In this document: in pieces, positions 1 through 64,000 of the stretch
Layout of the letters: each line of letters opens with the position of its first letter
Numbering within the stretch: position 1 is the first letter of the stretch
Origin: an uncultured Pelagibacteraceae bacterium
Lineage (GTDB): Bacteria > Pseudomonadota > Alphaproteobacteria > Pelagibacterales > Pelagibacteraceae
Direction of reading: 5' to 3'
Assembly: GCA_902613855.1 (NCBI GenBank)
Contig: CACMIX010000001.1
Span: forward strand, 288,717 to 352,716
Length of the DNA: 64,000 nucleotides
The notes under the pieces: model-generated
Databases searched by the model: none
Seen by the model: the letters and a program-made list of their open reading frames with translations, nothing else
What the model was told of the DNA's origin: nothing
Translations under genes and position numbers: made by a program

Positions 1-1
1 G

Positions 2-109
2 GAGGAGGTAGTTAAAAAATTTTATAGCGAAGAAATTTCTGAACAGGAAAATAATCAAAATGATAGTAATCTAGATATTAAAACTGATGAAGATAATGTA
101 AAAAATTAA
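2..109 (+). CDS. 3' end of an unidentified CDS (acidic, Asn/Asp/Glu-rich C-terminal tail); 5' part lies outside the window
   Basis: Frame 2 is open from the window edge to TAA at 107-109 (..EEVVKKFYSEEISEQENNQNDSNLDIKTDEDNVKN*). No recognisable domain. Confidence 0.3.
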   Translation, partial: EEVVKKFYSEEISEQENNQNDSNLDIKTDEDNVKN

Positions 110-1560
110 ATTTTTTGGTCATATTCACCGACCTTACCTGTTTTTTGTAACAAATCGTCAATAAAATCAAAGATTTTTTTCTTCCTTTCATCTGATGTTG
201 GACTTTCAGTAACAACTACTAAAGAAGGTTTGTTTGATGATGCTCTGATTAAACCCCATGAGCCATCCTCAAAAGAAAATCTAATTCCATTAACTGTTAA
301 AATCTCTGTAATATTTTGATTATCAATTTGTATTTTATCATTTTTAATTTTTTCCACTTTTTTAACTAATTCTTCAACCACTTGATATTTTTCTTTATCT
401 TTACAAAAAGGAGCCATAGTAGGTGATTGATAGGTTGCAGGCAATTCATTCATAATTTCACTTATTTCTTTGTTTTGGTTATCTAGTAAATGACATATTT
501 GAATTGCTGAATTTATCCCATCATCATATCCATAACCTAATGGTTGATTAAAAAAGAAATGTCCACTTTTTTCAAAGCCAGCTAAAGCTTTTTCTGTGTT
601 AACTTTTCTTTTAATATGTGAATGACCTGTTTTCCAATAAATTGTATCACAGTTATTTTTCGTTAATACTATGTCTTTTGAGTATAAGCCTGTAGATTTA
701 ACATCTACTACAAACTTTGAATTCTGATGTTTTGTAGATAAATTTCTAGCAATTAATAAACCAATTTTATCTGAGAATATTTCATTACCCTTATTGTCAA
801 TTACTCCAACTCTGTCACCATCTCCATCAAAACCAAAGCCAATATCTGCATTATTTTCTTTAACAGATTTTGCTATTTCATGAAGCATCTTTAAATCTTC
901 AGGATTAGGATTATACTTTGGGAATGTCCAGTCGAGATTACAATCTAGTTCGATTACATCACAACCTATTCCTCTTAAAATATCAGGAGCGAATATACCT
1001 GCGGTTCCATTACCACATGCAACAACTGCTTTTATTTTTTTATTAATTTTATTATTTTTGATTAAATCGTCTTTATAAACCTGCTGAAAATTTTTAATGT
1101 GTTTTTCATTTCCCTGGCCTGATATAAATTTTTCATTTAGTGTTATTTCTTTTAACTCCTTCATTTCTTCTGGTGCATGAGTTAATCCTTTTTTGATACC
1201 CATCTTAACTCCAGTCCACCCATTTTCATTATGACTTGCAGTTACCATTGCAACAGCATCAGAGTTTAGATTAAATTGAGCAAAATAAACCATTGGCGAC
1301 AATGACAACCCAACATCTTCAACATTACAACCAGTCGATAGCAATCCTTTTTTAAGAGCAGTTTTTATTTCCTCGCTATAAGAGCGGTAATCATGACCAA
1401 CTATGACGTTAGGATTATTTTTTTTGGTACGATTAATTATTTGTGTTCCTAAACCTTTTCCAAGATTCTCTATTCCTGCTTTATTTATGCTTTCTTCGTA
1501 CAACCATCGCGCGTCATATTCTCTGAAACCATATGGATCAATTTTAATATTTTGTGTCAT
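106..1560 (-). CDS. phosphomannomutase/phosphoglucomutase (alpha-D-phosphohexomutase family)
   Basis: 484 aa. Phosphoserine loop TASHNENGWTGVK, Mg-binding loop GFGFDGDGDRVGV, and a four-domain length typical of PMM/PGM. Confidence 0.85.
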   Translation of the reverse strand: MTQNIKIDPYGFREYDARWLYEESINKAGIENLGKGLGTQIINRTKKNNPNVIVGHDYRSYSEEIKTALKKGLLSTGCNVEDVGLSLSPMVYFAQFNLNSDAVAMVTASHNENGWTGVKMGIKKGLTHAPEEMKELKEITLNEKFISGQGNEKHIKNFQQVYKDDLIKNNKINKKIKAVVACGNGTAGIFAPDILRGIGCDVIELDCNLDWTFPKYNPNPEDLKMLHEIAKSVKENNADIGFGFDGDGDRVGVIDNKGNEIFSDKIGLLIARNLSTKHQNSKFVVDVKSTGLYSKDIVLTKNNCDTIYWKTGHSHIKRKVNTEKALAGFEKSGHFFFNQPLGYGYDDGINSAIQICHLLDNQNKEISEIMNELPATYQSPTMAPFCKDKEKYQVVEELVKKVEKIKNDKIQIDNQNITEILTVNGIRFSFEDGSWGLIRASSNKPSLVVVTESPTSDERKKKIFDFIDDLLQKTGKVGEYDQKI

Positions 1561-1633
1561 TTGTTAATTTATTATCTCTTTTATGTTAATTACCTGTAAT
1601 TTTTTAATTTTTTTTGTTGATATATAATTCACT

Positions 1634-1653
1634 ATGTTCTATAAATGTTCTAT
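1634..1653. promoter_or_regulatory. tandem direct repeat ATGTTCTAT-aa-ATGTTCTAT (11-bp period) in the nrdA upstream region; candidate regulator site
   Basis: The exact 9-mer occurs at 1634-1642 and 1645-1653, about 90 nt upstream of the nrdA ATG. Confidence 0.2.
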
Positions 1654-1739
1654 TGATTTACTGATTATATAGTATATTAAGTCAAAACGCCTACAACATG
1701 TAGTTGTTTTCGTTAAGTAAACCAAATATAACAAGAGTT

Positions 1740-3677
1740 ATGAACAAAATTTTATCTCAGGCCCTAAAGAAAGCTGTCTCTGAATATAGCCCTCAAGTCA
1801 ACGAAGTTTCAAAAGACAAAAGACCTGATCTTTTCTCATTAAACAATGAAACCGAACTATTTCAAAATGACAAGGGTATTATTATTAAGATTGACCGTTC
1901 TAAAGATTCAAATTTAACTGACTTTGGTAAAGCGACTTTAAAAGACAGATATCTTGGTCACAACGAATCTTTTCAAGATCTATTTGCTAGAGTTGCAAGC
2001 TCATACGCTGACGACAATCTTCATGCACAAAGAATTTATAACTACATAAGCAACCTTTGGTTTATGCCAGCAACACCTGTTTTATCAAACGGTGGAACCA
2101 AAAGAGGATTACCTATTTCTTGTTTTTTAAATGAAGCATCAGATAGCTTAGGTGGCATTTTAGATTTATGGAGTGAAAATGTTTGGCTTGCAGCTAAAGG
2201 TGGTGGTATTGGAAGTTATTGGGGCAATCTAAGATCTATTGGTGAAAAAATTGGAAAAGTTGGGAAGACATCTGGAATAATTCCATTTATTAAAGTTATG
2301 GACTCTTTAACTATGGCGATTAGCCAAGGTTCTTTGAGAAGAGGTTCTGCTGCTTGTTATCTTCCAGTTGATCATCCAGAAATAGAAGAGTTTATAGAAA
2401 TGAGAAGACCAACCGGTGGTGACCCAAATAGAAAAGCATTAAATTTACATCATGGTGTTTTAGTTTCAGATGCATTCATGAGAGCTGTGGAAACTGACGA
2501 ACAATGGGCATTAAAAAGTCCTGCTGATGGAACAGTTCAACAAACTATTTCAGCGAGAAATTTATGGATAAGATTATTGACTGCAAGAATAGAAACTGGT
2601 GAACCATATATAATTTATATAGATACTGTTAATAGACAAATACCACAGCATCATAAATTAGCCAATCTGACGGTTAAAACTTCTAACCTGTGTAGTGAAA
2701 TTACTTTGCCCACAGGAATAGACAAAGATGGTAAAGATAGAACAGCAGTTTGTTGCTTATCATCTTTAAATTTAGAAAAATATGATGAGTGGAAAGATGA
2801 TCCAAACATGATTAGTGATGTCATGAGATTTTTAGATAATGTCTTATCAGATTTCATCAACAAAGCTCCAGATCAATTTAAAGATGCAAAGTACTCAGCT
2901 GAAAGAGAACGAAGTGTTGGATTAGGTGTGATGGGTTTCCATTCATTTCTACAAAAAAATAGAATTCCTTTAGAATCTGTAATGGCTAAGTCTTGGAATA
3001 AAAAAATATTTAAAAATATAGATACAAAAGTAAATCAGGCTTCTAAAGATTTAGCAGAAGAAAGAGGTGCATGTCCAGATGCTGCAGAATACGGTTATCA
3101 AGAGAGATTTTCCAACAAAACTGCAATAGCACCAACAGCTTCAATTTCTATTATTTGTGGAGGTGCCTCACCAGGAGTAGAACCCATTGCTGCTAATAGT
3201 TATACACACAAAACTTTGTCAGGTTCATTTAACGTTAAAAATAGATATCTTCAGGAGATATTAGAGAGCCATGGTAAAAATGATGATGAAACTTGGTCAA
3301 GTATTACAACAAACCAAGGCTCAGTATCACATTTAGACTTTTTAACTGATTTAGAGAAAGATGTTTTTAAAACAGCATTTGAATTAAACCAGAATTGGAT
3401 TATTGAGTTAAGTGGAGACAGAACTCCATTTATATCACAAGCTCAATCAGTAAACTTATTTTTACCCGCTGACGTTCATAAGAAAGAACTTCATAAAATT
3501 CATTTTGATGCCTGGAAAAAAGGTTTAAAAAGCCTTTATTACTGTAGATCAAAATCAATTCAAAGAGCTGAAAATATCAATGATGCAAAATCAACAGATA
3601 TTATGGCCAATGTTTACAAAAATAAATCAACCAAAACCGAAGAAACAGAATACGAGGAGTGTTTATCATGTCAGTAG
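1740..3677 (+). CDS. nrdA: ribonucleoside-diphosphate reductase, large (alpha) subunit, class I, short form
   Basis: Motifs PATPVLSNGGT, ISCFL and active-site NLCSEI, plus a C-terminal Cys pair (EECLSCQ). I placed the start at the first ATG (1740) rather than the TTG at 1704. The small subunit follows with an overlap. Confidence 0.9.
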   Translation: MNKILSQALKKAVSEYSPQVNEVSKDKRPDLFSLNNETELFQNDKGIIIKIDRSKDSNLTDFGKATLKDRYLGHNESFQDLFARVASSYADDNLHAQRIYNYISNLWFMPATPVLSNGGTKRGLPISCFLNEASDSLGGILDLWSENVWLAAKGGGIGSYWGNLRSIGEKIGKVGKTSGIIPFIKVMDSLTMAISQGSLRRGSAACYLPVDHPEIEEFIEMRRPTGGDPNRKALNLHHGVLVSDAFMRAVETDEQWALKSPADGTVQQTISARNLWIRLLTARIETGEPYIIYIDTVNRQIPQHHKLANLTVKTSNLCSEITLPTGIDKDGKDRTAVCCLSSLNLEKYDEWKDDPNMISDVMRFLDNVLSDFINKAPDQFKDAKYSAERERSVGLGVMGFHSFLQKNRIPLESVMAKSWNKKIFKNIDTKVNQASKDLAEERGACPDAAEYGYQERFSNKTAIAPTASISIICGGASPGVEPIAANSYTHKTLSGSFNVKNRYLQEILESHGKNDDETWSSITTNQGSVSHLDFLTDLEKDVFKTAFELNQNWIIELSGDRTPFISQAQSVNLFLPADVHKKELHKIHFDAWKKGLKSLYYCRSKSIQRAENINDAKSTDIMANVYKNKSTKTEETEYEECLSCQ

Positions 3678-4696
3678 CAGAAAAAATAAATTCAGAAATT
3701 ATTCAAACTGAAAAAAAAATAATTCAACCAAAAAAAATGGGATTGTTAGTAGAGAACCCAGTTTACAAACCATTTAGATATCCTTGGTGTTATGATGCTT
3801 GGTTGACTCAACAAAGAATTCATTGGTTACCAGAAGAAGTTCCTTTAGGAGATGATGTAAGAGATTGGCAAAAAAATTTATCACAATCAGAAAAAAATTT
3901 ACTAACTCAAATTTTTAGATTTTTTACTCAAGCTGATGTAGAAGTAAACAATTGTTACTTGAGACATTACACAACAGTTTTTAAACCAACTGAAGTTTTA
4001 ATGATGATGACTGCTTTTGCTGCAATGGAAACAGTTCATGTTGCCGCTTACTCACATCTTTTAGATACTATTGGAATGCCAGAGTCTGAATATTCTGCTT
4101 TCATGAAATATAAAGAAATGAAAGATAAATATGATTACATGCAAAACTTCAATGTAAATTCAAAAGAAGATATTGCTAAGACTGTTGCAGTATTTAGTGC
4201 TTTTACTGAAGGGCTTCAGTTATTTGCAAGTTTTGCTATTTTATTAAACTTTCCGAGACATAACAAAATGAAAGGTATGGGTCAGATTGTTACTTGGTCT
4301 GTTAGAGATGAAACACTGCACTGTAATTCTATGATAAGAATTTTTAAAGAATTCATTAATGAAAATCCTGAAATATGGACACCAAAATTAAAAAAAGAAC
4401 TTTATGAAGCGTGTAGAACTATAATAGAGCACGAAGATGCATTTATTGACTTAGCTTTTGAAATGGGTCCAATGGAAGGTTTAACTGCAAAAGATGTTAA
4501 AGATTATATTCGATTTATAGCTAATAGAAGATTAGTTCAACTTGGTTTAGAGGCAATTTATGATGTTGATAAAAATCCTTTAGGTTGGCTAGATACTATG
4601 CTTAATGCAGTTGAACATATGAACTTTTTTGAAGGACGTGCAACTGAATATTCTAAAGCATCAACTCAAGGTACATGGGTTGAAGCATTTAGTTAA
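3668..4696 (+). CDS. nrdB: ribonucleoside-diphosphate reductase, small (beta) subunit
   Basis: Ferritin-like di-metal motifs AMETVHVAAYSHLL (ExxH followed by Tyr at +4), EGLQLFASF and RDETLH. The ATG at 3668 overlaps the nrdA stop by 10 nt. Confidence 0.9.
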   Translation: MSVAEKINSEIIQTEKKIIQPKKMGLLVENPVYKPFRYPWCYDAWLTQQRIHWLPEEVPLGDDVRDWQKNLSQSEKNLLTQIFRFFTQADVEVNNCYLRHYTTVFKPTEVLMMMTAFAAMETVHVAAYSHLLDTIGMPESEYSAFMKYKEMKDKYDYMQNFNVNSKEDIAKTVAVFSAFTEGLQLFASFAILLNFPRHNKMKGMGQIVTWSVRDETLHCNSMIRIFKEFINENPEIWTPKLKKELYEACRTIIEHEDAFIDLAFEMGPMEGLTAKDVKDYIRFIANRRLVQLGLEAIYDVDKNPLGWLDTMLNAVEHMNFFEGRATEYSKASTQGTWVEAFS

Positions 4697-4701
4697 TCTG
4701 C

Positions 4702-5340
4702 TTGAAGTATAAAAAATATTTTAGAAAAACAAGTCTTAAACAAAAAGGACATGGCGAGTTCTTTTTGAATGAAATTTTAAGAAAAAAACCTAAATATTTT
4801 CTAGAAATTGGTGTATTTCATGGTGTTACAGCCAGAAACGTATGTGAGTTACTTTATAAAATACATCAAGAGGATTTTAAATATATTGGATTAGATCTGT
4901 TTGAAAAAAATAGTGAAAACGTTGATGAAGTTATTCCTAATACAAACTTTAACAATCCATTTAAAAAAATATATTTCCAATATATTAAAAGACAAGATCC
5001 TTATAGTTTAGAAGCAGTTGAGGATTTACTGAAAAAGTTTAAGAAAAATGTTTATTTAATAAAAGGCAATTCAAATAAACTTTTGAAAAAAATAGAAATG
5101 TCTAAAGTTGATTTTGTTTTTTTAGATGGAGGACACGATTATAATACTGTTGTTAATGATCTAAACTCCTGTTTTGAAGTGATTGACTCAAAAGGGACAG
5201 TAATTTGTGATGACTATAATCTTGGCTCAGCACCAGGAGTAAGAAAAGCTGTAGACGAGTTTGTGGAAAAAAATAAATTTAAATGTGAAATTATTTGTGA
5301 TGGTAGATTTGCAAGGATAGAAAAATTATCTTTGATTTAA
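4702..5340 (+). CDS. class I SAM-dependent methyltransferase (Methyltransf_24/CmcI-like fold)
   Basis: 212 aa. Motif I-like FLEIGVFHGVTA, acidic DLF, and FVFLDGGHDYNTV typical of this O-methyltransferase-like family. The only in-frame start near the 5' end is TTG at 4702. Confidence 0.6.
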   Translation: MKYKKYFRKTSLKQKGHGEFFLNEILRKKPKYFLEIGVFHGVTARNVCELLYKIHQEDFKYIGLDLFEKNSENVDEVIPNTNFNNPFKKIYFQYIKRQDPYSLEAVEDLLKKFKKNVYLIKGNSNKLLKKIEMSKVDFVFLDGGHDYNTVVNDLNSCFEVIDSKGTVICDDYNLGSAPGVRKAVDEFVEKNKFKCEIICDGRFARIEKLSLI

Positions 5341-6450
5341 CTCCAAAACTTTTCTGTGTTTGCTGCCTTTGTAGCTTGCCAAAGGCCTAATAAGTTTGTT
5401 TGCAGCATGCTGCTCCATAATATGAGCAGACCACCCAGTTATTCTTGAAATGACAAAAATTGGGGTAAAAAAATCAGTATCAAAACCCATCAAGTGATAT
5501 GTGGGTCCTGTGGGATAGTCTACATTTGGGTGAATATTTTTTTCTTTAATCATAACACTTTCAACAATGTCATAAATTTTTTCAAATTTTTTATCTTTTT
5601 TAAGTTTTGCGACTTTTCCAAAATACTTTCTCATAGTTGGAACCCTAGAATCACCAGATTTGTAAACTCTATGGCCAAAGCCCATTACAACTTCTTTATT
5701 TTTTAATGCGTTATTAATCCATTTTAATGCATTCTCAGGCTTTTTAATTTTATTCATCATATGCATAACTTCTTCATTAGCACCACCATGCAATGGTCCT
5801 TTTAAGCTTGCGATAGCTCCTGTTATTGCTCCATGAATATCTGATAAACTACTTGTTATGGTTCTTGCTGTAAACGTAGAAACGTTAAAACTGTGTTCAG
5901 CATATAGAATTAGTGATACATCAAATGCTTTTACAATTTCTTTTTGTGGGACTTTTCCAAAACACATGTAAAAGAAATTCTCAGCAAAAGTTAAATTTTT
6001 TTTAGGCTTAATTATTTTTTTACCACTCCTTATTCTGTAAAATGCTGCTAAGGCAGTAGGAGTTTTTGCAAATATTCTTAGAGCTTTTCTCATATTTGCT
6101 TCAGGTAAAGAGTCTTGAGTTTCTTTATCTTCCAACCCCATAACACTTACAGCTGTTCTAGCCACATCCATAGGATGAGATTTCTTTGGCATATGTTTTA
6201 TAATTTCATATAAATTTTTTGACAAATCTCTGTTATTTTTTTCTTCTTTTTCAAATTTTCTAAGTTCTATTGTGTTTGGCAAATCTTTATTTAAAATTAA
6301 GTAAGCTACTTCCTCAAATCTACAGTATTCACATAAATCTTGCGCAGCATAACCTCTGTAGGTTAGAGAATTAATTTCTGGCATAACTTTAGAGACTTCT
6401 GTCTCATCAACTACAATACCCAATAAACCTTTTTTAATATCTTCACTCAT
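5326..6450 (-). CDS. prpC: 2-methylcitrate synthase (citrate synthase family)
   Basis: 374 aa. Citrate synthase signature GFGHRVYKSGDSR, plus LYAEHSFNVSTF. It sits directly downstream of prpD and prpB. Confidence 0.85.
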   Translation of the reverse strand: MSEDIKKGLLGIVVDETEVSKVMPEINSLTYRGYAAQDLCEYCRFEEVAYLILNKDLPNTIELRKFEKEEKNNRDLSKNLYEIIKHMPKKSHPMDVARTAVSVMGLEDKETQDSLPEANMRKALRIFAKTPTALAAFYRIRSGKKIIKPKKNLTFAENFFYMCFGKVPQKEIVKAFDVSLILYAEHSFNVSTFTARTITSSLSDIHGAITGAIASLKGPLHGGANEEVMHMMNKIKKPENALKWINNALKNKEVVMGFGHRVYKSGDSRVPTMRKYFGKVAKLKKDKKFEKIYDIVESVMIKEKNIHPNVDYPTGPTYHLMGFDTDFFTPIFVISRITGWSAHIMEQHAANKLIRPLASYKGSKHRKVLELNQR

Positions 6451-7346
6451 TATTCGTGTCCTTCCGTACTAAAGTTATAAATTTTTTCATCTAACGAATT
6501 ATATTTTTCGTAATCAACAAGTTCATAAAGTCTTTTTCTAGTTTGCATTTTATCTATTATGTTATTCTGGTGTCCATTTGCATAAATGTCTCTCAAACCA
6601 TCTTCTACATTTTTCATTGCCAATCTTTGAGTAGTTACTGGGTAAATAACAATATTAAATCCCATATTTTCTAATTTCTTATAATCAAACAATTTAGATT
6701 TCCCAAATTCAGTCATGTTCGCCAATAAATAGCATTTGAGTTTTTCTCTTACCTTTTCAAAATCTTTTTCATCTTGGAGTGCTTCAGGAAAAATGATTTC
6801 TGCACCTGCATCAACGTAAGCTTTGCACCTTTCAATCATTTTATCAATTCCTTCTACACCTTTTGCATCTGAACGGGCGATAATTTTGAAATTTGAATCT
6901 TTTTTAGCAGCAACACATTCTTTAATTTTTTTTACCATCGCTTCAGTTGAGATCAATTCTTTATTATCTAAATGTCCACATCTTTTTCTTTCTATTTGAT
7001 CTTCTAAATGCACTCCTGTAATTCCAAATTCTTCAAAAGTTTCAATAGTTTCTTTGCAAGATTTAAATCCCGTATCAATATCAACAATAGTTGGAAGGTT
7101 TGTTACTCTTGATATCAGGTAAGATCTTGTGCTTACATCTTGTAAAGTAGTAAGTCCTATGTCAGGAAAACCTAAGTCATTAGCCATTACTCCTCCAGAA
7201 ACATAAACTGCATCATAACCTATCTCTTCGATTAATTTTGCTGTTAAGGGATTATATGCACCTGGAACTCTTAAAATTTTATTTGATTTTAATTTTAGAT
7301 CAAAATCAATTCTTTTTTGGCTTGGCTCTTTTTCAATGAAATGCAT
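6450..7346 (-). CDS. prpB: methylisocitrate lyase (ICL/PEP-mutase family)
   Basis: 298 aa. Catalytic loop KRCGHLDNK and a TIM-barrel ICL family length. Start and stop abut prpD and prpC. Confidence 0.85.
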   Translation of the reverse strand: MHFIEKEPSQKRIDFDLKLKSNKILRVPGAYNPLTAKLIEEIGYDAVYVSGGVMANDLGFPDIGLTTLQDVSTRSYLISRVTNLPTIVDIDTGFKSCKETIETFEEFGITGVHLEDQIERKRCGHLDNKELISTEAMVKKIKECVAAKKDSNFKIIARSDAKGVEGIDKMIERCKAYVDAGAEIIFPEALQDEKDFEKVREKLKCYLLANMTEFGKSKLFDYKKLENMGFNIVIYPVTTQRLAMKNVEDGLRDIYANGHQNNIIDKMQTRKRLYELVDYEKYNSLDEKIYNFSTEGHE

Positions 7347-8848
7347 TAAAAAATTCCTTTTTTTTGATTTCTTTTTAACTTACTTTTTTTTATTTCTAAA
7401 TTCAATTTATGCAATTGACCAGATTTTAAATTTTTCAAATTTTGTACATTCTTTATAAAGCGGTTACTCTCCTTTTTATCAAGAATTCCCTCAGTAAGTG
7501 TTGAAAATTTATTAATATAATTTTGTCTTTTAAAAGGTCTTGCACCATAAGGATGCGCATCAGCTCTATCAAGTTGCTCAGAGATTTTTTTTCCATTATT
7601 CAAAGTTACAACTACTTTGGCTCCAAAGGACTTATTTTTTGGGTTAGGGTCGTGATATTTTTTAGTCCATTTCTTATCTTCATATGTTTTAATAGATCTC
7701 CAAATTTTAATAGTACTTTTTTTATTTGCTCTAGATTTTGTATAGGATTTAACATGGTGCCAATCTCCATCTTCTAATGCAACAGCAAATATATACATAA
7801 TTGAGTGATCAAGAGTTTCTCGACTTGCATTTGGATCCATTTTCTGTGGGTCATTAGCTCCAGTTCCAATTACAAAGTGAGTGTGGTGACTAGTATAAAT
7901 GTCGATTTTTTTAATTAAGTTTAAATTTGGTATTTTTATTTTTAATTTTTTGGCAAGATCAATTAATGCCTGCGATTGATATTCGGCAGAATATTCTTTT
8001 GTATAGGTTTCGAGTATAGCTTTTTTACTTTCACCCTTTTTTGGTAAAGGAACTTTGTAATTTGCTTTTTTACCGTCTAATATTCTTGCTATTACACTAT
8101 CCTCACCTTCATAAATTGGACTTGGTGCTCCTTCTCCCCGCATAACTCTGTCGACAGCCTCAATAGCGAGCTTACCTGCATGAGCAGGGGCATATGCTTT
8201 CCAGCTAGAAATTTCACCTTTTCTAGATTGTCTTGTAGATATAGTAGTATGGAGAGCTTGTTGAACAGCTTGATAAATAGTTTCTGTATTTAGTTTTAAC
8301 ATTGAACCTAGACCTGCAGCTACACTTGGACCTAGATGAGCAATATGATCAACCTTATGTTTATGCAAACAAATACCTTTGACTAAATTTACTTGAACTT
8401 CATATGCAGTTATAATTCCTCGTAAAAGATCTAAACCACTTTTTTTATTTTGTTGTGCAACAGCTAATATTGGTGGAATGTTATCACCTGGATGACTGTA
8501 ATCTGCTGCTAAAAAAGTATCATGAAAATCGAGCTCTCTAACAGCAGTACCATTTGACCAAGCTGCCCATTCACAATCAAATTTTAAATTTGAATTTACT
8601 CCAAACAATGTTGCACCATTTTTCCTTGAATGTTTAAGTGCCATTTCTCTTGATGAGATGACTGGTCGTCTATTTAAAGAAGCAACAGCAACAGAGGCGT
8701 TATCAATAATTCTATTGATAACCATTTCAATTGAATCTTTATTAAGTTTTGCATTATCACTAGCTATTTCAGCAATTTTCCATGCAAGCTGTTTCTTCTT
8801 TGGTAAATGAATTTTTGATGGATAAACTTTAACAGTATGTAATAACAA
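7346..8848 (-). CDS. prpD: 2-methylcitrate dehydratase (MmgE/PrpD family)
   Basis: 500 aa with MmgE/PrpD-like sequence throughout. It is the first gene of the prpD-prpB-prpC string. Confidence 0.8.
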
Positions 8849-8901
8849 AATATCTCCTTTAAGATGTTTTGTTTTTAATAGTTAAATTAAATTAATCAAT
8901 A

Positions 8902-9585
8902 TTAAAGATATTTTGATATTATTTTTTCAATACCAATAAAGTCTTTTATTAAGTGATTATGATAAATTTCATCAATATTTTTTTCAGTATATCCATCTTT
9001 CAATAAAATCATTGGAATATCTGCTGCTTTTGCGGCATTGGCATCAGTTTCACTGTCACCAATCATCATTGTTTTTTTTAAATCTCCATCTAAAATTTCA
9101 ACAACTGTAGTTAGATGCCTAGGATCTGGTTTACAATAATCAAAGGTATCTGAACCAGCGACATATTCAAAATAACTATAAATACCAATTTTTTTTAATA
9201 GATCATTAGATAAATATTCTTGTTTATTTGTGCACACAGCCATTGTTATATTTTTTTCTTTGCACCATTTCAAAAATTCTTTAACTCCTTTAATTAAAGT
9301 ACTTTCATTAATTATATTTTTTCCATAAAAATCAACAAACTCACTTACCATTTCCTTTTTTATTTTTTCATCATTCACTTTACTAAATTCTTTTTTCGCT
9401 TGTCCCCAAATAGATCTACCTAGCATTGCACCTGCACCTTGACCTACTAAATTTCTTACTTCTTCTGTAGATTTCGTTGGATAACCAAATTTTTTCATCA
9501 CATGATTGTGAGCGTGCATCAAATCTGGTGCAGTATCAACAAGAGTACCGTCTAGGTCAAATAAAATGGTAAATTTTTGTTTCAT
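8902..9585 (-). CDS. gph: HAD-superfamily hydrolase, phosphoglycolate phosphatase-like
   Basis: HAD motif I FDLDGTLVDT, motif II CTNK, motif III GDSETD. 227 aa. Confidence 0.7.
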   Translation of the reverse strand: MKQKFTILFDLDGTLVDTAPDLMHAHNHVMKKFGYPTKSTEEVRNLVGQGAGAMLGRSIWGQAKKEFSKVNDEKIKKEMVSEFVDFYGKNIINESTLIKGVKEFLKWCKEKNITMAVCTNKQEYLSNDLLKKIGIYSYFEYVAGSDTFDYCKPDPRHLTTVVEILDGDLKKTMMIGDSETDANAAKAADIPMILLKDGYTEKNIDEIYHNHLIKDFIGIEKIISKYL

Positions 9586-9653
9586 TATAAAAGTATTTTA
9601 AAGAAATAATTTGTGAATTAATTAAGTTATATACTTAATGTAAACAAAATTAA

Positions 9654-10274
9654 ATGAAACCTTTAAATTTACAAAAAATTCAAATTAAATTGAGAAATAA
9701 ATTTTTAAAAGCAGGTGTTGAAATGTCAGGACCTGAGACGATTTTCTTTTCTAAAGATACAAAAATCGGAAAAAATGTTTCCATTGAACCTTATGTTGTT
9801 TTCGGCCCAAAAGTAAAAATTGGAAACAATGTTATAATCAAATCTTTTTCTCATTTAGAGTCTTGTAAAATTGAAAACAAAGTTGAGATTGGTCCTTATG
9901 CAAGAATAAGACCTGAAACAATTCTTAAAGAGGGTTCTAAAATTGGGAATTTTGTTGAAGTTAAAAAAAGTACTGTCGGTAAAAAATCAAAGGTAAATCA
10001 TTTATCCTATATTGGTGATACTGAAATTGGTAAAGCTGTAAATGTGGGAGCTGGTACGATAACTTGTAATTACGATGGTGTAAAAAAAAGTAAAACAAAA
10101 ATTGAGGATAAAGTATTTATAGGGTCAAATTCTTCATTGGTTGCTCCTCTTACAATTGAAAAACAAAGTATAGTAGGAGCAGGTTCAATTATAACAAAAA
10201 ATGTATCTAAAAAATCTTTGGCATTAACAAGATCTTTACAAACAGAAATCAAAAATTATAAGAGAAAAAAATAA
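9654..10274 (+). CDS. GlmU-like left-handed beta-helix acetyltransferase domain only (glucosamine-1-phosphate N-acetyltransferase); no uridyltransferase domain
   Basis: 206 aa. Aligns by eye with the C-terminal half of GlmU: GPYARIRPE, GNFVEVKKS, NHLSYIGD, GAGTITCNYDGVKKSKTKIEDKVFIGSNSSLVAPLTI. Adjacent to glmS. Confidence 0.75.
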   Translation: MKPLNLQKIQIKLRNKFLKAGVEMSGPETIFFSKDTKIGKNVSIEPYVVFGPKVKIGNNVIIKSFSHLESCKIENKVEIGPYARIRPETILKEGSKIGNFVEVKKSTVGKKSKVNHLSYIGDTEIGKAVNVGAGTITCNYDGVKKSKTKIEDKVFIGSNSSLVAPLTIEKQSIVGAGSIITKNVSKKSLALTRSLQTEIKNYKRKK

Positions 10275-10277
10275 ATT

Positions 10278-12098
10278 ATGTGCGGTATAATAGGAATTTC
10301 AAGTAATAAGTCAGTATCTGCAAGTATCATTAATTCACTAAAAAAGCTTGAATATAGAGGTTATGACTCAGCTGGGATTGCAACTCTTTTTGAAGGTGAA
10401 ATAAAAGAAGTGAAGTCTGAAGGTAGAGTGGACACTTTAGAACAAAATTTTGATTTAAAAAATTTAAAAGGCAACATTGGAATTGGTCATGTTAGATGGG
10501 CTACACATGGGGTACCAAACACTATTAATGCTCATCCACACTCATCTCACAATGTGACTGTTGTTCACAATGGTATTATAGAAAATTCAACTATATTAAA
10601 AAAATATTTAACAACTAAAGGCCATATATTTAAATCTCAAACAGACACTGAGGTAATAGTACATTTAATTACTGAAAATTTGAAAACTGATGAATTAGAG
10701 GAAGCTATAACCAAAACATTAAAACAACTTCACGGTAGTTTTGCTTTAGGAATTGTTTTTAAAGATATTCCTGACTTAATAGTGGGAGCTAGAAGAGGTT
10801 CACCTTTAGCTGTAGGCTATGGACCAAATGAAAATTATTTAGGTTCAGATTCTTATGCTCTTAAGGCAATGACTAATAAAATTACTTATCTTGATGATGG
10901 TGAATTTTGTATAATTAAAAAGGATCAAGTTTTATTCTTCAATGAAGAAGGAAAAAAAATAAATAAAAAAATCCTAGAACTTTCATCGGACGAAACTAGC
11001 TATGAAAAAGGTGATTTTAAGCATTTTATGGCCAAGGAAATTGAAGAACAACCAACTAGCATCAAAACTGGTATTAAGGAATATATAGATAAAACAAATT
11101 CAGAGATAAATATTTATAATTTTCCCTGGAAGATGAGTGAAATTAATTCAATTACTTTAATAGGTTGTGGAACTGCCTATCATTCCTGTTTAATGGCTAA
11201 ATATTGGTTTGAGGAATTAACCCAACTTGATGTTTCTATAGATATTGCTTCAGAATTTAGGTATCGAAAAAATAGATTTAAAAAGGATTCTCTATATGTA
11301 TTTGTTTCACAATCAGGCGAAACGGCAGATACGTATGCGGCACTAGACCTGTGTAACAAAAACAATATGAAAACTTGTGCTGTAGTTAATATAATTGAGA
11401 GTTCTATTGCAAGAGATGCAAATTTTATATTACCAATTCATTGTGGCCCAGAAATTGGTGTTGCATCTACTAAAGCTTTTTTAGGACAGATATTAATTCT
11501 ATATATTTTAGCCTTAAAATTAGGATCTTTAAGAAATGAAATTATCAAAGAGAGTTACAAAGAAAAAATTAAAGACTTACTCAGTTTACCAAGTTTAATT
11601 GAAAAATCATTATTAATAGATAATGATATTCAAGCTATATCCTCTACTTTTAATGAAGCAAAAGGCTCAATGTTTTTGGGAAGGGGTTTTTCATATCCAA
11701 TCGCACTTGAAGGTGCTTTAAAATTAAAAGAATTATCTTATGTCCATGCAGAAGGTTATCCTGCAGGTGAGATGAAACATGGCCCATTGGCATTGATTGA
11801 AGATGGAATGCCAGTTGTGGTGTTAGCTCCAAGAGACAGTTATTATAAAAAAACTATTTCAAATATGCAGGAAGTAATAGCAAGAGGGGCAAAAGTTTTA
11901 TTAATAACTAACAAAAGTAAAGACGAAATTGTTTCTGAAAATATTTGGGAAACTATTGAAGTTGAAAATACAAATGATGACTTACTTCCTTTTCTTTTAA
12001 CAATCCCACTTCAAAAATTGGCATATTATTCTGCACTTAAAAAAGGATATGATATCGATAAGCCAAGAAATTTGGCTAAATCTGTCACTGTTGAATAA
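10278..12098 (+). CDS. glmS: glutamine--fructose-6-phosphate aminotransferase (isomerising)
   Basis: N-terminal nucleophile MCGIIG, two SIS domains, C-terminal LAKSVTVE. 606 aa. Confidence 0.95.
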   Translation: MCGIIGISSNKSVSASIINSLKKLEYRGYDSAGIATLFEGEIKEVKSEGRVDTLEQNFDLKNLKGNIGIGHVRWATHGVPNTINAHPHSSHNVTVVHNGIIENSTILKKYLTTKGHIFKSQTDTEVIVHLITENLKTDELEEAITKTLKQLHGSFALGIVFKDIPDLIVGARRGSPLAVGYGPNENYLGSDSYALKAMTNKITYLDDGEFCIIKKDQVLFFNEEGKKINKKILELSSDETSYEKGDFKHFMAKEIEEQPTSIKTGIKEYIDKTNSEINIYNFPWKMSEINSITLIGCGTAYHSCLMAKYWFEELTQLDVSIDIASEFRYRKNRFKKDSLYVFVSQSGETADTYAALDLCNKNNMKTCAVVNIIESSIARDANFILPIHCGPEIGVASTKAFLGQILILYILALKLGSLRNEIIKESYKEKIKDLLSLPSLIEKSLLIDNDIQAISSTFNEAKGSMFLGRGFSYPIALEGALKLKELSYVHAEGYPAGEMKHGPLALIEDGMPVVVLAPRDSYYKKTISNMQEVIARGAKVLLITNKSKDEIVSENIWETIEVENTNDDLLPFLLTIPLQKLAYYSALKKGYDIDKPRNLAKSVTVE

Positions 12099-12133
12099 AA
12101 TTTAAACTCTGCTAAAACACCTGCAGGTTGCAT

Positions 12134-13513
12134 ATGAAAAATTGGAAAAAAAATAGTTGGAGAAAATATCCTGTTAAACACATACCAGAGTATCCAGATA
12201 AAAAAGAATTGGATACAGTTTTGGATAAAATAGGAACGTTTCCACCATTAGTTTTTGCAGGAGAAACTAGACATTTAAAAGACCAACTTGCTGAAGTTGT
12301 GGACGGAAAAGCTTTTCTTCTCCAAGGTGGAGATTGTGCTGAAAGTTTTGCTGAATTTAATCCAGACAATATAAGAGACACATTTAAACTATTATTACAG
12401 ATGTCTTTAGTTTTAACATATTCAGCCTCCTTACCAGTTGTGAAACTTGGAAGAATAGCTGGTCAATTTTCAAAACCGAGAAGTTCACCAGTTGAAAAAA
12501 AAAATGGTATAGAACTTCCCAGTTATCTAGGAGACAACATTAATGGAATGGAATTTAATGAAAAAGCAAGAGTTCCTGATCCAAAAAGATTATTTAAGGC
12601 TTATTCACAGTCAGCTGCAACACTCAATCTTATAAGAGCTTTTTCAAAAGGAGGTTTTGCAGATTTAAACAAAGTACATTTATGGAATTTAGATTATATT
12701 AAAAAAAGTCCACAAGCTAAAAAATTTAAAGACCTTGAAGATAAAATTGCTGATGCTATAGCTTTTATGAGAGCATGTGGGATAACATCGGATTTTAACA
12801 ATAGGCTCTACACTGTTAATTTTTGGACATCGCATGAAGCTTTATTATTACCTTTTGAAGAGTCTATGACAAGAACAGACTCTACTACTGGTGAGAACCA
12901 TGATACATCAGCTCATTTTGTTTGGATTGGAGATAGAACTAGACAACTAGATGGCGGACATGTTGAATTTTGCAGAGGAATAGAAAACCCAATTGGAATT
13001 AAATGTGGACCAACATTAAAATCTGATGATCTAATTAATTTATGTAATAAAATTAACCCAAAAAATGAGAAAGGTAAAATTACATTAATTTCAAGATTTG
13101 GTGCAGATAATGTTTCAAAACATTTACCAAAACTTATTCGAGCAATTAAAAAAGAGGGGCTTAATGTTATTTGGTCGTGTGACCCATGTCATGGAAATAC
13201 TATTCAAGCAGTTACAGGTTTTAAAACAAGACCTTTCAATAGAGTTTTAAAAGAAGTTAAAGATGTTTTTGCTTGTCATCAAAGTGAAGGAAGCTATGCA
13301 GGAGGACTTCATATAGAGCTTACTGGTCAAAATGTAACAGAATGTATAGGAGGTGCTCAAAAAATATCTGAGCAAGATCTATCATCAAGATATCACACCC
13401 ATTGTGACCCAAGATTAAATTCAAATCAGGCTTTGGAATTAGCCTTTTTGATATCAGATGAGATTAAAAAGAATAGCTCTTATTCAAAAAACGCAAATAG
13501 AGCGGCATCTTAA
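12134..13513 (+). CDS. 3-deoxy-7-phosphoheptulonate (DAHP) synthase, class II (plant-like)
   Basis: About 459 aa. N-terminal [14 protein letters not shown], then [11 protein letters not shown] and HIELTG motifs typical of class II DAHPS. Start set at the ATG at 12134. Confidence 0.85.
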
Positions 13514-13551
13514 AACATTGCAAAATCACAATAAATTAATATTAAGATATT

Positions 13552-14289
13552 ATGAATAATTCTGAAAAAGTTAAATTTATTTCTAACTGGATTAAAGATT
13601 ACGCAAATAATATGCCATCTAAGGCAGAGTCTTTAGTTATTGGTATCTCCGGGGGAATAGACTCCTCAGTATCAAGCACCTTAAGTGCTATGACAGGTTT
13701 AAGAACAATTGTTTTGTCCATGCCTATTAAGCAAAAATCACATCAGCATGATTTAAGTTTAAAACATCAAGAGTGGTTAGTAAAAAATTTTAAAAATGTT
13801 GAAGGACATACAGTTAATTTAGATGAATTATTTTTAGCTTTTAGTACCAGTTTATCTAAATTTAATAACGAACATGGGATGGCAAATTCAAGAGCAAGAT
13901 TAAGAATGACAACTCTTTACCAGGTAGCTGCAGCCAATAAAGGGATTGTTGTAGGAACAGGAAACAAAGTTGAAGATTTTGGAGTTGGATTTTACACTAA
14001 ATATGGAGATGGTGGAGTTGATATATCACCTATAGCTGACTGCAATAAAACTCAAATTTGGGAATTAGGAAAAGAACTTGGAATTTTAAACGAAATAATT
14101 GAAGCTGCACCAACGGATGGGTTGTGGGATGATGGCAGAACTGATGAAGGTCAACTAGGACTTAAATATGACGAATTAGAAGAGGCTATGGCCAATCCTA
14201 ATTCTCCGAATCGAGCTAAATACGAAACTATAAGAAAACAAAATATGCATAAAATGGAGCCTATTCCAGTATGCATAATTCCAAATTAA
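13552..14289 (+). CDS. nadE: ammonia-dependent NAD+ synthetase
   Basis: PP-loop ISGGIDSSV, plus GTGNKVEDFGVGFYTKYGDGGVDISPI. 245 aa. Confidence 0.85.
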   Translation: MNNSEKVKFISNWIKDYANNMPSKAESLVIGISGGIDSSVSSTLSAMTGLRTIVLSMPIKQKSHQHDLSLKHQEWLVKNFKNVEGHTVNLDELFLAFSTSLSKFNNEHGMANSRARLRMTTLYQVAAANKGIVVGTGNKVEDFGVGFYTKYGDGGVDISPIADCNKTQIWELGKELGILNEIIEAAPTDGLWDDGRTDEGQLGLKYDELEEAMANPNSPNRAKYETIRKQNMHKMEPIPVCIIPN

Positions 14290-14291
14290 TC

Positions 14292-14316
14292 AAATAGATT
14301 CACAAATCTATTTTTT
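14292..14316 (+). terminator. candidate Rho-independent terminator after nadE
   Basis: Perfect 9-bp stem AAATAGATT / AATCTATTT (14292-14300 and 14305-14313), loop CACA, followed by TTT (a run of six T including the last stem bases). The stem is AT-rich, so it is weak. Confidence 0.4.
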
Positions 14317-14334
14317 AAGTATATTCCTAAAATC

Positions 14335-15690
14335 ATGGGTAATGAAATTTTTTTAACCAATAATCTTAGCAACAAAAAAGAAAAATTTGTTCCTATAGAT
14401 GAAGAAAATATTAGAATGTATGTTTGCGGTCCAACTGTGTATGACGATCCTCATATTGGTAATGCAAGACCAATTGTTGTTTTTGATATTCTTTATAAAA
14501 TTTTTAAAAAAAAATATACAAAAGTTACTTATGTTAGAAATATAACTGATGTTGATGATAAAATTATAAATTCATCAAAGGAAAAAAATATTTCCATTTC
14601 TGAATTGACTAATACAGTTATTAAGAATTTCGATAAAGATTGTAAATACTTAAATTGTGATATCCCTACACATCAACCAAAAGCAACAGAGCATATAGAT
14701 ATAATGATTGAAATGATTTCTGAGTTAATAAAAAAAGGATTTGCTTATGAGGAAAATCAGCATGTGTATTTTGAGGTAAATAAATTTAAAGATTATGGAA
14801 AACTTTCAAATAAAAATCTAGATGAATTAATTGCTGGATCAAGAGTTGAAGTAAGTGATAACAAAAAAAATTCACAAGATTTTGTTCTGTGGAAACCTTC
14901 TAAGGATGATGAGCCCTCTTGGGAGTCACCTTGGGGCAAAGGAAGACCTGGTTGGCATCTAGAATGTTCTGCTATGTCAAAAAAGCTTCTTGGAAATGAG
15001 TTTGATATTCATGGAGGTGGCATAGACTTATTATTCCCACACCATGAAAATGAAATTGCACAATCAAGATGTGCAAATGATACAAAAGTTTTTGCAAATT
15101 ACTGGTTGCATAATGCATTTATAACAATGTCGAATGAAAAAATGGCTAAATCGCAGGGAAATATTTTAAAAATAAAGGATTTTAGGAATAAGGTAAATGG
15201 TCAAGTATTAAGATTGGCTTTAATGAGTGCACATTATAAACAACCATTAGATTGGAATGATAAACTTTTAATTGATTGTCAAAATACAATTAGTAAATGG
15301 TACAATGTTTACTCATCTGATCATCACAAAGAAGAAGTTGATGATGAAATTCTAAAACCACTTTACGACGATTTAAATACGCCAGGCTACATTGCTAACC
15401 TTCATAAATTGTATGAGAAAGCACAAAAAGGTAATTTCACTGACAAAGCATTATTTACCTCTGCATGTAATTTTATAGGTTTATTGAATGAAACAGAAAT
15501 TGAATGGTTAGAATTTAAGATAAATAAACTTTCGATAAATGAAGCTGAAATTTTAGATAAAATTGAGCGAAGAAATAAAGCTAGAGAAGATAAAAACTAT
15601 AAAGAAGCTGATAAAATAAGAGAAGAGCTTTTAGACAAAGGTGTTTTAATAGAGGATAAAGATGGTAAAACCACGTGGAAATTTAAATGA
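14335..15690 (+). CDS. cysS: cysteine--tRNA ligase
   Basis: HIGH motif (PHIGNARP), KMSKS variant (KMAKSQGN), and Zn/Cys-binding region WHLECS. 451 aa. Confidence 0.95.
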   Translation: MGNEIFLTNNLSNKKEKFVPIDEENIRMYVCGPTVYDDPHIGNARPIVVFDILYKIFKKKYTKVTYVRNITDVDDKIINSSKEKNISISELTNTVIKNFDKDCKYLNCDIPTHQPKATEHIDIMIEMISELIKKGFAYEENQHVYFEVNKFKDYGKLSNKNLDELIAGSRVEVSDNKKNSQDFVLWKPSKDDEPSWESPWGKGRPGWHLECSAMSKKLLGNEFDIHGGGIDLLFPHHENEIAQSRCANDTKVFANYWLHNAFITMSNEKMAKSQGNILKIKDFRNKVNGQVLRLALMSAHYKQPLDWNDKLLIDCQNTISKWYNVYSSDHHKEEVDDEILKPLYDDLNTPGYIANLHKLYEKAQKGNFTDKALFTSACNFIGLLNETEIEWLEFKINKLSINEAEILDKIERRNKAREDKNYKEADKIREELLDKGVLIEDKDGKTTWKFK

Positions 15691-17288
15691 GTAAAGAGCA
15701 ACTATATATATTTGACACCACTCTTCGTGACGGAGCACAAACACAAGGTGTAGATTTCTCAATTGATGACAAAGAGAAAATATCCTCTTCTCTAGATGAA
15801 CTCGGTGTTGATTATATCGAGGGGGGTTGGCCTGGAGCAAACCCAACTGATACAGAATTTTTTAACAAAGATCACAATTTTAAAACAGCTAACTTAACTG
15901 CATTTGGAATGACAAAGAAATCAGATCATAGCGCTGAAAATGATCCAATGTTATCCTCTTTAATTAATTCAAAAAGTAAATCAGTTTGCTTGTTTGGAAA
16001 ATCATGGGATTTTCAAGTTGACATAGCACTTGGTATTTCAAACGAAGAAAACCTAAATAATATTACTGAAAGTGCAAAACACATTGTTAAATCAGGTAAG
16101 GAATTTATGTTTGATGCGGAACATTTTTTTGATGGATATAAAGCAAATGCTGATTATGCGCTTACTTGTCTAAAATCTGCTTATGATAATGGAGCAAGAT
16201 GGATTGTTTTATGTGATACAAATGGTGGAACACTTCCTCATGAAGTTGAAAAAATTGTTAATGAAGTTACAAAACATATACCAGGAAAAAATTTAGGTAT
16301 TCATGCTCACAATGATACAGAAAATGCTGTAGCAAATAGTTTAACTGCAGTTCAAGCTGGTGTGAGACAAGTTCAAGGAACTATAAATGGGCTAGGTGAA
16401 AGATGTGGTAATGCTAACTTAACATCTCTGATCCCAACTTTTTTTTTAAAAAAAGATTTTTATAAAAATTATCAACTAAATATTAAACGTGACAATCTAA
16501 AAAATTTGACACAATGTTCAAGATTGTTAGACGAATTACTTAATAGAAAGCCTAATAAACATTTACCTTATGTTGGTGCATCTGCTTTTTCTCACAAAGG
16601 AGGAATGCATGTTTCTGCAGTTCAAAAAGATCCAAAAACTTATGAACACATAAATCCTGAGGAAGTAGGAAATTCTAGAAATATTGTTGTTTCAGATCAA
16701 TCAGGGCAATCAAATATTATATCAAGATTAAATTCAATTGGTATAAAAGTAGAGAAAAATGATCCTAAAATAAAAAAACTTCTTGAAGACGTAAAAGATA
16801 GAGAATTTATAGGATATAGTTACGACGGAGCAGATGCTTCTTTTGAATTACTTGCAAGAAGATTGATGGGTGACATACCACGATATATTTCAATTAATGA
16901 GTATGATGTTTCTGTTAAAAAAGATAAATCTGGTGAAATTATTTCTCATGCTAAAGCTAAATTAGAAGTGGACGGCCAAAAAATATTATGTGAGGGAGAA
17001 GGTAATGGACCTGTTAATGCTTTAGATAACGCAATTAGAAAAAACGTTAATAAACTTGATAAGTATTCAGAATATTTAAAAGATTTAAGATTAGTCGACT
17101 ATAAGGTTAGAATTTTAAATACGGGAACCGAAGCGGTAACAAGAGTTAGTATTGAAAGCACAGACTCTAAAGGATTAAATTGGTTTACAATAGGAGTCTC
17201 ACCAAATATTATTGATGCATCCTTTAAAGCACTCATCGATAGTTTAGATTATAAACTATATAAAGATAAAGCTCCTGCCAGTCTTTAA
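15687..17288 (+). CDS. cimA: citramalate synthase (LeuA/CimA family, long form with C-terminal LeuA-dimer regulatory domain)
   Basis: IFDTTLRDGAQ and HAHNDTENAVANSL. At 533 aa, the length and C-terminal domain fit the citramalate synthase subgroup rather than canonical LeuA. The subgroup assignment is an inference. Confidence 0.7.
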   Translation: MSKEQLYIFDTTLRDGAQTQGVDFSIDDKEKISSSLDELGVDYIEGGWPGANPTDTEFFNKDHNFKTANLTAFGMTKKSDHSAENDPMLSSLINSKSKSVCLFGKSWDFQVDIALGISNEENLNNITESAKHIVKSGKEFMFDAEHFFDGYKANADYALTCLKSAYDNGARWIVLCDTNGGTLPHEVEKIVNEVTKHIPGKNLGIHAHNDTENAVANSLTAVQAGVRQVQGTINGLGERCGNANLTSLIPTFFLKKDFYKNYQLNIKRDNLKNLTQCSRLLDELLNRKPNKHLPYVGASAFSHKGGMHVSAVQKDPKTYEHINPEEVGNSRNIVVSDQSGQSNIISRLNSIGIKVEKNDPKIKKLLEDVKDREFIGYSYDGADASFELLARRLMGDIPRYISINEYDVSVKKDKSGEIISHAKAKLEVDGQKILCEGEGNGPVNALDNAIRKNVNKLDKYSEYLKDLRLVDYKVRILNTGTEAVTRVSIESTDSKGLNWFTIGVSPNIIDASFKALIDSLDYKLYKDKAPASL

Positions 17289-17290
17289 GT

Positions 17291-18154
17291 ATGAAGATTA
17301 AAAAGTTTTCTACCAAACCTACAGATATCAATGAGAGAATTGGTGCAAAACCAGTTGTTTGCTATCCAAATAATAAAATTGAAGAAAAAAACTTAAATAT
17401 TTTACATTTAGCTCGAAAAAATTTGAATAAAAAAAATGAAATAATAATTCCTCCAAGAGACGCTAAAACATTTCAAGTTAAAAAGGGCGAATTCTTTAGA
17501 ATAGAAAGTGTCGAGGGACCTCAAGTAGGAGACTTAAATCTTTTTAATTTGAATAACTTAACTGAAAAATTTTATTCTGGGAAAACTAGAGCACTTTATG
17601 GAACACATCTTTCAGTAGGGGATAAAATGTTTAGTAGTTTTCCTTATCTAAGATCTTTAGCAACTATTACATGGGATACGTTAGATTGGTATGATTATGA
17701 TAATGACGGTGGATCAGTACATGATGTAATTGGAACTAGGTGCGATCCTTATACTTCAAAGCTTCTATCGGGTAATGACTACCATTACTGTTGTCATTCA
17801 AATTTAATTAGAGCTCTAGTCAAAGAAAAAAAACTTAAAATTAATGAAGCTGAAAAAATCGTTCATGATGTTTTAAATGTTTTTATGTTAACTGGATTTA
17901 CAAATGATACTAAGCAATATTTTATGAAGGCAAGTCCTGTAAGACCAGGTGACTATTTAGAATTTTTTGCAGAGACTGATTTATTGGGAGCTCTATCAGC
18001 TTGTCCTGGCGGAGATTGTGGATCTGAACATTCCTCTGATGTAGCAAAATGTTACCCATTGAAAGTGAGTATATGGCAAACAGATGAAAAATTTTTAAGT
18101 GATTTAGATACATCTGAAATTTCAAATTATGATAGAAGTCACGGCATAGACTAA
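17291..18154 (+). CDS. DUF1989 (urea-carboxylase-associated-like) family protein
   Basis: 287 aa. N-terminal IIPPRDAKTFQVKKGEFFRIESVEGPQVGDLNLFN resembles the DUF1989 signature. Cys-rich C-terminal part (ACPGGDCG). Confidence 0.55.
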   Translation: MKIKKFSTKPTDINERIGAKPVVCYPNNKIEEKNLNILHLARKNLNKKNEIIIPPRDAKTFQVKKGEFFRIESVEGPQVGDLNLFNLNNLTEKFYSGKTRALYGTHLSVGDKMFSSFPYLRSLATITWDTLDWYDYDNDGGSVHDVIGTRCDPYTSKLLSGNDYHYCCHSNLIRALVKEKKLKINEAEKIVHDVLNVFMLTGFTNDTKQYFMKASPVRPGDYLEFFAETDLLGALSACPGGDCGSEHSSDVAKCYPLKVSIWQTDEKFLSDLDTSEISNYDRSHGID

Positions 18155-18156
18155 TT

Positions 18157-18870
18157 ATGTCAATCAGTAATATTTCATTTATTTTACATAAACCACAATT
18201 ATCAGAAAACATTGGTGCATGTGCAAGAGCTATGAAAAATTTTAGCTTTCAAAAAATGATTGTAGTAGCCCCTAAGCCTATATATCCAAATGATAAAATT
18301 TTAGCTACATCTGTGGGAGCAAAAAATATTATTAGCAAGAGTAAAAATTTTGATAATTTAGAGACTGCTTTAAAAAATATTGATGTAGTAATTGCTACTT
18401 CAGCTAGGTTTAGAAATAAAAATATCAAACATATTCAATTACAAGATTTAAAGAAGATTGATTATAAAAAAAAAGTGGCTTTCTTATTTGGATCTGAAGC
18501 TTCAGGACTTTCAAATAACGAGATAAGTTATGCAAATTATACCCTTCAGATACCAACTAACCCAGATTTTAAATCCCTTAACTTGTCTCACAGTTTAATT
18601 ATAATTGCTCAAGTTGTGCATAGCATTATTTATTCAAAAATTTCTAGTTTTAAAAAATCTAAAAAAATCAAGCCAGCCTCAAAAAAAGACATATTATCAA
18701 TGACCAATTTATGTCTTAAAAATTTAGAGGAAATAGAGTTTTTTAAACCCAAAGAAAAGAAACCTCTAATGCTTGAGAACTTGAGAAATATTTTTTATAG
18801 GATGGAATTATCTTCTAAGGAAACACGTATTTTATCAAGTGTATTTGCTAGTTTAGGAAAAAAACGTTGA
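18157..18870 (+). CDS. SpoU/TrmH-family RNA 2'-O-methyltransferase, TrmJ-like
   Basis: 237 aa. N-terminal LHKPQLSENIGACARAMKNF and FGSEASGLSN motifs of the SPOUT class (group 1/TrmJ-like), with a C-terminal extension. Confidence 0.7.
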   Translation: MSISNISFILHKPQLSENIGACARAMKNFSFQKMIVVAPKPIYPNDKILATSVGAKNIISKSKNFDNLETALKNIDVVIATSARFRNKNIKHIQLQDLKKIDYKKKVAFLFGSEASGLSNNEISYANYTLQIPTNPDFKSLNLSHSLIIIAQVVHSIIYSKISSFKKSKKIKPASKKDILSMTNLCLKNLEEIEFFKPKEKKPLMLENLRNIFYRMELSSKETRILSSVFASLGKKR

Positions 18871-18898
18871 TTGACAAAACAATGAGTAAGTTTATAAA
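18871..18898 (+). promoter_or_regulatory. candidate sigma70-type promoter for rpsD
   Basis: TTGACA (18871-18876), 16-nt spacer, TATAAA (18893-18898). The ATG is at 18911, which implies a very short leader. Confidence 0.4.
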
Positions 18899-18910
18899 CC
18901 CCTCTATTAA

Positions 18911-19528
18911 ATGACTAAAAGATTAAACTCTAAACATAAAGTAGACAGAAGGTTAAAGGTTAACCTTTGGGGTAGACCAAAAAGTCCATTTAATACTAGA
19001 GCTTATGGACCTGGACAACACGGTCAGACCAGATCATCTAAGCCTTCAGATTATGGAATCCAATTACAAGCTAAGCAAAAATTAAAAGCTTACTATGGTA
19101 ATATCAACGAAAGACAGTTTAGAAATATTTATAAAAAAGCTGTAATGCTTAAAGGAGATACAGGTGAGAATTTAATAGGTTTACTAGAAAGAAGATTGGA
19201 TGCAGTCATTTACAGAGCAAAATTTGCAACAACAATATTTTCAGCTAGACAACTTATTAACCATGGACATGTTAAAGTTAATGGTAAAAAAGTTAATATC
19301 GGGAGTTATTTGGTTAAAGAGGAAGATTCAATTGAAATAAGAGATAAGTCTAAACAATTAGCAATTGTTGATATTGCCTTAGCAAATAAGGAAAGAGAAA
19401 CTCCAGAATATATTCAAATGGATGAAAAAAATAAAAAGTTGAAATTTGTAAGAACTCCAAAGTTTGAAGAAGTTCCTTATCCAATTGTTATGGAACCTAA
19501 TCTAGTTATTGAATATTACTCTAGATAA
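18911..19528 (+). CDS. rpsD: 30S ribosomal protein S4
   Basis: 205 aa with full-length S4 sequence, including the S4 RNA-binding domain ([37 protein letters not shown]). Confidence 0.97.
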
Positions 19529-19867
19529 TTAATTTTTAGCTTTAAAATTAATATTTTTACTTTCAAGCAGTTTAGCGAGTTCACCACTTTCAAACATTTC
19601 TTTTATGATGTCACATCCACCAACAAATTCATTTTTAACATATAATTGCGGGATAGTAGGCCAATCGCTATAAATTTTTATACCTTCTCTAAGTTTCTGA
19701 TCTGCTAGAACATTTACACCTTTAAAATTTACTTCCATTACTTTTAAAATGTTAGACGTAGCCATTGAAAATCCACACTGAGGTGCATCGGGAGTACCTT
19801 TCATGAATAGGCAAACTTCGTTATTTTCAATTTCATTTTTAATTAAATCATTTGTTTCCTGGTCCAT
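19529..19867 (-). CDS. grxD: monothiol glutaredoxin (Grx4 family)
   Basis: CGFS active site (PQCGFS) and WPTIPQLYV. 112 aa. Confidence 0.92.
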
Positions 19868-19868
19868 T

Positions 19869-20099
19869 TTAATTTTCCTTTGTTTTGATTGCTAAAGCAT
19901 GTAATTCGTTACCCATTCTTCCTTTTAATGAGTTGTAAACCATTTTATGCTGTTCTATTTTACTTTTTCCTGAAAATTGAGATGAAGTTATTGTTGCGGA
20001 GTAATGATTTCCATCACCAGCTAAGTCCTGAATTTCAACAACAGCATCAGGCATTGCTTCCTTAATTAGACTTTCAATTTCATTTAAATTCATTGCCAT
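19869..20099 (-). CDS. BolA family protein
   Basis: 76 aa with a BolA-like sequence ([17 protein letters not shown]). Adjacent to its usual partner, the monothiol Grx. Confidence 0.85.
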
Positions 20100-22291
20100 T
20101 AGTTACTCATATATTCTTTCAACCACTTTGTATTAAAACTTTTTAATTCGTCAATTGTAACTTTTGTCTTTTCATTCAAAAATAGCATATTTTCATCGAT
20201 TGTTCCAAGCTCATCATAATGAACTGCATTTTTATTCAATATATCTAGTACTTTTTTTTGATCTTTTTTACTAATTTCAACAATGTATCTTCCTTGATCT
20301 TCTGAGAAAAAATATTCTATATCACTGATTAAGTATTTTGGTTTTTTTAGATTAATACCTTTATTACCCTTAATACACATTTTTGATACAGCAGTAATTA
20401 TTCCACCTAAAGAAATATCATGGGCGCTTTTAATTAAATTACTATCGATTAATTTTAAAAGAATTTCTCCATTATTTTTTTCATTAAACAGATTTATTTC
20501 TGGTGGAGGTCCATTTTTTTCATCTAATATAACTCTTGCAAATAAACTTTGATCAATATGACCTTCTGTTTTGCCTATAACTAAAACAATATTATCTACT
20601 TCTTTAAAGTCCATTGTTATCATTTTAGTATAGTCTTTTATAAGCCCAACACCGCCAATAGATGGAGTAGGCTTGATACCCTGATCTTTTGTTTGATTAT
20701 AGAAAGATACATTTCCAGACACGACGGGAAATTTTAAATAAGAGCTTGCTTCTCCGATACCCTGAACACATTCAACGAACTCTCCCATATTTTCTTCATT
20801 TTCTGGGCTACCAAAATTTAAGCAATTTGTAATAGCGATTGGTTTCGCTCCAACAGATATTAAATTTCTAAAATTTTCACATACCACCTGTTTTCCTCCT
20901 GTAAGAGGGTGAGCCCAACAATAAACAGCTGAAGAGTCTACCGATGCTGCAACTGCTTTGTTAGAGCCATGAACTCTGACCACACCAGAGTCTCCTCCAG
21001 GTTTTTGAATAGTGTCTCCCATTACTGTGTGATCATATTGCTGCCAAATCCATTCTTTACTACAAATATTTGGATTAGCTAAAATTTTTTTTAGAACCTC
21101 AATTATTTTTAAATTATTTATATCATCTTTGTTAATTTTGTTTTTCTTTGGAAGCTTTGCCTTTTTCCATTTACGATCATACATCGGTGAATTTTCAACA
21201 AGAGTATTAATTGGAATGTCAGCAACTTTTTCGTTATCAAAAAAAAGTTCAATTTTCTTTGATTTAGTTGTTTTACCAATTACAGCAAAATCTAAATTCC
21301 ACTTATCAAATATTTTTTTAGCCTGCTCTTCTTTTCCATTTTCTAGAACAATCAGCATTCTTTCCTGACTTTCAGAAAGCATGATTTCATAAGGGGTCAT
21401 TTTTGTTTCCCTACATGGTACTTTATTTAAATTAACTTCTATTCCAAGATCTCCCTTTGAAGCCATTTCAATACTTGAAGAAGTTAAACCTGCAGCCCCC
21501 ATATCCTGAATAGCAATGATAGAATCTCCTTCCATTAACTCTAAACATGCTTCAAGTAAAAGTTTTTCTGTAAATGGATCACCGACTTGTACGGTCGGTT
21601 TTTTTTCCTCAATTTTGTCATCAAAGCTAGCAGAGGCCATGCTTGCTCCATGAATACCATCACGACCTGTTTTGGACCCTACGTATATTACAGGTTTATT
21701 TAAACCAGCAGCTTTTGAGTAAAAAATTTTATCTTTTTTAACTAATCCTAACGTCATTGCGTTGACTAAAATATTCCCGTTATAAGAGCTATCAAAACTT
21801 GTTTGTCCTGCAATCGTGGGCACACCCATACAGTTTCCATAACCTCCTATTCCATGCACAACACCTCTTAATAGATTTTTAGTTTTTTTATGCTGTGATG
21901 AACCAAAGTGTATTGAATTTAAATTAGCTATCGGTCTAGCACCCATTGTGAATACATCTCTCATTATTCCACCAACTCCGGTAGCAGCACCTTGATAAGG
22001 TTCTATAAATGAAGGATGGTTATGGCTTTCAATTTTAAAGACGATTGCATCATTGTCACCAATATCGATTACTCCAGCATTTTCACCAGGTCCTTGAATA
22101 ACTTGTTTACCCTTAGTAGGTAATTTTTTTAAATGCAATCTTGAAGATTTGTAGGAGCAGTGCTCATTCCACATTGCTGAAAAAATTCCTAATTCTGTTA
22201 TGTTAGGGGTTCTTTTTAAGAGTTCACAGATTTTTTTATACTCATCTTTTTTTAATCCATGATCAATGGCTATTTTTTCGTTTACTATCAT
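20099..22291 (-). CDS. purL: phosphoribosylformylglycinamidine synthase subunit PurL
   Basis: 730 aa with duplicated AIR-synthase-like domains (ESHNHPS motif). Follows purS and purQ. Confidence 0.95.
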
Positions 22292-22971
22292 TTTATATTA
22301 TTGATTAGGTTTTTAAAAAAAAGAGATCCATCTTCTCCTGATAGAGAAGGGTCGATCATTCTTTCAGGATGTGGCATCATTCCTAGAACATTTTTTTTCT
22401 TATTAAAAATTCCAGCAATATTTTTTGTTGATCCATTTGGATTGGATGATTTTTCAATTTTACCCTCATTATTACAATAGTTGATTGCAACCTGAGTATT
22501 GTCCTCAATTTCTTTTAATTGATCATTTGTACAAAAATAGTTTCCTTCATTATGAGCAATGTGAAGCTCCAAAACGTCATTTTTAATGTTTTTAAAGTAA
22601 GCACTATCTTTATCACTAATTTTAACAAAAACATTTTTACAAATAAATTCTAAATATTTATTTCTTAATAAAACTCCAGGCACTAATCCTGTTTCAACTA
22701 AAATTTGAAAACCATTACAAATACCCATCACCATTCCACCAGAATTAGCAAAATTAATTACAGATTGCATAATCTTAGATTTAGAGGCCATGCTTCCACA
22801 TCTAAGATAATCACCATAAGAAAAACCACCGGGCAAAACTACCAAGTCACTTTTGGGTAGTTCAACATCTTGATGCCAAACCATTTTATTTTTAAAACCA
22901 AATTTTTTTAAAGCAACATCCATATCTCTATCACAATTAGAACCTGGAAATGTAATTACTGCTGATTTCAT
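22288..22971 (-). CDS. purQ: phosphoribosylformylglycinamidine synthase subunit PurQ (glutaminase)
   Basis: Class I amidotransferase with nucleophile elbow GICNGFQIL and C-terminal MMPHPER. 227 aa. Confidence 0.95.
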
Positions 22972-22974
22972 TAA

Positions 22975-23217
22975 TTACTGTGCATCAATAATTTTATAAT
23001 TTTCTATCACAAGATTAGCCAAAAGTTTTTTGCACATTTCTTCAACTTTATTTTTTGCTTTTTGAGGATCAGTTTCTTTAGTATCAATTTCAAAATATTT
23101 ACCCTGCCTTACTTCATTTACATCATTAAATCCCATACCATCGAGTGCTTGATGAATAACTTTACCCTGTGGATCTAATACATCCTTTTTAAGTGTAATA
23201 ATTACTGATATTTTCAT
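22975..23217 (-). CDS. purS: phosphoribosylformylglycinamidine synthase subunit PurS
   Basis: 80 aa. Sequence VLDPQG..V..ALDGMGF typical of PurS. Lies between purC and purQ. Confidence 0.9.
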
Positions 23218-23999
23218 TTACGTTTTCTTTTAATGGAAGATAGTTTTGTCACATTCACTGCACTTAAGTTGGATTGTTCATGAAGGATACCAAGTCTTTT
23301 AGCAACTTCAGTGTAGGCTGGAATTAGATCTCCTAGATCTTTTCTAAACCTGTCTTTATCTAATTTTTTATCAGTTAAACTGTCCCATAACCTGCAAGTA
23401 TCAGGGCTTATTTCGTCAGCTAAGATTACGTCTTTCTTTCCATTATTATCCAGTCTTCCAAACTCTAATTTAAAGTCTATAAGTTTAATCCCAACACCCC
23501 GGAACATACCGATCATAAAGTCATTAATTCTTAAAATCATTTTTTTTACTTTATCTATTTCTTTTTTTGATGCCCAATCAAAAGTTAGTATGTGTTCCTC
23601 AGCAATTAATGGATCACCAAGTTTGTCATCTTTTAAGCAATATTCAATTAAAGGCTCTTTTAAAATAGTTCCATCCTCAATTCCAAGACGTTTTGTTAAA
23701 GATCCTGTTGCAACATTTCTTACAATAAATTCAATAGGAATTATCTCAACAAGTTTAACAACTTGCTCACGCATATTTAATCTTTTAACTAAGTGATTTT
23801 TAATACCTATTTGTGAAAGGCTTGAAAGTATATGTTCAGAAATTCTATTGTTTAAAACACCTTTTCCTTCAATGGTAGATTTTTTTTGATTATTAAAAGC
23901 TGTTGCATCATCTTTAAAATATTGAATTACTAAATCTTTATCTGATGTAGCATAAATAATTTTAGCTTTTCCTTCGTATAATTTTTTCCCTTTTTTCAT
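23214..23999 (-). CDS. purC: phosphoribosylaminoimidazole-succinocarboxamide (SAICAR) synthase
   Basis: 261 aa. [10 protein letters not shown] start and [14 protein letters not shown] motif. Confidence 0.93.
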
Positions 24000-25291
24000 T
24001 ATTTAAAAACTCTTCTAAATATCAAATTTACATTTTTAAAATGTTTAGAGTAACTGAAAATAGATTTCAGTCTTTTTTGAGAAATTTTAGTCATGATAAA
24101 TTTATCTTCTAAAAGAACATCATGTAAATTTAGATTTTCCGCAAAACACTTTTTTGCATAGCTCTGAACCATTTTATATGATTTTTCTCTGCTTAACCCA
24201 GATTTTGTTAGTTCTAGCATAACTTCTTGTGAAAAAATTAAACCTTTGGTTATATTTAAATTTTCAAGCATTTTTTTTGGATAAACAATCATATTATCTA
24301 AAATATTCGTAAGTCTAACTAAAGCAAAGTCTGTTGTTATATTAGCATCTGGACCAATGTTTCTCTCAACACTTGAATGAGAAATATCTCTCTCATGCCA
24401 TAGTGCAATATTTTCTAATGCAGGCACAACTGCACTTCTTACCATTCTCGCAAGTCCTGTTAGATTTTCACTTAAAATAGGATTTTTTTTGTGAGGCATT
24501 GCTGAAGAGCCTTTTTGTTTTTTTGAAAAAAATTCTTGTAACTCATAAACTTCTGTTCGCTGCAGGTGTCTAATTTCAATCGCAACTCTTTCAATTGAGC
24601 CTGCTATAATTCCTAAAACTGAAAAATAAAATGCATGTCTGTCTCGTGGTATAACTTGTGTTGAAATTGGCTCAACTTTTAAACTTAATTTTTTTGCAAC
24701 ATGTTTTTCAACATTAGGATTAATATTAGCAAATGTTCCAACGGCTCCTGAAATTGCACAAGTTGATACTTCATCAATTGCGTATGCTAATCTATTTCTA
24801 TTTCTTTTAAATTCCTCATAAAATGAGGCTAATTTCAAACCAAAAGTAATTGGTTCTGCATGAATCCCATGACTTCGTCCCATACACGGAGTTAGTTTAT
24901 ATTTTTTAGCCTGTCTTTTTAAAACTTTTAAAATTTGATCGATATCGTCTAAAATGATTTTTCCTGATTGGACTAATTGAATATTGAAACTAGTATCTAA
25001 AACATCAGAGGAAGTCATACCTTGGTGAAGATATCTAGCTTTTATTCCAGCTTTTTCAGTAACTGAAGTTAAAAAGGCTATCACATCGTGTTTAACCTCA
25101 GACTCTATTTTATGAATTCTTGAGACATTAATTTTAGCTTTCTTTTTGACAATAGATGAAACTCCTCTTGGAATCTGTCCCAGTTTTTCCATGGCTTCTG
25201 CAGCAGCAATTTCAACATCTAACCAGATTTTATATTTATTTTCCTCTGACCAAATATCAGTTAATTGTTTACGCGAGTATCTTTTAATCAT
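23999..25291 (-). CDS. purB: adenylosuccinate lyase
   Basis: Fumarate-lyase signature [11 protein letters not shown]. 430 aa. Confidence 0.95.
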
Positions 25292-25294
25292 TAA

Positions 25295-26068
25295 TTATAA
25301 GTATGGAGGCTTTAGATAACCTTTAGCAGATTCTGTAAAGATTTCATAACCATTTTCAGTAATTCCTAAAGTATGTTCAAATTGAGCTGATAAAGATTTA
25401 TCTTTTGTAACTGCTGTCCAGCCATCATTTAACATCTTTACATCATATTTTCCCGAGTTGATCATAGGCTCAATAGTAAAAGTCATCCCAGGTCGAAGTT
25501 CCATTCCTGTATTTTTGGTTCCATAATGTAAAATATTTGGAGATTCATGAAAAGTTGTACTAATTCCGTGACCACAAAAATCACGAACAACAGAGAAACC
25601 TTTATCTTCAACAAATGATTGGATTGTATATCCAATATCACCTAATCTTACACCAGGTTTTAAAATTTTAATTGCTCTCATCATTGACTCGTAAGTTGTA
25701 TCAATTAAATTTTTTAATTTAACTGGAGTTTTGCCAATACAAAACATTCTACTAGTGTCACCATAATGTTCATCAACAATTGCAGTAACATCTACATTAA
25801 CTGCATCACCCTCATTTAAAATTCTATCTGAAGGAATTCCATGACAGACAACATGATTTAAAGATGTGCATAGTGATTTTGTAAAACCCCTATAATAAAG
25901 TGGAGCAGAGTAGCCCCCATTATCTCTTATAAATTCATATCCTAATTTATCAATGTAGTCCGTACTTACACCTTCCTTTATATTTTCAGTTAACATATCC
26001 AAAGTTCTTGCTGCCAGATTACCTGCAACTTTCATCTTTTCGAATTTTTCTTTATAATCACTCATCAA
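25295..26068 (-). CDS. map: type I methionine aminopeptidase
   Basis: 257 aa with a pita-bread fold sequence (VCHGIP, DVTAIVDEHYGDTSRMF, GHGIST, TIEPMI, QFEHT). Confidence 0.93.
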   Translation of the reverse strand: MMSDYKEKFEKMKVAGNLAARTLDMLTENIKEGVSTDYIDKLGYEFIRDNGGYSAPLYYRGFTKSLCTSLNHVVCHGIPSDRILNEGDAVNVDVTAIVDEHYGDTSRMFCIGKTPVKLKNLIDTTYESMMRAIKILKPGVRLGDIGYTIQSFVEDKGFSVVRDFCGHGISTTFHESPNILHYGTKNTGMELRPGMTFTIEPMINSGKYDVKMLNDGWTAVTKDKSLSAQFEHTLGITENGYEIFTESAKGYLKPPYL

Positions 26069-26759
26069 CTATTTTAATTTTTTTATCTATAAATATTTTT
26101 TTTGAACTTATATTACATCTGTAAGCTAAAAAAATTACTCCAGCTTTTTTAGCTAGTAAATAATTTTTATAATATTGCTCATCTATATCTTTAGCTATTT
26201 TAAAATATTTCATATTTTGAATTTGAACTAAAAATAATAGATAAGCCTTATAGCCTTTTTTTATGGCATCAATAAGTGTTAATAAATGTTTTGACCCCCT
26301 TGATGTTACAGCATCTGGAAATTCAGCAGTATTTTTGTCTCTAAATAAAGTCACATTTTTAACCTCTAAAAAGCTTTTTTGGCTGTTTTTTTCTAATAAA
26401 AAATCAAATCTGGTTTCTTTATTAAAAAACACTTCTGGTTTGATAAAATCATTATTTTTAAGTTCACTGATCAGGTTATTTTCTAAACCATGCTGTACAA
26501 TTCTATTAGCCATGTGGGTATTAACTCCAACTAAATTTTTTCTTACATTTATAATCTCTAGCCCAAATTTAAGTTTTCTTTTAGGATCGTTATTTGGAAG
26601 TAAGTAAACTTCATTGCCTTCATCTAACAGGCCTTTCATTGACCCAGTATTAGGGCAATGAGCAGTTACAGTCTCGCGTTGTAACTTTACATCGGTAAAA
26701 AATCTTTTATATCGTTTGATTAATTTGCCTTTTATTAAAGACTTGGTAAATTCCATCAC
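26058..26759 (-). CDS. sfsA: sugar fermentation stimulation protein SfsA homologue (nuclease-fold DNA-binding protein)
   Basis: 233 aa. N-terminal L.KRYKRFFTDV, CPNTGSM and EVKNVTL motifs typical of SfsA. Confidence 0.8.
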   Translation of the reverse strand: MMEFTKSLIKGKLIKRYKRFFTDVKLQRETVTAHCPNTGSMKGLLDEGNEVYLLPNNDPKRKLKFGLEIINVRKNLVGVNTHMANRIVQHGLENNLISELKNNDFIKPEVFFNKETRFDFLLEKNSQKSFLEVKNVTLFRDKNTAEFPDAVTSRGSKHLLTLIDAIKKGYKAYLLFLVQIQNMKYFKIAKDIDEQYYKNYLLAKKAGVIFLAYRCNISSKKIFIDKKIKIVDE

Positions 26760-26776
26760 TAAATTATATATATAAA

Positions 26777-27526
26777 ATGACTAAAAAAACAAAAGTTAAT
26801 GCCGCTATTTTAATTATAGGCAATGAAATATTGTCAGGTAGAACTCAAGACACCAATACTTCAACCATAGCAGTTTGGCTGAACTCGATTGGTGTTAAAG
26901 TAGAGGAGGTTAGAGTAATTCCTGATGTTGAAAAAACAATTATAGATACATTAAATTTTTTAAAATCAACTTATGATTATGTTTTTACAACCGGAGGTAT
27001 AGGTCCAACCCATGATGACATCACAGCAGAGTCTGTTTCAAAAACCTTTGGCATAAAATATGAAATTCATAAAGAAGCTTTTAAAATTTTAGAGGCATAC
27101 TACAAACCAGGTGAATTCAACGAGGGGCGACAGAAAATGTGCTGGATGCCTGAAAATGCAAATTTAATTTTAAATCCAACAAGTGGAGCACCTGGATTTA
27201 ATGTTGAAAATGTTTTTTGTTTGCCAGGTGTACCATCTATTTTAAAATCGATGCTAGGTGGTCTAACTAATACCATAGTTGGTGGTGAACCGATTAAAAG
27301 CCATACAATAAGTTTAAGAACAGTTGAGAGTGAAATAGCAAACTCATTAACTAAAGTACAAAATGATAATCAAGATGTTGAAATTGGAAGCTATCCCTTT
27401 TTTCATGCTGGAAAATTAGGTGTTTCAATTGTAATTAGATCTGAGGATCAATCTAAAATAGATTTATGTAATTCTCAAATTTTAAAATTTGTTAATGCAA
27501 AAAAAATTGAAGTAGTAGAGAGGTAA
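26777..27526 (+). CDS. CinA-like / MoaB-MogA-fold molybdopterin-binding domain protein
   Basis: 249 aa. ILIIGNEILSGRTQDTNT and TTGGIGPTHDDIT motifs of the CinA N-terminal (MoCF-binding) domain. Confidence 0.75.
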   Translation: MTKKTKVNAAILIIGNEILSGRTQDTNTSTIAVWLNSIGVKVEEVRVIPDVEKTIIDTLNFLKSTYDYVFTTGGIGPTHDDITAESVSKTFGIKYEIHKEAFKILEAYYKPGEFNEGRQKMCWMPENANLILNPTSGAPGFNVENVFCLPGVPSILKSMLGGLTNTIVGGEPIKSHTISLRTVESEIANSLTKVQNDNQDVEIGSYPFFHAGKLGVSIVIRSEDQSKIDLCNSQILKFVNAKKIEVVER

Positions 27527-27927
27527 TGCTTTATTTTGCATACGGTAGTAATCTGCATCACTTCCAGATGAAACGAAGATGCAAAGATAGCACTTTTATA
27601 AAAAAAATTAATTTAAAAGACTTTAAATTAACTTTTAGAAGTAAATATAGAGCTGCAGATATTGAAATTAAGAAAAACTCAATTGTTCCCGGAGGTTTAT
27701 TTGAGATTTCTAAAAGTGATGAAAAAAAATTGGATGTATATGAGGATTATCCAATACTTTATAAGAAATATTATTTTTATTATTATGGAAAAAAAGTAAT
27801 GACTTACACAATGGTTAAAAAATCACCATTTAAGTTTCCAACTGAAAGATATCTAAATGTTGTAAAAAAAGGATATAAAGATTGTAATCTTGATAAAAAG
27901 TATCTTAATAACGCTTTGAAACCTTAA
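27526..27927 (+). CDS. gamma-glutamylcyclotransferase-like (AIG2/GGCT fold) protein
   Basis: 133 aa. N-terminal YFAYGSNL motif and a downstream acidic YEDYP. Confidence 0.6.
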   Translation: MLYFAYGSNLHHFQMKRRCKDSTFIKKINLKDFKLTFRSKYRAADIEIKKNSIVPGGLFEISKSDEKKLDVYEDYPILYKKYYFYYYGKKVMTYTMVKKSPFKFPTERYLNVVKKGYKDCNLDKKYLNNALKP

Positions 27928-27935
27928 AATTTATT

Positions 27936-29231
27936 ATGTTTTTACATACAAAATTAGAAAATAGAAAAGATCCTATAAAAATTTGTTTTATCGGATGTGG
28001 AAAATTTGTAAGTATGTTTTTGGCTCAATACAATCATCTAGAAAAAATTCAAATAGATTCCATAGTTGATATTAATGTTGATCAAGCAAAGAAAAATTGT
28101 TTGAAAAGTGGATTAAATGAACAAGTAGTTAAACAAATAAATTTTTCAAATTCTTTAGAGGAAGTTCTTGATAGAGATATCGAAATTTTTATTGAGGCAA
28201 CAGGCAACCCAATAGTTGGAACTGTACATGCAACAAAGATTATAAAAAGTAAGAAAAATATTATATTAGTCAATGTTGAAGCGGATATAACTTGTGGTAA
28301 ATATTTATCTGATCTTGCAAAAGAAAAAGGTGTTATCTGTTCGATGGCTTATGGCGATCAACCATCTTTAATTCTAGAACAAATAGAGTGGGCAAGATTA
28401 AACGGATTTTCAATAGTTTGTGCTGGTAAAGGAACAAAATATCATCCAACTTTTGAATATTCTACACCTGACACTGTTTGGGGTCACTATGGCCTAACTA
28501 AAGAGCGAGCTGAAAATGAATCTGGAATGAACCCCAAAATGTTTAATAGTTTTTTATGTGGAGACAAGTCTGCAATTGAAATGTGCGCTGTGAGTAATGC
28601 AGCTAACTTAAACTGCCCTAGTAATGGATTAACATTTCCTCCGGTTGGTGTTTACGATATTGCAAAAAAAATGATCCCAAAAAATGATGGTGGTCTAATT
28701 GAATTTGATGGTCAAGTTGAAGTTATTTCAAGTATAGATTTAGAAAAAAAAGATATTCCAAATGATTTAAGATGGGGTGTTTATATTGTTATTAAAGCAC
28801 AGAACGAATATGTAAAAAATTGTTTTAAAGATTACGGCATGGTTACAGACGCATCTGGAAACTATTCTGCTATTTGGAGACCCTATCATTATATTGGACT
28901 AGAGCTTGCACAGACAGTTTACTCAATAGCTCTAGACAATAGAGCAACAGGCTATACAAAAAATTATAATGCTGATGTTGCAAGTTTAGCGAAGAAAGAT
29001 TTAAAAGTTGGTGAAAAACTGGATGGAGAAGGAGGCTTCTGTGCTAGAGGGCGGTTAGTTACATCTCAAAAATCTAAAAAAGAAATGATCTTACCTCTAG
29101 GTCTTACTGATAATGCTGTATTAAAAAGAGATATAAGTAAGGATGAAGTTATTAGACTTGATGATGTCGAGTTAAATCTTCCAACTGAAGTGATCGAAGC
29201 AAGAAACTACCAATATAATTTATTAAATTAG
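27936..29231 (+). CDS. NAD(P)-binding oxidoreductase with SAF domain (COG4091-type 'predicted homoserine dehydrogenase')
   Basis: 431 aa. N-terminal Rossmann GxGxxG (FIGCGKFV). Overall similarity recalled to the COG4091 family; the substrate is unknown. Confidence 0.5.
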   Translation: MFLHTKLENRKDPIKICFIGCGKFVSMFLAQYNHLEKIQIDSIVDINVDQAKKNCLKSGLNEQVVKQINFSNSLEEVLDRDIEIFIEATGNPIVGTVHATKIIKSKKNIILVNVEADITCGKYLSDLAKEKGVICSMAYGDQPSLILEQIEWARLNGFSIVCAGKGTKYHPTFEYSTPDTVWGHYGLTKERAENESGMNPKMFNSFLCGDKSAIEMCAVSNAANLNCPSNGLTFPPVGVYDIAKKMIPKNDGGLIEFDGQVEVISSIDLEKKDIPNDLRWGVYIVIKAQNEYVKNCFKDYGMVTDASGNYSAIWRPYHYIGLELAQTVYSIALDNRATGYTKNYNADVASLAKKDLKVGEKLDGEGGFCARGRLVTSQKSKKEMILPLGLTDNAVLKRDISKDEVIRLDDVELNLPTEVIEARNYQYNLLN

Positions 29232-30499
29232 TTATATTTCTTTTCCATTACTAAATCTAAAAATAAAGAAGCGGTCCAAGAGAAGTTACTTGCTCCAAAT
29301 GCTTTTCCAGTTTTAAAACTGTAGTATTCAAAAAAGCCATTTTTTTTAATTAGATTAATTGTTTTTTCCTTAATTTTATTAGCAAAGTTTTTATCTTTAT
29401 TTTTTAACCCTTGATAGATAATCCAATTACAATTTATCCAAACAGGACCTCTCCAGTAACGCTTTTCCTCAAACTTTTTATGATTAGGCTTAATACTAGA
29501 AAATATGTATTTCTTTGTATGGTTATGATTTTTTAAATTTTTAATTATTTTTTTATTAATAGTTTGATTTTTTAAGTCAGCAAATAAAATAAAATAATTT
29601 GTAATTGATGGTACAATAATTTTTTTTTTATTTCTTATATCATAATTTGTAAAAACTCCTTTTTTCTCATTATATAATTTTTCAATCTGATTTTCTGATT
29701 TTAAAATAAATTTTTTTAATTTATTGTGCTCTAAATTGAATGATTTAAGTAATTCTAATAAATCTTTATTTGCTCTCAAAAATATAGAGTTAAAACCTAC
29801 ATCAACAACATTAAACATTGATTTATTATAAAGTTTTTTTGGATTATATTTATTTTTTCTAAGATGATTTTTAATTGTTACGTATCTATCATAATCTGCA
29901 TCTAAGGGTCTGTATTCTGGATTTATAACTTTATTATCCCCTCGTTTATATTTCAAATTTTTTTCAACTTTAACTTCATTCATAGAATAGTCCCAAAGTG
30001 GAGAATTATCATATCCACTTTCCCAAGGATGCAATATTGAAACTAGACCAGTATTTTTTGGGTCTCTATATTTAATTAACCATTCATGATATTTTTTCAA
30101 TTTTTGAACTATTGATTTAATTTTTACTTTATCTAAAATTTCTATTTTATTTTTGTCTAAAATTTTCTTTAAAATAATTGCAAGAACTGGAGGTTGAGTT
30201 ATTCCTGATGAATGTATCTTGTTTCCACAATTCCATACTGAATGATTTGGATAATAATTTGTTTTTAAATCATGGAATAAGATATGAGGTATCATACCAT
30301 CTTTCCATTGACCCCTTAAAAGTGTTGTTATTTCATCAAGTGCATACTTTAAATTAAAGTATGAGTATCCGAGGGAAATAAAGCCAGAGTCCCATTTCCA
30401 TTGTGCCGGATACAATTTGTTATTTGTAGGTAATGTGTAGCCTTTCTTTTTATTCCCTAACAAAACTTTCTTTGCTTCTTCTATTAATTTATTTCTCAA
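29228..30499 (-). CDS. GH63-like (alpha/alpha)6-barrel glycoside hydrolase; candidate glucosyl-/mannosylglycerate hydrolase
   Basis: 423 aa. Motifs HPWESGYDNSPLWD, RYWRGPVWINCNW and FFEYYSFKTGKAFGASNFSWTASLFLDL resemble MGH/GH63-type enzymes. Overlaps the upstream permease gene by 4 nt. Confidence 0.55.
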   Translation of the reverse strand: MRNKLIEEAKKVLLGNKKKGYTLPTNNKLYPAQWKWDSGFISLGYSYFNLKYALDEITTLLRGQWKDGMIPHILFHDLKTNYYPNHSVWNCGNKIHSSGITQPPVLAIILKKILDKNKIEILDKVKIKSIVQKLKKYHEWLIKYRDPKNTGLVSILHPWESGYDNSPLWDYSMNEVKVEKNLKYKRGDNKVINPEYRPLDADYDRYVTIKNHLRKNKYNPKKLYNKSMFNVVDVGFNSIFLRANKDLLELLKSFNLEHNKLKKFILKSENQIEKLYNEKKGVFTNYDIRNKKKIIVPSITNYFILFADLKNQTINKKIIKNLKNHNHTKKYIFSSIKPNHKKFEEKRYWRGPVWINCNWIIYQGLKNKDKNFANKIKEKTINLIKKNGFFEYYSFKTGKAFGASNFSWTASLFLDLVMEKKYN

Positions 30500-31689
30500 C
30501 CTTTGACACTCCCTGCAGTAAGACCACTAACTAGATATTTTTCAAAATAAACAAAAATAAATAGAACAGGCAAAGTTACAATAACTGATCCAGCCATTAA
30601 ATATTGTCTAGGTGTTTCTGCATCACCACTTAAATATTGTATGGCTCTTGAAAGAGTAAAAGAATTAGGGTTATCTAGAAACATTAAAGAAAATAAAAAT
30701 TCATTCCAAGCTATCATAAATACATATAAAGCCACAGAAGAAATTGCAGGAATACTTAATGGAATTATAATTTTAGAAATTATTCCAAACCAACTAAGTT
30801 TGTCTAATATTGCTGCCTCTTCTAATTCCTTTGGGATACTTTTGAAGTATCCTTGAAGCATGTAGATAGCTACTGGAAGCGTTGTAGCTGTATAAACAAT
30901 TAATAATCCTTCTATAGAGTTTCTGAGGCCTAATTGACTAAAAATTGTATATAAAGGAATTACTAAAACTATCGCTGGAAACATATAAATTATTAATATT
31001 GATGTTGACATAAATGTTTTTCCAAAAAAGTTTAATCGAGCAATTGCATATGCTGCTGGAATTGCAAAAAGAAGAGTTATGATCACAGTTCCTACAGATA
31101 CAATAGTGCTGGTTAAAATATATTTACCAAATTTATAAGATTTAAAGATTACAAAATAGGAATTAAATAAGTCCTTCAAATCTTGGCCAAAATTAATACT
31201 AAAATCTAAGGGGTTAACTAATAAAGCAATTTGAGTTTTAAAACTTGTTATTAACATCATGTAAAAAGGAAAAAGAATTACAAACGAAAAAAATAAAATA
31301 CCAAATAAAGTTAAAAAATCAAAAAAAATTACTTGAGTAGAATGTTCCTGCTTTAAATCTTCAAAACTGTATTTATTTATTTTATTAACAAAAAAATATA
31401 AAACTAAAAAAATACCAATATTGTACCATAAGGGTAACTTTTGAATAATATAACCATCACAAATTACAAAAATTAAAGAAAAAATAATTGATTTATAAAA
31501 AATTTTAATTTTATTGCCTACTCTTAAGTGAGCAAAAGATATTAGAAGACCAAAAATAAAAATTATTTGTAAATTAAAGTTTTGAATATCCAACCCTTGC
31601 AAAGTTGCTAATATTTTCCATATGGAAACTAAGAAAACCAAAAAAAATGAAGATATTAATGGAAATAAAATTAAATTTTTAGTTTTCAT
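30496..31689 (-). CDS. carbohydrate ABC transporter permease (MalG/CUT1 type) with an extra ~105-aa N-terminal membrane extension
   Basis: The C-terminal ~290 aa has the canonical 6-TM permease and EAA loop (ELEEAAILDKLSWFG). The first ~105 aa contain about four additional hydrophobic segments. Confidence 0.85.
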   Translation of the reverse strand: MKTKNLILFPLISSFFLVFLVSIWKILATLQGLDIQNFNLQIIFIFGLLISFAHLRVGNKIKIFYKSIIFSLIFVICDGYIIQKLPLWYNIGIFLVLYFFVNKINKYSFEDLKQEHSTQVIFFDFLTLFGILFFSFVILFPFYMMLITSFKTQIALLVNPLDFSINFGQDLKDLFNSYFVIFKSYKFGKYILTSTIVSVGTVIITLLFAIPAAYAIARLNFFGKTFMSTSILIIYMFPAIVLVIPLYTIFSQLGLRNSIEGLLIVYTATTLPVAIYMLQGYFKSIPKELEEAAILDKLSWFGIISKIIIPLSIPAISSVALYVFMIAWNEFLFSLMFLDNPNSFTLSRAIQYLSGDAETPRQYLMAGSVIVTLPVLFIFVYFEKYLVSGLTAGSVKG

Positions 31690-32938
31690 CCACCCTCTTT
31701 CCTAAAAGTTTGAAGTAAAAAAACATAAACAACAAAAGTAAAACTACAATAACTATTGAAACAGCAGATCCCATTCCTATATCAGATACAGCAAAACCTT
31801 GTTGATAAACATTAATTGGTAAAGTTCTGGTACCTGAGGCACCACCAGTAAGTAGGAAAACATCCTCAAACTTATTAAAATTCCAAATAAATCTTATCAT
31901 AAATAGAATTGATATAACGGCTGTAATTTGAGGAAGTGTTATTTTAAAAAACTTTTGAAATGGACTTGCTCCATCAACATCTGCTGCTTCATATAGTTCT
32001 TTTGGAATAGCCTGAAGTCTTGCAAGAATAAATAAAAAAGCTAAAGGAAAATATCTCCAAATTTCAAACATAATTACTGTTGTAAGAGCTAGTCTTAGTT
32101 TAAAATCGAACCCTAAAATATTTATTGTAATATATTTTTGCCCTAGCAAATTGATTGGTGTCTCTATAACCTGATAATTGATTAACAAGCTATTTAGTGT
32201 CCCGCTATTTGGATCTAATAGAAGTTCCCAAGTGTAAGCTAAAGCCACAACTGGAGCAACATAGGGAAAAAGTAAAACACTCCGCATAAAAGTTCTTCCA
32301 TAAAATTTTTGATTAACCATTTGAGCTGTTAAAATACCAAAGATAATTGATCCAACTGTACCAAAAAATGTGTAGTAAAAAGTTGTGAGAAGCAGGTCTA
32401 TAAATTCATCATCAAACAAAACTTTTTTAAAATTTTTTAAAGTAAAAGTGGCATTAAGCAATATATTATCAGAAGTTCCATCTAATTTAGGTTTAGTTGA
32501 TTTAAGGACTTTTTTATTTATTATTGAGCCGTCATTTGTTTCGAAAACTACTGTAAAATTTTCTCTATATTTTGCAGGCCAATTGCCAAATTTACACTTT
32601 AAAGTATATTTTTTGTAATCACATCTTGTGTCTAGCTCTTCAATCTCAAAATTTTTTGGGAATTTATCTTGAAATGAAACATCTCTGATTTCTTGAAGTA
32701 AAGAGCTATTTCTTAATTTATATAAAATTTTTATTTTTGAGGGATCTTCTGAAATGGATTTAACAATTTTTTTTGCCCTAGGTTCTGGAATTCTAATATC
32801 TTTTAATTCAACTTCCTTAAAACTAATCCAAACATTTGCAAAAATAGGAAATAAAATTATTGCAAAAACTAAAGCAACTGCAGGTAAAGTTAAAATATAT
32901 GCAGTCTTCTTTTCGGTATTTGCTAAAGTATCTTTCAT
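31679..32938 (-). CDS. carbohydrate ABC transporter permease (MalF/CUT1 type) with a large loop after TM1
   Basis: 419 aa. EAA loop ELYEAADVDGASPFQKF. There is a ~130-aa hydrophilic insertion between the first and second hydrophobic segments. Confidence 0.85.
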   Translation of the reverse strand: MKDTLANTEKKTAYILTLPAVALVFAIILFPIFANVWISFKEVELKDIRIPEPRAKKIVKSISEDPSKIKILYKLRNSSLLQEIRDVSFQDKFPKNFEIEELDTRCDYKKYTLKCKFGNWPAKYRENFTVVFETNDGSIINKKVLKSTKPKLDGTSDNILLNATFTLKNFKKVLFDDEFIDLLLTTFYYTFFGTVGSIIFGILTAQMVNQKFYGRTFMRSVLLFPYVAPVVALAYTWELLLDPNSGTLNSLLINYQVIETPINLLGQKYITINILGFDFKLRLALTTVIMFEIWRYFPLAFLFILARLQAIPKELYEAADVDGASPFQKFFKITLPQITAVISILFMIRFIWNFNKFEDVFLLTGGASGTRTLPINVYQQGFAVSDIGMGSAVSIVIVVLLLLFMFFYFKLLGKRVDEN

Positions 32939-32988
32939 AAAAAAAGCGGATAAGTAATCTTATCCGCTTTTTTAATTAATTTAAATTA

Positions 32989-34317
32989 CTAGAATTTAGT
33001 TAGTGCTTTGTTAATCATATCAACAGCCTCATCTACATCAATTTGGTCATCAATATAAAGTCTAGTGATTCTATTTATAAATTGAGAGTTAATTACTTTT
33101 GATGCTCTAGATAGTTCACCTTCTTTAACTCCCCATCTATTCGCAGTGTCTAATCCGGCAACGATATTATTTATAACATCTGGATCATAAAGATCTGACA
33201 AAGGAGCTTTTCTATCAACACCAACCGGTAGTTTACTCCAAGCTTTTGTAAATGCCTCTGGATCACTGGCATTTCCTCTTCTCACTGGAAATTTACCTTC
33301 TGGAGCAATAGATAAAGTACTTGTATATCCTTCATCCATTGAATACATGATAAATTGTTTTGCCTCATCAGTATCAGCATCAGCTGTTATACCAAAGTAT
33401 CTAACATCTGCCCATGCTGCGCCTTTTTTATTACTAGGTCCACTAAAATTTGTTATGAAACCAGTTTTAGATGCTAGTTCAGGTGATGTTGGATCACTAT
33501 TTATTGTTGGTGGAGCTGAGTCTCTTAAACCTGCTAGCTCATCCATAATAAATGGAGACCAAATAATCATTGGAGTTTTTCCAGCAAAATAAAGTGCTCT
33601 AGATTGTTTCCAATAAAGTTCACCTGGAGGACTAGCTTTTGCTATAATTTTATAAAACTCTAATGCCTCTTTTAACTTTTTGCCTTGTTTTTTTATTCCA
33701 CCTTTTTTAACAATATTAACTCCATTAGCTAAAAGAACATGTTCTAGAACCTGACTCATAAAATTTTCATCAGTCTTAGTTGCTGCTACAAATCCAAACA
33801 TACCATTTGTTTTTGATAGTTTTTCAACAGCAGCGACGATGTTAGCATAACTTGTTGGTGGTTCTAGTTCAGCGTTGTCAAAAAGATCTTTTCTATAAAC
33901 AACCATTTGCGTCCATCCATCAACTGGAACAGCTGCAATTTTTGATCCTGACTTAGCCATGTTTAGAGCACCTGGAGCAAAAGTATCTTTACCAAGTTCT
34001 TTTACAACAGCGTTATTTGCATCAACATCTAAAATTCCAGCTTCTGCCCAAGGTAATACATATTGTAAAGTGTGATAAATCACATCTGGTAAATCACCTG
34101 CTGCCGCAGCAGCAGTTGCTCTTGTACCTAATTCCTTTTCCTCAATTGGAATTACATCAACCTTAATACCTGTCTTAGCCTCAAAAGCTTTGGCCATTTC
34201 CTCTTGCTTAGCCATTCGAGCAGGTTGGACTTCCGTTGTCCAAAATTTAATATCTGCATAAACAACACTTGTAATGAATAATGATATTATGCAAAATATT
34301 TTTATTATATTTTTCAT
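32989..34317 (-). CDS. ABC transporter extracellular solute-binding protein, family 1 (sugar)
   Basis: 442 aa with an N-terminal signal peptide (MKNIIKIFCIISLFITSVVYA) and an SBP_bac_1-like sequence. Its codon and amino-acid composition is visibly less Lys/Asn-biased than its neighbours. Confidence 0.85.
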   Translation of the reverse strand: MKNIIKIFCIISLFITSVVYADIKFWTTEVQPARMAKQEEMAKAFEAKTGIKVDVIPIEEKELGTRATAAAAAGDLPDVIYHTLQYVLPWAEAGILDVDANNAVVKELGKDTFAPGALNMAKSGSKIAAVPVDGWTQMVVYRKDLFDNAELEPPTSYANIVAAVEKLSKTNGMFGFVAATKTDENFMSQVLEHVLLANGVNIVKKGGIKKQGKKLKEALEFYKIIAKASPPGELYWKQSRALYFAGKTPMIIWSPFIMDELAGLRDSAPPTINSDPTSPELASKTGFITNFSGPSNKKGAAWADVRYFGITADADTDEAKQFIMYSMDEGYTSTLSIAPEGKFPVRRGNASDPEAFTKAWSKLPVGVDRKAPLSDLYDPDVINNIVAGLDTANRWGVKEGELSRASKVINSQFINRITRLYIDDQIDVDEAVDMINKALTKF

Positions 34318-34368
34318 TTCTCCTCCTAGGATTTTTTTTCTAAAAAATTACAATATTTAGTAGTTTGT

Positions 34369-34382
34369 ATCAAATATTTGAT
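34369..34382. promoter_or_regulatory. perfect 14-bp palindrome ATCAAATATTTGAT upstream of the SBP gene; candidate operator
   Basis: Read directly. It is centred about 58 nt upstream of the SBP start codon (34317, minus strand) in a 133-nt spacer. Confidence 0.25.
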
Positions 34383-34450
34383 TAAATTTTATTAATAAAA
34401 ATTATTAGTTATTTTCGTAAAAAATTAAATTCTAACAATTTAAAGTTGTA

Positions 34451-35506
34451 TTAAAGTTTTATTCTAATTTGATTTTTATCGAAAATTAATAAATCTTTAT
34501 AATTAAAACCAATTGTATCTGTAATTGTAACGTTACTTGGAATTTTTGCACTTAACTGTTTTTTATCTTTTTTTATGTAAACAATTTTTTCATTACCAAG
34601 ATTTTCAATTAACTCTACTTCTGGATTAAAAGTAAAATCACTTTTATCGTTAACTTTTAAATGTTCAGGTCTAATTCCAACATAATGTTTTGTTTTCTCA
34701 AATTTAATATTTTTAAAATTAATTTCTAAACCTAATAATTTGAATGTATTTTCAGAAATAATATTTTTCTCACTAATTTCTAGTATATTCATCTTTGGAG
34801 TCCCAATAAACTGAGCTACAAAAACATTAGATGGATCATTATATATTTCCTCTGGTGTTCCTATTTGCTCAATATTTCCTCTATTAAGTATTACTATTCT
34901 GTCAGCTAAAGTCATAGCCTCAACTTGATCATGTGTAACATAAATCATATTAGTCTTAATTTGATTATGTAACTTTGATATTTCAACTCTCATTTCAGCT
35001 CTTAATGCTGCATCTAAATTAGATAATGGTTCATCAAAGAGAAATATCTTTGGATTTCTAGTTATAGCTCTCCCGATTGCAACTCTTTGTCTTTGTCCAC
35101 CAGATAATTCTTTTGGTCGTCTATCTAAAAGATCTTCTATTTTTAAAATTTTTGCAGCCTCAGTTACTTTTGACAAAATCTCTTCTTTTGGTCTTTTCTC
35201 TATTTTTAATCCAAAAGACATATTTTCAAATACATTCATGTGTGGATAAAGGGCGTACGATTGAAATACCATAGCTGTTTGACGTTTTGAGGGGTGAAGC
35301 TCGTTTATCTTTTGATCATTAATAAATATTTCTCCCTCATCAATTTTCTCAAGTCCAGCAATCATTCTTAATAATGTTGATTTACCACATCCTGACGGCC
35401 CAACTAAAACAAGAAATTCATCTTCTTTACCCTTTAAATTGAAATCTGAAATTATTTTATTTGAACCAAAGGATTTATGAACTCCTTTAAATTTTATATT
35501 TGCCAT
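34451..35506 (-). CDS. sugar ABC transporter ATP-binding protein (MalK/UgpC type)
   Basis: Walker A GPSGCGKST, signature LSGGQRQR, Walker B IFLFDEPLS, and a C-terminal TOBE-like regulatory domain. 351 aa. Confidence 0.92.
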   Translation of the reverse strand: MANIKFKGVHKSFGSNKIISDFNLKGKEDEFLVLVGPSGCGKSTLLRMIAGLEKIDEGEIFINDQKINELHPSKRQTAMVFQSYALYPHMNVFENMSFGLKIEKRPKEEILSKVTEAAKILKIEDLLDRRPKELSGGQRQRVAIGRAITRNPKIFLFDEPLSNLDAALRAEMRVEISKLHNQIKTNMIYVTHDQVEAMTLADRIVILNRGNIEQIGTPEEIYNDPSNVFVAQFIGTPKMNILEISEKNIISENTFKLLGLEINFKNIKFEKTKHYVGIRPEHLKVNDKSDFTFNPEVELIENLGNEKIVYIKKDKKQLSAKIPSNVTITDTIGFNYKDLLIFDKNQIRIKL

Positions 35507-35604
35507 CTCTAATATTAATTAGTTAATAGAACTTAATTAACTTATTTTAATAAATTAAGTATATCAATTAGAAAAAATTTTTTGGAATTTATTAATTAGC
35601 AAAA

Positions 35605-36825
35605 TTAAAGATACTGTTTATTATCTTCATTTACAGCTTTTTCTAACCTGATTAAAAAATCGGGAATTGCACTTTTCACTCTACTCCAAGTAGGTATGAA
35701 AGGTGCATCCATTGGGTTTAAATAAAAATCCTCTCCAGCTCTAATTATATTACTTGAAAACAATTCAACTGCTTTTTCTTCAGTATGAGAGTCAAATTTT
35801 AGACCATTCATTTCAGCATCAGCTCTGTAAGCATCTATTAAATCTAAAGCAGATCTGTAATATGTTGCTTTCAAAGACCTTAGTTGCTCTCTGCTGAAGG
35901 AATGACCTTGAGTTGCTAATTTTTTGATAAAGGTTTTAATAATATCTATAGACATTCTTGATAAACCTTTTTTTTCATTATCTAGAGATAAATCTTGGTG
36001 TTTATGGTCATAAGTATCAGCTAAATCTACTTGGCAAATATTTTGAGGTGAAAAATTTCTTTGCATTTCTGATAATATTCCAATCTCTATACCCCAGTCA
36101 GATGAAATTCTAAGTTCTGGTAAAATATTTCTCCTAAAAGAAAATTCGCCAGCCAATGGGTATTTAAATGATTTCATAAAATCTAAATAGTCACTTTTGC
36201 CAATAGTTTTTTCTAAAGCATTCAATAAAGGAAACACTAATAGTCTTGCTACACGTCCATTCATCTTGTTGTCAGCTACTCTTGGATAAAAGCCTTTACA
36301 AAATTCAAAATTAAACAGTGGGTTTACAACTGGATAAAATAGTTTTGCTAACATTCTTCTATCATAAGTTTTAATATCACAATCGTGTAATGCAACTGAT
36401 CTTGCACTATCTCTTGCAATAGACATTCCTATGCAATACCAAACATTTCTTCCTTTACCATGCTCACTTGGAGCTAATCCTTTTTTTTGTAACTCTTTAT
36501 CTAATTTTTTTAAATTAGGCCCATCATTCCAAAGGATTGTAAAAGGAGTTTCTAATTTTTCAAAAAAAGTCCAAGCTTTCCTTGCTTCAGACTCGCTTGC
36601 TTGATCTAAGCCTATGATTATATGATTTATGTAATTTGTTTTACTAATCTCTTTTACAATATTAGGCAATGCATCACCTTTTAATTCTGAATAAAGACAT
36701 GGCAGGATAAGTTCCATCTTCCTTTCTTTAGAAAAACCCAAAAGTTCCTTTTCTATTTGTTCTAAAGATTTTGTTCCAAAATCATGAAGAGTTGAAATTA
36801 TTCCATTTTGAGAAAAATCACTCAT
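35605..36825 (-). CDS. glucosyl-3-phosphoglycerate synthase-like glycosyltransferase (GpgS/MpgS type)
   Basis: 406 aa GT-A fold. GKGRNVWY and LHDCDI (DxD) motifs. Its length and its pairing with an MpgP-family phosphatase match the long GpgS type as I recall it. The sugar donor cannot be determined from sequence alone. Confidence 0.55.
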   Translation of the reverse strand: MSDFSQNGIISTLHDFGTKSLEQIEKELLGFSKERKMELILPCLYSELKGDALPNIVKEISKTNYINHIIIGLDQASESEARKAWTFFEKLETPFTILWNDGPNLKKLDKELQKKGLAPSEHGKGRNVWYCIGMSIARDSARSVALHDCDIKTYDRRMLAKLFYPVVNPLFNFEFCKGFYPRVADNKMNGRVARLLVFPLLNALEKTIGKSDYLDFMKSFKYPLAGEFSFRRNILPELRISSDWGIEIGILSEMQRNFSPQNICQVDLADTYDHKHQDLSLDNEKKGLSRMSIDIIKTFIKKLATQGHSFSREQLRSLKATYYRSALDLIDAYRADAEMNGLKFDSHTEEKAVELFSSNIIRAGEDFYLNPMDAPFIPTWSRVKSAIPDFLIRLEKAVNEDNKQYL

Positions 36826-36836
36826 AAAATATAGTA

Positions 36837-37640
36837 TTAATTATTATTTATTTTAACTAGGGCCATTTTGATCACATCTGCCCAGCCCTCAGGTGATGGC
36901 TTATTTGTTATTATTAAATCATTTATAGGGATTTGATCTAATGTAAATTTATCATTAAAAACTAAGCAAGGAAAATCACTAACTTTAAGCATATCTAAAT
37001 CATTGTAATTATCACCAACTGCTATTGTTTTTACATTTTTATTATTTTTTTTAAAAAATCTCACAAATACCTGAAGTGCTTTAGATTTATTTACTTTATC
37101 AGTTAAATTAATAACTCTCCCACCTTCTTGTAAATTTAAACCTTTATTTCTAACAATTTTAGATAATTCATTTCTTTCACTTTTGTTTCCCTCAAATATA
37201 AAAGGAATAGTGTATTTACGATCTAAAGCCAATTTTAATTGTTCATTTTCTAAACCTAAAATTAAGCTTTGTTTCTTCTTGTTCATTTCAGACAACCATT
37301 TACATTTATTTTGTAAATCTATTGGCACCAACTTTTCAAAAATTTTTATAAGATTATCTTTTTCTCTGCTTAAAATTAATTCTTTAGGTAAATTAGAATT
37401 TAATAAATCTAAGCCATTTATAGCAGCACCATTTTCAGAGATGTAAGGTAAACTTTTACCTAATTCTTTGTTAAATACTAAAATTTCTTTTTCAGTTTTA
37501 CTTGTGTTGGGTATAATAAAAATTCCCTTAGATATTAATTGTTTTATATAGTCTTTTATTTTATCAAATTTGAAAGTATCTCTATGAAGAAGTGAGCCAT
37601 CAAGATCTGTAAATATCAAAACTTTGAATACTTTTTCCAT
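36837..37640 (-). CDS. HAD-IIB phosphatase of the mannosyl-/glucosyl-3-phosphoglycerate phosphatase (MpgP/YedP) family
   Basis: 267 aa. Motif I FTDLDGSLL, motif II PNTSKT, motif III GDNYNDLDML, with a cap domain between motifs II and III. Confidence 0.65.
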   Translation of the reverse strand: MEKVFKVLIFTDLDGSLLHRDTFKFDKIKDYIKQLISKGIFIIPNTSKTEKEILVFNKELGKSLPYISENGAAINGLDLLNSNLPKELILSREKDNLIKIFEKLVPIDLQNKCKWLSEMNKKKQSLILGLENEQLKLALDRKYTIPFIFEGNKSERNELSKIVRNKGLNLQEGGRVINLTDKVNKSKALQVFVRFFKKNNKNVKTIAVGDNYNDLDMLKVSDFPCLVFNDKFTLDQIPINDLIITNKPSPEGWADVIKMALVKINNN

Positions 37641-37684
37641 TTAACGATGTTTATAAAATATTCAAATAAATAACAATTTTACAT

Positions 37685-37778
37685 ATTAGTCTTGTTCAAT
37701 TATAAATATTAGCATAAACACTCATGAAATTCATTAATGCCCTTGTGGTTAAATCAGAAGACTCAAAGGACTTAAAAT
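37685..37778 (+). repeat. left copy of a 94-nt imperfect direct repeat (54 nt of tRNA-Leu upstream sequence plus the tRNA 5' part)
   Basis: Aligned by hand to 40942-41035. 48/54 positions are identical upstream and 34/40 in the tRNA 5' part. Same orientation, constant offset of 3257 bp. Confidence 0.85.
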
Positions 37779-37824
37779 ACCTTTTCCTTTTAAGAGCCCT
37801 AGTTCTTGTGTTATTGCATGAATC
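37739..37824 (+). pseudogene. decayed tRNA-Leu(UAA) copy (pseudo-tRNA)
   Basis: It retains the GCCCTTG acceptor 5' strand and the AAGGACTTAAAAT anticodon arm. It has D-arm substitutions and a 1-nt insertion after the anticodon loop. The 3' half is only faintly alignable (..agttc..), and there is no complementary acceptor 3' strand or CCA. Confidence 0.7.
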
Positions 37825-37876
37825 AAAAAACTTATTTGAAACATTTAATATAGTCATATAGTTATTTAATCTTATT

Positions 37877-39595
37877 ATGAAGTATATATTAGGTATTAAA
37901 TATGGTGGACATGACACATCAGCAGCCTTACTTTTCAATGGAAAACTTATAGCCGCTTGTTCTCAAGAAAGATACACAAGAGATAAACACAGCAGATTAT
38001 TTCCTAAAGATGCGGTAATGGATTGTTTAAAAATTGGAAAAATAGATATTAATCAAATTAATGAAATAGCTTTTGTTAATGATTTAAAATCAATGACTAG
38101 AGAGATTTATCTTAAACCAGCTATTCAAAGTGATGAAAGATTAGATTTTTTAATTAAAGACATTGATAAAATTAAAAGAATGAACAATATGGATCAGATC
38201 ATAAGAAATAATTTAAATTATAAAGGTACTATAAAATATTATAGGCATCATCTATGTCATGTAGCAAGCGCATATTACCCTAGTGGATTTAAAAATGCTT
38301 TGTGTTTAAGTATTGATGGAGTCGGAGAATATGAAACTGGAATTATAGCATCTGGTAAATTAGGCAAAATTAAAACACTGAATAATGAAAATAAGTACCC
38401 TCATTCCTTAGGATTATTATATTCAGCAATAACATATTACCTAGGTTGGAAACATCATTGTGATGAAGGAATCATCATGGGATTAGCTCCTTACGGAAAT
38501 TCATCAAAAAAAATTCCAGGATTTAAAAAGACATATCTACAAGTTTTTAGAGAAATACTTACTAATAAAGGAAATTTTCAATATAAGATAAATTTAGATT
38601 ATATAGATTATTACTCAGAAAGAGATAAATGGGTTACCGATAAATTCATTAAGATTTTTGGACCAAAAAGAAAATACGAGGAACCATTAACAAATCATCA
38701 TAAGAATATTGCTGCAGCCTTACAGGATCAATTGGAAAGTGTTGTTTTAAAACAATTAAAAATTGCAAGAAAAAAATTCAAATTTAATAAATTATGCTTG
38801 GCTGGAGGGGTGGCATTAAACTGTTCTTTAAATGGAAAAATAGCAAAAAGTAAAATATTCAAAGAAATATTTATACAACCTGCAAGTGGAGATGATGGTT
38901 GTGCTTATGGTGCAACTTTACTTGCATATACTTCATCAAAAAAAAAAATGATACCAAAAAGAATGCATAATTTCTATAAAGGATCATGTTTCACAAATAA
39001 AGAAATAGAGTCGGAACTTAAAAAGAAAAAATTAAATTACGTTCGTCCTAAAAATTTATATCATGAAGTTTCAAAACATTTGAAGGATGGAAAAATTATA
39101 GGTTGGTTTCAAGGTGGGGCTGAATTTGGACCACGAGCTTTAGGAAATAGATCAATATTATGTAAACCATATCCAAAACAAATGAAAGACCATCTAAATA
39201 TTAGAGTTAAATTTAGAGAGGAATTTAGACCATTTGCACCATCTGTTTTGAATGAATATAGGGAAGATTTTTTCCATATAAATCAAGATAGCCCACATAT
39301 GCTTATGGCATGCAAAATTAAAAAAAATAAGATGAAAGATGTTCCAGCAATAGTTCATATTGATGGGACATGTAGAGTTCAAACAGTTAAAAAAGAAATT
39401 AATGAGAAATTTTATAATTTAATTAAAGAATTCAACCATTTGACAAAGATACCAGTATTATTAAACACTTCTTTTAATGTCAAAGGCCAGCCTATTGTCA
39501 ATACTCCATCAGAAGCTATAGAAACTTTTAAAGCTACTAAAATAGATGTCTTAGCTGTAGGAGATTTTTTATTAACTAAAAAAAGTAATGTCTGA
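37877..39595 (+). CDS. carbamoyltransferase, NodU/CmcH family
   Basis: 572 aa. N-terminal ASKHA/Kae1-like ILGIKYGGHDTSAALL, HHLCHVASAY, and C-terminal carbamoyltransferase domain (FGPRALGNRSIL, NTSFN). Confidence 0.85.
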   Translation: MKYILGIKYGGHDTSAALLFNGKLIAACSQERYTRDKHSRLFPKDAVMDCLKIGKIDINQINEIAFVNDLKSMTREIYLKPAIQSDERLDFLIKDIDKIKRMNNMDQIIRNNLNYKGTIKYYRHHLCHVASAYYPSGFKNALCLSIDGVGEYETGIIASGKLGKIKTLNNENKYPHSLGLLYSAITYYLGWKHHCDEGIIMGLAPYGNSSKKIPGFKKTYLQVFREILTNKGNFQYKINLDYIDYYSERDKWVTDKFIKIFGPKRKYEEPLTNHHKNIAAALQDQLESVVLKQLKIARKKFKFNKLCLAGGVALNCSLNGKIAKSKIFKEIFIQPASGDDGCAYGATLLAYTSSKKKMIPKRMHNFYKGSCFTNKEIESELKKKKLNYVRPKNLYHEVSKHLKDGKIIGWFQGGAEFGPRALGNRSILCKPYPKQMKDHLNIRVKFREEFRPFAPSVLNEYREDFFHINQDSPHMLMACKIKKNKMKDVPAIVHIDGTCRVQTVKKEINEKFYNLIKEFNHLTKIPVLLNTSFNVKGQPIVNTPSEAIETFKATKIDVLAVGDFLLTKKSNV

Positions 39596-40946
39596 GAGAC
39601 TATCAACTCAAATTTCTAAATATTTTGATCGCCTATGGCCTTTGAATAGATCAATCACAGGACAAGGTGTAAGAAAAACTCATAAAATTTTAAAAGAAAT
39701 AATTCCTTTTAAAACTCTTGAAATTCCATCTGGTCTAAAAGTACATGATTGGAAGGTACCAAAAGAATGGATAATTAAAGATGCATATATTTTAACTCCC
39801 GAAGGTAAAAAAATTTGTGACATGAAAGAAAACAATTTGCATGTTCTAAATTATTCATCTCCAGTAAATAAGACAGTTTCACTTAAAGAACTACAAAAAC
39901 ATTTATTTAGCATTAAAGAAATTCCAAATGCTATTCCTTATTTAACAAGTTATTATGGTAAAAACTGGGGATTTTGTATTCAGGATAATATAAGAAAAAA
40001 ATTAAAACCAGGAAAATATAAAGTTTTAATTAAATCAAAATTTATAAATGGATCTCTTACTATTTCCGAAAAAATTCTAAAAGGAAAAAGTAAAAAAGAA
40101 ATTTTATTTACAACATACACCTGCCATCCATCATTGGCTAACAATGAGTTAAGTGGTCCTTTAGTTCAGTCTTTTTTATATAAAAAAATATTATCTATGA
40201 AAAATAGATATTTTACATACCGTTTTGTTTTTCACCCTGAAACAATTGGATCAATCGCATACCTGGCTAAAAAAGGTAAATATTTAAAAAAAAATGTTTT
40301 TGGAGCATATAATCTGACATGTCTGGGTTTAAAAAATAGTAAAATTACATATAAAAAATCAAAAATAGGTAACAGTTTATCCGATTTTGTAGCTCTAGAA
40401 ATAATGAAAAATATTAATAAAAAAAAAATTGAAGTATTGGATTTTTTTCCAACAGGAAGTGATGAAAGGCAGTATTGTTCACCAGGTTATAATTTACCAA
40501 TGGGTGTTTTTATGAGAGGTGTTCCTGGTACTTACAAAGAGTACCATACATCACTAGACAATAAAAAGATTTTATCAAACAAAGTTTTAATTGAAATGAT
40601 TAATATTTATTATCGAATAATTAAATATTTTGAAAAAAATAAAAATGAATTATTTGAAAAAAAAATTAAAGTTATAAAAAATAATTATAACAAGAAAGGT
40701 CAATTTTATTTAAATCTTAAACCTTATTGTGAACCTCACTTCAGCAAAATAAATTTACAGAGCACAATAGGAGGTAAAAGAAAACAAATAAGAGATTTGA
40801 AAGCAATAAAATGGTTACTTTCATATTCAGATGGAGAAAATAGCATCAAAACAATTTCAAAAAAAAGTGGTATAAAATTAAAAATTTTAAAATTCAATGC
40901 AAATTTATGTTGTAAAAAAAAACTTTTAAAAAAAATTGATTATTAA
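39588..40946 (+). CDS. DUF4910/COG4310 protein with aminopeptidase-like (M28-fold) domain
   Basis: 452 aa. Motifs W.LNRSITG, HPSLANNELSG, FHPETIGSIAYL and GSDERQY are typical, as I recall, of this family, which is found in glycan-biosynthesis loci. Overlaps the carbamoyltransferase stop by 8 nt. Confidence 0.6.
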   Translation: MSERLSTQISKYFDRLWPLNRSITGQGVRKTHKILKEIIPFKTLEIPSGLKVHDWKVPKEWIIKDAYILTPEGKKICDMKENNLHVLNYSSPVNKTVSLKELQKHLFSIKEIPNAIPYLTSYYGKNWGFCIQDNIRKKLKPGKYKVLIKSKFINGSLTISEKILKGKSKKEILFTTYTCHPSLANNELSGPLVQSFLYKKILSMKNRYFTYRFVFHPETIGSIAYLAKKGKYLKKNVFGAYNLTCLGLKNSKITYKKSKIGNSLSDFVALEIMKNINKKKIEVLDFFPTGSDERQYCSPGYNLPMGVFMRGVPGTYKEYHTSLDNKKILSNKVLIEMINIYYRIIKYFEKNKNELFEKKIKVIKNNYNKKGQFYLNLKPYCEPHFSKINLQSTIGGKRKQIRDLKAIKWLLSYSDGENSIKTISKKSGIKLKILKFNANLCCKKKLLKKIDY

Positions 40947-41035
40947 TCTTGTTTAATTATATATATTAACATAAATACTCATGAAATTCATTAAAGCCCT
41001 CGTGGTGAAATTGGTAGACACAAAGGACTTAAAAT
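40942..41035 (+). repeat. right copy of the 94-nt direct repeat (upstream region plus 5' part of the functional tRNA-Leu)
   Basis: See the left copy at 37685-37778. Confidence 0.85.
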
Positions 41036-41081
41036 CCTTGCCGCTTGCGGAGTGCCAGTTCGAGTCTGGCCGAGGGCACCA
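40996..41081 (+). tRNA. tRNA-Leu (anticodon UAA), CCA encoded
   Basis: Folded by hand: acceptor GCCCTCG/CGAGGGC, anticodon arm AAGGA-CTTAAAA-TCCTT, long variable arm, T arm GCCAG-TTCGAGT-CTGGC, discriminator A plus CCA. Confidence 0.93.
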
Positions 41082-41085
41082 TTAA

Positions 41086-41856
41086 ATGAACAAACTACAA
41101 ATTATTTCGGACAAAAATAAAAAATCTCTTAGAATTAAATCTTTGCTTACAAAAAAAATTAAAGCAAATAAATTTAAAAAATTAAATCTTATAATTGTAA
41201 TAGGAGGTGATGGTTTTATGCTTCAAACACTTAAAAAAAATAAGAGTCCTAAAAAGCAATTTTATGGAATTAATTCAGGAAATTATGGTTTTCTAATGAA
41301 TATATTTTCTTCAAAAAACATTATTAAAAATTTAACAAAAGCTAATATGATCTCTATTTCCCCTTTAGAAATGACAGTAAAAAATAAAAATAATAAATCA
41401 AAAAAATCAATAGCTATTAATGAAGTTTCAGTTCTAAGACAAAGTAGGCAAGCAGCATCGTTATCAATTAAACATGGTTCAAAACAAATAATGAAAAACT
41501 TAGTTTCTGATGGTGTTCTGGTTTCTACCCCCGCAGGAAGCACTGCCTATAATTTATCAGTTCACGGTCCAATATTAAGTTTGAATTCGAAAAAATTATC
41601 TATTTCTCCAATAAGCCCATTTAGACCTAGAAGATGGAAAGGAAAAATCGTTAATGATAAATCAAAAATTACAATCACTAATTTAAACCCAGTTAAAAGG
41701 CCCATAAGTGCGGTTGCTGATAATTTAGAAGTAAGAAATGCAAAATCAATTACTGTTAAAACTAACTACAAAATTAAGTTCAACTTACTTTATGATAAAA
41801 ATAGAAGTCTACAAAAAAAAATTAAAATAGAGCAATTAAGAAGAGAAACAAACTAG
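41086..41856 (+). CDS. nadK: NAD+ kinase
   Basis: GGDGFML motif and PAGSTAYNLS motif. 256 aa. Confidence 0.88.
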   Translation: MNKLQIISDKNKKSLRIKSLLTKKIKANKFKKLNLIIVIGGDGFMLQTLKKNKSPKKQFYGINSGNYGFLMNIFSSKNIIKNLTKANMISISPLEMTVKNKNNKSKKSIAINEVSVLRQSRQAASLSIKHGSKQIMKNLVSDGVLVSTPAGSTAYNLSVHGPILSLNSKKLSISPISPFRPRRWKGKIVNDKSKITITNLNPVKRPISAVADNLEVRNAKSITVKTNYKIKFNLLYDKNRSLQKKIKIEQLRRETN

Positions 41857-41861
41857 ATCAA

Positions 41862-42746
41862 ATGGATACAGACCAATATTTTTTTAAAAAAAATGGTTAT
41901 CTTTTAAAAAAAAATTTAATTAATAAGAAAACGATAGATAAAATAAACAAACTCATAAATGAAGTTGTATCAAAAGATAAACAAAAAAATAAAAAGAAGA
42001 TTACAAATGGGACACAATCTTATGACAATTATCATTTTGTTTACAGTTCCAATTCCTCAAAAAATAAAGAAATTTTAAGACTTAACAATCCTCAAAACAG
42101 ACATAAAATTTTTTATGATTTGTCTAGAAATAAAAAAATAATATCAATAGTTAAAAAACTGATTGGTGGATCAGTAAGATTTCATTTGGGAAAATTAAAC
42201 TTTAAGCTTCCAAATAAGAAAAAAGGAAGCGAAGTTGGGTGGCATCAAGATTGGGCTTTTTATCCTCACACCAACGATGATTTAGTAACCGTTGGTATTT
42301 ACTTAGATGATTGTTCAGAAAAAAATGGTCCTCTTAAAATAATAAAAAATTCGCACACAAAAAAACTATATAGCCATCATAGTAGTGAAAACTTTTTTGT
42401 TGGAAAAATTGATACAAGTAAGAGCAAAATTGGGGTTAATAATAGTATTTCAATTACAGGTACTGCTGGAACGGTTGTTTTTTTTCATTGCAGATCTGTT
42501 CATGGATCTGGCAGCAATCAAATGAACAGTTCAAGACCTTTAATTCTATTTGGTTATAGAGCATGTGATGCTTGGCCGTTAATTAATGATGGAAACCCTC
42601 ATCCTGAAGTTAACTTAGAAAATTATAATAAAAATATTATTGTCGGAAAAAAATCTATAAAACCAAGATTAACAAAAGTCCCAATCATTATTCCATTACC
42701 TAAAAAAAAACATTATGTTTCTATTTACGAACTTCAAAAAAAATAA
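41862..42746 (+). CDS. phytanoyl-CoA dioxygenase (PhyH) family Fe(II)/2-oxoglutarate dioxygenase
   Basis: 294 aa. WHQDWAFYPH (HxD facial triad), a distal His in FFHCRSVHGSGSN, and a basic residue downstream. Confidence 0.7.
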   Translation: MDTDQYFFKKNGYLLKKNLINKKTIDKINKLINEVVSKDKQKNKKKITNGTQSYDNYHFVYSSNSSKNKEILRLNNPQNRHKIFYDLSRNKKIISIVKKLIGGSVRFHLGKLNFKLPNKKKGSEVGWHQDWAFYPHTNDDLVTVGIYLDDCSEKNGPLKIIKNSHTKKLYSHHSSENFFVGKIDTSKSKIGVNNSISITGTAGTVVFFHCRSVHGSGSNQMNSSRPLILFGYRACDAWPLINDGNPHPEVNLENYNKNIIVGKKSIKPRLTKVPIIIPLPKKKHYVSIYELQKK

Positions 42747-42748
42747 AC

Positions 42749-43435
42749 ATGAAACATAAATTAGAGTTGATATATTTTAAAATGAGAGCTTTGGCAGAAG
42801 CTCCAAGACTTCTTCTTCATTATACTGAAACTGAGTATGACGATATAATGTCATGGGAATACTACGGTAAAGAATGGTCAGAGATAAAATATAAAGTTCC
42901 ATTTAGACAATTACCTATGTTAGTGGTTGATCAAAAACATGAAATTTGTCAGAGTATTGCAATATTAACCTTCATTGAAAAAATTGCAGGTATCAATATT
43001 TCAGATCCAATACTAAATGCTAAAGCGAATGCTGTTATGCAAAGTGCACAAGAATTATTTATGCCGCTCAATCCTGCAATAAATTTTGCAGTAGGGGACA
43101 GTTTTAAAAAAAAAAAAGAGGATATGATGCCTTTTTTGAATACAAGATTTGAGGATTTAGAAAGAGCTTTAAAAGATAATGATAAAAAGTTTTATGTAGA
43201 TGACAAGCCACATGGGTGTGATTTTGCGGTATACCATCATTTAGATTTATCAAAATTACTCGATACAAAACTTATAAATAAATTTCCAAGACTTGAAAAA
43301 TTTATTGAAGATATTGAGTCAATAGAAACAGTTAAATCTTATCTAAATTCAAGACCTGAATTGATTGATGTGAGTGTTGAGCCAAAGTTAGTGATAGATG
43401 GAATTGCTCATCCGACTGGTGTTAAAAAAACTTAA
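42749..43435 (+). CDS. glutathione S-transferase family protein
   Basis: 228 aa. Thioredoxin-like N-terminal domain (FRQLPMLVVDQKHEICQSIAILTFI) plus an alpha-helical C-terminal domain. Confidence 0.65.
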   Translation: MKHKLELIYFKMRALAEAPRLLLHYTETEYDDIMSWEYYGKEWSEIKYKVPFRQLPMLVVDQKHEICQSIAILTFIEKIAGINISDPILNAKANAVMQSAQELFMPLNPAINFAVGDSFKKKKEDMMPFLNTRFEDLERALKDNDKKFYVDDKPHGCDFAVYHHLDLSKLLDTKLINKFPRLEKFIEDIESIETVKSYLNSRPELIDVSVEPKLVIDGIAHPTGVKKT

Positions 43436-43437
43436 TT

Positions 43438-43575
43438 ATGAAAAAAATTCATCCACTTGCCTTAGTGGTAATTGTTTTAGTAGTTGGTTTTTTTTCTTTT
43501 AAAATTATGTCTTTCTTAGGTTGTTATGTTCGTATTGAAGACGTATCTAGATGCTTGAAACTAACAGCGTGGTAA
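43438..43575 (+). CDS. possible 45-aa small hydrophobic protein (below the ORF-track cutoff)
   Basis: ATG at 43438 lies 2 nt after the GST stop. It translates to MKKIHPLALVVIVLVVGFFSFKIMSFLGCYVRIEDVSRCLKLTAW with one clear TM segment. There is no other support. Confidence 0.3.
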   Translation: MKKIHPLALVVIVLVVGFFSFKIMSFLGCYVRIEDVSRCLKLTAW

Positions 43576-43580
43576 GACTC

Positions 43581-44162
43581 ATGAAAAAACTTTTAGGCAT
43601 TATGGTTCTGGGTTTGTTGTGGATTATTCCAGTATCAGCTGATGAAAGATTTATTCCTTTAGAGCTCTTCACTGGCGGTGAAATAAGAGAAGATACAGAA
43701 ATTGAATTTACAAATGCTAATTTGATTTTTGGTAAAAAGAAAAGAAAAAAAATTATTGGACCTGAAGATTGGAAAAATCCTCAATCTGGAGAAACAATAA
43801 AGGTTTATAAAAGAACAAGAAAAAGTCAAAGTGGATTAAAAACACAGTTATTTACAGTCACTAATAATGGACAGTGTATTGGTAGAGTTTGGGATAGTAG
43901 ACGTGGAGGTAGAGTAATAAAAAATGGATGTAAATTTCCTTTAGGAGTTTGGAAAAAAGGTGAGACCAGGTCATTTAAAGGTGCTTCAGGCGGTAAGCCA
44001 AGAATAATAGAATTGACTATTTTAAAATTAGGAAAGAAGCAAAAAGATAAAGTAAAATTTAATTGGAAGCTTTATGATGGAAGTGGAAAATTAATGGATG
44101 ACAATGATTATACTTTTTCCCCTGGAAAAGCTATGACTAAGCTTAATGATAAAAAATTATAA
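43581..44162 (+). CDS. uncharacterised secreted, strongly basic protein
   Basis: The ATG at 43581 gives a canonical signal peptide, MKKLLGIMVLGLLWIIPVSA|DE. The mature protein is Lys/Arg-rich with two Cys. No recognisable domain. Confidence 0.6.
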   Translation: MKKLLGIMVLGLLWIIPVSADERFIPLELFTGGEIREDTEIEFTNANLIFGKKKRKKIIGPEDWKNPQSGETIKVYKRTRKSQSGLKTQLFTVTNNGQCIGRVWDSRRGGRVIKNGCKFPLGVWKKGETRSFKGASGGKPRIIELTILKLGKKQKDKVKFNWKLYDGSGKLMDDNDYTFSPGKAMTKLNDKKL

Positions 44163-44243
44163 TTAATCTCGACACTCTAAAAATAAAACAGTTATAAGTT
44201 ATTAATTATATTAAAAAAAATTATTATTGAGTTTATTGAGTGA

Positions 44244-44319
44244 TGGTGCCCCCGCACGGATTCGAACCGCGGACCTATTGATTACAAATCAATTGCTCTA
44301 CCAACTGAGCTACAAGGGC
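44244..44319 (-). tRNA. tRNA-Thr (anticodon UGU), CCA encoded
   Basis: The reverse complement folds as acceptor GCCCTTG/CGGGGGC (two G.U pairs), D arm GCTC/GAGC, anticodon arm ATTGA-TTTGTAA-TCAAT, T loop TTCGAAT. Confidence 0.9.
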
Positions 44320-44352
44320 ATGCGCAATAATTATTAACTATTTATTAAATAA

Positions 44353-45096
44353 TCAACTCTTTTTTTTAATATAACTTAAATGATGAAAGACAATAGCAGC
44401 ACTATTAGAGATATTTAAACTTTCAATCTTATCATTCATATTAATTTTAACAAAGAAATCAGCGTATTTACTAGTATGTTGTCTCATTCCAAAACCTTCA
44501 GATCCAAATAATAAAATATTATTTCCTTCCCACTTGATGTCTGTAAAATCCTTTTCACCCCTTGCATCAAAACCATAAACCCAAAAATTTTTTTCTCTTA
44601 GATTTTTTAGTGTTGAATTTATATTAGATACTTCAAAAATATTTAAATGCTCCATACATCCGCTAGCTGATTTATACATTAACTTACTATCACTTGGAAA
44701 ATGTCTTTCTTTTATTATCAAACCATCAATTTTAAATGATGCTGCACTCCTAATTAAAGAACCAATATTTCTTGGGTCTGTTACTTCATCTAAACAAACA
44801 AATGTGAGATTATTTTTATCTTTTATAAATTGTTTAAGATCAGTTTGATCTAAATGTTCTACCTCCGCAACATAACCATTATGCATTAACTGTTCTTTAG
44901 ATGAATATTTATCCAGCTCTTTTTTTGATTTAAAATAAACTTTAACGTCTTCTAAAAGATTTTTATTTTGGTTTTTTCTGTGAATATTTTTTTTTGCTTC
45001 TTCAGTTAAAAAAACCCTTAAAACCTTCCTTTGAGGGTTTCGAAGAGCTTCGATAACTGCATGTTGACCAACAATAAAAAATGATGATTTGTTCAT
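44353..45096 (-). CDS. rlmB: SpoU/TrmH-family rRNA 2'-O-methyltransferase, RlmB-like
   Basis: 247 aa. N-terminal SpoU substrate-binding domain (GQHAVIEALRN) and SPOUT motifs DPRNIGSLIRSA, LLFGSEGFGM and LNISNSAAIV. Confidence 0.8.
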   Translation of the reverse strand: MNKSSFFIVGQHAVIEALRNPQRKVLRVFLTEEAKKNIHRKNQNKNLLEDVKVYFKSKKELDKYSSKEQLMHNGYVAEVEHLDQTDLKQFIKDKNNLTFVCLDEVTDPRNIGSLIRSAASFKIDGLIIKERHFPSDSKLMYKSASGCMEHLNIFEVSNINSTLKNLREKNFWVYGFDARGEKDFTDIKWEGNNILLFGSEGFGMRQHTSKYADFFVKINMNDKIESLNISNSAAIVFHHLSYIKKKS

Positions 45097-45224
45097 AAAT
45101 TATCATGAGTTTTACACGTTTTTTTGAATATTTGGCTATTAAATCACGTGTTGCATTTGCATAAATAAAATATATAAAACGCATGTTGTTTGAAGCTTTA
45201 TTGAACAGGGGACACTTCCCCATG

Positions 45225-45310
45225 GGAGGGGTTCCAGAGCGGTCAAATGGGGCGGGCTGTAAACCCGTTGACTTCGGTCTTCGAAAGTTCGAATCTTTCC
45301 CCCTCCACCA
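45225..45310 (+). tRNA. tRNA-Tyr (anticodon GUA), long variable arm, CCA encoded
   Basis: Acceptor GGAGGGG/CCCCTCC, anticodon loop CTGTAAA, T arm GAAAG-TTCGAAT-CTTTC. Confidence 0.93.
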
Positions 45311-45356
45311 TTCAGTAGAATTTTAAGTGGCAATGGAGTGTTACTCTTGGGGTTGT

Positions 45357-45430
45357 GCGGGTGTAGTTCAATGGTAGAACGCTAGCCTTCCAAGCTGGAT
45401 GTAAGGGTTCGATTCCCTTTACCCGCTCCA
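45357..45430 (+). tRNA. tRNA-Gly (anticodon UCC), CCA encoded
   Basis: Acceptor GCGGGTG/TACCCGC, anticodon loop CTTCCAA, T arm AGGGT-TCGATTC-CCTTT region. Confidence 0.93.
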
Positions 45431-45476
45431 AGAAAAAAATTAGTAATGAAACAAATAAAACTGAGGTAAAAAAGTA

Positions 45477-46667
45477 ATGTCGAAAGAAAAATTTGTAAGA
45501 AATAAACCCCACTGTAACATTGGGACTATTGGTCATGTCGACCATGGTAAAACAACTCTTACTGCTGCAATCACAAATGTGTTAGCACAAGCAGGTGGTG
45601 GAACTGCGGTTGCTTACGATCAAATTGATAAAGCACCAGAAGAAAAAGAAAGAGGAATAACAATTTCAACTGCTCACGTTGAGTATGAAACTGAAAAGAG
45701 ACACTATGCTCACGTAGATTGTCCAGGTCACGCTGACTACGTAAAAAATATGATTACAGGTGCAGCACAAATGGATGGTGCGATTTTAGTTGTAAATGCT
45801 GCAGACGGTCCAATGCCACAAACTAGAGAACATATTCTTTTAGGTAGACAAGTTGGTATTCCAGCAATTGTTGTTTATCTTAATAAAGTTGATCAAGTCG
45901 ACGATAAAGAAATGATTGAACTTGTAGAAGAAGAAATAAAAGAACTTTTAACTTCTTATAAATATCCAGGTGACAAAACACCAATCGTTAAAGGTTCTGC
46001 TTTAGCAGCTGTTGAGGGAAGAGATGATGAAATTGGAAAAAATTCAATTTTAGAATTAATGAAAGCTGTTGACGAACATATCCCACAACCAACTAGAGAA
46101 GTAGATAAGCCTTTCCTGATGCCTGTTGAGGATGTATTTTCAATTTCTGGTAGAGGAACAGTTGCAACTGGTAGAGTTGAATCAGGTGTGATCAAAACTG
46201 GTGAAGAAGTTGAAATCGTTGGAATTAAAGAAACAAAAAAATCAGTTTGCACTGGTGTTGAAATGTTTAGAAAACTTTTAGATACAGGTGAAGCTGGAGA
46301 TAATGTTGGAATTTTATTGAGAGGTATAGAAAGAGATGACATCGAAAGAGGTCAAGTACTTTGTAAACCTGGATCAATTACTCCACACACTAAATTTGAA
46401 GCTCAAGCGTATGTACTTAAAAAAGATGAAGGTGGAAGGCACACTCCATTCTTTACTAAATACAGACCACAGTTTTATTTTAGAACAACAGATGTAACAG
46501 GTGAGGTAGAATTACCAGCTGGAACTGAAATGGTTATGCCAGGTGATGATGCTAAATTCACAGTTAAATTAATTACACCGATTGCAATGGCCGAAAAATT
46601 AAACTTTGCTATTCGAGAAGGTGGAAGAACTGTTGGAGCAGGAGTAGTAACTAAAATTATAGAGTAA
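45477..46667 (+). CDS. tuf: elongation factor Tu
   Basis: 396 aa. [21 protein letters not shown]. Confidence 0.99.
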
Positions 46668-46678
46668 CTCTATAAATA

Positions 46679-46753
46679 GGAGTGTAGCTCAATTGGTAGA
46701 GCGCCGGTCTCCAAAACCGGAGGCTGAGGGTTCGAGTCCCTCCGCTCCTGCCA
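46679..46753 (+). tRNA. tRNA-Trp (anticodon CCA), CCA end encoded
   Basis: Acceptor AGGAGTG/CGCTCCT, anticodon arm CCGGT-CTCCAAA-ACCGG, T arm GAGGG-TTCGAGT-CCCTC. Confidence 0.93.
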
Positions 46754-46770
46754 ATTAGAGCTAAAAAAGT

Positions 46771-46962
46771 ATGAGAAACCCGATTAAATTTATTCAAGAA
46801 GTTAAACAAGAGGCATTTAAAGTTACTTGGCCTACTTGGAAAGAGACTTTGCAAGGTGCCTTGATGGTATTTGCCATGGCTGTGGTTATGTCTCTATTTT
46901 TCTTACTTTTAGATCAGGTTTTAAAGTTTTTCTTAGAACTTTTACTTAAGGTAAGTATTTAA
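46771..46962 (+). CDS. secE: preprotein translocase subunit SecE (single-TM short form)
   Basis: 63 aa. FIQEVKQEAFKVTWPTWKE followed by one TM segment. Canonical position before nusG. Confidence 0.9.
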   Translation: MRNPIKFIQEVKQEAFKVTWPTWKETLQGALMVFAMAVVMSLFFLLLDQVLKFFLELLLKVSI

Positions 46963-47492
46963 TGAAAAACTGGTATATTGTTCAATCTCATTCTAGCTTT
47001 GAAAATAAGGTTGCTTCATTAATTAAAGAAGAAGCAGATAAAGCTAAAATTAGTGAAAAATTTGAAGAAATTGTTGTTCCAACTCACGATGTTACTGAAG
47101 TAAAAAGAGGTAAAAGAATTCAAAGAAAAAAGAAATATTTTCCTGGATATGTATTAATTAAAAGTGAGATGGACAATAATATTTATCATATGATAAAGAA
47201 CATAAAAAGAGTGAGTGGCTTCCTTGGCACCAAGGGTATTCCAGTTCCTGTTTCAGATAAGGAAGTAGAAAAGATTTTAGGTCAAATAAAAGATGGTGTG
47301 GCTCAGCCAAAATCTGGTATAGAATATAGCATTGGTGAAAAAGTTCAGGTTGTTGATGGCCCTTTTGCTTCATTTAGTGGAATGATTGAAGAAATAGATG
47401 AAGAAAAGTCTAGACTTAAAGTGTCAGTTTCTATATTTGGACGTCCAACACCAGTAGATTTAGAATATAACCAAGTTGAGAAAGCAAGTTAA
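46962..47492 (+). CDS. nusG: transcription termination/antitermination factor NusG
   Basis: 176 aa. WYIVQ start with NGN and KOW domains ([22 protein letters not shown]). Confidence 0.97.
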
Positions 47493-47917
47493 TGGCAAAA
47501 GAAATTAGTGGATTCATAAAATTACAAATCAAAGGTGGTCAAGCTAACCCAGCTCCACCAGTAGGACCTGCTTTAGGTCAACGGGGTGTAAACATCATGG
47601 AATTTTGTAAAGCTTTCAATGATAAAACAAAATCAATGGCAGGCAAACCTGTTCCTGTTGAAATTACAGTTTATAAAGACAAAAAATTTGACTTTAAAAT
47701 TAAATCACCTCCTGCATCTTACTATATTAAAGAGGCAGTAAAACTTAAGGGTGGATCAAAAGAACCAGGAAGAAATATTGTAGCTTCAATTTCTAAAAAA
47801 CAATTAGAGGATATTGCTAAAGAAAAAATGAATGATCTTAACGCTCATGACATCAATGAAGCAGTAAAAATTATAGCAGGATCTGCAAGATCAATGGGTA
47901 TAGAGGTAAAAGAATAA
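47492..47917 (+). CDS. rplK: 50S ribosomal protein L11
   Basis: 141 aa. [24 protein letters not shown]. Confidence 0.98.
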
Positions 47918-48606
47918 TGCCTTCAAAAAGATTTAAAAATTTGCCAAAAAAAACGAAAGATCTTAGCCCTGAGACTTTTGAAAAATTGATACCAGAATTA
48001 AAAAAAAATTGTACTACCAAGTTTGATGAGTCTTTAGATTTAAGTTTTCAAATAAACAACAAACAAAAGAAGAGCGAAGTTAATATTAGAACAGTGGTTA
48101 ATTTACCAGGTGGAACAGGTAAGAAAGTAAAAGTTGCAGTTGTTTGTGAAGACAATAAAGCTCAAGAGGCTAAAGATGCAGGAGCAGATATTGTAGGTAG
48201 TGATGAATTTGTTGAAAAAATTAAAGGTGGTGAATTAAATTTCGAAAAATTAATTTGTACACCTGGAATGATGGTGAAACTTTCAAAATTAGGAAAAGTT
48301 TTAGGACCAAAAGGTTTAATGCCAAATCCAAAACTTGGCTCTGTGTCTGATAATATTAAAGAGGCAGTTACAAATGCTAAATCAGGTCAGGTTGAAATCA
48401 GAAATGATAAAGATGGTAATATAGGTGTAAGTATTGGTAAAAAATCTTTTAGTGATGACCAACTAATGAAAAATTACAATGCTATATTAGAAACTTTAGA
48501 AAAAGAAAAATCAAATAATACTCTAAAAGGGGATTTAATAAAAAATGTTTTTGCAACCTCAACAATGGGTGTCTCTTATAAAGTTAAATTAGGTAAGTCG
48601 ATATAG
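47917..48606 (+). CDS. rplA: 50S ribosomal protein L1
   Basis: 229 aa with an L1 sequence (LGPKGLMPNPK). Operon position supports the call. Confidence 0.97.
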   Translation: MPSKRFKNLPKKTKDLSPETFEKLIPELKKNCTTKFDESLDLSFQINNKQKKSEVNIRTVVNLPGGTGKKVKVAVVCEDNKAQEAKDAGADIVGSDEFVEKIKGGELNFEKLICTPGMMVKLSKLGKVLGPKGLMPNPKLGSVSDNIKEAVTNAKSGQVEIRNDKDGNIGVSIGKKSFSDDQLMKNYNAILETLEKEKSNNTLKGDLIKNVFATSTMGVSYKVKLGKSI

Positions 48607-48608
48607 TT

Positions 48609-49130
48609 ATGATGAATAAAGACCAAAAGAAAAATTATATTCAAGAAATGACCTCTAAATTTGAGAACAGCAAAGCTGTTATGGTTACTCATTATCAAGG
48701 TTTAACTATGACTCAATTAGATGATTTAAGAGCAAAAATGAGAGAGCATGGAATTGTTTTTAAAATTACTAAAAATAGAATTACTAAACTTGCTTTAGAA
48801 AAAACTAAATGCAAAGATTTGACTAATTTGTTCACTGGCCCAACAGCGGTTGCTTTTGGAGAGGATGCAATTATGTCTGCAAGGATTCTATCAAAATTTG
48901 CAAAGGATAATGAAAATTTAAAATTAATTGGCGGCATAATGGATAATGAAGTCTTAGATCAGACTGGTGTCCAAAATGTAGCAAGTTTACCTACTTTAGA
49001 TGAAGCTAGAGCTAATATTGTGGGTATTTTAAACGCACCTGCATCTAAATTAATTAGCATTTTACTTGCACATTCGGAAAAAATGAGTAGTTTGACCGCA
49101 GAAAATTCTGAAACACAACCCAAAGAGTAA
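48609..49130 (+). CDS. rplJ: 50S ribosomal protein L10
   Basis: 173 aa with an L10 sequence. Lies between rplA and rplL. Confidence 0.95.
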
Positions 49131-49135
49131 TTGAT

Positions 49136-49501
49136 ATGCCTGACCTTAACAAAATTATTGAAGATCTTTCAAGTTTAACAGTTGCAGAAGCAGCTGAACT
49201 TTCAAAACAACTAGAAGAAAAATGGGGTGTAACTCCAATGGCCGCTGCAGCTCCAGCAGCAGCAGGTGGTGCAGCTCCAGCAGAAGAAAAAGATGATTTT
49301 ACTATCATGTTAGTTTCTGCAGGTGATAAAAAAATTAATGTTATTAAAGAAGTAAGAGCAGCTACTTCATTAGGATTAAAAGAAGCTAAAGATCTAGTAG
49401 AGGGAGCACCAAAAGAAGTCAAATCTGGTGTTAACAAAAAAGAAGCTGAAGAGATCAAAGCTAAGTTAGAAGCTGCAGGCGCTAAAGTAGAACTTAAGTA
49501 A
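49136..49501 (+). CDS. rplL: 50S ribosomal protein L7/L12
   Basis: 121 aa. Ala/Pro-rich hinge and C-terminal domain [26 protein letters not shown]. Confidence 0.98.
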
Positions 49502-49520
49502 ATTAATAAGAAAGAATTCA

Positions 49521-49544
49521 AGTACTGATTATTTAATCAGTATT
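49521..49544 (+). promoter_or_regulatory. hairpin in the rplL-rpoB spacer; candidate attenuator or RNA-processing site
   Basis: TACTGATT (49523-49530) pairs with AATCAGTA (49535-49542), loop ATTT. The stem is extendable by a G.U and an A-U pair. The downstream U-tract is poor (ATTAAAT), so this is not a classic strong terminator. Confidence 0.4.
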
Positions 49545-49555
49545 ATTAAATATAA

Positions 49556-52500
49556 ATGCAATTATCTTTTACTGAAAAGAAAAATATAAGAAAAAGTTTT
49601 GGAAAACTAAAAGAAAGTTTATCAATACCAAATTTAATAGAAGTTCAAAAAAACTCATACAAAGAATTAACTGAATTTAATTCTGAAATAACAGATTTGA
49701 CCAAAGGGTTTGATAGAGTTTTTAAAAGTATATTTCCTATTGAAGATTTAAACGATAAAGCAACATTAGAATATGTTTCATATAGATTAGAAAAACCAAA
49801 ATTTGATGTTGAAGAATGTATTACTAGAGGACTTACTTACTCATCAGCTTTAAAGTGCACTTTAAGATTAGTTGTTTATGAAATAGATCAAGATAACAAT
49901 ACAAAAGATATTTTGTCCGCTAAAGAGCAAGAAGTTTACATGGGAGAAGTTCCAATGATGACAAATAGTGGAACATTTATTACTAATGGTGTTCAACGTG
50001 TTGTAGTGAACCAGATGCATAGAAGTCCTGGTGTTTTCTTTGATCATGACAAAGGCAAAACCCATGCAAGTGGTAAACTTTTATTTAATTGTCGGGTTAT
50101 ACCAAACAGGGGATCTTGGTTAGATTTTGAATACGATGTGAAAGATTTTTTATATTTCAAAATAGACAGAAAAAAGAAAATTTTTGCATCCACTTTACTT
50201 TTGGCACTTGGATATACTAAAGCTGAAATTGCAGACGAGTTTTATGAAAACGAACAGTATACTTATGATGCTAAAACAGAAAAATGGAAAACAAAGTTTA
50301 ATCCTGAAAATTACAAAGCTAAAAACTTTGCTGAAGAAGTAATCGATGCAAAAACTGGTGAAGTTGTAATAAAATTAGGTGATAAAATTAATTTCTTAAA
50401 TGCAAAAAAATTAGCAAATGACGGATTAAAGGATATTTTAGTTTCAAGAGAATCTTTATTCGGTAAAATTTTACATAGAGATATCAAAGTTAATGATGAG
50501 GAAGAGGGAACATTTAAAATTGGTACCGAATTAAATGATACAGTAATCCAACAAATTTTAGACGCAAATATTTACTCAATTCAGATTTCAGTTACAAACT
50601 CAATTAATAAAGGTCCTTATTTGCTTACTACAATTTTGAATGACAAAAATAATTCAAAAGACGAAGCAATAACTGAAGTTTATAAAATGTTAAGACCTGG
50701 TGAGCCACCAACAATAGAAATTGCTACGCAGATATTTAATAACTTATTCTTCAGCTCAGACAGATACGATTTGTCTGATGTAGGTAGAGTGAAAATGAAT
50801 TCTAGATTAAATCAAGAATGTTCTGATAAAATTACAATTCTAAGAAATGATGACATTATAGCGATTGTTCATAAAATGTTGGATTTAAGAGATGGTAAAG
50901 ATGAAGTTGATGATATTGATCATTTAGGAAATAGAAGAGTTCGTTCTGTTGGCGAGTTGGTTGAAAACCAAGCTCGTATAGGTGTTTATAGAATGGAAAG
51001 AGCAATCAAAGAAAAGATGACTACTTTAGATGTAGAGTCTGCAATGCCACAAGACCTTATTAACGCAAAACCTTTAACAGTTTCTCTAAAAGACTTTTTT
51101 GCAAGTTCACAACTTTCACAATTTATGGATCAAACAAATCCTCTTTCTGAAATTACTCACAAAAGAAGAGTATCAGCATTAGGACCTGGTGGTCTTACTA
51201 GAGAAAGAGCAGGATTTGAAGTTCGTGATGTTCACCCAACTCACTATGGTAGAATTTGCCCGATCGAAACTCCAGAAGGACCAAACATTGGTTTAATTAA
51301 CAGTTTATCTACTTATGCAAAAATTAATAAGTATGGTTTTATTGAAAGTCCATATAAAAAAGTTAAAGACGGAGTTGTTCAAGATAAAGTAGAATATCTT
51401 TCTGCAATGGAAGAAACCAAATACACTATTGCACAAGCAAATACCAAACTTGATAAAAATGGAAAAATTATTGAAGACCTAGTTTCATGTAGGCAGAATT
51501 TAAACTTTCTTTTATCTAAACCAGACACTATTGATTATATTGATGTATCACCTAAACAACTTGTTTCAGTTGCAGCATCTTTAATTCCTTTTTTAGAGAA
51601 TGATGACGCTAACAGAGCTCTCATGGGTTCAAACATGATGAGACAGGCTGTTCCTTTACTAAAACCAGAGTCACCACTTGTTGGAACTGGTATTGAAAGT
51701 GACGTTGCATTAGACTCTGGTGTAACAATTGTAGCAAAAAGAGATGGTATTGTTGATAAAATTGATGGAAAAAGAATTGTTATTAAAGTTACGGAGGAAA
51801 CAGATTTTAGTGAGTCTGGTGTGGATATCTACAATTTGCAAAAATTTAAAAGATCAAATCAAAATACTTGTATAAATCAAAGACCATTAGTAAGAGTTGG
51901 TGATAAAGTTAAATCTGGAGATATAATTGCTGATGGACCTTCAACGAAATTAGGTGAATTAGCTTTAGGAAAAAATGTAACTGTAGCCTTTATGCCTTGG
52001 CAAGGGTACAATTTTGAAGACTCTATCTTAATTTCTGAGAGATGTGTAACCGACGATGTATTTACTTCGGTTCACATAGAAGAGTATGAAATTATGGCAA
52101 GAGACACTAAACTTGGTGAAGAAGAAATTACAAGAGATATTCCAAATGTTAATGAGGAAGCTTTAAAAAACCTTGATGAATCAGGAGTTGTTTACATTGG
52201 TGCGGAAGTAAATGCAGGCGATATTTTAGTAGGAAAAGTTACTCCAAAAGGTGACTCAGCATCAGGTCCAGAAGAAAAATTATTAAGATCAATATTTGGT
52301 GAAAAAGCAATTGATGTAACTGATACATCTTTAAGAATGTCTCGAGGAAGTAGTGGAACAATTGTCGATGTAAGAGTATTTAATAGACACGGTATTGAAA
52401 AAGATGAAAGATCAATAACTATCGAAAGAGCTGAAATAGAGGAAGTTCAGCAAGATAAAATAGTTGAAGAAGAAATCTTAGAAAGAAGTATCAAGCAAAG

Positions 52501-53644
52501 AGCAGGTCAAATTTTATCTGGAACATCATTAGGTAAAAAAGTTAAAGATTTATCCGAAGGTACAAAACTAGACTTTGAGGCCATAAGCAATCTTCCTATT
52601 AATGATGTTTTCAAAATTTCAAATGGAAATGCAGCAAATGAAACAACTCTTTTACAATTAAAAGACCAGTACAATAAAGCCAAGCAAGATATTACCGAAA
52701 GGTTTGAGGATAAAGTTCTTAAAATCAGAAGTGGAGACGACTTACTCCCAAGCGTAATGAAAATGGTAAAAGTTTTTGTCGCAATTAAAAGAAGATTAAG
52801 ACCAGGTGATAAAATGTCTGGAAGACATGGAAACAAAGGTGTAGTTAGTAAAATTGTTCCAGTAGAAGATATGCCTTACCGTGAAGATGGCAGACCAGTT
52901 GATATTGTTCTTAATCCCTTAGGTGTACCTAGTAGGATGAATGTAGGTCAAATTTTAGAAACTCACCTAGGTTGGGCTTGCAAAGAATTTGGGGAAGAAG
53001 TTAAGAAATTAGTAAATGAGAACAGTAAAAAAATTGAAAAAACTGAGAAAATTGCAAGTTTTTTAAAATCTGTTTATGGAGAAGAAATTTTTAACGATAA
53101 GGTTGATAAATTAAGTAAAAATGAATTTAAGGATTTGTGTGAAAATTTACAAAACGGAATAGCAATCTCAACTCCAGTATTTGATGGAGCTAAAGAAAAA
53201 AATGTTACCGAAATGCTTGAATTAGCAAAATTACCAGGTTCTGGTCAAACATATTTATGGGATGGAAGAACAGGTGAGAAATTTGATAGACCAGTAACAG
53301 TTGGAATTATTTATATGTTAAAACTTCATCATTTAGTTGAAGATAAAATACATGCAAGATCAACAGGACCTTACAGTTTGGTTACACAACAACCCCTTGG
53401 AGGTAAAGCTCAACTTGGTGGTCAAAGATTTGGTGAAATGGAAGTTTGGGCACTGGAGGCTTATGGAGCTTCATACACTCTTCAAGAAATTTTGACCGTT
53501 AAGTCTGATGACGTAGCTGGTAGAGTTAAAGTTTACGAGACAATCGTTAAAGGTGAGGAGAACTTTGAGTCAGGTATTCCAGAGTCCTTTAACGTATTGG
53601 TAAAAGAAATTAAATCATTAGCATTAAACGTGGAGCTTAATTAA
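49556..53644 (+). CDS. rpoB: DNA-directed RNA polymerase subunit beta
   Basis: 1362 aa with conserved regions including [34 protein letters not shown] and [13 protein letters not shown]. Confidence 0.99.
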
Positions 53645-56600
53645 ATGAAAAAAGAATTAACAGATTTATTTAAAAATACTGAAATATCCGAAGCTCAAAA
53701 TTTTAATAGTATTAAAATTTCTCTTGCTAGTCCTGAAAAAATTAAATCTTGGACCTATGGTGAAATTAAAAAACCTGAAACAATTAACTATAGAACGTTC
53801 AGACCTGAAAAAGATGGTTTATTTTGCGCAAGAATTTTTGGTCCAATTAAAGATTACGAATGTTTGTGTGGAAAATACAAACGAATGAAATTTAGAGGTA
53901 TTATTTGTGAGAAATGTGGCGTTGAAGTTACAAAATCAAATGTAAGAAGAGAAAGAATGGGCCATATTAATCTTGCTACACCAGTAGCACATATATGGTT
54001 TTTAAAATCACTACCTAGTAGAATTGCACTCGCTGTTGATATGAAGCTTAAAGAAATAGAGAGAGTTCTTTATTTTGAGAATTTTATTGTCATAGAACCT
54101 GGTTTAACTGGACTACAAAAAAATCAATTATTAAATGAAGAAGAATTAGCAAAATATCAAGATGAGTTTGGTGAAGAGTCGTTTACTGCAGGAATAGGTG
54201 CTGAAGCGGTTCTTGAGATGCTTAAGAATTTAGATTTAGAGCAAGAGAGAAAAAATTTAGTTAATTTTATTAAAGAAACAAAATCAAAAGTAAACGAGGA
54301 AAGAGCTATTAAAAGACTAAAACTTGTTGAGTCATTTATTGAGACTGGTCAAAAACCTGAGTGGATGATTATGACAGTTGTACCTGTAATTCCACCTGAA
54401 TTGAGACCACTTGTTCCATTAGATGGTGGTAGATTTGCAACTTCCGATCTGAATGATCTTTATAGAAGAGTAATCAATAGAAATAATAGATTAAAAAGAT
54501 TAATGGATCTTAAAGCTCCAGATATTATTGTTCGAAACGAAAAAAGAATGCTCCAAGAATCAGTTGACGCATTATTTGACAACGGACGAAGAGGAAGAGT
54601 AATTACTGGTACAGGAAAAAGACCTCTTAAATCACTTGCCGAAATGCTTAAAGGCAAGCAAGGTAGGTTTAGACAAAACTTATTAGGAAAACGTGTAGAT
54701 TACTCTGGTAGATCTGTAATTGTTGTTGGTCCAGATTTAAAACTTCATGAGTGTGGCTTACCTAAAAAAATGGCTTTAGAATTATTTAAACCATTCTTGT
54801 ATGCAAGATTAAATAAACTAGGTTTAGCCTCAACAATTAAGCAGGCCAAAAAACTTGTTGAAAAAGAAACCAATGCAGTTTGGGATGCACTTGAGTTAAT
54901 TGTAAGAGAGCACCCAGTATTACTAAATAGAGCACCGACACTTCATAGGCTTGGTGTACAAGCATTTGAACCAAAATTAATTGAGGGAGATGCAATTGAA
55001 CTTCACCCTTTAACATGTGCAGCATTTAATGCTGATTTTGATGGTGACCAGATGGCGGTACACGTACCTTTGAGTTTAGAAGCTCAGTTAGAGGCAAGAA
55101 TTTTAATGTTATCGACTAATAACATTCTTTCACCTTCAAATGGTAAACCTATTATTGTTCCAAGTCAGGATATGATCTTAGGAATTTATTACCTATCGCA
55201 AGAGCCAGTTACTGATAAACCAGCTGGTTATTTTGTTGATTCTGATCAAATTGAATTTGCATTATCTTCTGGTCAGATAAAGGTACACAGTACAATCATA
55301 TCTAGATTTGAAACTGTTGATGATAAAGGAAATAAAAAATTTGAAAAATATACTTCAACGGCTGGAAGATTCTTACTAGCAAATTTATTACCGAAAAATA
55401 GTAATATTAAATTCTCTTTAATAGATAGATTACTACCTAAAAAAGTAGTTTCTGAAATTATTGATATTGTCTTTAGATTTTGTGGACAAAAAACTACAGT
55501 TATATTCTGTGATAAATTAAAAGATCTAGGATTTAAGCATGCGTTTAAAGCTGGAATATCATTTGGAAAAGATGATCTGGTAATTCCTGAGAGTAAAACA
55601 CAATTAATTGATGATACTAAAAAATTAATTGCAGACTATGAAACACAGTATGCAGAAGGATTAATTACAAGAGGTGAAAAATACAACAAGGTTGTTGATG
55701 CTTGGTCTAAGTGTACAGATAAAGTAGCTGGTGAAATGATGAAAGGTATTTCTGCAACTGAGAAAACATTAGAGGGATTAAAAATTAATTCAGTATTCAT
55801 GATGGCTGATAGTGGTGCAAGAGGTTCTGCTGCCCAAATGAAGCAATTAGCTGGAATGCGTGGCCTAATTGCAAAACCATCTGGGGAAATCATTGAAAGT
55901 CCAATTATTTCTAACTTTAAAGAAGGTTTAACAGCTTTAGAATATTTTAATTCAACTCACGGAGCAAGAAAAGGTCTAGCTGATACCGCACTTAAGACTG
56001 CGAGTTCCGGTTATTTAACAAGAAGACTTTGTGATGTTGCACAGGATTTAACTGTAACTAAAAAAGTATGTGACTGTAAAAAACCAGGTTTCATTGAATT
56101 ATCTGAAATTTTAGAGGGTGGAAACGTTGTAGTTAGTTTATCAGAAAGAGCTTTGGGAAGAGTTACTTTCGATGAAGTTAAGCATCCTTTAACAGGTGAA
56201 GTAATTATTAAAAAAGAAGAAATGATTGATGAGGCAGGCTGCGATAAAATTGATGCAGCAGGGGTAAAAGCAATTAAGGTTTATTCTGTAATGACTTGTG
56301 GATCTAAAGAGGGTGTCTGTGCAACTTCTTACGGAAGAGATTTATCTAGAGGTAAAATGGTGCATGTGGGCGAGGCAATTGGTATGATTTCTGCTCAATC
56401 TATTGGTGAACCAGGAACTCAATTAACAATGAGAACTTTCCATGTTGGTGGTACAGCATCTGTTAAACAAGATTCTCAAATTGTAACTAAGAATGAAGGA
56501 ACATTAAAAATTTTAAATTCAAATATTCTTGAAGACTCTAAGAAAAATTTAATTGTAATGGGAAGAAATACACAGCTTTCTATTGAGGATGACAATGGAG

Positions 56601-57823
56601 TTCAAATAGCAGTTTATAAAGTTGCTTATGGTTCAAGATTATTTTTTAATAATGGTGATAAAGTTAAAGCAAATACGAAAATTTGTGAGTGGGATCCATA
56701 TACAACACCGGTTATAGCTGAGAAAAGTGGTGAAGCTAGTTTTGTTGATTTGATAGACGGTGTTTCTATTCAAGAAACTACTGATGATGCAACTGGAATA
56801 TCTTCTAAATCTGTAATTGACTGGAGAGGTCAATCAAAAAGTACTGATTTAAAACCAAGAATTACTTTAAGAGATGAAAAAGGAAACGTAATTAAAAAGG
56901 CAGATGATAATGAAGCAAGATACTATTTAGTACCAGATTCAATTTTATCTATAAAAGATGGACAAAAAGTTTTTGCAGGAGATGTTATTGCAAGATTACC
57001 TAAAGAGACTACCAAAACAAAAGATATCACTGGTGGTCTTCCAAGAGTTGCAGAACTATTTGAAGCAAGAAAAGCTAAAGACAGTGCAATTATTGCTGAA
57101 AATGATGGTCAAGTAGTTTTTGGTAAAGAGGTTAGAGGAAAACAAAGAGTTTCAATAGTACCTGAGGATGGAGCAGAACCTTCAAATTATTTAATACCAA
57201 AAGGTAAGCACATTAACTTTAACCCTGGTGAAAAAATTCAAAAAGGTGAATATCTTCTTGATGGTCAGCCATTACCACATGACATACTAAGAATATTAGG
57301 AATAAAAGAATTAACTGAATATTTTGTCAATCAAGTTCAAGAAGTCTACAGATTACAAGGTGTAATTATCAACGATAAACACATTGAAACTATTTTAAGA
57401 CAAATGTTGAAAAAAGTTGAGGTTAAAGTATCTGGAGATTCATCATATTTACCGGGTGAAATTGTGGATAGAATTAAATTTGAAAATACAAATGAAAAAT
57501 TAGTTGCAGACGGCAAAGATCCAGCTGTTGGTGAAAGAGTATTGATGGGTATCACTAAAGCATCATTGCAAACAGAGTCATTTATTTCTGCAGCATCATT
57601 CCAAGAAACCACAAGAGTGTTAACCGATGCAGCTATTAAAGGTAAAGTTGATCCATTAAACGGTCTTAAAGAGAACGTTATCGTTGGTAGATTGGTACCT
57701 GCTGGAACTGGAAATATTAAAAATAATTGGAACAAAAAAGCTCTTAAGGATGATAATGAGTTCTTATCAGAACAAGAAAAAATTGAGAGCTCAGAACCTT
57801 CTGAAACACAAGCAAATCAGTAA
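53645..57823 (+). CDS. rpoC: DNA-directed RNA polymerase subunit beta'
   Basis: 1392 aa. Zn-binding [20 protein letters not shown] and catalytic NADFDGDQM. Confidence 0.99.
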
Positions 57824-57852
57824 AAAAATCGCCTAATACTTGAACTTTTAGT

Positions 57853-57880
57853 TTGACAATAGTTAATTAATAAGTAATTT
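57853..57880 (+). promoter_or_regulatory. candidate sigma70-type promoter for the rpsL-rpsG-fusA-S10 string
   Basis: TTGACA (57853-57858), 16 nt, TAATTT (57875-57880). It lies in the only sizeable spacer (166 nt) of the ribosomal cluster. Confidence 0.3.
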
Positions 57881-57933
57881 GGCGATGTTTTTGGTTGGAA
57901 TGTAGTGCTTCTAACAGTACTAAACGCTGCCAC

Positions 57934-57955
57934 AAAATAACCTGTCAGTTATTTT
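57934..57955 (+). promoter_or_regulatory. perfect 8-bp hairpin in the rpsL 5' leader
   Basis: AAAATAAC (57934-57941), loop CTGTCA, GTTATTTT (57948-57955). It ends 35 nt before the rpsL ATG. Confidence 0.3.
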
Positions 57956-57989
57956 CATCTAAAAATAAACTAATTAACTTTAAAAATTT

Positions 57990-58361
57990 ATGCCAACAAT
58001 TAACCAATTGTTAAGAAAAAAAAGAGTCAAACAAGTATCCAGGAACAAAGTTCCTGCTTTACAAAAACAACCTTTGAAAAGAGGTGTTTGTGTTAAAGTT
58101 TATACGACTACTCCAAAGAAGCCTAATTCAGCTTTAAGAAAAGTCGCAAGAGTAAGACTATCAAATGGTTTTGAAGTTACAGCTTATATTCCAGGTGAAG
58201 GTCATAATTTACAAGAACACTCTGTAGTTCTAATTAGAGGCGGAAGGGTAAAAGATTTACCGGGTGTTAGGTATCATATCCTTAGAGGTAATCTTGATAC
58301 TCAAGGCGTTGCTAACAGAAAACAAAGAAGATCTTTGTACGGAACAAAAAAAGGTAAGTAA
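57990..58361 (+). CDS. rpsL: 30S ribosomal protein S12
   Basis: 123 aa. [12 protein letters not shown] and [14 protein letters not shown]. Confidence 0.99.
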
Positions 58362-58831
58362 TGTCTAGAAAAAAAACTCAACCAAAAAAAAATGTTGTTC
58401 CAGATCCAAAATTTAACTCAACAATAATTCCAAAACTAATCAACAATATTATGTACGACGGCAAAAGGGGTGTTGCTGCTAAAATTGTTTATGATGCAAT
58501 AGATAAAATTAAAACCAAAAGTAAAGACGAGCCAATTAATATTTTTAATGAAGCTATAAACAATATCAAGCCAACTGTAGAAGTTAGATCAAGAAGAGTT
58601 GGTGGTGCAACTTATCAAGTACCTGTTGAGGTAAAAAGTAAAAGAGCACAAGCTTTAGCAATTAGATGGTTAGTAGATTCAGCAAGAAAAAGAAAAGATA
58701 AACATATGTCAGATAAAATTTTTAATGAACTTTACGATGCATATGAAAAAAAAGGTGCTGCAGTTAAAAAAAGAGAAGATGTTCATAAGATGGCAGAATC
58801 TAACAAGGCTTTTGCACATTTTAGGTGGTAA
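58361..58831 (+). CDS. rpsG: 30S ribosomal protein S7
   Basis: 156 aa. VEVRSRRVGGATYQVPVEV. Confidence 0.99.
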   Translation: MSRKKTQPKKNVVPDPKFNSTIIPKLINNIMYDGKRGVAAKIVYDAIDKIKTKSKDEPINIFNEAINNIKPTVEVRSRRVGGATYQVPVEVKSKRAQALAIRWLVDSARKRKDKHMSDKIFNELYDAYEKKGAAVKKREDVHKMAESNKAFAHFRW

Positions 58832-58837
58832 AAAATT

Positions 58838-60916
58838 ATGGCTAGAACTCATACTTTAGATAAATATAGAAATATTGGGATCATGGCCCACATAGATGCT
58901 GGTAAGACAACGACTACTGAAAGAGTTTTATATTACACTGGTAAAAGTCATAAAATTGGAGAAGTTCATGATGGCGCTGCAACAATGGATTGGATGGAGC
59001 AAGAGCAAGAAAGAGGAATTACAATTACATCAGCAGCAACTACTTGTTTTTGGAATGATCATAGAATTAATATAATCGATACTCCAGGTCATGTAGATTT
59101 TACAATCGAAGTTGAAAGATCACTTAAAGTTTTAGATGGAGCTGTTGCTGTATTTGATGGTGTAGCCGGTGTAGAGCCACAATCAGAAACTGTATGGAGA
59201 CAAGCAGATAAATATAAAGTTCCTCGAATTTGTTTTGTAAATAAACTCGACAGAACTGGCGCAGACTTCTTTAGATGCGTAGACATGATTAGAGATAGAT
59301 TAGGTGCAAAACCTTTAGTTCTTCAGGTTCCGATAGGTGCAGAAGCTTCTTTAACAGGTGTAGTTGATTTAGTAAAAATGAAAGCACAAGTATGGAAAAA
59401 CGAAGCTCTGGGAGCAGAATGGGAATATAAAGATATCCCAGATGATTTAAAAGAAATTTCAGAAAAATATAGAACAGAATTAGTTGAAACAGCTGTTGAG
59501 CAAGATGAAAAGCTTATGGAAGCTTATTTAAATGGAGATGAAATCAAAGAGGAAGATTTAATTAAATGCATAAGAAGTGGAACTCTAAATTTTAGTTTTG
59601 TACCAGTTTTAACTGGTTCTGCATTTAAAAACAAAGGTGTACAGCCTTTACTTGATGCTGTTGTACATTATTTACCAAGTCCCGTTGATATTGGTTCTAT
59701 TAAAGGAACAAAATTAGGGTCTGAAGATGAGATGGAAATGAAATTTGATGATAATGTACCATTTTCAGCTTTAGCTTTTAAAGTTGCTAACGATCCATTT
59801 GTTGGTTCTTTAACTTTTATAAGAATTTATTCAGGAACAGTTAAAACTGGAACTGCTGTATTTAACTCATCTAAAGAAAAAGAGGAAAGAGTTGGGAGAA
59901 TGCTTTTAATGCATGCAAATTCAAGAGAAGACATTAAAGAAGCTAATGCTGGTGATATAGTTGCTTTAGCTGGATTAAAAAATACCATTACTGGTCATAC
60001 TTTATGTGACGAGGAAAATTCGGTTTTACTTGAACCTATGGAATTTCCTGATCCAGTTATCGAAATTGCAGTAGAGCCAAAAACAAAAGCAGACCAAGAA
60101 AAAATGGGTGAAGCTTTAGGGAGATTAGCAAAAGAGGACCCATCATTTAGAGTAACTTCTGATGAAGAGTCTGGTCAAACAATCATTAAAGGTATGGGCG
60201 AGCTACACTTAGACATTATTGTTGATAGAATGAAAAGAGAATTTAAAGTTGAAGCTAATGTTGGTGCTCCTCAAGTTGCATACAGAGAAACAATTGAAGC
60301 TGCTTCTGAGGTTGAATACACACATAAAAAACAAAGTGGAGGAGCAGGACAATTCGCTAAAGTTAAATTATTAGTTGAGCCACAAGAAGCTGGCAAAGGA
60401 AGAGAAGTCGAGAGTAAAATTAAAGGTGGAGCAATACCTAAGGAATTCATACCAGGTGTAGAAAAGGGAATTGAAACAATATCAGATGGTGGAATTTTAG
60501 CTGGTTTTCCAATGATAGATTACAAAGTAACTATTTTAGATGGACTTCATCATGATGTTGACTCAAGTGTGTTAGCTTTTGAATTAGCTAGTAGAGCTTG
60601 TTTCAAAGAAGCGTGTACAAAAGGTGGTTTAAAGTTATTAGAACCAGTGATGAGAGTTGAAGTAGTAACTCCAGAAGATTATATGGGTGATGTTATAGGA
60701 GATCTAAACAGTAGAAGAGGCCAGATTAGCACTCAAGAGCAAAGAGGAAATGCAACTGTAATTACAGCAATGGTACCTTTAGCGAATATGTTTGGATACA
60801 TTAATAATTTAAGATCAATGTCACAAGGTAGAGCCCAATATTCTATGTTTTTTGATCATTATTCTAAAGTCCCACAAAATGTACAGGACGAAGTAACTAA
60901 AAAGATTGCAGGGTAA
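58838..60916 (+). CDS. fusA: elongation factor G
   Basis: 692 aa. [21 protein letters not shown]. Confidence 0.99.
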
Positions 60917-60918
60917 TT

Positions 60919-61227
60919 ATGGAAAAACAGAATATTAGAATTAAACTTAGAGCCTACGATAATAAAGTATTAGATGCATCAACTGAGGAAATAGTTAATA
61001 CTGTAAAAAGAACTGGTGCTACAATCAAGGGACCAATTCCTCTACCGACAAGGATAGAGAGATACACTGTACTAAGATCTCCCCATATTGATAAAAAAAG
61101 TAGGGAACAATTTGAGACTAGAACACACAAAAGATTAATAGATATTATTGAACCAACACCACAAACAGTAGAAGCATTAATGAAGTTAGACTTAGCTTCT
61201 GGTGTAGATGTGGAAATAAAAATTTAA
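60919..61227 (+). CDS. rpsJ: 30S ribosomal protein S10
   Basis: 102 aa. [24 protein letters not shown]. Confidence 0.98.
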
Positions 61228-61229
61228 TT

Positions 61230-61940
61230 ATGAGTGAAATAGCTTTAATAGGTAAAAAAATTGGAATGACTAGAGAATTTTATAAATCTGGTCAGATAGT
61301 GCCGGTTACAGTTTTAAAAGTTGAGAAAGCTAGAGTAATTCAAGTTATTGAAGAAGAAAACCGTGGATATAAAGCAGTACAGCTTGGATATGGTAAGATT
61401 AAAAATTCGAAGCTAACAAAAGCTATGAAAGGTTTTTTTGCTAAAAAAAATACTGAAGCAAAGAAGAAATTGAAAGAATTTAGGGTAAATGACACTTCTG
61501 TATATAAAGAAGGTAATGAGTTCGGTTTGGAAATTTTCAAGGATACTAAATTTGTAGACACAAGATCAAAAACGATTGGTAAAGGTTTTGCAGGTGCTAT
61601 GAAAAGACACAATTTTGGTGGTTTAAGAGCTAGTCATGGAGTATCTATCTCTCACAGAGCACATGGTTCAACAGGTCATAGCCAAGATCCAGGAAAAGTT
61701 TTCAAAGGCAAGAAAATGGCTGGTCATATGGGAGATAAATCAAGAACTATGCAAAATATTGAAATTATCAAAACAGATTTAGAAAACGAACTACTTTATT
61801 TAAAAGGATCAATTCCAGGTTCAAAAAATTCAGAAGTATTGGTTAAGGGTTCAGTAAAAAATATTAGTAAAATGACTATAACTGAAAAATTAGCCGCTGC
61901 TGAACAAGCAAAAAAAACGCCTGATAAAAAGAAAAAATAA
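61230..61940 (+). CDS. rplC: 50S ribosomal protein L3
   Basis: 236 aa. KGKGFAG.MKRHNF and S10-operon order. Confidence 0.97.
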   Translation: MSEIALIGKKIGMTREFYKSGQIVPVTVLKVEKARVIQVIEEENRGYKAVQLGYGKIKNSKLTKAMKGFFAKKNTEAKKKLKEFRVNDTSVYKEGNEFGLEIFKDTKFVDTRSKTIGKGFAGAMKRHNFGGLRASHGVSISHRAHGSTGHSQDPGKVFKGKKMAGHMGDKSRTMQNIEIIKTDLENELLYLKGSIPGSKNSEVLVKGSVKNISKMTITEKLAAAEQAKKTPDKKKK

Positions 61941-62563
61941 TGAAATTAGATAAAATTAATATTGATGGAAAAAAAGATAGCATTGAGGTGCTAGATAAAA
62001 TTTTCTCAGCAAAAGTTAACAATAAACTCGTTAGCAGCGTACTTTATAAAACAAATGCAAATTATAAAGGTAGACATGCAAAAACTAAGCAGCAAAATGA
62101 GGTAAGGGGCCCAACATCAAAAATATATGCACAAAAAGGTACGGGTGGAGCTAGACACGCAAGTAGAAAAGCTCCAATTTTTGTTGGTGGTGGTATAGCA
62201 CATGGACCAAAAGGTGAACTAGCCTACAAAAAAAGAAAATTAAATAAAAATGAAAAAAAATTGAGTGTTGCATCACTAATTACGGAAAAAAATAATAATA
62301 AGAATTTGTTAATTTTAAATGACTTTAGTTCTGAAATTAAAAAAACTAAAGAAATGAGCTCAATAATTAATAAACTAGAAATTTCAAATTCACTATTAAT
62401 ACTAGATAAAAATTCTAAGGAAAAAATTGAAAAATCAGCAAGAAATATCCCAAACGTTAAAGTTACAGATATCAATCATTTTAGTGCCTACGACATAATT
62501 AAATTTAAAAAAGTTGTATTTACAGAAAGTTCAGTAAAAGAACTAGAAAAGAGATATTCTTAA
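61940..62563 (+). CDS. rplD: 50S ribosomal protein L4
   Basis: 207 aa. QKGTGGARHAS motif and operon order. Confidence 0.96.
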   Translation: MKLDKINIDGKKDSIEVLDKIFSAKVNNKLVSSVLYKTNANYKGRHAKTKQQNEVRGPTSKIYAQKGTGGARHASRKAPIFVGGGIAHGPKGELAYKKRKLNKNEKKLSVASLITEKNNNKNLLILNDFSSEIKKTKEMSSIINKLEISNSLLILDKNSKEKIEKSARNIPNVKVTDINHFSAYDIIKFKKVVFTESSVKELEKRYS

Positions 62564-62564
62564 A

Positions 62565-62858
62565 ATGGATAAAATACATTTATACGACAAAATTCTTTCA
62601 CCAGTTGTTACAGAGAAATCAACAAATTTGTCTGAGTTAAATAAGATTACATTCAAAGTACCTGATGGTGCTAACAAAAAAAATCTAAAAAAGAATATTG
62701 AAAAAATCTTTAAAGTAAATGTTACTAAAATTAATATTATCAATAAGCAGAACAGAACTAAAGTTACTAGAGGAAAAAAAGTAAAAGTTTCAGGATACAA
62801 AAAAGCAATAATTACACTTAAAAAAGGTCAGAGTATTGATCTAACAACAGGAATTTAA
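62565..62858 (+). CDS. rplW: 50S ribosomal protein L23
   Basis: 97 aa. L.SPVVTEKST and operon order. Confidence 0.95.
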   Translation: MDKIHLYDKILSPVVTEKSTNLSELNKITFKVPDGANKKNLKKNIEKIFKVNVTKINIINKQNRTKVTRGKKVKVSGYKKAIITLKKGQSIDLTTGI

Positions 62859-62861
62859 TAA

Positions 62862-63701
62862 ATGGCATTAAAAACTTTTAAACCGTACACAAAATCTACT
62901 AGAGGGACTATTTTAGTAGATAGAACTGGACTATGGAAAGGTAAACCTTTCAAGTCGCTTGTTTCTCCTAAAAATGCCATGAAAGGTAGAAATAATAATG
63001 GTCATATTACTTCAATAAACAGAGCTGGTGGTCACAAAAAAATGTACAGACATGTTGACTTTTATAGAAAGAAATTTGACATGGAAGCTACTGTCGAAAG
63101 AGTAGAATACGATCCAAATAGATCATGCTATATTATGTTGGTTAAGTTTGAAGACGGAACTCACGCATACTTTCTTGCACCTCAAAAAATAAAAGTAGGT
63201 GATAAAATTGAAAGTGGATCCAAAAAAGAGATTAAAATTGGAAACTGTATGCCTTTGCAAGATATCCCGGTTGGTATTAATATTCATAATGTCGAGATAC
63301 AGCCAGGCGGTGGTGGAAAAATCGCTAGATCAGCAGGATCTTCGGTAACTATTAGCGGTTTAGACGGGAATTACAGTTTAATTAAACTTGCATCAGGCGA
63401 AGTTAGAAAAATTGATTCTAGAGCATTAGCTACAATAGGAATTTTAAGTAATCCGGATCAAAAAAATATTAAAATTGGAAAAGCAGGTAGATCAAGATGG
63501 TTGGGAAGAAGACCACATACCAGAGGTGTTGTTAAAAACCCAGTAGATCACCCACATGGAGGTGGTGAAGGTAAATCTGCTGGTGGTAGACATCCTGTTT
63601 CGCCTACAGGTCAATCAGCCAAAGGATTAAAAACAAGAGATAATAAGAGAACAGATAAATTCATAGTTAAAAGAAGAAACAAAAGGAAGGATACTAAGTA
63701 A
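62862..63701 (+). CDS. rplB: 50S ribosomal protein L2
   Basis: 279 aa. [24 protein letters not shown]. Confidence 0.99.
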
Positions 63702-63997
63702 TGGCTAGAGCAGTTTGGAAAGGACCTTTTGTAGAAGAAAGTTTAATGAAAAAAGTTGATAAATATAAAGATGACCCAAAAAAAATTCCTATTAAAACAT
63801 GGTCTAGAAAGTCAACTATTTTACCAGATTTTGTGGGAGTTAGTTTTCAAATTTATAATGGAAAAAAATTTATTCCAATCACGGTATCAGAAGATATGGT
63901 TGGACATAAGCTGGGTGAATTTGCACCGACAAGAACTTTTTTTGGTCATACTCCAGCAGATAAGAAAGCTAAACCTGCTACAACAGAGAAGAAATAA
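63701..63997 (+). CDS. rpsS: 30S ribosomal protein S19
   Basis: 98 aa. VWKGPFV and [13 protein letters not shown]. Confidence 0.98.
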
Positions 63998-64000
63998 TTA

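What the first reader, a model, noticed from the sequence alone, without database searches (positions are those of the whole stretch)
29228..37640. Co-directional locus combining glycosylglycerate synthesis, a sugar ABC importer and a GH63-like hydrolase
**Gene order.** Seven minus-strand genes lie in transcription order:
1. MpgP/YedP-family HAD-IIB phosphatase.
2. GpgS/MpgS-like GT-A glycosyltransferase (GKGRNVW, DCD motifs).
3. MalK/UgpC-type ATPase.
4. Family-1 solute-binding protein.
5. MalF-type permease.
6. MalG-type permease.
7. GH63-like (alpha/alpha)6 hydrolase, overlapping the last permease by 4 nt.

**Interpretation**
- Established biochemistry links a GpgS/MpgS plus GpgP/MpgP pair to the compatible solutes glucosylglycerate and mannosylglycerate. 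GH63-type MgH/GgH enzymes hydrolyse these solutes.
- Synthesis, high-affinity uptake and hydrolysis in one compact locus is unusual for a streamlined oligotroph with few sugar transporters.
- Hypothesis: the cell both makes a nitrogen-free, negatively charged osmolyte and scavenges it. Marine picocyanobacteria are known glucosylglycerate producers. Hydrolysis would release hexose plus glycerate.
- No regulator gene is present in the locus.
Basis: partly seen in the sequence, partly recalled or inferred. Interest (0 to 1): 0.7.

Follow-up and report, generated by a model that had tools for sequence, protein, structure and literature searches.

The report
SAR11 glucosylglycerate make, import, hydrolyse locus
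In this SAR11 (Pelagibacter) genome, genes for making the nitrogen-free osmolyte glucosylglycerate have been joined to a portable importer-plus-hydrolase cassette that is widespread in SAR11 and other marine Alphaproteobacteria; that cassette probably lets these cells take up and eat glucosylglycerate released by picocyanobacteria.

Summary
Seven minus-strand genes sit at the stated coordinates, and HMMs support every family label: an MPGP-family phosphatase, a Methanococcoides-type GpgS, a UgpC/MalK ATPase, a family-1 SBP, two permeases, and an MGH/GgH-type GH63 that keeps all catalytic and glycerate-binding residues.

Comparative genomics reframes the locus as a fusion of two modules that are usually separate.
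- Module 1 is gpgP-gpgS. In 50 of 68 informative SAR11 metagenome contigs it is followed by a YcjM-like glucosylglycerate (GG) phosphorylase, and in 3 by GH63.
- Module 2 is ATPase-SBP-permease-permease-GH63. It stands alone in 57 of 80 SAR11 species genomes.
- Only 4 of those 80 repeat the window's fusion.

The transporter pairs with one of two unrelated GG-cleaving enzymes (GH63 or GGaP) in SAR11 and in five other marine Alphaproteobacteria. Those five also carry a LacI-type regulator, and two carry a glycerate kinase. The SBP belongs, by sequence and by predicted structure, to the orphan YcjN group; E. coli ycjN lies next to the GG phosphorylase gene ycjM.

Best reading: a GG importer feeding a cytoplasmic GG hydrolase, fused here to GG synthesis. 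All substrates are inferred, none was tested. GG synthesis genes in offshore SAR11 were already noted in 2025; I found no paper describing the uptake cassette.

The parts
36837..37640 (-). gpgP: HAD-IIB glucosyl/mannosyl-3-phosphoglycerate phosphatase (267 aa)
   Evidence: TIGR01486 (MPGP family) scores 167.1 bits against a cut-off of 164.75; Pfam Hydrolase_3. The best PDB hit is P. horikoshii MPGP, E 1.9e-16. It lies directly upstream of gpgS in nearly all 80 metagenome loci.
35605..36825 (-). gpgS: retaining GT-A glucosyl-3-phosphoglycerate synthase, Methanococcoides/GT81-like (406 aa)
   Evidence: NF040724 GpgS_Meth aligns over residues 3-405 at 366 bits, E 2.7e-109, which is below the equivalog cut-off of 700. 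The only PDB hits are R. xylanophilus MpgS and mycobacterial GpgS; the GKG, DxD (HDCDI), GE and HxH-Q motifs are aligned. In 50 of 68 informative SAR11 contigs it is followed by a GG phosphorylase.
34451..35506 (-). UgpC/MalK-type ABC ATPase (351 aa)
   Evidence: NF008653 UgpC scores 461.7 bits against a cut-off of 432; Pfam ABC_tran plus a weak TOBE_2 hit. It precedes the SBP in most stand-alone cassettes and is absent from three of the four window-like loci.
32989..34317 (-). Periplasmic solute-binding protein, YcjN group (442 aa); predicted glucosylglycerate binder
   Evidence: SBP_bac_1 and SBP_bac_8. The sequence has an N-terminal signal-like segment and an AGGAGG ribosome-binding site. 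The best PDB sequence hits are 8ula, 7v09 and 8vqk (YcjN), E about 1e-21 to 1e-23; 8HQQ (the SAR11 glucose SBP) is not hit. The AlphaFold2 model has pLDDT 94.4; the top Foldseek hits are the same three at E about 1e-26, with the next group near 1e-18. The ligand is inferred from gene neighbourhoods only.
32940..32973 (-). Perfect palindromic hairpin flanked by A and T runs, between the SBP gene and the first permease gene (terminator/attenuator-like)
   Evidence: AAAAAGCGGATAAG-ATTA-CTTATCCGCTTTTTTT, ending just before the permease ATG. That it raises SBP transcript levels relative to the permeases is inference.
31679..32938 (-). MalF/UgpA/YcjO-like permease with a periplasmic insert of about 125 aa (419 aa)
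   Evidence: BPD_transp_1. It is 34% identical to E. coli YcjO, E 5e-42. Long forms of 411-434 aa are conserved in the other Alphaproteobacteria.
30496..31689 (-). MalG/YcjP-like permease with an N-terminal extension of about 120 aa (397 aa)
   Evidence: BPD_transp_1. It is 37% identical to E. coli YcjP, E 5e-52. It overlaps the permF gene by 11 nt and the GH63 gene by 4 nt.
29228..30499 (-). Cytoplasmic GH63 glucosyl/mannosyl-glycerate hydrolase (423 aa)
   Evidence: PF22422 MGH1-like scores 295 bits; NF047898 GluglyHdase scores 317.5 bits (below its cut-off of 550). Thermus MgH 2z07 E 5e-93, about 37% identity; M. hassiacum GgH E 1e-58. The catalytic pair D164/E391 and residues Y30, W34, W36, D37, H72, Y82, Q102, W159, G162, R197, Y203, Y348, W349, W354 and W408 are all conserved. 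There is no signal peptide.

Best explanation
The locus joins two functional modules for the compatible solute 2-O-alpha-D-glucosylglycerate (GG).

Synthesis module. GpgS transfers glucose from an NDP-glucose to 3-phosphoglycerate. GpgP removes the phosphate and gives GG.

Salvage/catabolic module. A periplasmic YcjN-type binding protein captures external GG. The two permeases and the UgpC-type ATPase import it. The cytoplasmic inverting GH63 hydrolase splits it into glucose and D-glycerate.

The salvage module is a portable cassette that stands alone in most SAR11 genomes that carry it. Its primary role is therefore probably scavenging GG released by picocyanobacteria and other producers. In this genome the cassette's transporter genes sit between gpgS and GH63, so the same cell can make GG, recapture or scavenge it, and cash it in.

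Shown here: gene order, family membership, conserved active-site residues and cross-genome linkage.
Inferred: every substrate, the direction of flux, and how futile cycling is avoided without a local regulator.
For: 1. Enzyme families. All MhGgH catalytic, sugar-contacting and glycerate-contacting residues are conserved in the GH63 (residue list from PMC6608630).

2. The transporter is linked to GH63 in 61 of 73 informative SAR11 species genomes: 57 stand-alone cassettes and 4 fused to gpgPS.

3. Two non-homologous GG-cleaving enzymes alternate at the transporter.
- In L136 a GH13 replaces GH63 at the end of the transporter operon.
- In 11 'variant B' genomes ATPase-gpgP-gpgS-GH13 is divergent from SBP-permease-permease.
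- This GH13 is 33% identical over its full length to E. coli YcjM, annotated as GG phosphorylase (E 2e-121). It carries the TETN motif that PMC7178133 gives as diagnostic of GG phosphorylases.

4. The same holds outside SAR11. Thalassospira, Ruegeria, Maritalea and Limimaricola have LacI-SBP-permF-permG-GH63-ATPase. A glycerate kinase is adjacent in two of them. Paroceanicella has a YcjM-like GH13 (43% identity, E 2e-164, TETN) in place of GH63. In Streptomyces parvulus a 36%-identical SBP lies next to an MGH-like GH63.

5. The SBP and permeases are closest to E. coli YcjN/O/P, whose genes lie directly after ycjM.

6. gpgS is followed by GGaP in 50 of 68 informative SAR11 contigs. GGaP is described as strict for GG, which favours glucose over mannose.

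7. The backbone without the transporter exists (L009: gpgP-gpgS-GH63-DRL-GGACT). The window is a mosaic: its transporter genes are 89-96% identical to HIMB2250-type cassettes, whose GH63 is only about 69% identical.
Against: - No binding, transport or enzyme assay exists for any of these proteins.
- The GpgS and GgH HMM scores are below the NCBIfam equivalog cut-offs (366 against 700; 317 against 550).
- The closest structurally characterised hydrolase, Thermus MgH, is named for mannosylglycerate, and characterised GH63 enzymes of this type accept both MG and GG.
- The ligand of YcjN is unknown. It did not respond to the sugars tested, and GG was not among them (PMC11543891).
- Distant SBP relatives sit in other contexts, such as glucoamylase in Halomarina. 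Substrate inference therefore holds only for the close subfamily.
- No glycerate kinase is encoded in the 64-kb window.
- Synthesis and hydrolysis in one unregulated locus raise an unexplained futile-cycle problem.
Confidence: 0.7

Rival explanations
1. The system is specific for mannosylglycerate (for example digeneaside from red algae) rather than glucosylglycerate. On this reading the GT is an MpgS-like enzyme, the SBP binds MG and the GH63 is an MgH.
For: The best solved homologue of the hydrolase is Thermus MgH (E 5e-93, against 1e-58 for the mycobacterial GgH). The best PDB hit of the GT is the R. xylanophilus enzyme deposited as MpgS. The phosphatase family is named for mannosyl-3-phosphoglycerate.
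Against: - The only full-length HMM match of the GT is the GpgS model.
- A YcjM-type phosphorylase, described as strict for GG (PMC7178133), follows gpgS in 50 of 68 contigs. It also substitutes for GH63 at the transporter.
- The MPGP family includes GpgP enzymes.
- Characterised MgH/GgH enzymes act on both substrates (PMC6608630).
Confidence: 0.12
2. The transporter imports some other alpha-glucoside or sugar (kojibiose, sucrose, trehalose, glucosylglycerol or glucose). Its position next to GG genes is then incidental to a hypervariable region.
For: - CUT1 SBP specificity cannot be read from sequence.
- The E. coli ycj cluster also encodes kojibiose and 3-keto-glucoside enzymes.
- The junction after gpgS is an insertion hotspot: L105 carries unrelated genes there.
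- Distant SBP relatives have other neighbours.
Against: - The transporter is paired with a GG-cleaving enzyme in at least three independent arrangements in SAR11 and in 5 of 5 other Alphaproteobacteria, two of which also have a glycerate kinase.
- The translationally coupled GH63 keeps the glycerate-binding residues. The homologous MhGgH does not hydrolyse glucosylglycerol or glucosylglycolate (PMC6608630).
- The SBP is unrelated to the SAR11 glucose binder.
Confidence: 0.1
3. In this genome the transporter serves mainly to recapture the cell's own leaked GG (osmolyte retention, as proposed for compatible-solute importers in cyanobacteria) and not to feed on external GG. GH63 would then only draw the pool down when osmotic or nitrogen stress ends.
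For: Synthesis genes are fused to the transporter in this genome and in 15 of 80 species genomes. The gpgP-gpgS-GH63 backbone without a transporter exists, which parallels the mycobacterial accumulate-then-hydrolyse cycle (PMC6608630).
Against: - In 57 of 80 species genomes no gpgS lies within the flanks of the cassette (median 8.8 kb upstream).
- In other Alphaproteobacteria the cassette is a LacI-controlled catabolic operon with a glycerate kinase.
- The two roles are not mutually exclusive.
Confidence: 0.08

Closest known systems
E. coli ycjM-ycjNOP(-ycjV) segment of the ycj cluster
   Same: A GG-cleaving enzyme gene lies directly beside a CUT1 ABC importer. The SAR11 permeases are 34-37% identical to YcjO/P. 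The SBP is the closest sequence and structural relative of YcjN. Sister SAR11 loci carry a YcjM orthologue with the TETN motif.
   Different: - The window uses a GH63 hydrolase and not the GH13_18 phosphorylase.
- It lacks the kojibiose and 3-keto-glucoside genes, the porin and the LacI-type repressor.
- Its permeases are about 120 aa longer.
- It is fused to the GG synthesis genes.
- The YcjN ligand is itself unknown (PMC11543891).
Mycobacterial GpgS / GpgP / GgH system (M. hassiacum, M. tuberculosis)
   Same: The chemistry is the same: GT81-type GpgS, a phosphatase, and a GH63 GgH with identical catalytic and substrate-binding residues. The role is also similar, with accumulation under nitrogen limitation and hydrolysis on recovery (PMC6608630).
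   Different: - The mycobacterial genes are not joined to an importer.
- The SAR11 GpgS belongs to the Methanococcoides-type subfamily (406 aa).
- The SAR11 phosphatase is HAD-IIB. From memory, the mycobacterial GpgP is a histidine-phosphatase-type enzyme; I did not check this here.
Prochlorococcus glucosylglycerate metabolism operon with an adjacent transporter gene
   Same: GG synthesis, GG breakdown and a putative transporter are co-located in a streamlined marine oligotroph. External GG has been proposed as a carbon source there (PMC11631117).
   Different: As described in that paper, the cyanobacterial operon breaks GG down through GG phosphorylase and glycerate phosphorylation, and it has a single transporter gene. 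I did not compare the sequences here.
LacI-SBP-permF-permG-GH63-ATPase cassette of marine Alphaproteobacteria (Thalassospira, Ruegeria, Maritalea, Limimaricola)
   Same: The SBP is 63-68% identical, the permeases are similarly long, and a GgH-like GH63 sits inside the operon.
   Different: - Those cassettes have a LacI repressor, the ATPase comes last, and some have an adjacent glycerate kinase.
- The SAR11 versions lack the regulator and place the ATPase first.
- The GH63 genes in these records are annotated only as 'hypothetical protein'.

Membership tests
GpgS (glucosyl-3-phosphoglycerate synthase, GT81-like retaining GT-A) | Full-length match to a curated GpgS model at or above its cut-off | tested here: inconclusive
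   NF040724 aligns over residues 3-405, E 2.7e-109, 366 bits, but the equivalog cut-off is 700. The second GpgS model, NF010496, scores 75 bits.
GpgS (glucosyl-3-phosphoglycerate synthase, GT81-like retaining GT-A) | GT-A motifs shared with solved GpgS/MpgS enzymes (GKG loop, DxD, GE, and a C-terminal His motif) | tested here: met
   HGKGRNVW, HDCDI, LAGEF and DHKHQ align to the corresponding motifs of 3f1y and 7pdo.
GpgS (glucosyl-3-phosphoglycerate synthase, GT81-like retaining GT-A) | Uses an NDP-glucose donor with 3-phosphoglycerate as acceptor | not testable with these tools
   An enzyme assay is needed. The only support is indirect: a GG-specific phosphorylase follows gpgS in 50 of 68 contigs.
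MPGP/GpgP HAD-IIB phosphatase family (TIGR01486) | Score above the family's trusted cut-off over the full length | tested here: met
   167.1 bits against 164.75, covering residues 8-258 of 267.
GH63 mannosyl/glucosyl-glycerate hydrolase (MgH/GgH) | MGH1-like (alpha/alpha)6 catalytic domain | tested here: met
   PF22422 scores 295 bits against a cut-off of 27, with profile positions 1-356 of 356 matched.
GH63 mannosyl/glucosyl-glycerate hydrolase (MgH/GgH) | Catalytic Asp/Glu pair and the residues that contact the sugar and the glycerate (MhGgH D182, E419, Y36, W40, W42, D43, Y88, Q115, G180, R216, Y222, Y375, W376) | tested here: met
   All are conserved, as D164, E391, Y30, W34, W36, D37, Y82, Q102, G162, R197, Y203, Y348 and W349 (residue list from PMC6608630).
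GH63 mannosyl/glucosyl-glycerate hydrolase (MgH/GgH) | Curated GgH equivalog score | tested here: not met
   NF047898 scores 317.5 bits against a cut-off of 550. The protein is therefore not an equivalog of the mycobacterial enzyme. It is closer to Thermus MgH.
YcjN-group CUT1 solute-binding proteins | Closest sequence and structural neighbours are YcjN and its orthologues, clearly separated from MalE-type SBPs | tested here: met
   phmmer gives E 2e-21 to 2e-23 for 8vqk, 7v09 and 8ula, and 5e-9 or weaker for the rest. Foldseek gives about 1e-26 for the same three, with the next group near 1e-18; TM 0.79-0.87.
YcjN-group CUT1 solute-binding proteins | Gene lies next to a GH13_18 phosphorylase or another GG-cleaving enzyme | tested here: met
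   61 GH63-linked and 11 GGaP-linked loci among 80 SAR11 species genomes, and 5 of 5 other Alphaproteobacteria.
Glucosylglycerate phosphorylase (GH13_18 GGaP), for the GH13 of sister loci, which is not present in the window | (T/S)ETN motif and full-length similarity to a characterised GGaP | tested here: met
   TETN is present in the L001, L136 and Paroceanicella proteins. Identity to YcjM is 33% for L001 and 43% for Paroceanicella. A tblastn search of the window with this protein finds nothing.

The most novel reading that the evidence does not exclude
The YcjN-type binding protein and its permeases would be the first dedicated high-affinity glucosylglycerate importer. With the GH63 hydrolase it forms a portable cassette that lets many SAR11 lineages and other marine Alphaproteobacteria feed on GG made by Prochlorococcus and Synechococcus. 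That would make GG a significant, so far overlooked, nitrogen-free carbon currency of the oligotrophic ocean. It would also name the long-sought ligand of the orphan E. coli YcjN family.
Probability: 0.45. Interest if true: 0.7.

Novelty: new member of a known kind. Interest (0 to 1): 0.55.

Why it matters
SAR11 is the most abundant heterotroph in the surface ocean, and its known sugar uptake rests on a single glucose transporter studied in one strain. The cassette described here would be a second carbohydrate importer. It is present in at least 80 SAR11 species genomes, and its predicted substrate is a major osmolyte of the co-dominant picocyanobacteria. That gives a concrete, testable Prochlorococcus-to-SAR11 carbon link.

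Cultured carriers exist (HIMB2250, HIMB1444, HIMB1509, HIMB1495, HIMB1746, HIMB1748, HIMB1838), so binding, uptake and growth tests are feasible now.

The same prediction offers a candidate ligand (GG) for E. coli YcjN, whose substrate a 2024 structural study could not identify and did not test.

The fused version in this window also shows how streamlined genomes assemble make/recapture/consume units without a regulator.

Tried and rejected
- **Is the SBP the known SAR11 glucose binder?** I tested it against SAR11_0769 (8HQQ, PMC11485210). It is not among the PDB hits at E <= 0.01, so I rejected this.
- **Catalytic residue numbers.** The numbers I first recalled for the Thermus enzyme did not map to acidic residues. 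I replaced them with the published MhGgH list.
- **Genome scan outside SAR11.** Alignments A1 and A2 were too diverse for pattern extraction. A3 worked, but the best 80 loci were all SAR11. Non-SAR11 context therefore came from the annotated plasmid/chromid collection.
- **Promoter and terminator scan.** It was not enriched over shuffles: 50 promoter-like sites against 54 expected, and 3 terminator-like sites against 2.8. Only the SBP-permease hairpin is worth noting.
- **RNA elements.** Rfam finds no riboswitch or leader in the locus. An alignment of SBP upstream regions shows only a promoter-like box and the ribosome-binding site, with no conserved operator.
- **Variant-B 442-aa gene.** It is not a diverged GH63 and has no Pfam, NCBIfam or PDB match.
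- **Long SBP-family fusion proteins.** These are tandem SBPs or carry anchor domains, so they say nothing about substrate.
- **Literature.** The supplements of the two SAR11 papers held no usable detail. Franceus 2017 was not available.
- **Downstream genes.** A tblastn search found no glycerate kinase or GGaP in the window.

Full report
**Observation.** The window is about 30% G+C. It is contig CACPJV010000001.1 of a Pelagibacteraceae single-cell genome, GCA_902634205.1. In transcription order they are separated by gaps of 11, 98, 133 and 50 nt and then overlap by 11 and 4 nt. The last gene also overlaps, by 4 nt, a convergent DRL_cat/SAF oxidoreductase gene (27936-29231). No regulator gene lies in or beside the locus.

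**Family assignment.**
- Phosphatase: it passes the curated cut-off of the MPGP HAD-IIB family, TIGR01486 (167.1 against 164.75 bits). Its best solved relative is an archaeal mannosyl-3-phosphoglycerate phosphatase.
- Glycosyltransferase: it has no Pfam hit. It aligns end to end with the NCBIfam model for Methanococcoides-type GpgS (366 bits, E 2.7e-109), which is below the equivalog cut-off of 700. Its only PDB relatives are the R. xylanophilus MpgS and mycobacterial GpgS, with the GKG, DxD, GE and C-terminal His motifs aligned.
- Hydrolase: it matches the whole MGH1-like GH63 domain (295 bits). It is about 37% identical over 411 columns to Thermus TTHA0978/MgH (E 5e-93), and its match to M. 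hassiacum GgH has E 1e-58. I mapped the residues that Cereija et al. list as strictly conserved in all characterised MgH/GgH enzymes (PMC6608630) onto the window protein. Both catalytic residues (D164, E391) and every sugar- and glycerate-contacting residue are conserved. The protein has no signal peptide, so it acts in the cytoplasm.
- Transporter: a UgpC/MalK ATPase, a family-1 SBP, and MalF-like and MalG-like permeases.

**What the transporter is.** The only sugar SBP characterised in SAR11 is the glucose binder SAR11_0769 (PDB 8HQQ; PMC11485210). The window SBP does not hit it. Its best solved relatives are E. coli YcjN, the Enterobacter orthologue 7V09 and Listeria Lmo2839. An AlphaFold2 model built on 43 homologues is confident (pLDDT 94.4). 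Foldseek puts the same three structures about eight orders of magnitude in E-value ahead of all MalE-type proteins. The permeases are 34% and 37% identical to YcjO and YcjP. In E. coli, ycjNOP follow ycjM directly, and RefSeq annotates ycjM as glucosylglycerate phosphorylase. The ligand of YcjN is unknown, and GG was not among the compounds tested (PMC11543891).

**Locus variants in SAR11.**

*Around close GpgS relatives.* I fetched 80 marine-metagenome contigs and classified them by tblastn.
- Of 68 contigs with usable sequence downstream of gpgS, 50 have a 566-575 aa GH13 gene.
- 3 have GH63 directly after gpgS. These are the window's closest relatives (gpgS 96-98% identical), and they have no transporter in between.
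- 4 run straight into the backbone genes.
- None repeats the window's gpgS-to-ATPase junction.

The GH13 is 33% identical over its full length to YcjM (E 2e-121), far better than to any solved sucrose phosphorylase. It carries the TETN motif that the GH13_18 review gives as diagnostic of GG phosphorylases (PMC7178133). In about 12 of 60 informative contigs, and in L001-L004, the transporter lies upstream in a divergent arrangement: SBP-permF-permG in one direction and ATPase-gpgP-gpgS-GGaP in the other.

*Around the SBP.* I scanned one genome per species. The best 80 loci are all Pelagibacteraceae. They include the cultured isolates HIMB2250, HIMB1444, HIMB1746, HIMB1509, HIMB1748, HIMB1495 and HIMB1838. 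The classification is:

| Architecture | Loci |
|---|---|
| [ATPase]-SBP-permF-permG-GH63, no gpgS in the flanks (median 8.8 kb upstream) | 57 |
| Window-like, gpgP-gpgS upstream (three lack the ATPase; one has a 2.8-kb insert of unrelated genes after gpgS) | 4 |
| Divergent GGaP variant | 11 |
| L136: ATPase-SBP-permF-permG-GGaP, the phosphorylase in the place of GH63 | 1 |
| Truncated | 7 |

The stand-alone cassette sits in unrelated neighbourhoods in HIMB2250 and HIMB1509, so it behaves as a portable unit.

**Outside SAR11.** A tblastn search of annotated plasmids and chromids found five marine Alphaproteobacteria with a 63-68% identical SBP.
- Four (Thalassospira, Ruegeria, Maritalea, Limimaricola) have LacI-SBP-permF-permG-'hypothetical protein'-ATPase.
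- The hypothetical proteins are GgH-like GH63 enzymes (314-327 bits on NF047898; the Maritalea protein is 34% identical to the window enzyme).
- Maritalea has a glycerate 2-kinase directly after the ATPase. Limimaricola has a glycerate kinase beside the regulator.
- The fifth, Paroceanicella, lacks GH63. It has a divergently transcribed GH13 that is 43% identical to YcjM and carries TETN.
- In Streptomyces parvulus, a 36%-identical SBP lies next to an MGH-like GH63.
- A 28%-identical haloarchaeal homologue has different neighbours, so the inference weakens with distance.

**Interpretation.** The transporter is found with one or other of two unrelated enzymes whose shared substrate is GG. This holds in several independent gene arrangements and in several orders of bacteria, sometimes together with a glycerate kinase. 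That is the strongest available evidence that the transporter imports GG. Mannosylglycerate may be a secondary substrate.

The window is best read as a fusion. The backbone gpgP-gpgS-GH63-DRL-GGACT exists without the transporter (L009). The window's SBP, permF and permG are 96%, 92% and 89% identical to HIMB2250-type cassettes, whose GH63 is only about 69% identical. The window's GH63 is 78% identical to that of the transporter-less backbone. This points to a recombination junction near the permG/GH63 boundary. The direction of the event is not resolved.

**Expression signals.** Consensus promoter and terminator matches are not enriched over shuffles. One feature stands out: a perfect palindromic hairpin with flanking A and T runs at 32940-32973, between the SBP stop codon and the permease start codon. 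A strong AGGAGG ribosome-binding site precedes the SBP gene. Both fit the usual excess of binding protein over membrane components, but that is inference. A promoter-like box recurs about 50 nt upstream of the SBP gene in related loci, and no conserved operator is seen. Rfam finds nothing in the locus. The SAR11 cassettes lack the LacI-type regulator of their alphaproteobacterial relatives. How synthesis and hydrolysis are kept from cycling futilely is unexplained.

**What is known.**
- GpgS/GpgP, GgH/MgH and GGaP are established enzymes.
- A 2025 study notes that offshore SAR11 genera carry genes for GG synthesis (PMC12636525). It does not mention the transporter or the hydrolase.
- Prochlorococcus is reported to have a GG operon with an adjacent transporter, and GG has been suggested as an exchanged carbon source (PMC11631117).
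- Prochlorococcus is described as using GG and sucrose as its main osmolytes (PMC3686209).
- My searches of the held library found no description of a GG ABC importer or of this SAR11 cassette. A library miss is not proof of absence.

**Verdict.** I classify the locus as a new member of a known kind: a CUT1 importer with a glycoside hydrolase, joined to a known osmolyte pathway. Its predicted substrate is new for a transporter and ecologically relevant, and cultured strains are ready for testing. My confidence in the GG make/import/hydrolyse model is 0.7. The main uncertainty is that no substrate has been measured.

Noticed in passing
window 27936-29231 (+): A DRL_cat + SAF-domain NAD-dependent oxidoreductase (431 aa) is convergent with GH63 and overlaps it by 4 nt. 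It travels with the GH63-type GG locus (L008, L009, L012, L013 and all window-like loci). It is absent from the stand-alone cassettes and from the GGaP-type loci. Its substrate is unknown; a role in glycerate or glucose processing is conceivable but untested.
   Followed up: partly
L001:2804-4132 (-), and its homologues in L002, L003, L015 and L076: In the divergent GGaP variant, the gene after the permeases is not GH63. It encodes a 442-aa secreted protein with a signal peptide and an S-M-G-K (SxxK-like) motif, and it has no Pfam, NCBIfam or PDB match.
   Followed up: partly
L001:12951-15228 and many gpgS contigs (e.g. L026, L050, L065, L066): A proteasome-family (Anbu-like) gene and a CP_ATPgrasp gene flank the gpgP-gpgS-GGaP module in many SAR11 contigs. 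Their position relative to the module varies, which fits a flexible genomic region.
   Followed up: no
L105:6000-8688: In one window-like genome, 2.8 kb of unrelated genes (a methyltransferase, a 1-Cys peroxiredoxin and an FAD oxidoreductase) lie between gpgS and the transporter ATPase gene. The junction after gpgS is therefore an insertion hotspot.
   Followed up: yes
window 37877-40946 (+): A NodU-like carbamoyltransferase gene (572 aa) overlaps by 8 nt a DUF4910/DUF2172/HTH_47 gene (452 aa). The pair is divergent from gpgP. This left flank is not conserved in the other window-like loci.
   Followed up: no
window 40996-63701: This stretch holds five tRNA genes and an rpsL leader RNA (RF01823, 57879-57969). 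It also holds two large ORFs (49556-57823; 1362 and 1392 aa), which by size and position I take to be rpoB and rpoC; I did not annotate them. The GG locus thus lies about 10 kb from a core, conserved region.
   Followed up: no
P0122, P0142, P0253, P0246 (representative-library hits): Some members of the SBP family are long fusions: a tandem SBP, CarboxypepD_reg + SBP, Bmp + SBP, and SBP + Big_1. These may be surface-anchored binding proteins of organisms without a periplasm.
   Followed up: partly
L087, L102, L108: Three of the four window-like species genomes have gpgS followed directly by the SBP gene, with no ATPase gene in the locus. The transporter there must borrow a shared MalK/UgpC-type ATPase encoded elsewhere.
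   Followed up: no

Follow-up and report, generated by a model that had tools for sequence, protein, structure and literature searches.

The tRNA-Leu(UAA) gene next to the NAD kinase gene of SAR11 bacteria is an insertion hotspot of a known kind, and the window analysed here, a 64,000-nucleotide stretch of DNA from an uncultured Pelagibacteraceae bacterium, holds one example. The example is ordinary in kind: one aged cassette in such an island, carrying what is probably a glycan-modification gene pair. Integrase-type insertion of a circular cassette at the anticodon loop of the tRNA-Leu gene, with the recombinase acting in trans, is the best explanation of the locus, with moderate confidence.

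SAR11 bacteria are among the most abundant in the ocean. They have traditionally been portrayed as carrying almost no mobile elements, and the route by which they gain flexible genes is still debated. The locus provides a sequence-level example of a single essential tRNA gene serving as a docking site, where small modules are added without a resident integrase (the probable glycan-modification pair here; defence, transport and catabolic genes elsewhere) and where the incoming DNA would rebuild the tRNA from its 5′ side, promoter included. The site is easily found in any SAR11 genome or long read, and could serve to measure rates of gene gain and phage- or satellite-mediated transfer in natural populations. 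A search for earlier descriptions of a cassette island at SAR11 tRNA-Leu, with incomplete coverage of the literature, gave general statements only.

A two-gene cassette between two copies of tRNA-Leu

A repeat search returned one 95-nt direct repeat at 37684-37778 and 40941-41035 (offset 3257, 87% identity; Table 1). In all, 83 of the 95 positions are identical, comprising 49/55 in the part upstream of the tRNA and 34/40 in the tRNA 5′ part. This is far better than chance: when the entire 64-kb window was shuffled 100 times with its dinucleotides preserved, the closest 95-mer agreed with the right copy at 47.9 positions on average (sd 1.3) and at no more than 52/95. Both ends of the insert carry direct repeats that come from its target tRNA gene, as stated in the original prediction that a decayed tRNA-Leu copy and its upstream segment bracket a two-gene cassette. 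An nhmmer profile of 97 repeat copies matched only these two copies in the window, giving no third copy to the left of the 406-aa gene or elsewhere.

Table 1. Features of the tRNA-Leu(UAA) locus, in window coordinates.
Feature	Position	Strand	Evidence or remark
HAD-family hydrolase (Hydrolase_3), called gpgP-like in the original prediction	36837..37640	-	Pfam; native left neighbour of tRNA-Leu
Left 55-nt tRNA-Leu upstream (promoter-proximal) segment	37684..37738	+	Consensus match; spacing to HAD gene as in empty sites
Pseudo-tRNA-Leu	37739..37826	+	5′ half 37739-37778, 34/40; insertion 37779; 3′ half 37780-37825, 24/46
Spacer from tRNA remnant to cargo gene 1; part of cassette	37827..37876	+	Homologous to the L107 spacer from tRNA to carbamoyltransferase and to the start of L106
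Carbamoyltransferase (NodU/CmcH type), cargo gene 1	37877..39595	+	Pfam Carbam_trans_N 1.7e-61, Carbam_trans_C 2.5e-70
DUF4910/DUF2172/HTH_47 (aminopeptidase-like) protein, cargo gene 2	39588..40946	+	Pfam
Right upstream-segment copy	40941..40995	+	7 mismatches to SAR11 consensus
Functional tRNA-Leu(UAA)	40996..41081	+	ARAGORN; Rfam tRNA 58.6 bits
NAD kinase, conserved right neighbour	41086..41856	+	Pfam; start 5 nt after tRNA

The right copy is an intact tRNA-Leu(UAA) that is identical to the SAR11 consensus. The left copy was matched neither by ARAGORN nor by Rfam, even at E<=10, and its minimum-free-energy fold is not a cloverleaf (z-score 0.06), in agreement with its earlier reading as a pseudo-tRNA. 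Two further details of that reading were recovered: a 1-nt insertion (A at 37779), and a faintly alignable 3′ half, which in register matches the tRNA 3′ half at 24 of 46 positions, a level reached by only 4.7e-5 of window positions. Judged from this alignment, the left copy is a non-functional tRNA that still spans the whole length of the original gene. Its two halves differ sharply in decay, about threefold on small numbers, with the break at the anticodon loop; by hand count on the alignment, 19/31 G/C sites are changed in the 3′ half versus 3/17 in the 5′ half.

The two upstream (promoter) segments belong to different sequence variants. The left segment has one mismatch overall to the SAR11 consensus and none at the 47 conserved columns, next to a tRNA part with 6 changes in 40 positions, and the right segment has seven mismatches, four of them at conserved columns. 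The left promoter segment is native and at its original position, and the right is divergent, as if imported, and probably came with the cassette.

The interval between the repeats (37779-40940) is filled by two genes, with 98 nt left over at the left and an overlap with the repeat at the right, where the stop codon of cargo gene 2 lies inside the first bases of the right repeat. Pfam searches upheld the description of this DNA as containing only a carbamoyltransferase and a DUF4910-type gene that overlap by 8 nt. Metagenome contig L107 (82% DNA identity) carries an intact tRNA-Leu directly upstream of the same spacer and genes, at the place homologous to the pseudo-tRNA of the window, and is without the right copy. 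L106 (96% identity) diverges exactly at 40937, the position just before the right repeat at which homology to L107 also stops. Because of these boundaries the cassette is considered modular, and homologous cassettes have different neighbours in L106, L107 and L113.

The predicted lack of an integrase was borne out. None was found among the ORFs of at least 100 aa in 1 to 45 kb of the window, and tblastn searches of the window with two integrases, one of them from pelagiphage HTVC105P, and with the HTVC105P RNA polymerase gave no match; the window beyond 45 kb is taken, from gene sizes and order, as a tuf, ribosomal-protein and RNA-polymerase region. The insert encodes only the carbamoyltransferase and the DUF4910 protein, and no phage-like or integrase fragments were found in 37779-40940.

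The tRNA-Leu site in SAR11 genomes, phages and satellites

In a comparison of 80 SAR11 genomes, the NAD kinase gene adjoins tRNA-Leu in nearly all. The site is empty in nine, in which the HAD gene is followed by 43 nt and then the promoter, tRNA-Leu and NAD kinase, and in 18 others cargo of 1.3-8.3 kb lies between the HAD gene and tRNA-Leu; the cassette of the window is present in 0/80. A four-way alignment included two loci (L025 and L040) with contiguous HAD gene, promoter, tRNA and NAD kinase, which align to the left copy of the window up to the anticodon loop and to the right copy from there on. By this alignment, the empty site corresponds to the left flank plus the right flank of the window.

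The upstream 55 nt and tRNA 5′ half occur as 42 extra copies in approximately 40 genomes, one or two in each and sometimes two in tandem, bracketing cassettes of 0.8-7 kb that lack an integrase. Along with the empty and alternatively occupied sites, these bracketed cassettes support the prediction that the cassette is variable. None of the outcomes named as refuting the original prediction was observed. Nearly all of the extra copies stop right after ...CTTAAAA in the anticodon loop; the junction position is nearly fixed across the population, and the break in the window itself is visible only as a change in divergence at this place. Cargo at the site amounts to 96 ORFs in 77 clusters, including restriction-modification and Mrr systems, transporters, oxidases and proteases. 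No integrase lies between the tRNA-Leu copies in the 80 SAR11 loci, and none is kept in the 37 cassette segments of other genomes, the one nearby exception being L024, where an integrase is found directly upstream of a tRNA-Leu 3′ half. L010 and L064 share cargo but differ in their right-hand promoter variants, so the promoter segment does not always travel with the cargo.

Most extra copies are followed by an arm with three spaced AGTC motifs, common to the attachment site of integrase-encoding circular elements. The cassette of the window is without this arm and has a remnant of the tRNA 3′ half instead. An Rfam search of cassette leaders (L016, 5600-9100) gave no match. In a relative 99.97% identical over 12.4 kb, an extra element is located at the anticodon loop of a nearby tRNA-Thr; judged from this relative, such insertions are recent.

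The same site is used by phages and by small circular elements. The tRNA-Leu(TAA) gene is the reported integration site of pelagiphages HTVC105P, 109P and 119P, of which 109P supplies the tRNA 5′ part (Zhao et al., bioRxiv 10.1101/410191; Environ Microbiol 2019). The 5′ 45 nt of tRNA-Leu were located in HTVC105P, where the genes for integrase and RNA polymerase flank them. A circular virome contig of 7.7 kb, L082, encodes a primase and a tyrosine integrase of 545 aa in addition to an arm and the tRNA 5′ half, and its arm shares the three spaced AGTC motifs with the chromosomal cassette arms. The L082 integrase family comprises 98 clusters, on contigs of approximately 8 kb or concatemers. A second element, L188, is a 2.5-copy concatemer carrying the attachment site. 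No integrated L082-type integrase was found at tRNA-Leu in SAR11 chromosomes, the longest contigs of the family being concatemers or circles of approximately 8 kb. The exact pattern of the type-A arm had no match in IMG/VR, and a phage-database search with this arm matched only the tRNA part.

Proposed route of insertion

Under the favoured explanation, the 3.26-kb cassette would enter as circular DNA with its own tRNA-Leu upstream segment and 5′ part, and would also bear an old, already decaying tRNA 3′ part. This circle would recombine with the chromosomal tRNA-Leu at the anticodon loop in a Campbell-type insertion. In the left product, the promoter and 5′ half would then be native and the decayed 3′ half would stem from the cassette, giving a dead and still decaying copy. 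In the right product, the native 3′ half would be fused to a promoter and 5′ half from the incoming DNA, making a working tRNA. The recombinase would most likely be a tyrosine integrase acting in trans and now absent from the window, with a pelagiphage or a small integrase-primase satellite-like element using the same site as candidate sources and the cassette as non-autonomous cargo. We infer the circular intermediate, the identity of the recombinase and the order of events; no circular form of the window's cassette was recovered. The absence of an integrase is most readily accounted for if the enzyme acted in trans, and the link of the cassette to the L082-type integrase family rests on the shared site and geometry, not on arm homology, because the AGTC arm is absent.

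The original prediction had suggested an integrase-independent route, which is disfavoured by the population junctions at ...CTTAAAA, the AGTC arms, the published pelagiphage integration, the decay break and the native versus divergent promoters. Such a capture would insert circular or linear DNA from another SAR11 cell, with a full promoter and tRNA-Leu beside the two genes, duplicating the whole tRNA, of which one copy then decays. The 141-nt homology of promoter and tRNA would also permit this RecA-mediated insertion, the left copy having once been a full-length tRNA and the homology thus long enough for RecA. L107 shows that an intact tRNA-Leu can directly precede the two genes, no integrase was found in the window, and high-frequency recombination has been reported for SAR11 (PMC7542561). 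However, uniform decay after a single duplication does not predict the decay difference between the left halves at the anticodon loop, and the right boundary of the cassette (40937-40940) coincides with the boundary in cassettes with site-specific junctions. Given also the near-fixed junction and integrase-type arms in the rest of the population, capture by homologous recombination is considered rather unlikely.

A still more doubtful explanation is that a complete integrase-bearing prophage or satellite inserted here and then lost its integrase and its replication or structural genes, leaving accessory genes between the scars. Pelagiphages and integrase-primase elements do use this site, the L024 integrase lies directly upstream of a tRNA-Leu 3′ half, and degenerate remnants between partial tRNAs have been described for Prochlorococcus islands (bioRxiv 10.1101/2020.12.28.424599). 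The interval between the repeats is nevertheless filled by its two genes without any phage-like or integrase fragment, and the retention of an integrase in 0/37 cassette segments elsewhere makes repeated clean deletion unlikely, so this origin is judged improbable. Local tandem duplication of promoter and tRNA, with one copy decayed and the genes as ancestral residents, would account for two direct copies in the same orientation 3.26 kb apart, but is rejected as very improbable, being contradicted by the empty sites (the HAD gene is directly next to the tRNA in nine genomes, and these genes are here in 0/80), by the modular homology boundaries and different neighbours of homologous cassettes, and by the two promoter variants.

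Possible expression from the promoter copy, and comparison with known systems

It is plausible that the duplicated promoter has been co-opted to drive the cassette: the left segment is unchanged at its 47 conserved columns, against 6 changes in 40 positions of the adjoining tRNA part. Of the 88 cargo ORFs in 37 cassettes of other genomes, 84 are co-oriented with the tRNA. The conservation of the left segment is equally explicable otherwise, because the HAD gene, which is transcribed in the opposite direction, also has this segment upstream of it. The duplicated upstream segment was not picked up in a sigma-70 scan. A TTTACA-17-TATAAA sequence, noted by eye, crosses the left edge of the left copy; it is not claimed as a promoter.

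More tentatively, the SAR11 tRNA-Leu(UAA) locus might be an undescribed integron-like expression platform, in which arrays of co-oriented cassettes that lack integrases would be inserted and shuffled in trans by those of pelagiphages or satellites, and would be transcribed from the duplicated tRNA promoter; this is possible rather than probable. Each cassette may follow an active tRNA promoter copy, a truncated tRNA 5′ half and, usually, a conserved leader of approximately 170 nt. Besides the three AGTC motifs, this leader contains an 11-nt tandem repeat, the copies of which match within a cassette and differ between cassettes. The cassette of the window may be an old member, with the decayed tRNA 3′ half as its leader.

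Among known systems, the HTVC019P-type pelagiphages (HTVC105P, 109P, 119P and 200P; bioRxiv 10.1101/410191) share with the window the host clade and the tRNA gene, a crossover in the 5′ part or middle of the tRNA, and an incoming DNA that supplies the 5′ part, so that a 5′ fragment remains at the left and the intact gene lies at the right. Unlike such a prophage, the repeats of the window enclose no phage gene, whether integrase, RNA polymerase or structural, and the insert is 3.3 kb of metabolic cargo as opposed to a 40-kb prophage. The duplication in the window also includes approximately 55 nt upstream, whereas the tRNA stretch in HTVC105P is only approximately 45 nt long and follows a different upstream sequence.

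The tycheposon islands of Prochlorococcus (Hackl et al., bioRxiv 10.1101/2020.12.28.424599; Cell 2023) are likewise tRNA-anchored islands of a streamlined marine bacterium, in which each new insertion displaces earlier ones inwards, partial tRNA copies lie between modules, and integrase-free modules with niche or defence cargo are common. They differ in host and in tRNA, tRNA-Leu not being among the seven listed Prochlorococcus target tRNAs, and tycheposon hallmark genes are absent from the cassette. VEIMEs, marine phage satellites, have been reported integrated in Pelagibacter (PMC9618062), and the L082 and L188 elements, likened by description, fit the account of VEIMEs as small, concatemeric and equipped with a tyrosine integrase and primase (Eppley et al. 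2022, PMC9618062). The tyrosine or serine recombinase and the primase/helicase module of tycheposons and VEIMEs are absent from the window, and a recombinase and replication module is present in virome elements L082, L097, L101 and L188, all of which share the site. The cassette of the window is without VEIME genes and would be at most a passenger using the same site.

Integron arrays resemble the site in that their cassettes are short, mostly point the same way and lack a recombinase, with new ones joining at a single fixed end beside a promoter. There is no IntI, attI or attC here, and the cassette ends, read from the repeats, reproduce the tRNA promoter and 5′ half in direct orientation and are not imperfect palindromes; the resemblance to integrons, drawn by analogy, is one of how the site would work and not of membership. 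CIMEs of the ICESt1 family in Streptococcus thermophilus are cis-mobilisable elements that have attachment-site flanks and no integrase and are formed by accretion. They belong to another recombinase family and another host; by analogy, the cassette of the window is CIME-like in its attachment-site-type direct repeats and lack of its own recombinase, and would presumably be movable by an integrase in trans.

The tRNA-Leu repeat and the cassette that it brackets

A repeat search of the window returned a single long direct repeat (offset 3257), in which 83/95 positions are identical (upstream segment 49/55, tRNA 5′ part 34/40). The window is AT-rich (G+C ~30%). When the whole window was shuffled 100 times with dinucleotide composition preserved, no stretch matched the right copy at more than 52/95, so the similarity of the native repeat is beyond chance. 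The right copy is called as tRNA-Leu(UAA) by both ARAGORN and the Rfam tRNA model, while the left copy gives no match to the Rfam model even at E ≤ 10 and no cloverleaf in its predicted fold. The original prediction of a decayed tRNA-Leu copy with its upstream segment is thereby borne out. After a 1-nt insertion, the 3′ part of the left copy is in register with the tRNA 3′ half at 24/46 positions, a level reached at just 4.7e-5 of window positions; since this half is still alignable, the left copy reads as the decayed remnant of a once full-length tRNA. Its upstream segment follows the SAR11 consensus, with 0/47 conserved columns altered; that of the right copy departs from it at 7 positions, including 4 conserved columns. 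All six differences between the copies in the tRNA 5′ part represent decay in the left copy, whose G/C sites are changed at 19/31 in the 3′ half versus 3/17 in the 5′ half (hand count on alignments).

The cassette encodes a carbamoyltransferase and a DUF4910/DUF2172/HTH_47 protein, and the predicted two-gene cargo with an 8-nt overlap was confirmed. The claim that the window lacks an integrase holds for ORFs of at least 100 aa within 1-45 kb, which are housekeeping or metabolic genes. At its left end lie the decayed tRNA 3′ half and a 50-nt spacer, without the AGTC-containing arm of most other cassettes. The left upstream segment is a reasonable candidate, on sequence grounds, for a promoter co-opted by the cassette: it has changed at 1/55 positions versus 6/40 in the adjoining tRNA part (Fisher p = 0.04), cargo ORFs at this site overwhelmingly run in the direction of the tRNA, and a sequence scan found no terminator-like site between it and the carbamoyltransferase gene. 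The segment, which contains TATAAA at about 37701-37706, was not flagged in a consensus promoter scan, and it also fronts the divergent HAD gene.

Three loci carry related cargo. Metagenome contig L107 has 82% DNA identity over window 37724-40937 and reads intact tRNA-Leu at the left-copy position, the same spacer, both genes and NAD kinase; it lacks a right-hand tRNA. The similarity of L106 (96% identity) breaks off exactly at window position 40937, immediately ahead of the right repeat; beyond that point L106 has a further gene, then a distinct upstream segment and tRNA. In L113, a clean 5′ half is followed by 51 nt and a carbamoyltransferase 73% identical to that of the window. By these boundaries the two genes behave as a module, whose edges recur at the tRNA and immediately ahead of the following promoter copy. 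In ~40/80 metagenome loci (L139-L164 and others) a carbamoyltransferase adjoins a DUF4910 protein; the order of the two varies, and identity to the DUF4910 protein of the window ranges over 33-97%. The genes look like a putative conserved functional pair.

Occupancy of the tRNA-Leu site across SAR11 genomes

Eighty SAR11 genome loci were taken around the NAD kinase gene 3′ of tRNA-Leu; the relatives of the window are all Pelagibacteraceae, from single-cell or cultured genomes. The site is empty in nine of the 80, which run uninterrupted from the HAD gene through 43 nt, the upstream segment and tRNA-Leu to NAD kinase. In a four-way alignment, this empty site equals the left flank of the window up to the anticodon loop and the right flank from there on. 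A further 18 genomes with the HAD gene hold 1.3-8.3 kb of other DNA, so that both the empty sites and the alternative cargo expected of a variable cassette in the original prediction are found; the two genes of the window occur at the site in 0/80 genomes. In ~40 genomes the upstream segment and tRNA 5′ half recur once or twice more, 1-7 kb left of the intact tRNA, and nearly all of the 42 extra copies stop immediately past CTTAAAA, where the anticodon loop has its 3′ edge. The 37 inter-copy segments span 0.8-7 kb with 1-5 ORFs each, co-oriented with the tRNA in 84/88 cases. No integrase is found among the 96 cargo ORFs, which form 77 clusters and include restriction-modification and Mrr systems, T5orf172 and GIY-YIG proteins, transporters, oxidases and proteases. 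A literature search, incomplete in coverage, found no prior account of a cassette island at SAR11 tRNA-Leu(UAA).

Most chromosomal cassettes at the site open with a conserved arm. This leader, the ~170 nt that follow the tRNA 5′-half junction, comprises three spaced AGTC motifs, an AT-rich block, a period-11 tandem direct repeat and AGAGAGATAAAAT, the last placed shortly before the first ATG of the cassette. Both copies of the period-11 repeat are alike within a cassette, and their sequence varies between cassettes. The leader has no Rfam match (L016 5600-9100). As a lead, the array seen across the population, together with this conserved leader, is more novel than the window feature itself.

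A decayed promoter and 5′-half copy lies just left of the 406-aa gene/HAD pair in five genomes, so the pair (window 35605-37640) has the look, by its sequence context, of an earlier cassette in this island. The island seems to grow by accretion, older modules ending up farther from the tRNA. The region left of the cassette (window 29228-37640) encodes a GH63/MGH1-like hydrolase, a sugar ABC transporter, the 406-aa protein, which has no Pfam family, and a HAD phosphatase; it may be a compatible-solute module of glucosylglycerate or mannosylglycerate type and is missing from this location in 53/80 genomes. In three genomes (L041, L065 and L074), and likewise in L107, cargo sits between the intact tRNA-Leu and NAD kinase. 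This geometry is the opposite, conventional one, and the site is thus used from both sides.

The SAG contig CACPJV010000001.1 (GCA_902634205.1; L105) is 99.97% identical to window 31877-44291 and diverges exactly at the tRNA-Thr anticodon loop, where AGTCT-repeat sequence and an HsdM gene of a type I restriction-modification system take over; ARAGORN finds no tRNA-Thr at the L105 locus. This marks tRNA-Thr, 3 kb away, as a second insertion hotspot, and the event in L105 as very recent.

Coordinates of features at the tRNA-Leu site and related loci
Feature	Sequence	Position	Strand	Remark
Repeat, left copy	window	37684-37778		
Repeat, right copy	window	40941-41035		
tRNA-Leu(UAA), right copy	window	40996-41081	+	intact; ARAGORN and Rfam tRNA model
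tRNA-Thr(UGU)	window	44244-44319	-	counterpart of divergence point, L105 12340-12580
Decayed copy left of 406-aa gene/HAD pair	L026	7682-7772		
Decayed copy left of 406-aa gene/HAD pair	L045	7680-7772		
Decayed copy left of 406-aa gene/HAD pair	L068	3417-3509		
Decayed copy left of 406-aa gene/HAD pair	L071	7681-7771		
Decayed copy left of 406-aa gene/HAD pair	L078	462-551		
Leader example	L001	8393-8567		
Leader example	L007	6066-6239		
Leader example	L020	186-359		
Example of cargo between intact tRNA-Leu and NAD kinase (decayed 3′ half left beside NAD kinase)	L074	8243-8382, 9941-9996		
Tyrosine integrase, 264 aa	L024	9018-9809		SAG AG-457-N18; Pfam 7.8e-14

Integrases at the site and the proposed insertion

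Pelagiphages HTVC105P, 109P and 119P integrate into tRNA-Leu(TAA) of SAR11 strain HTCC7211, with the integration core at the 5′ end or middle of the tRNA gene, and 109P provides the tRNA 5′ part on integration (Zhao et al., bioRxiv 10.1101/410191). In HTVC105P, 45 nt of the tRNA 5′ end lie between the integrase and RNA polymerase genes. A scan found the tRNA-Leu 5′ half in 23 IMG/VR contigs. One of these, L082 (IMGVR_UViG_3300025897_001356), is 7.8 kb with a terminal repeat and therefore a 7.7-kb circle, encoding a 545-aa tyrosine integrase, an AEP-type primase and a RusA-like gene alongside the 5′ half and arm. The integrase starts ~100 nt downstream of the 5′ half/arm site, and the 5′ half is its predicted attachment site. 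Three regularly spaced AGTC motifs are common to the chromosomal cassette arm and the L082-type arm, as expected for putative integrase arm-binding sites. The L082 integrase family comprises 98 clusters, and its longest carrier contigs are tandem concatemers with a unit of ~7.9 kb; in the TARA scaffold L188 (20.5 kb), a related unit of 7.94 kb is repeated 2.5 times in tandem. In the L024 genome, a tyrosine integrase lies immediately 5′ of a tRNA-Leu 3′ half that lacks its 5′ partner; an integrated phage or element probably has its right end here.

In the proposed insertion, an incoming circle with a promoter and 5′ half of its own, as well as an old 3′ half, would have recombined with the chromosomal tRNA gene by a crossover in the anticodon loop. 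On the left would remain the native promoter and 5′ half, and the imported pair would now drive the working right-hand tRNA. The consensus-like left promoter, the divergent right promoter and the uneven decay of the left halves form the pattern expected from such a crossover. Homologous recombination across the 141-nt homology could yield the same architecture, but leaves unpredicted both the divergence step at the anticodon loop and the shared right boundary. The cassette retains no remnant genes, which makes a decayed prophage or satellite unlikely, and local duplication is contradicted by the empty sites.

Relation to known elements

L082 and L188 fit the published description of VEIME-type satellites that target SAR11; VEIME phage satellites have been found in Pelagibacter (Eppley et al. 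2022, PMC9618062). The window cassette itself belongs to no integrase-bearing element family, since the defining recombinase is absent, and by analogy is best described as a non-autonomous, CIME-like cassette. In mechanism it resembles the integration of pelagiphages at the 5′ side of the tRNA, and also the tRNA-anchored accreting islands of Prochlorococcus (Hackl et al., bioRxiv 10.1101/2020.12.28.424599).
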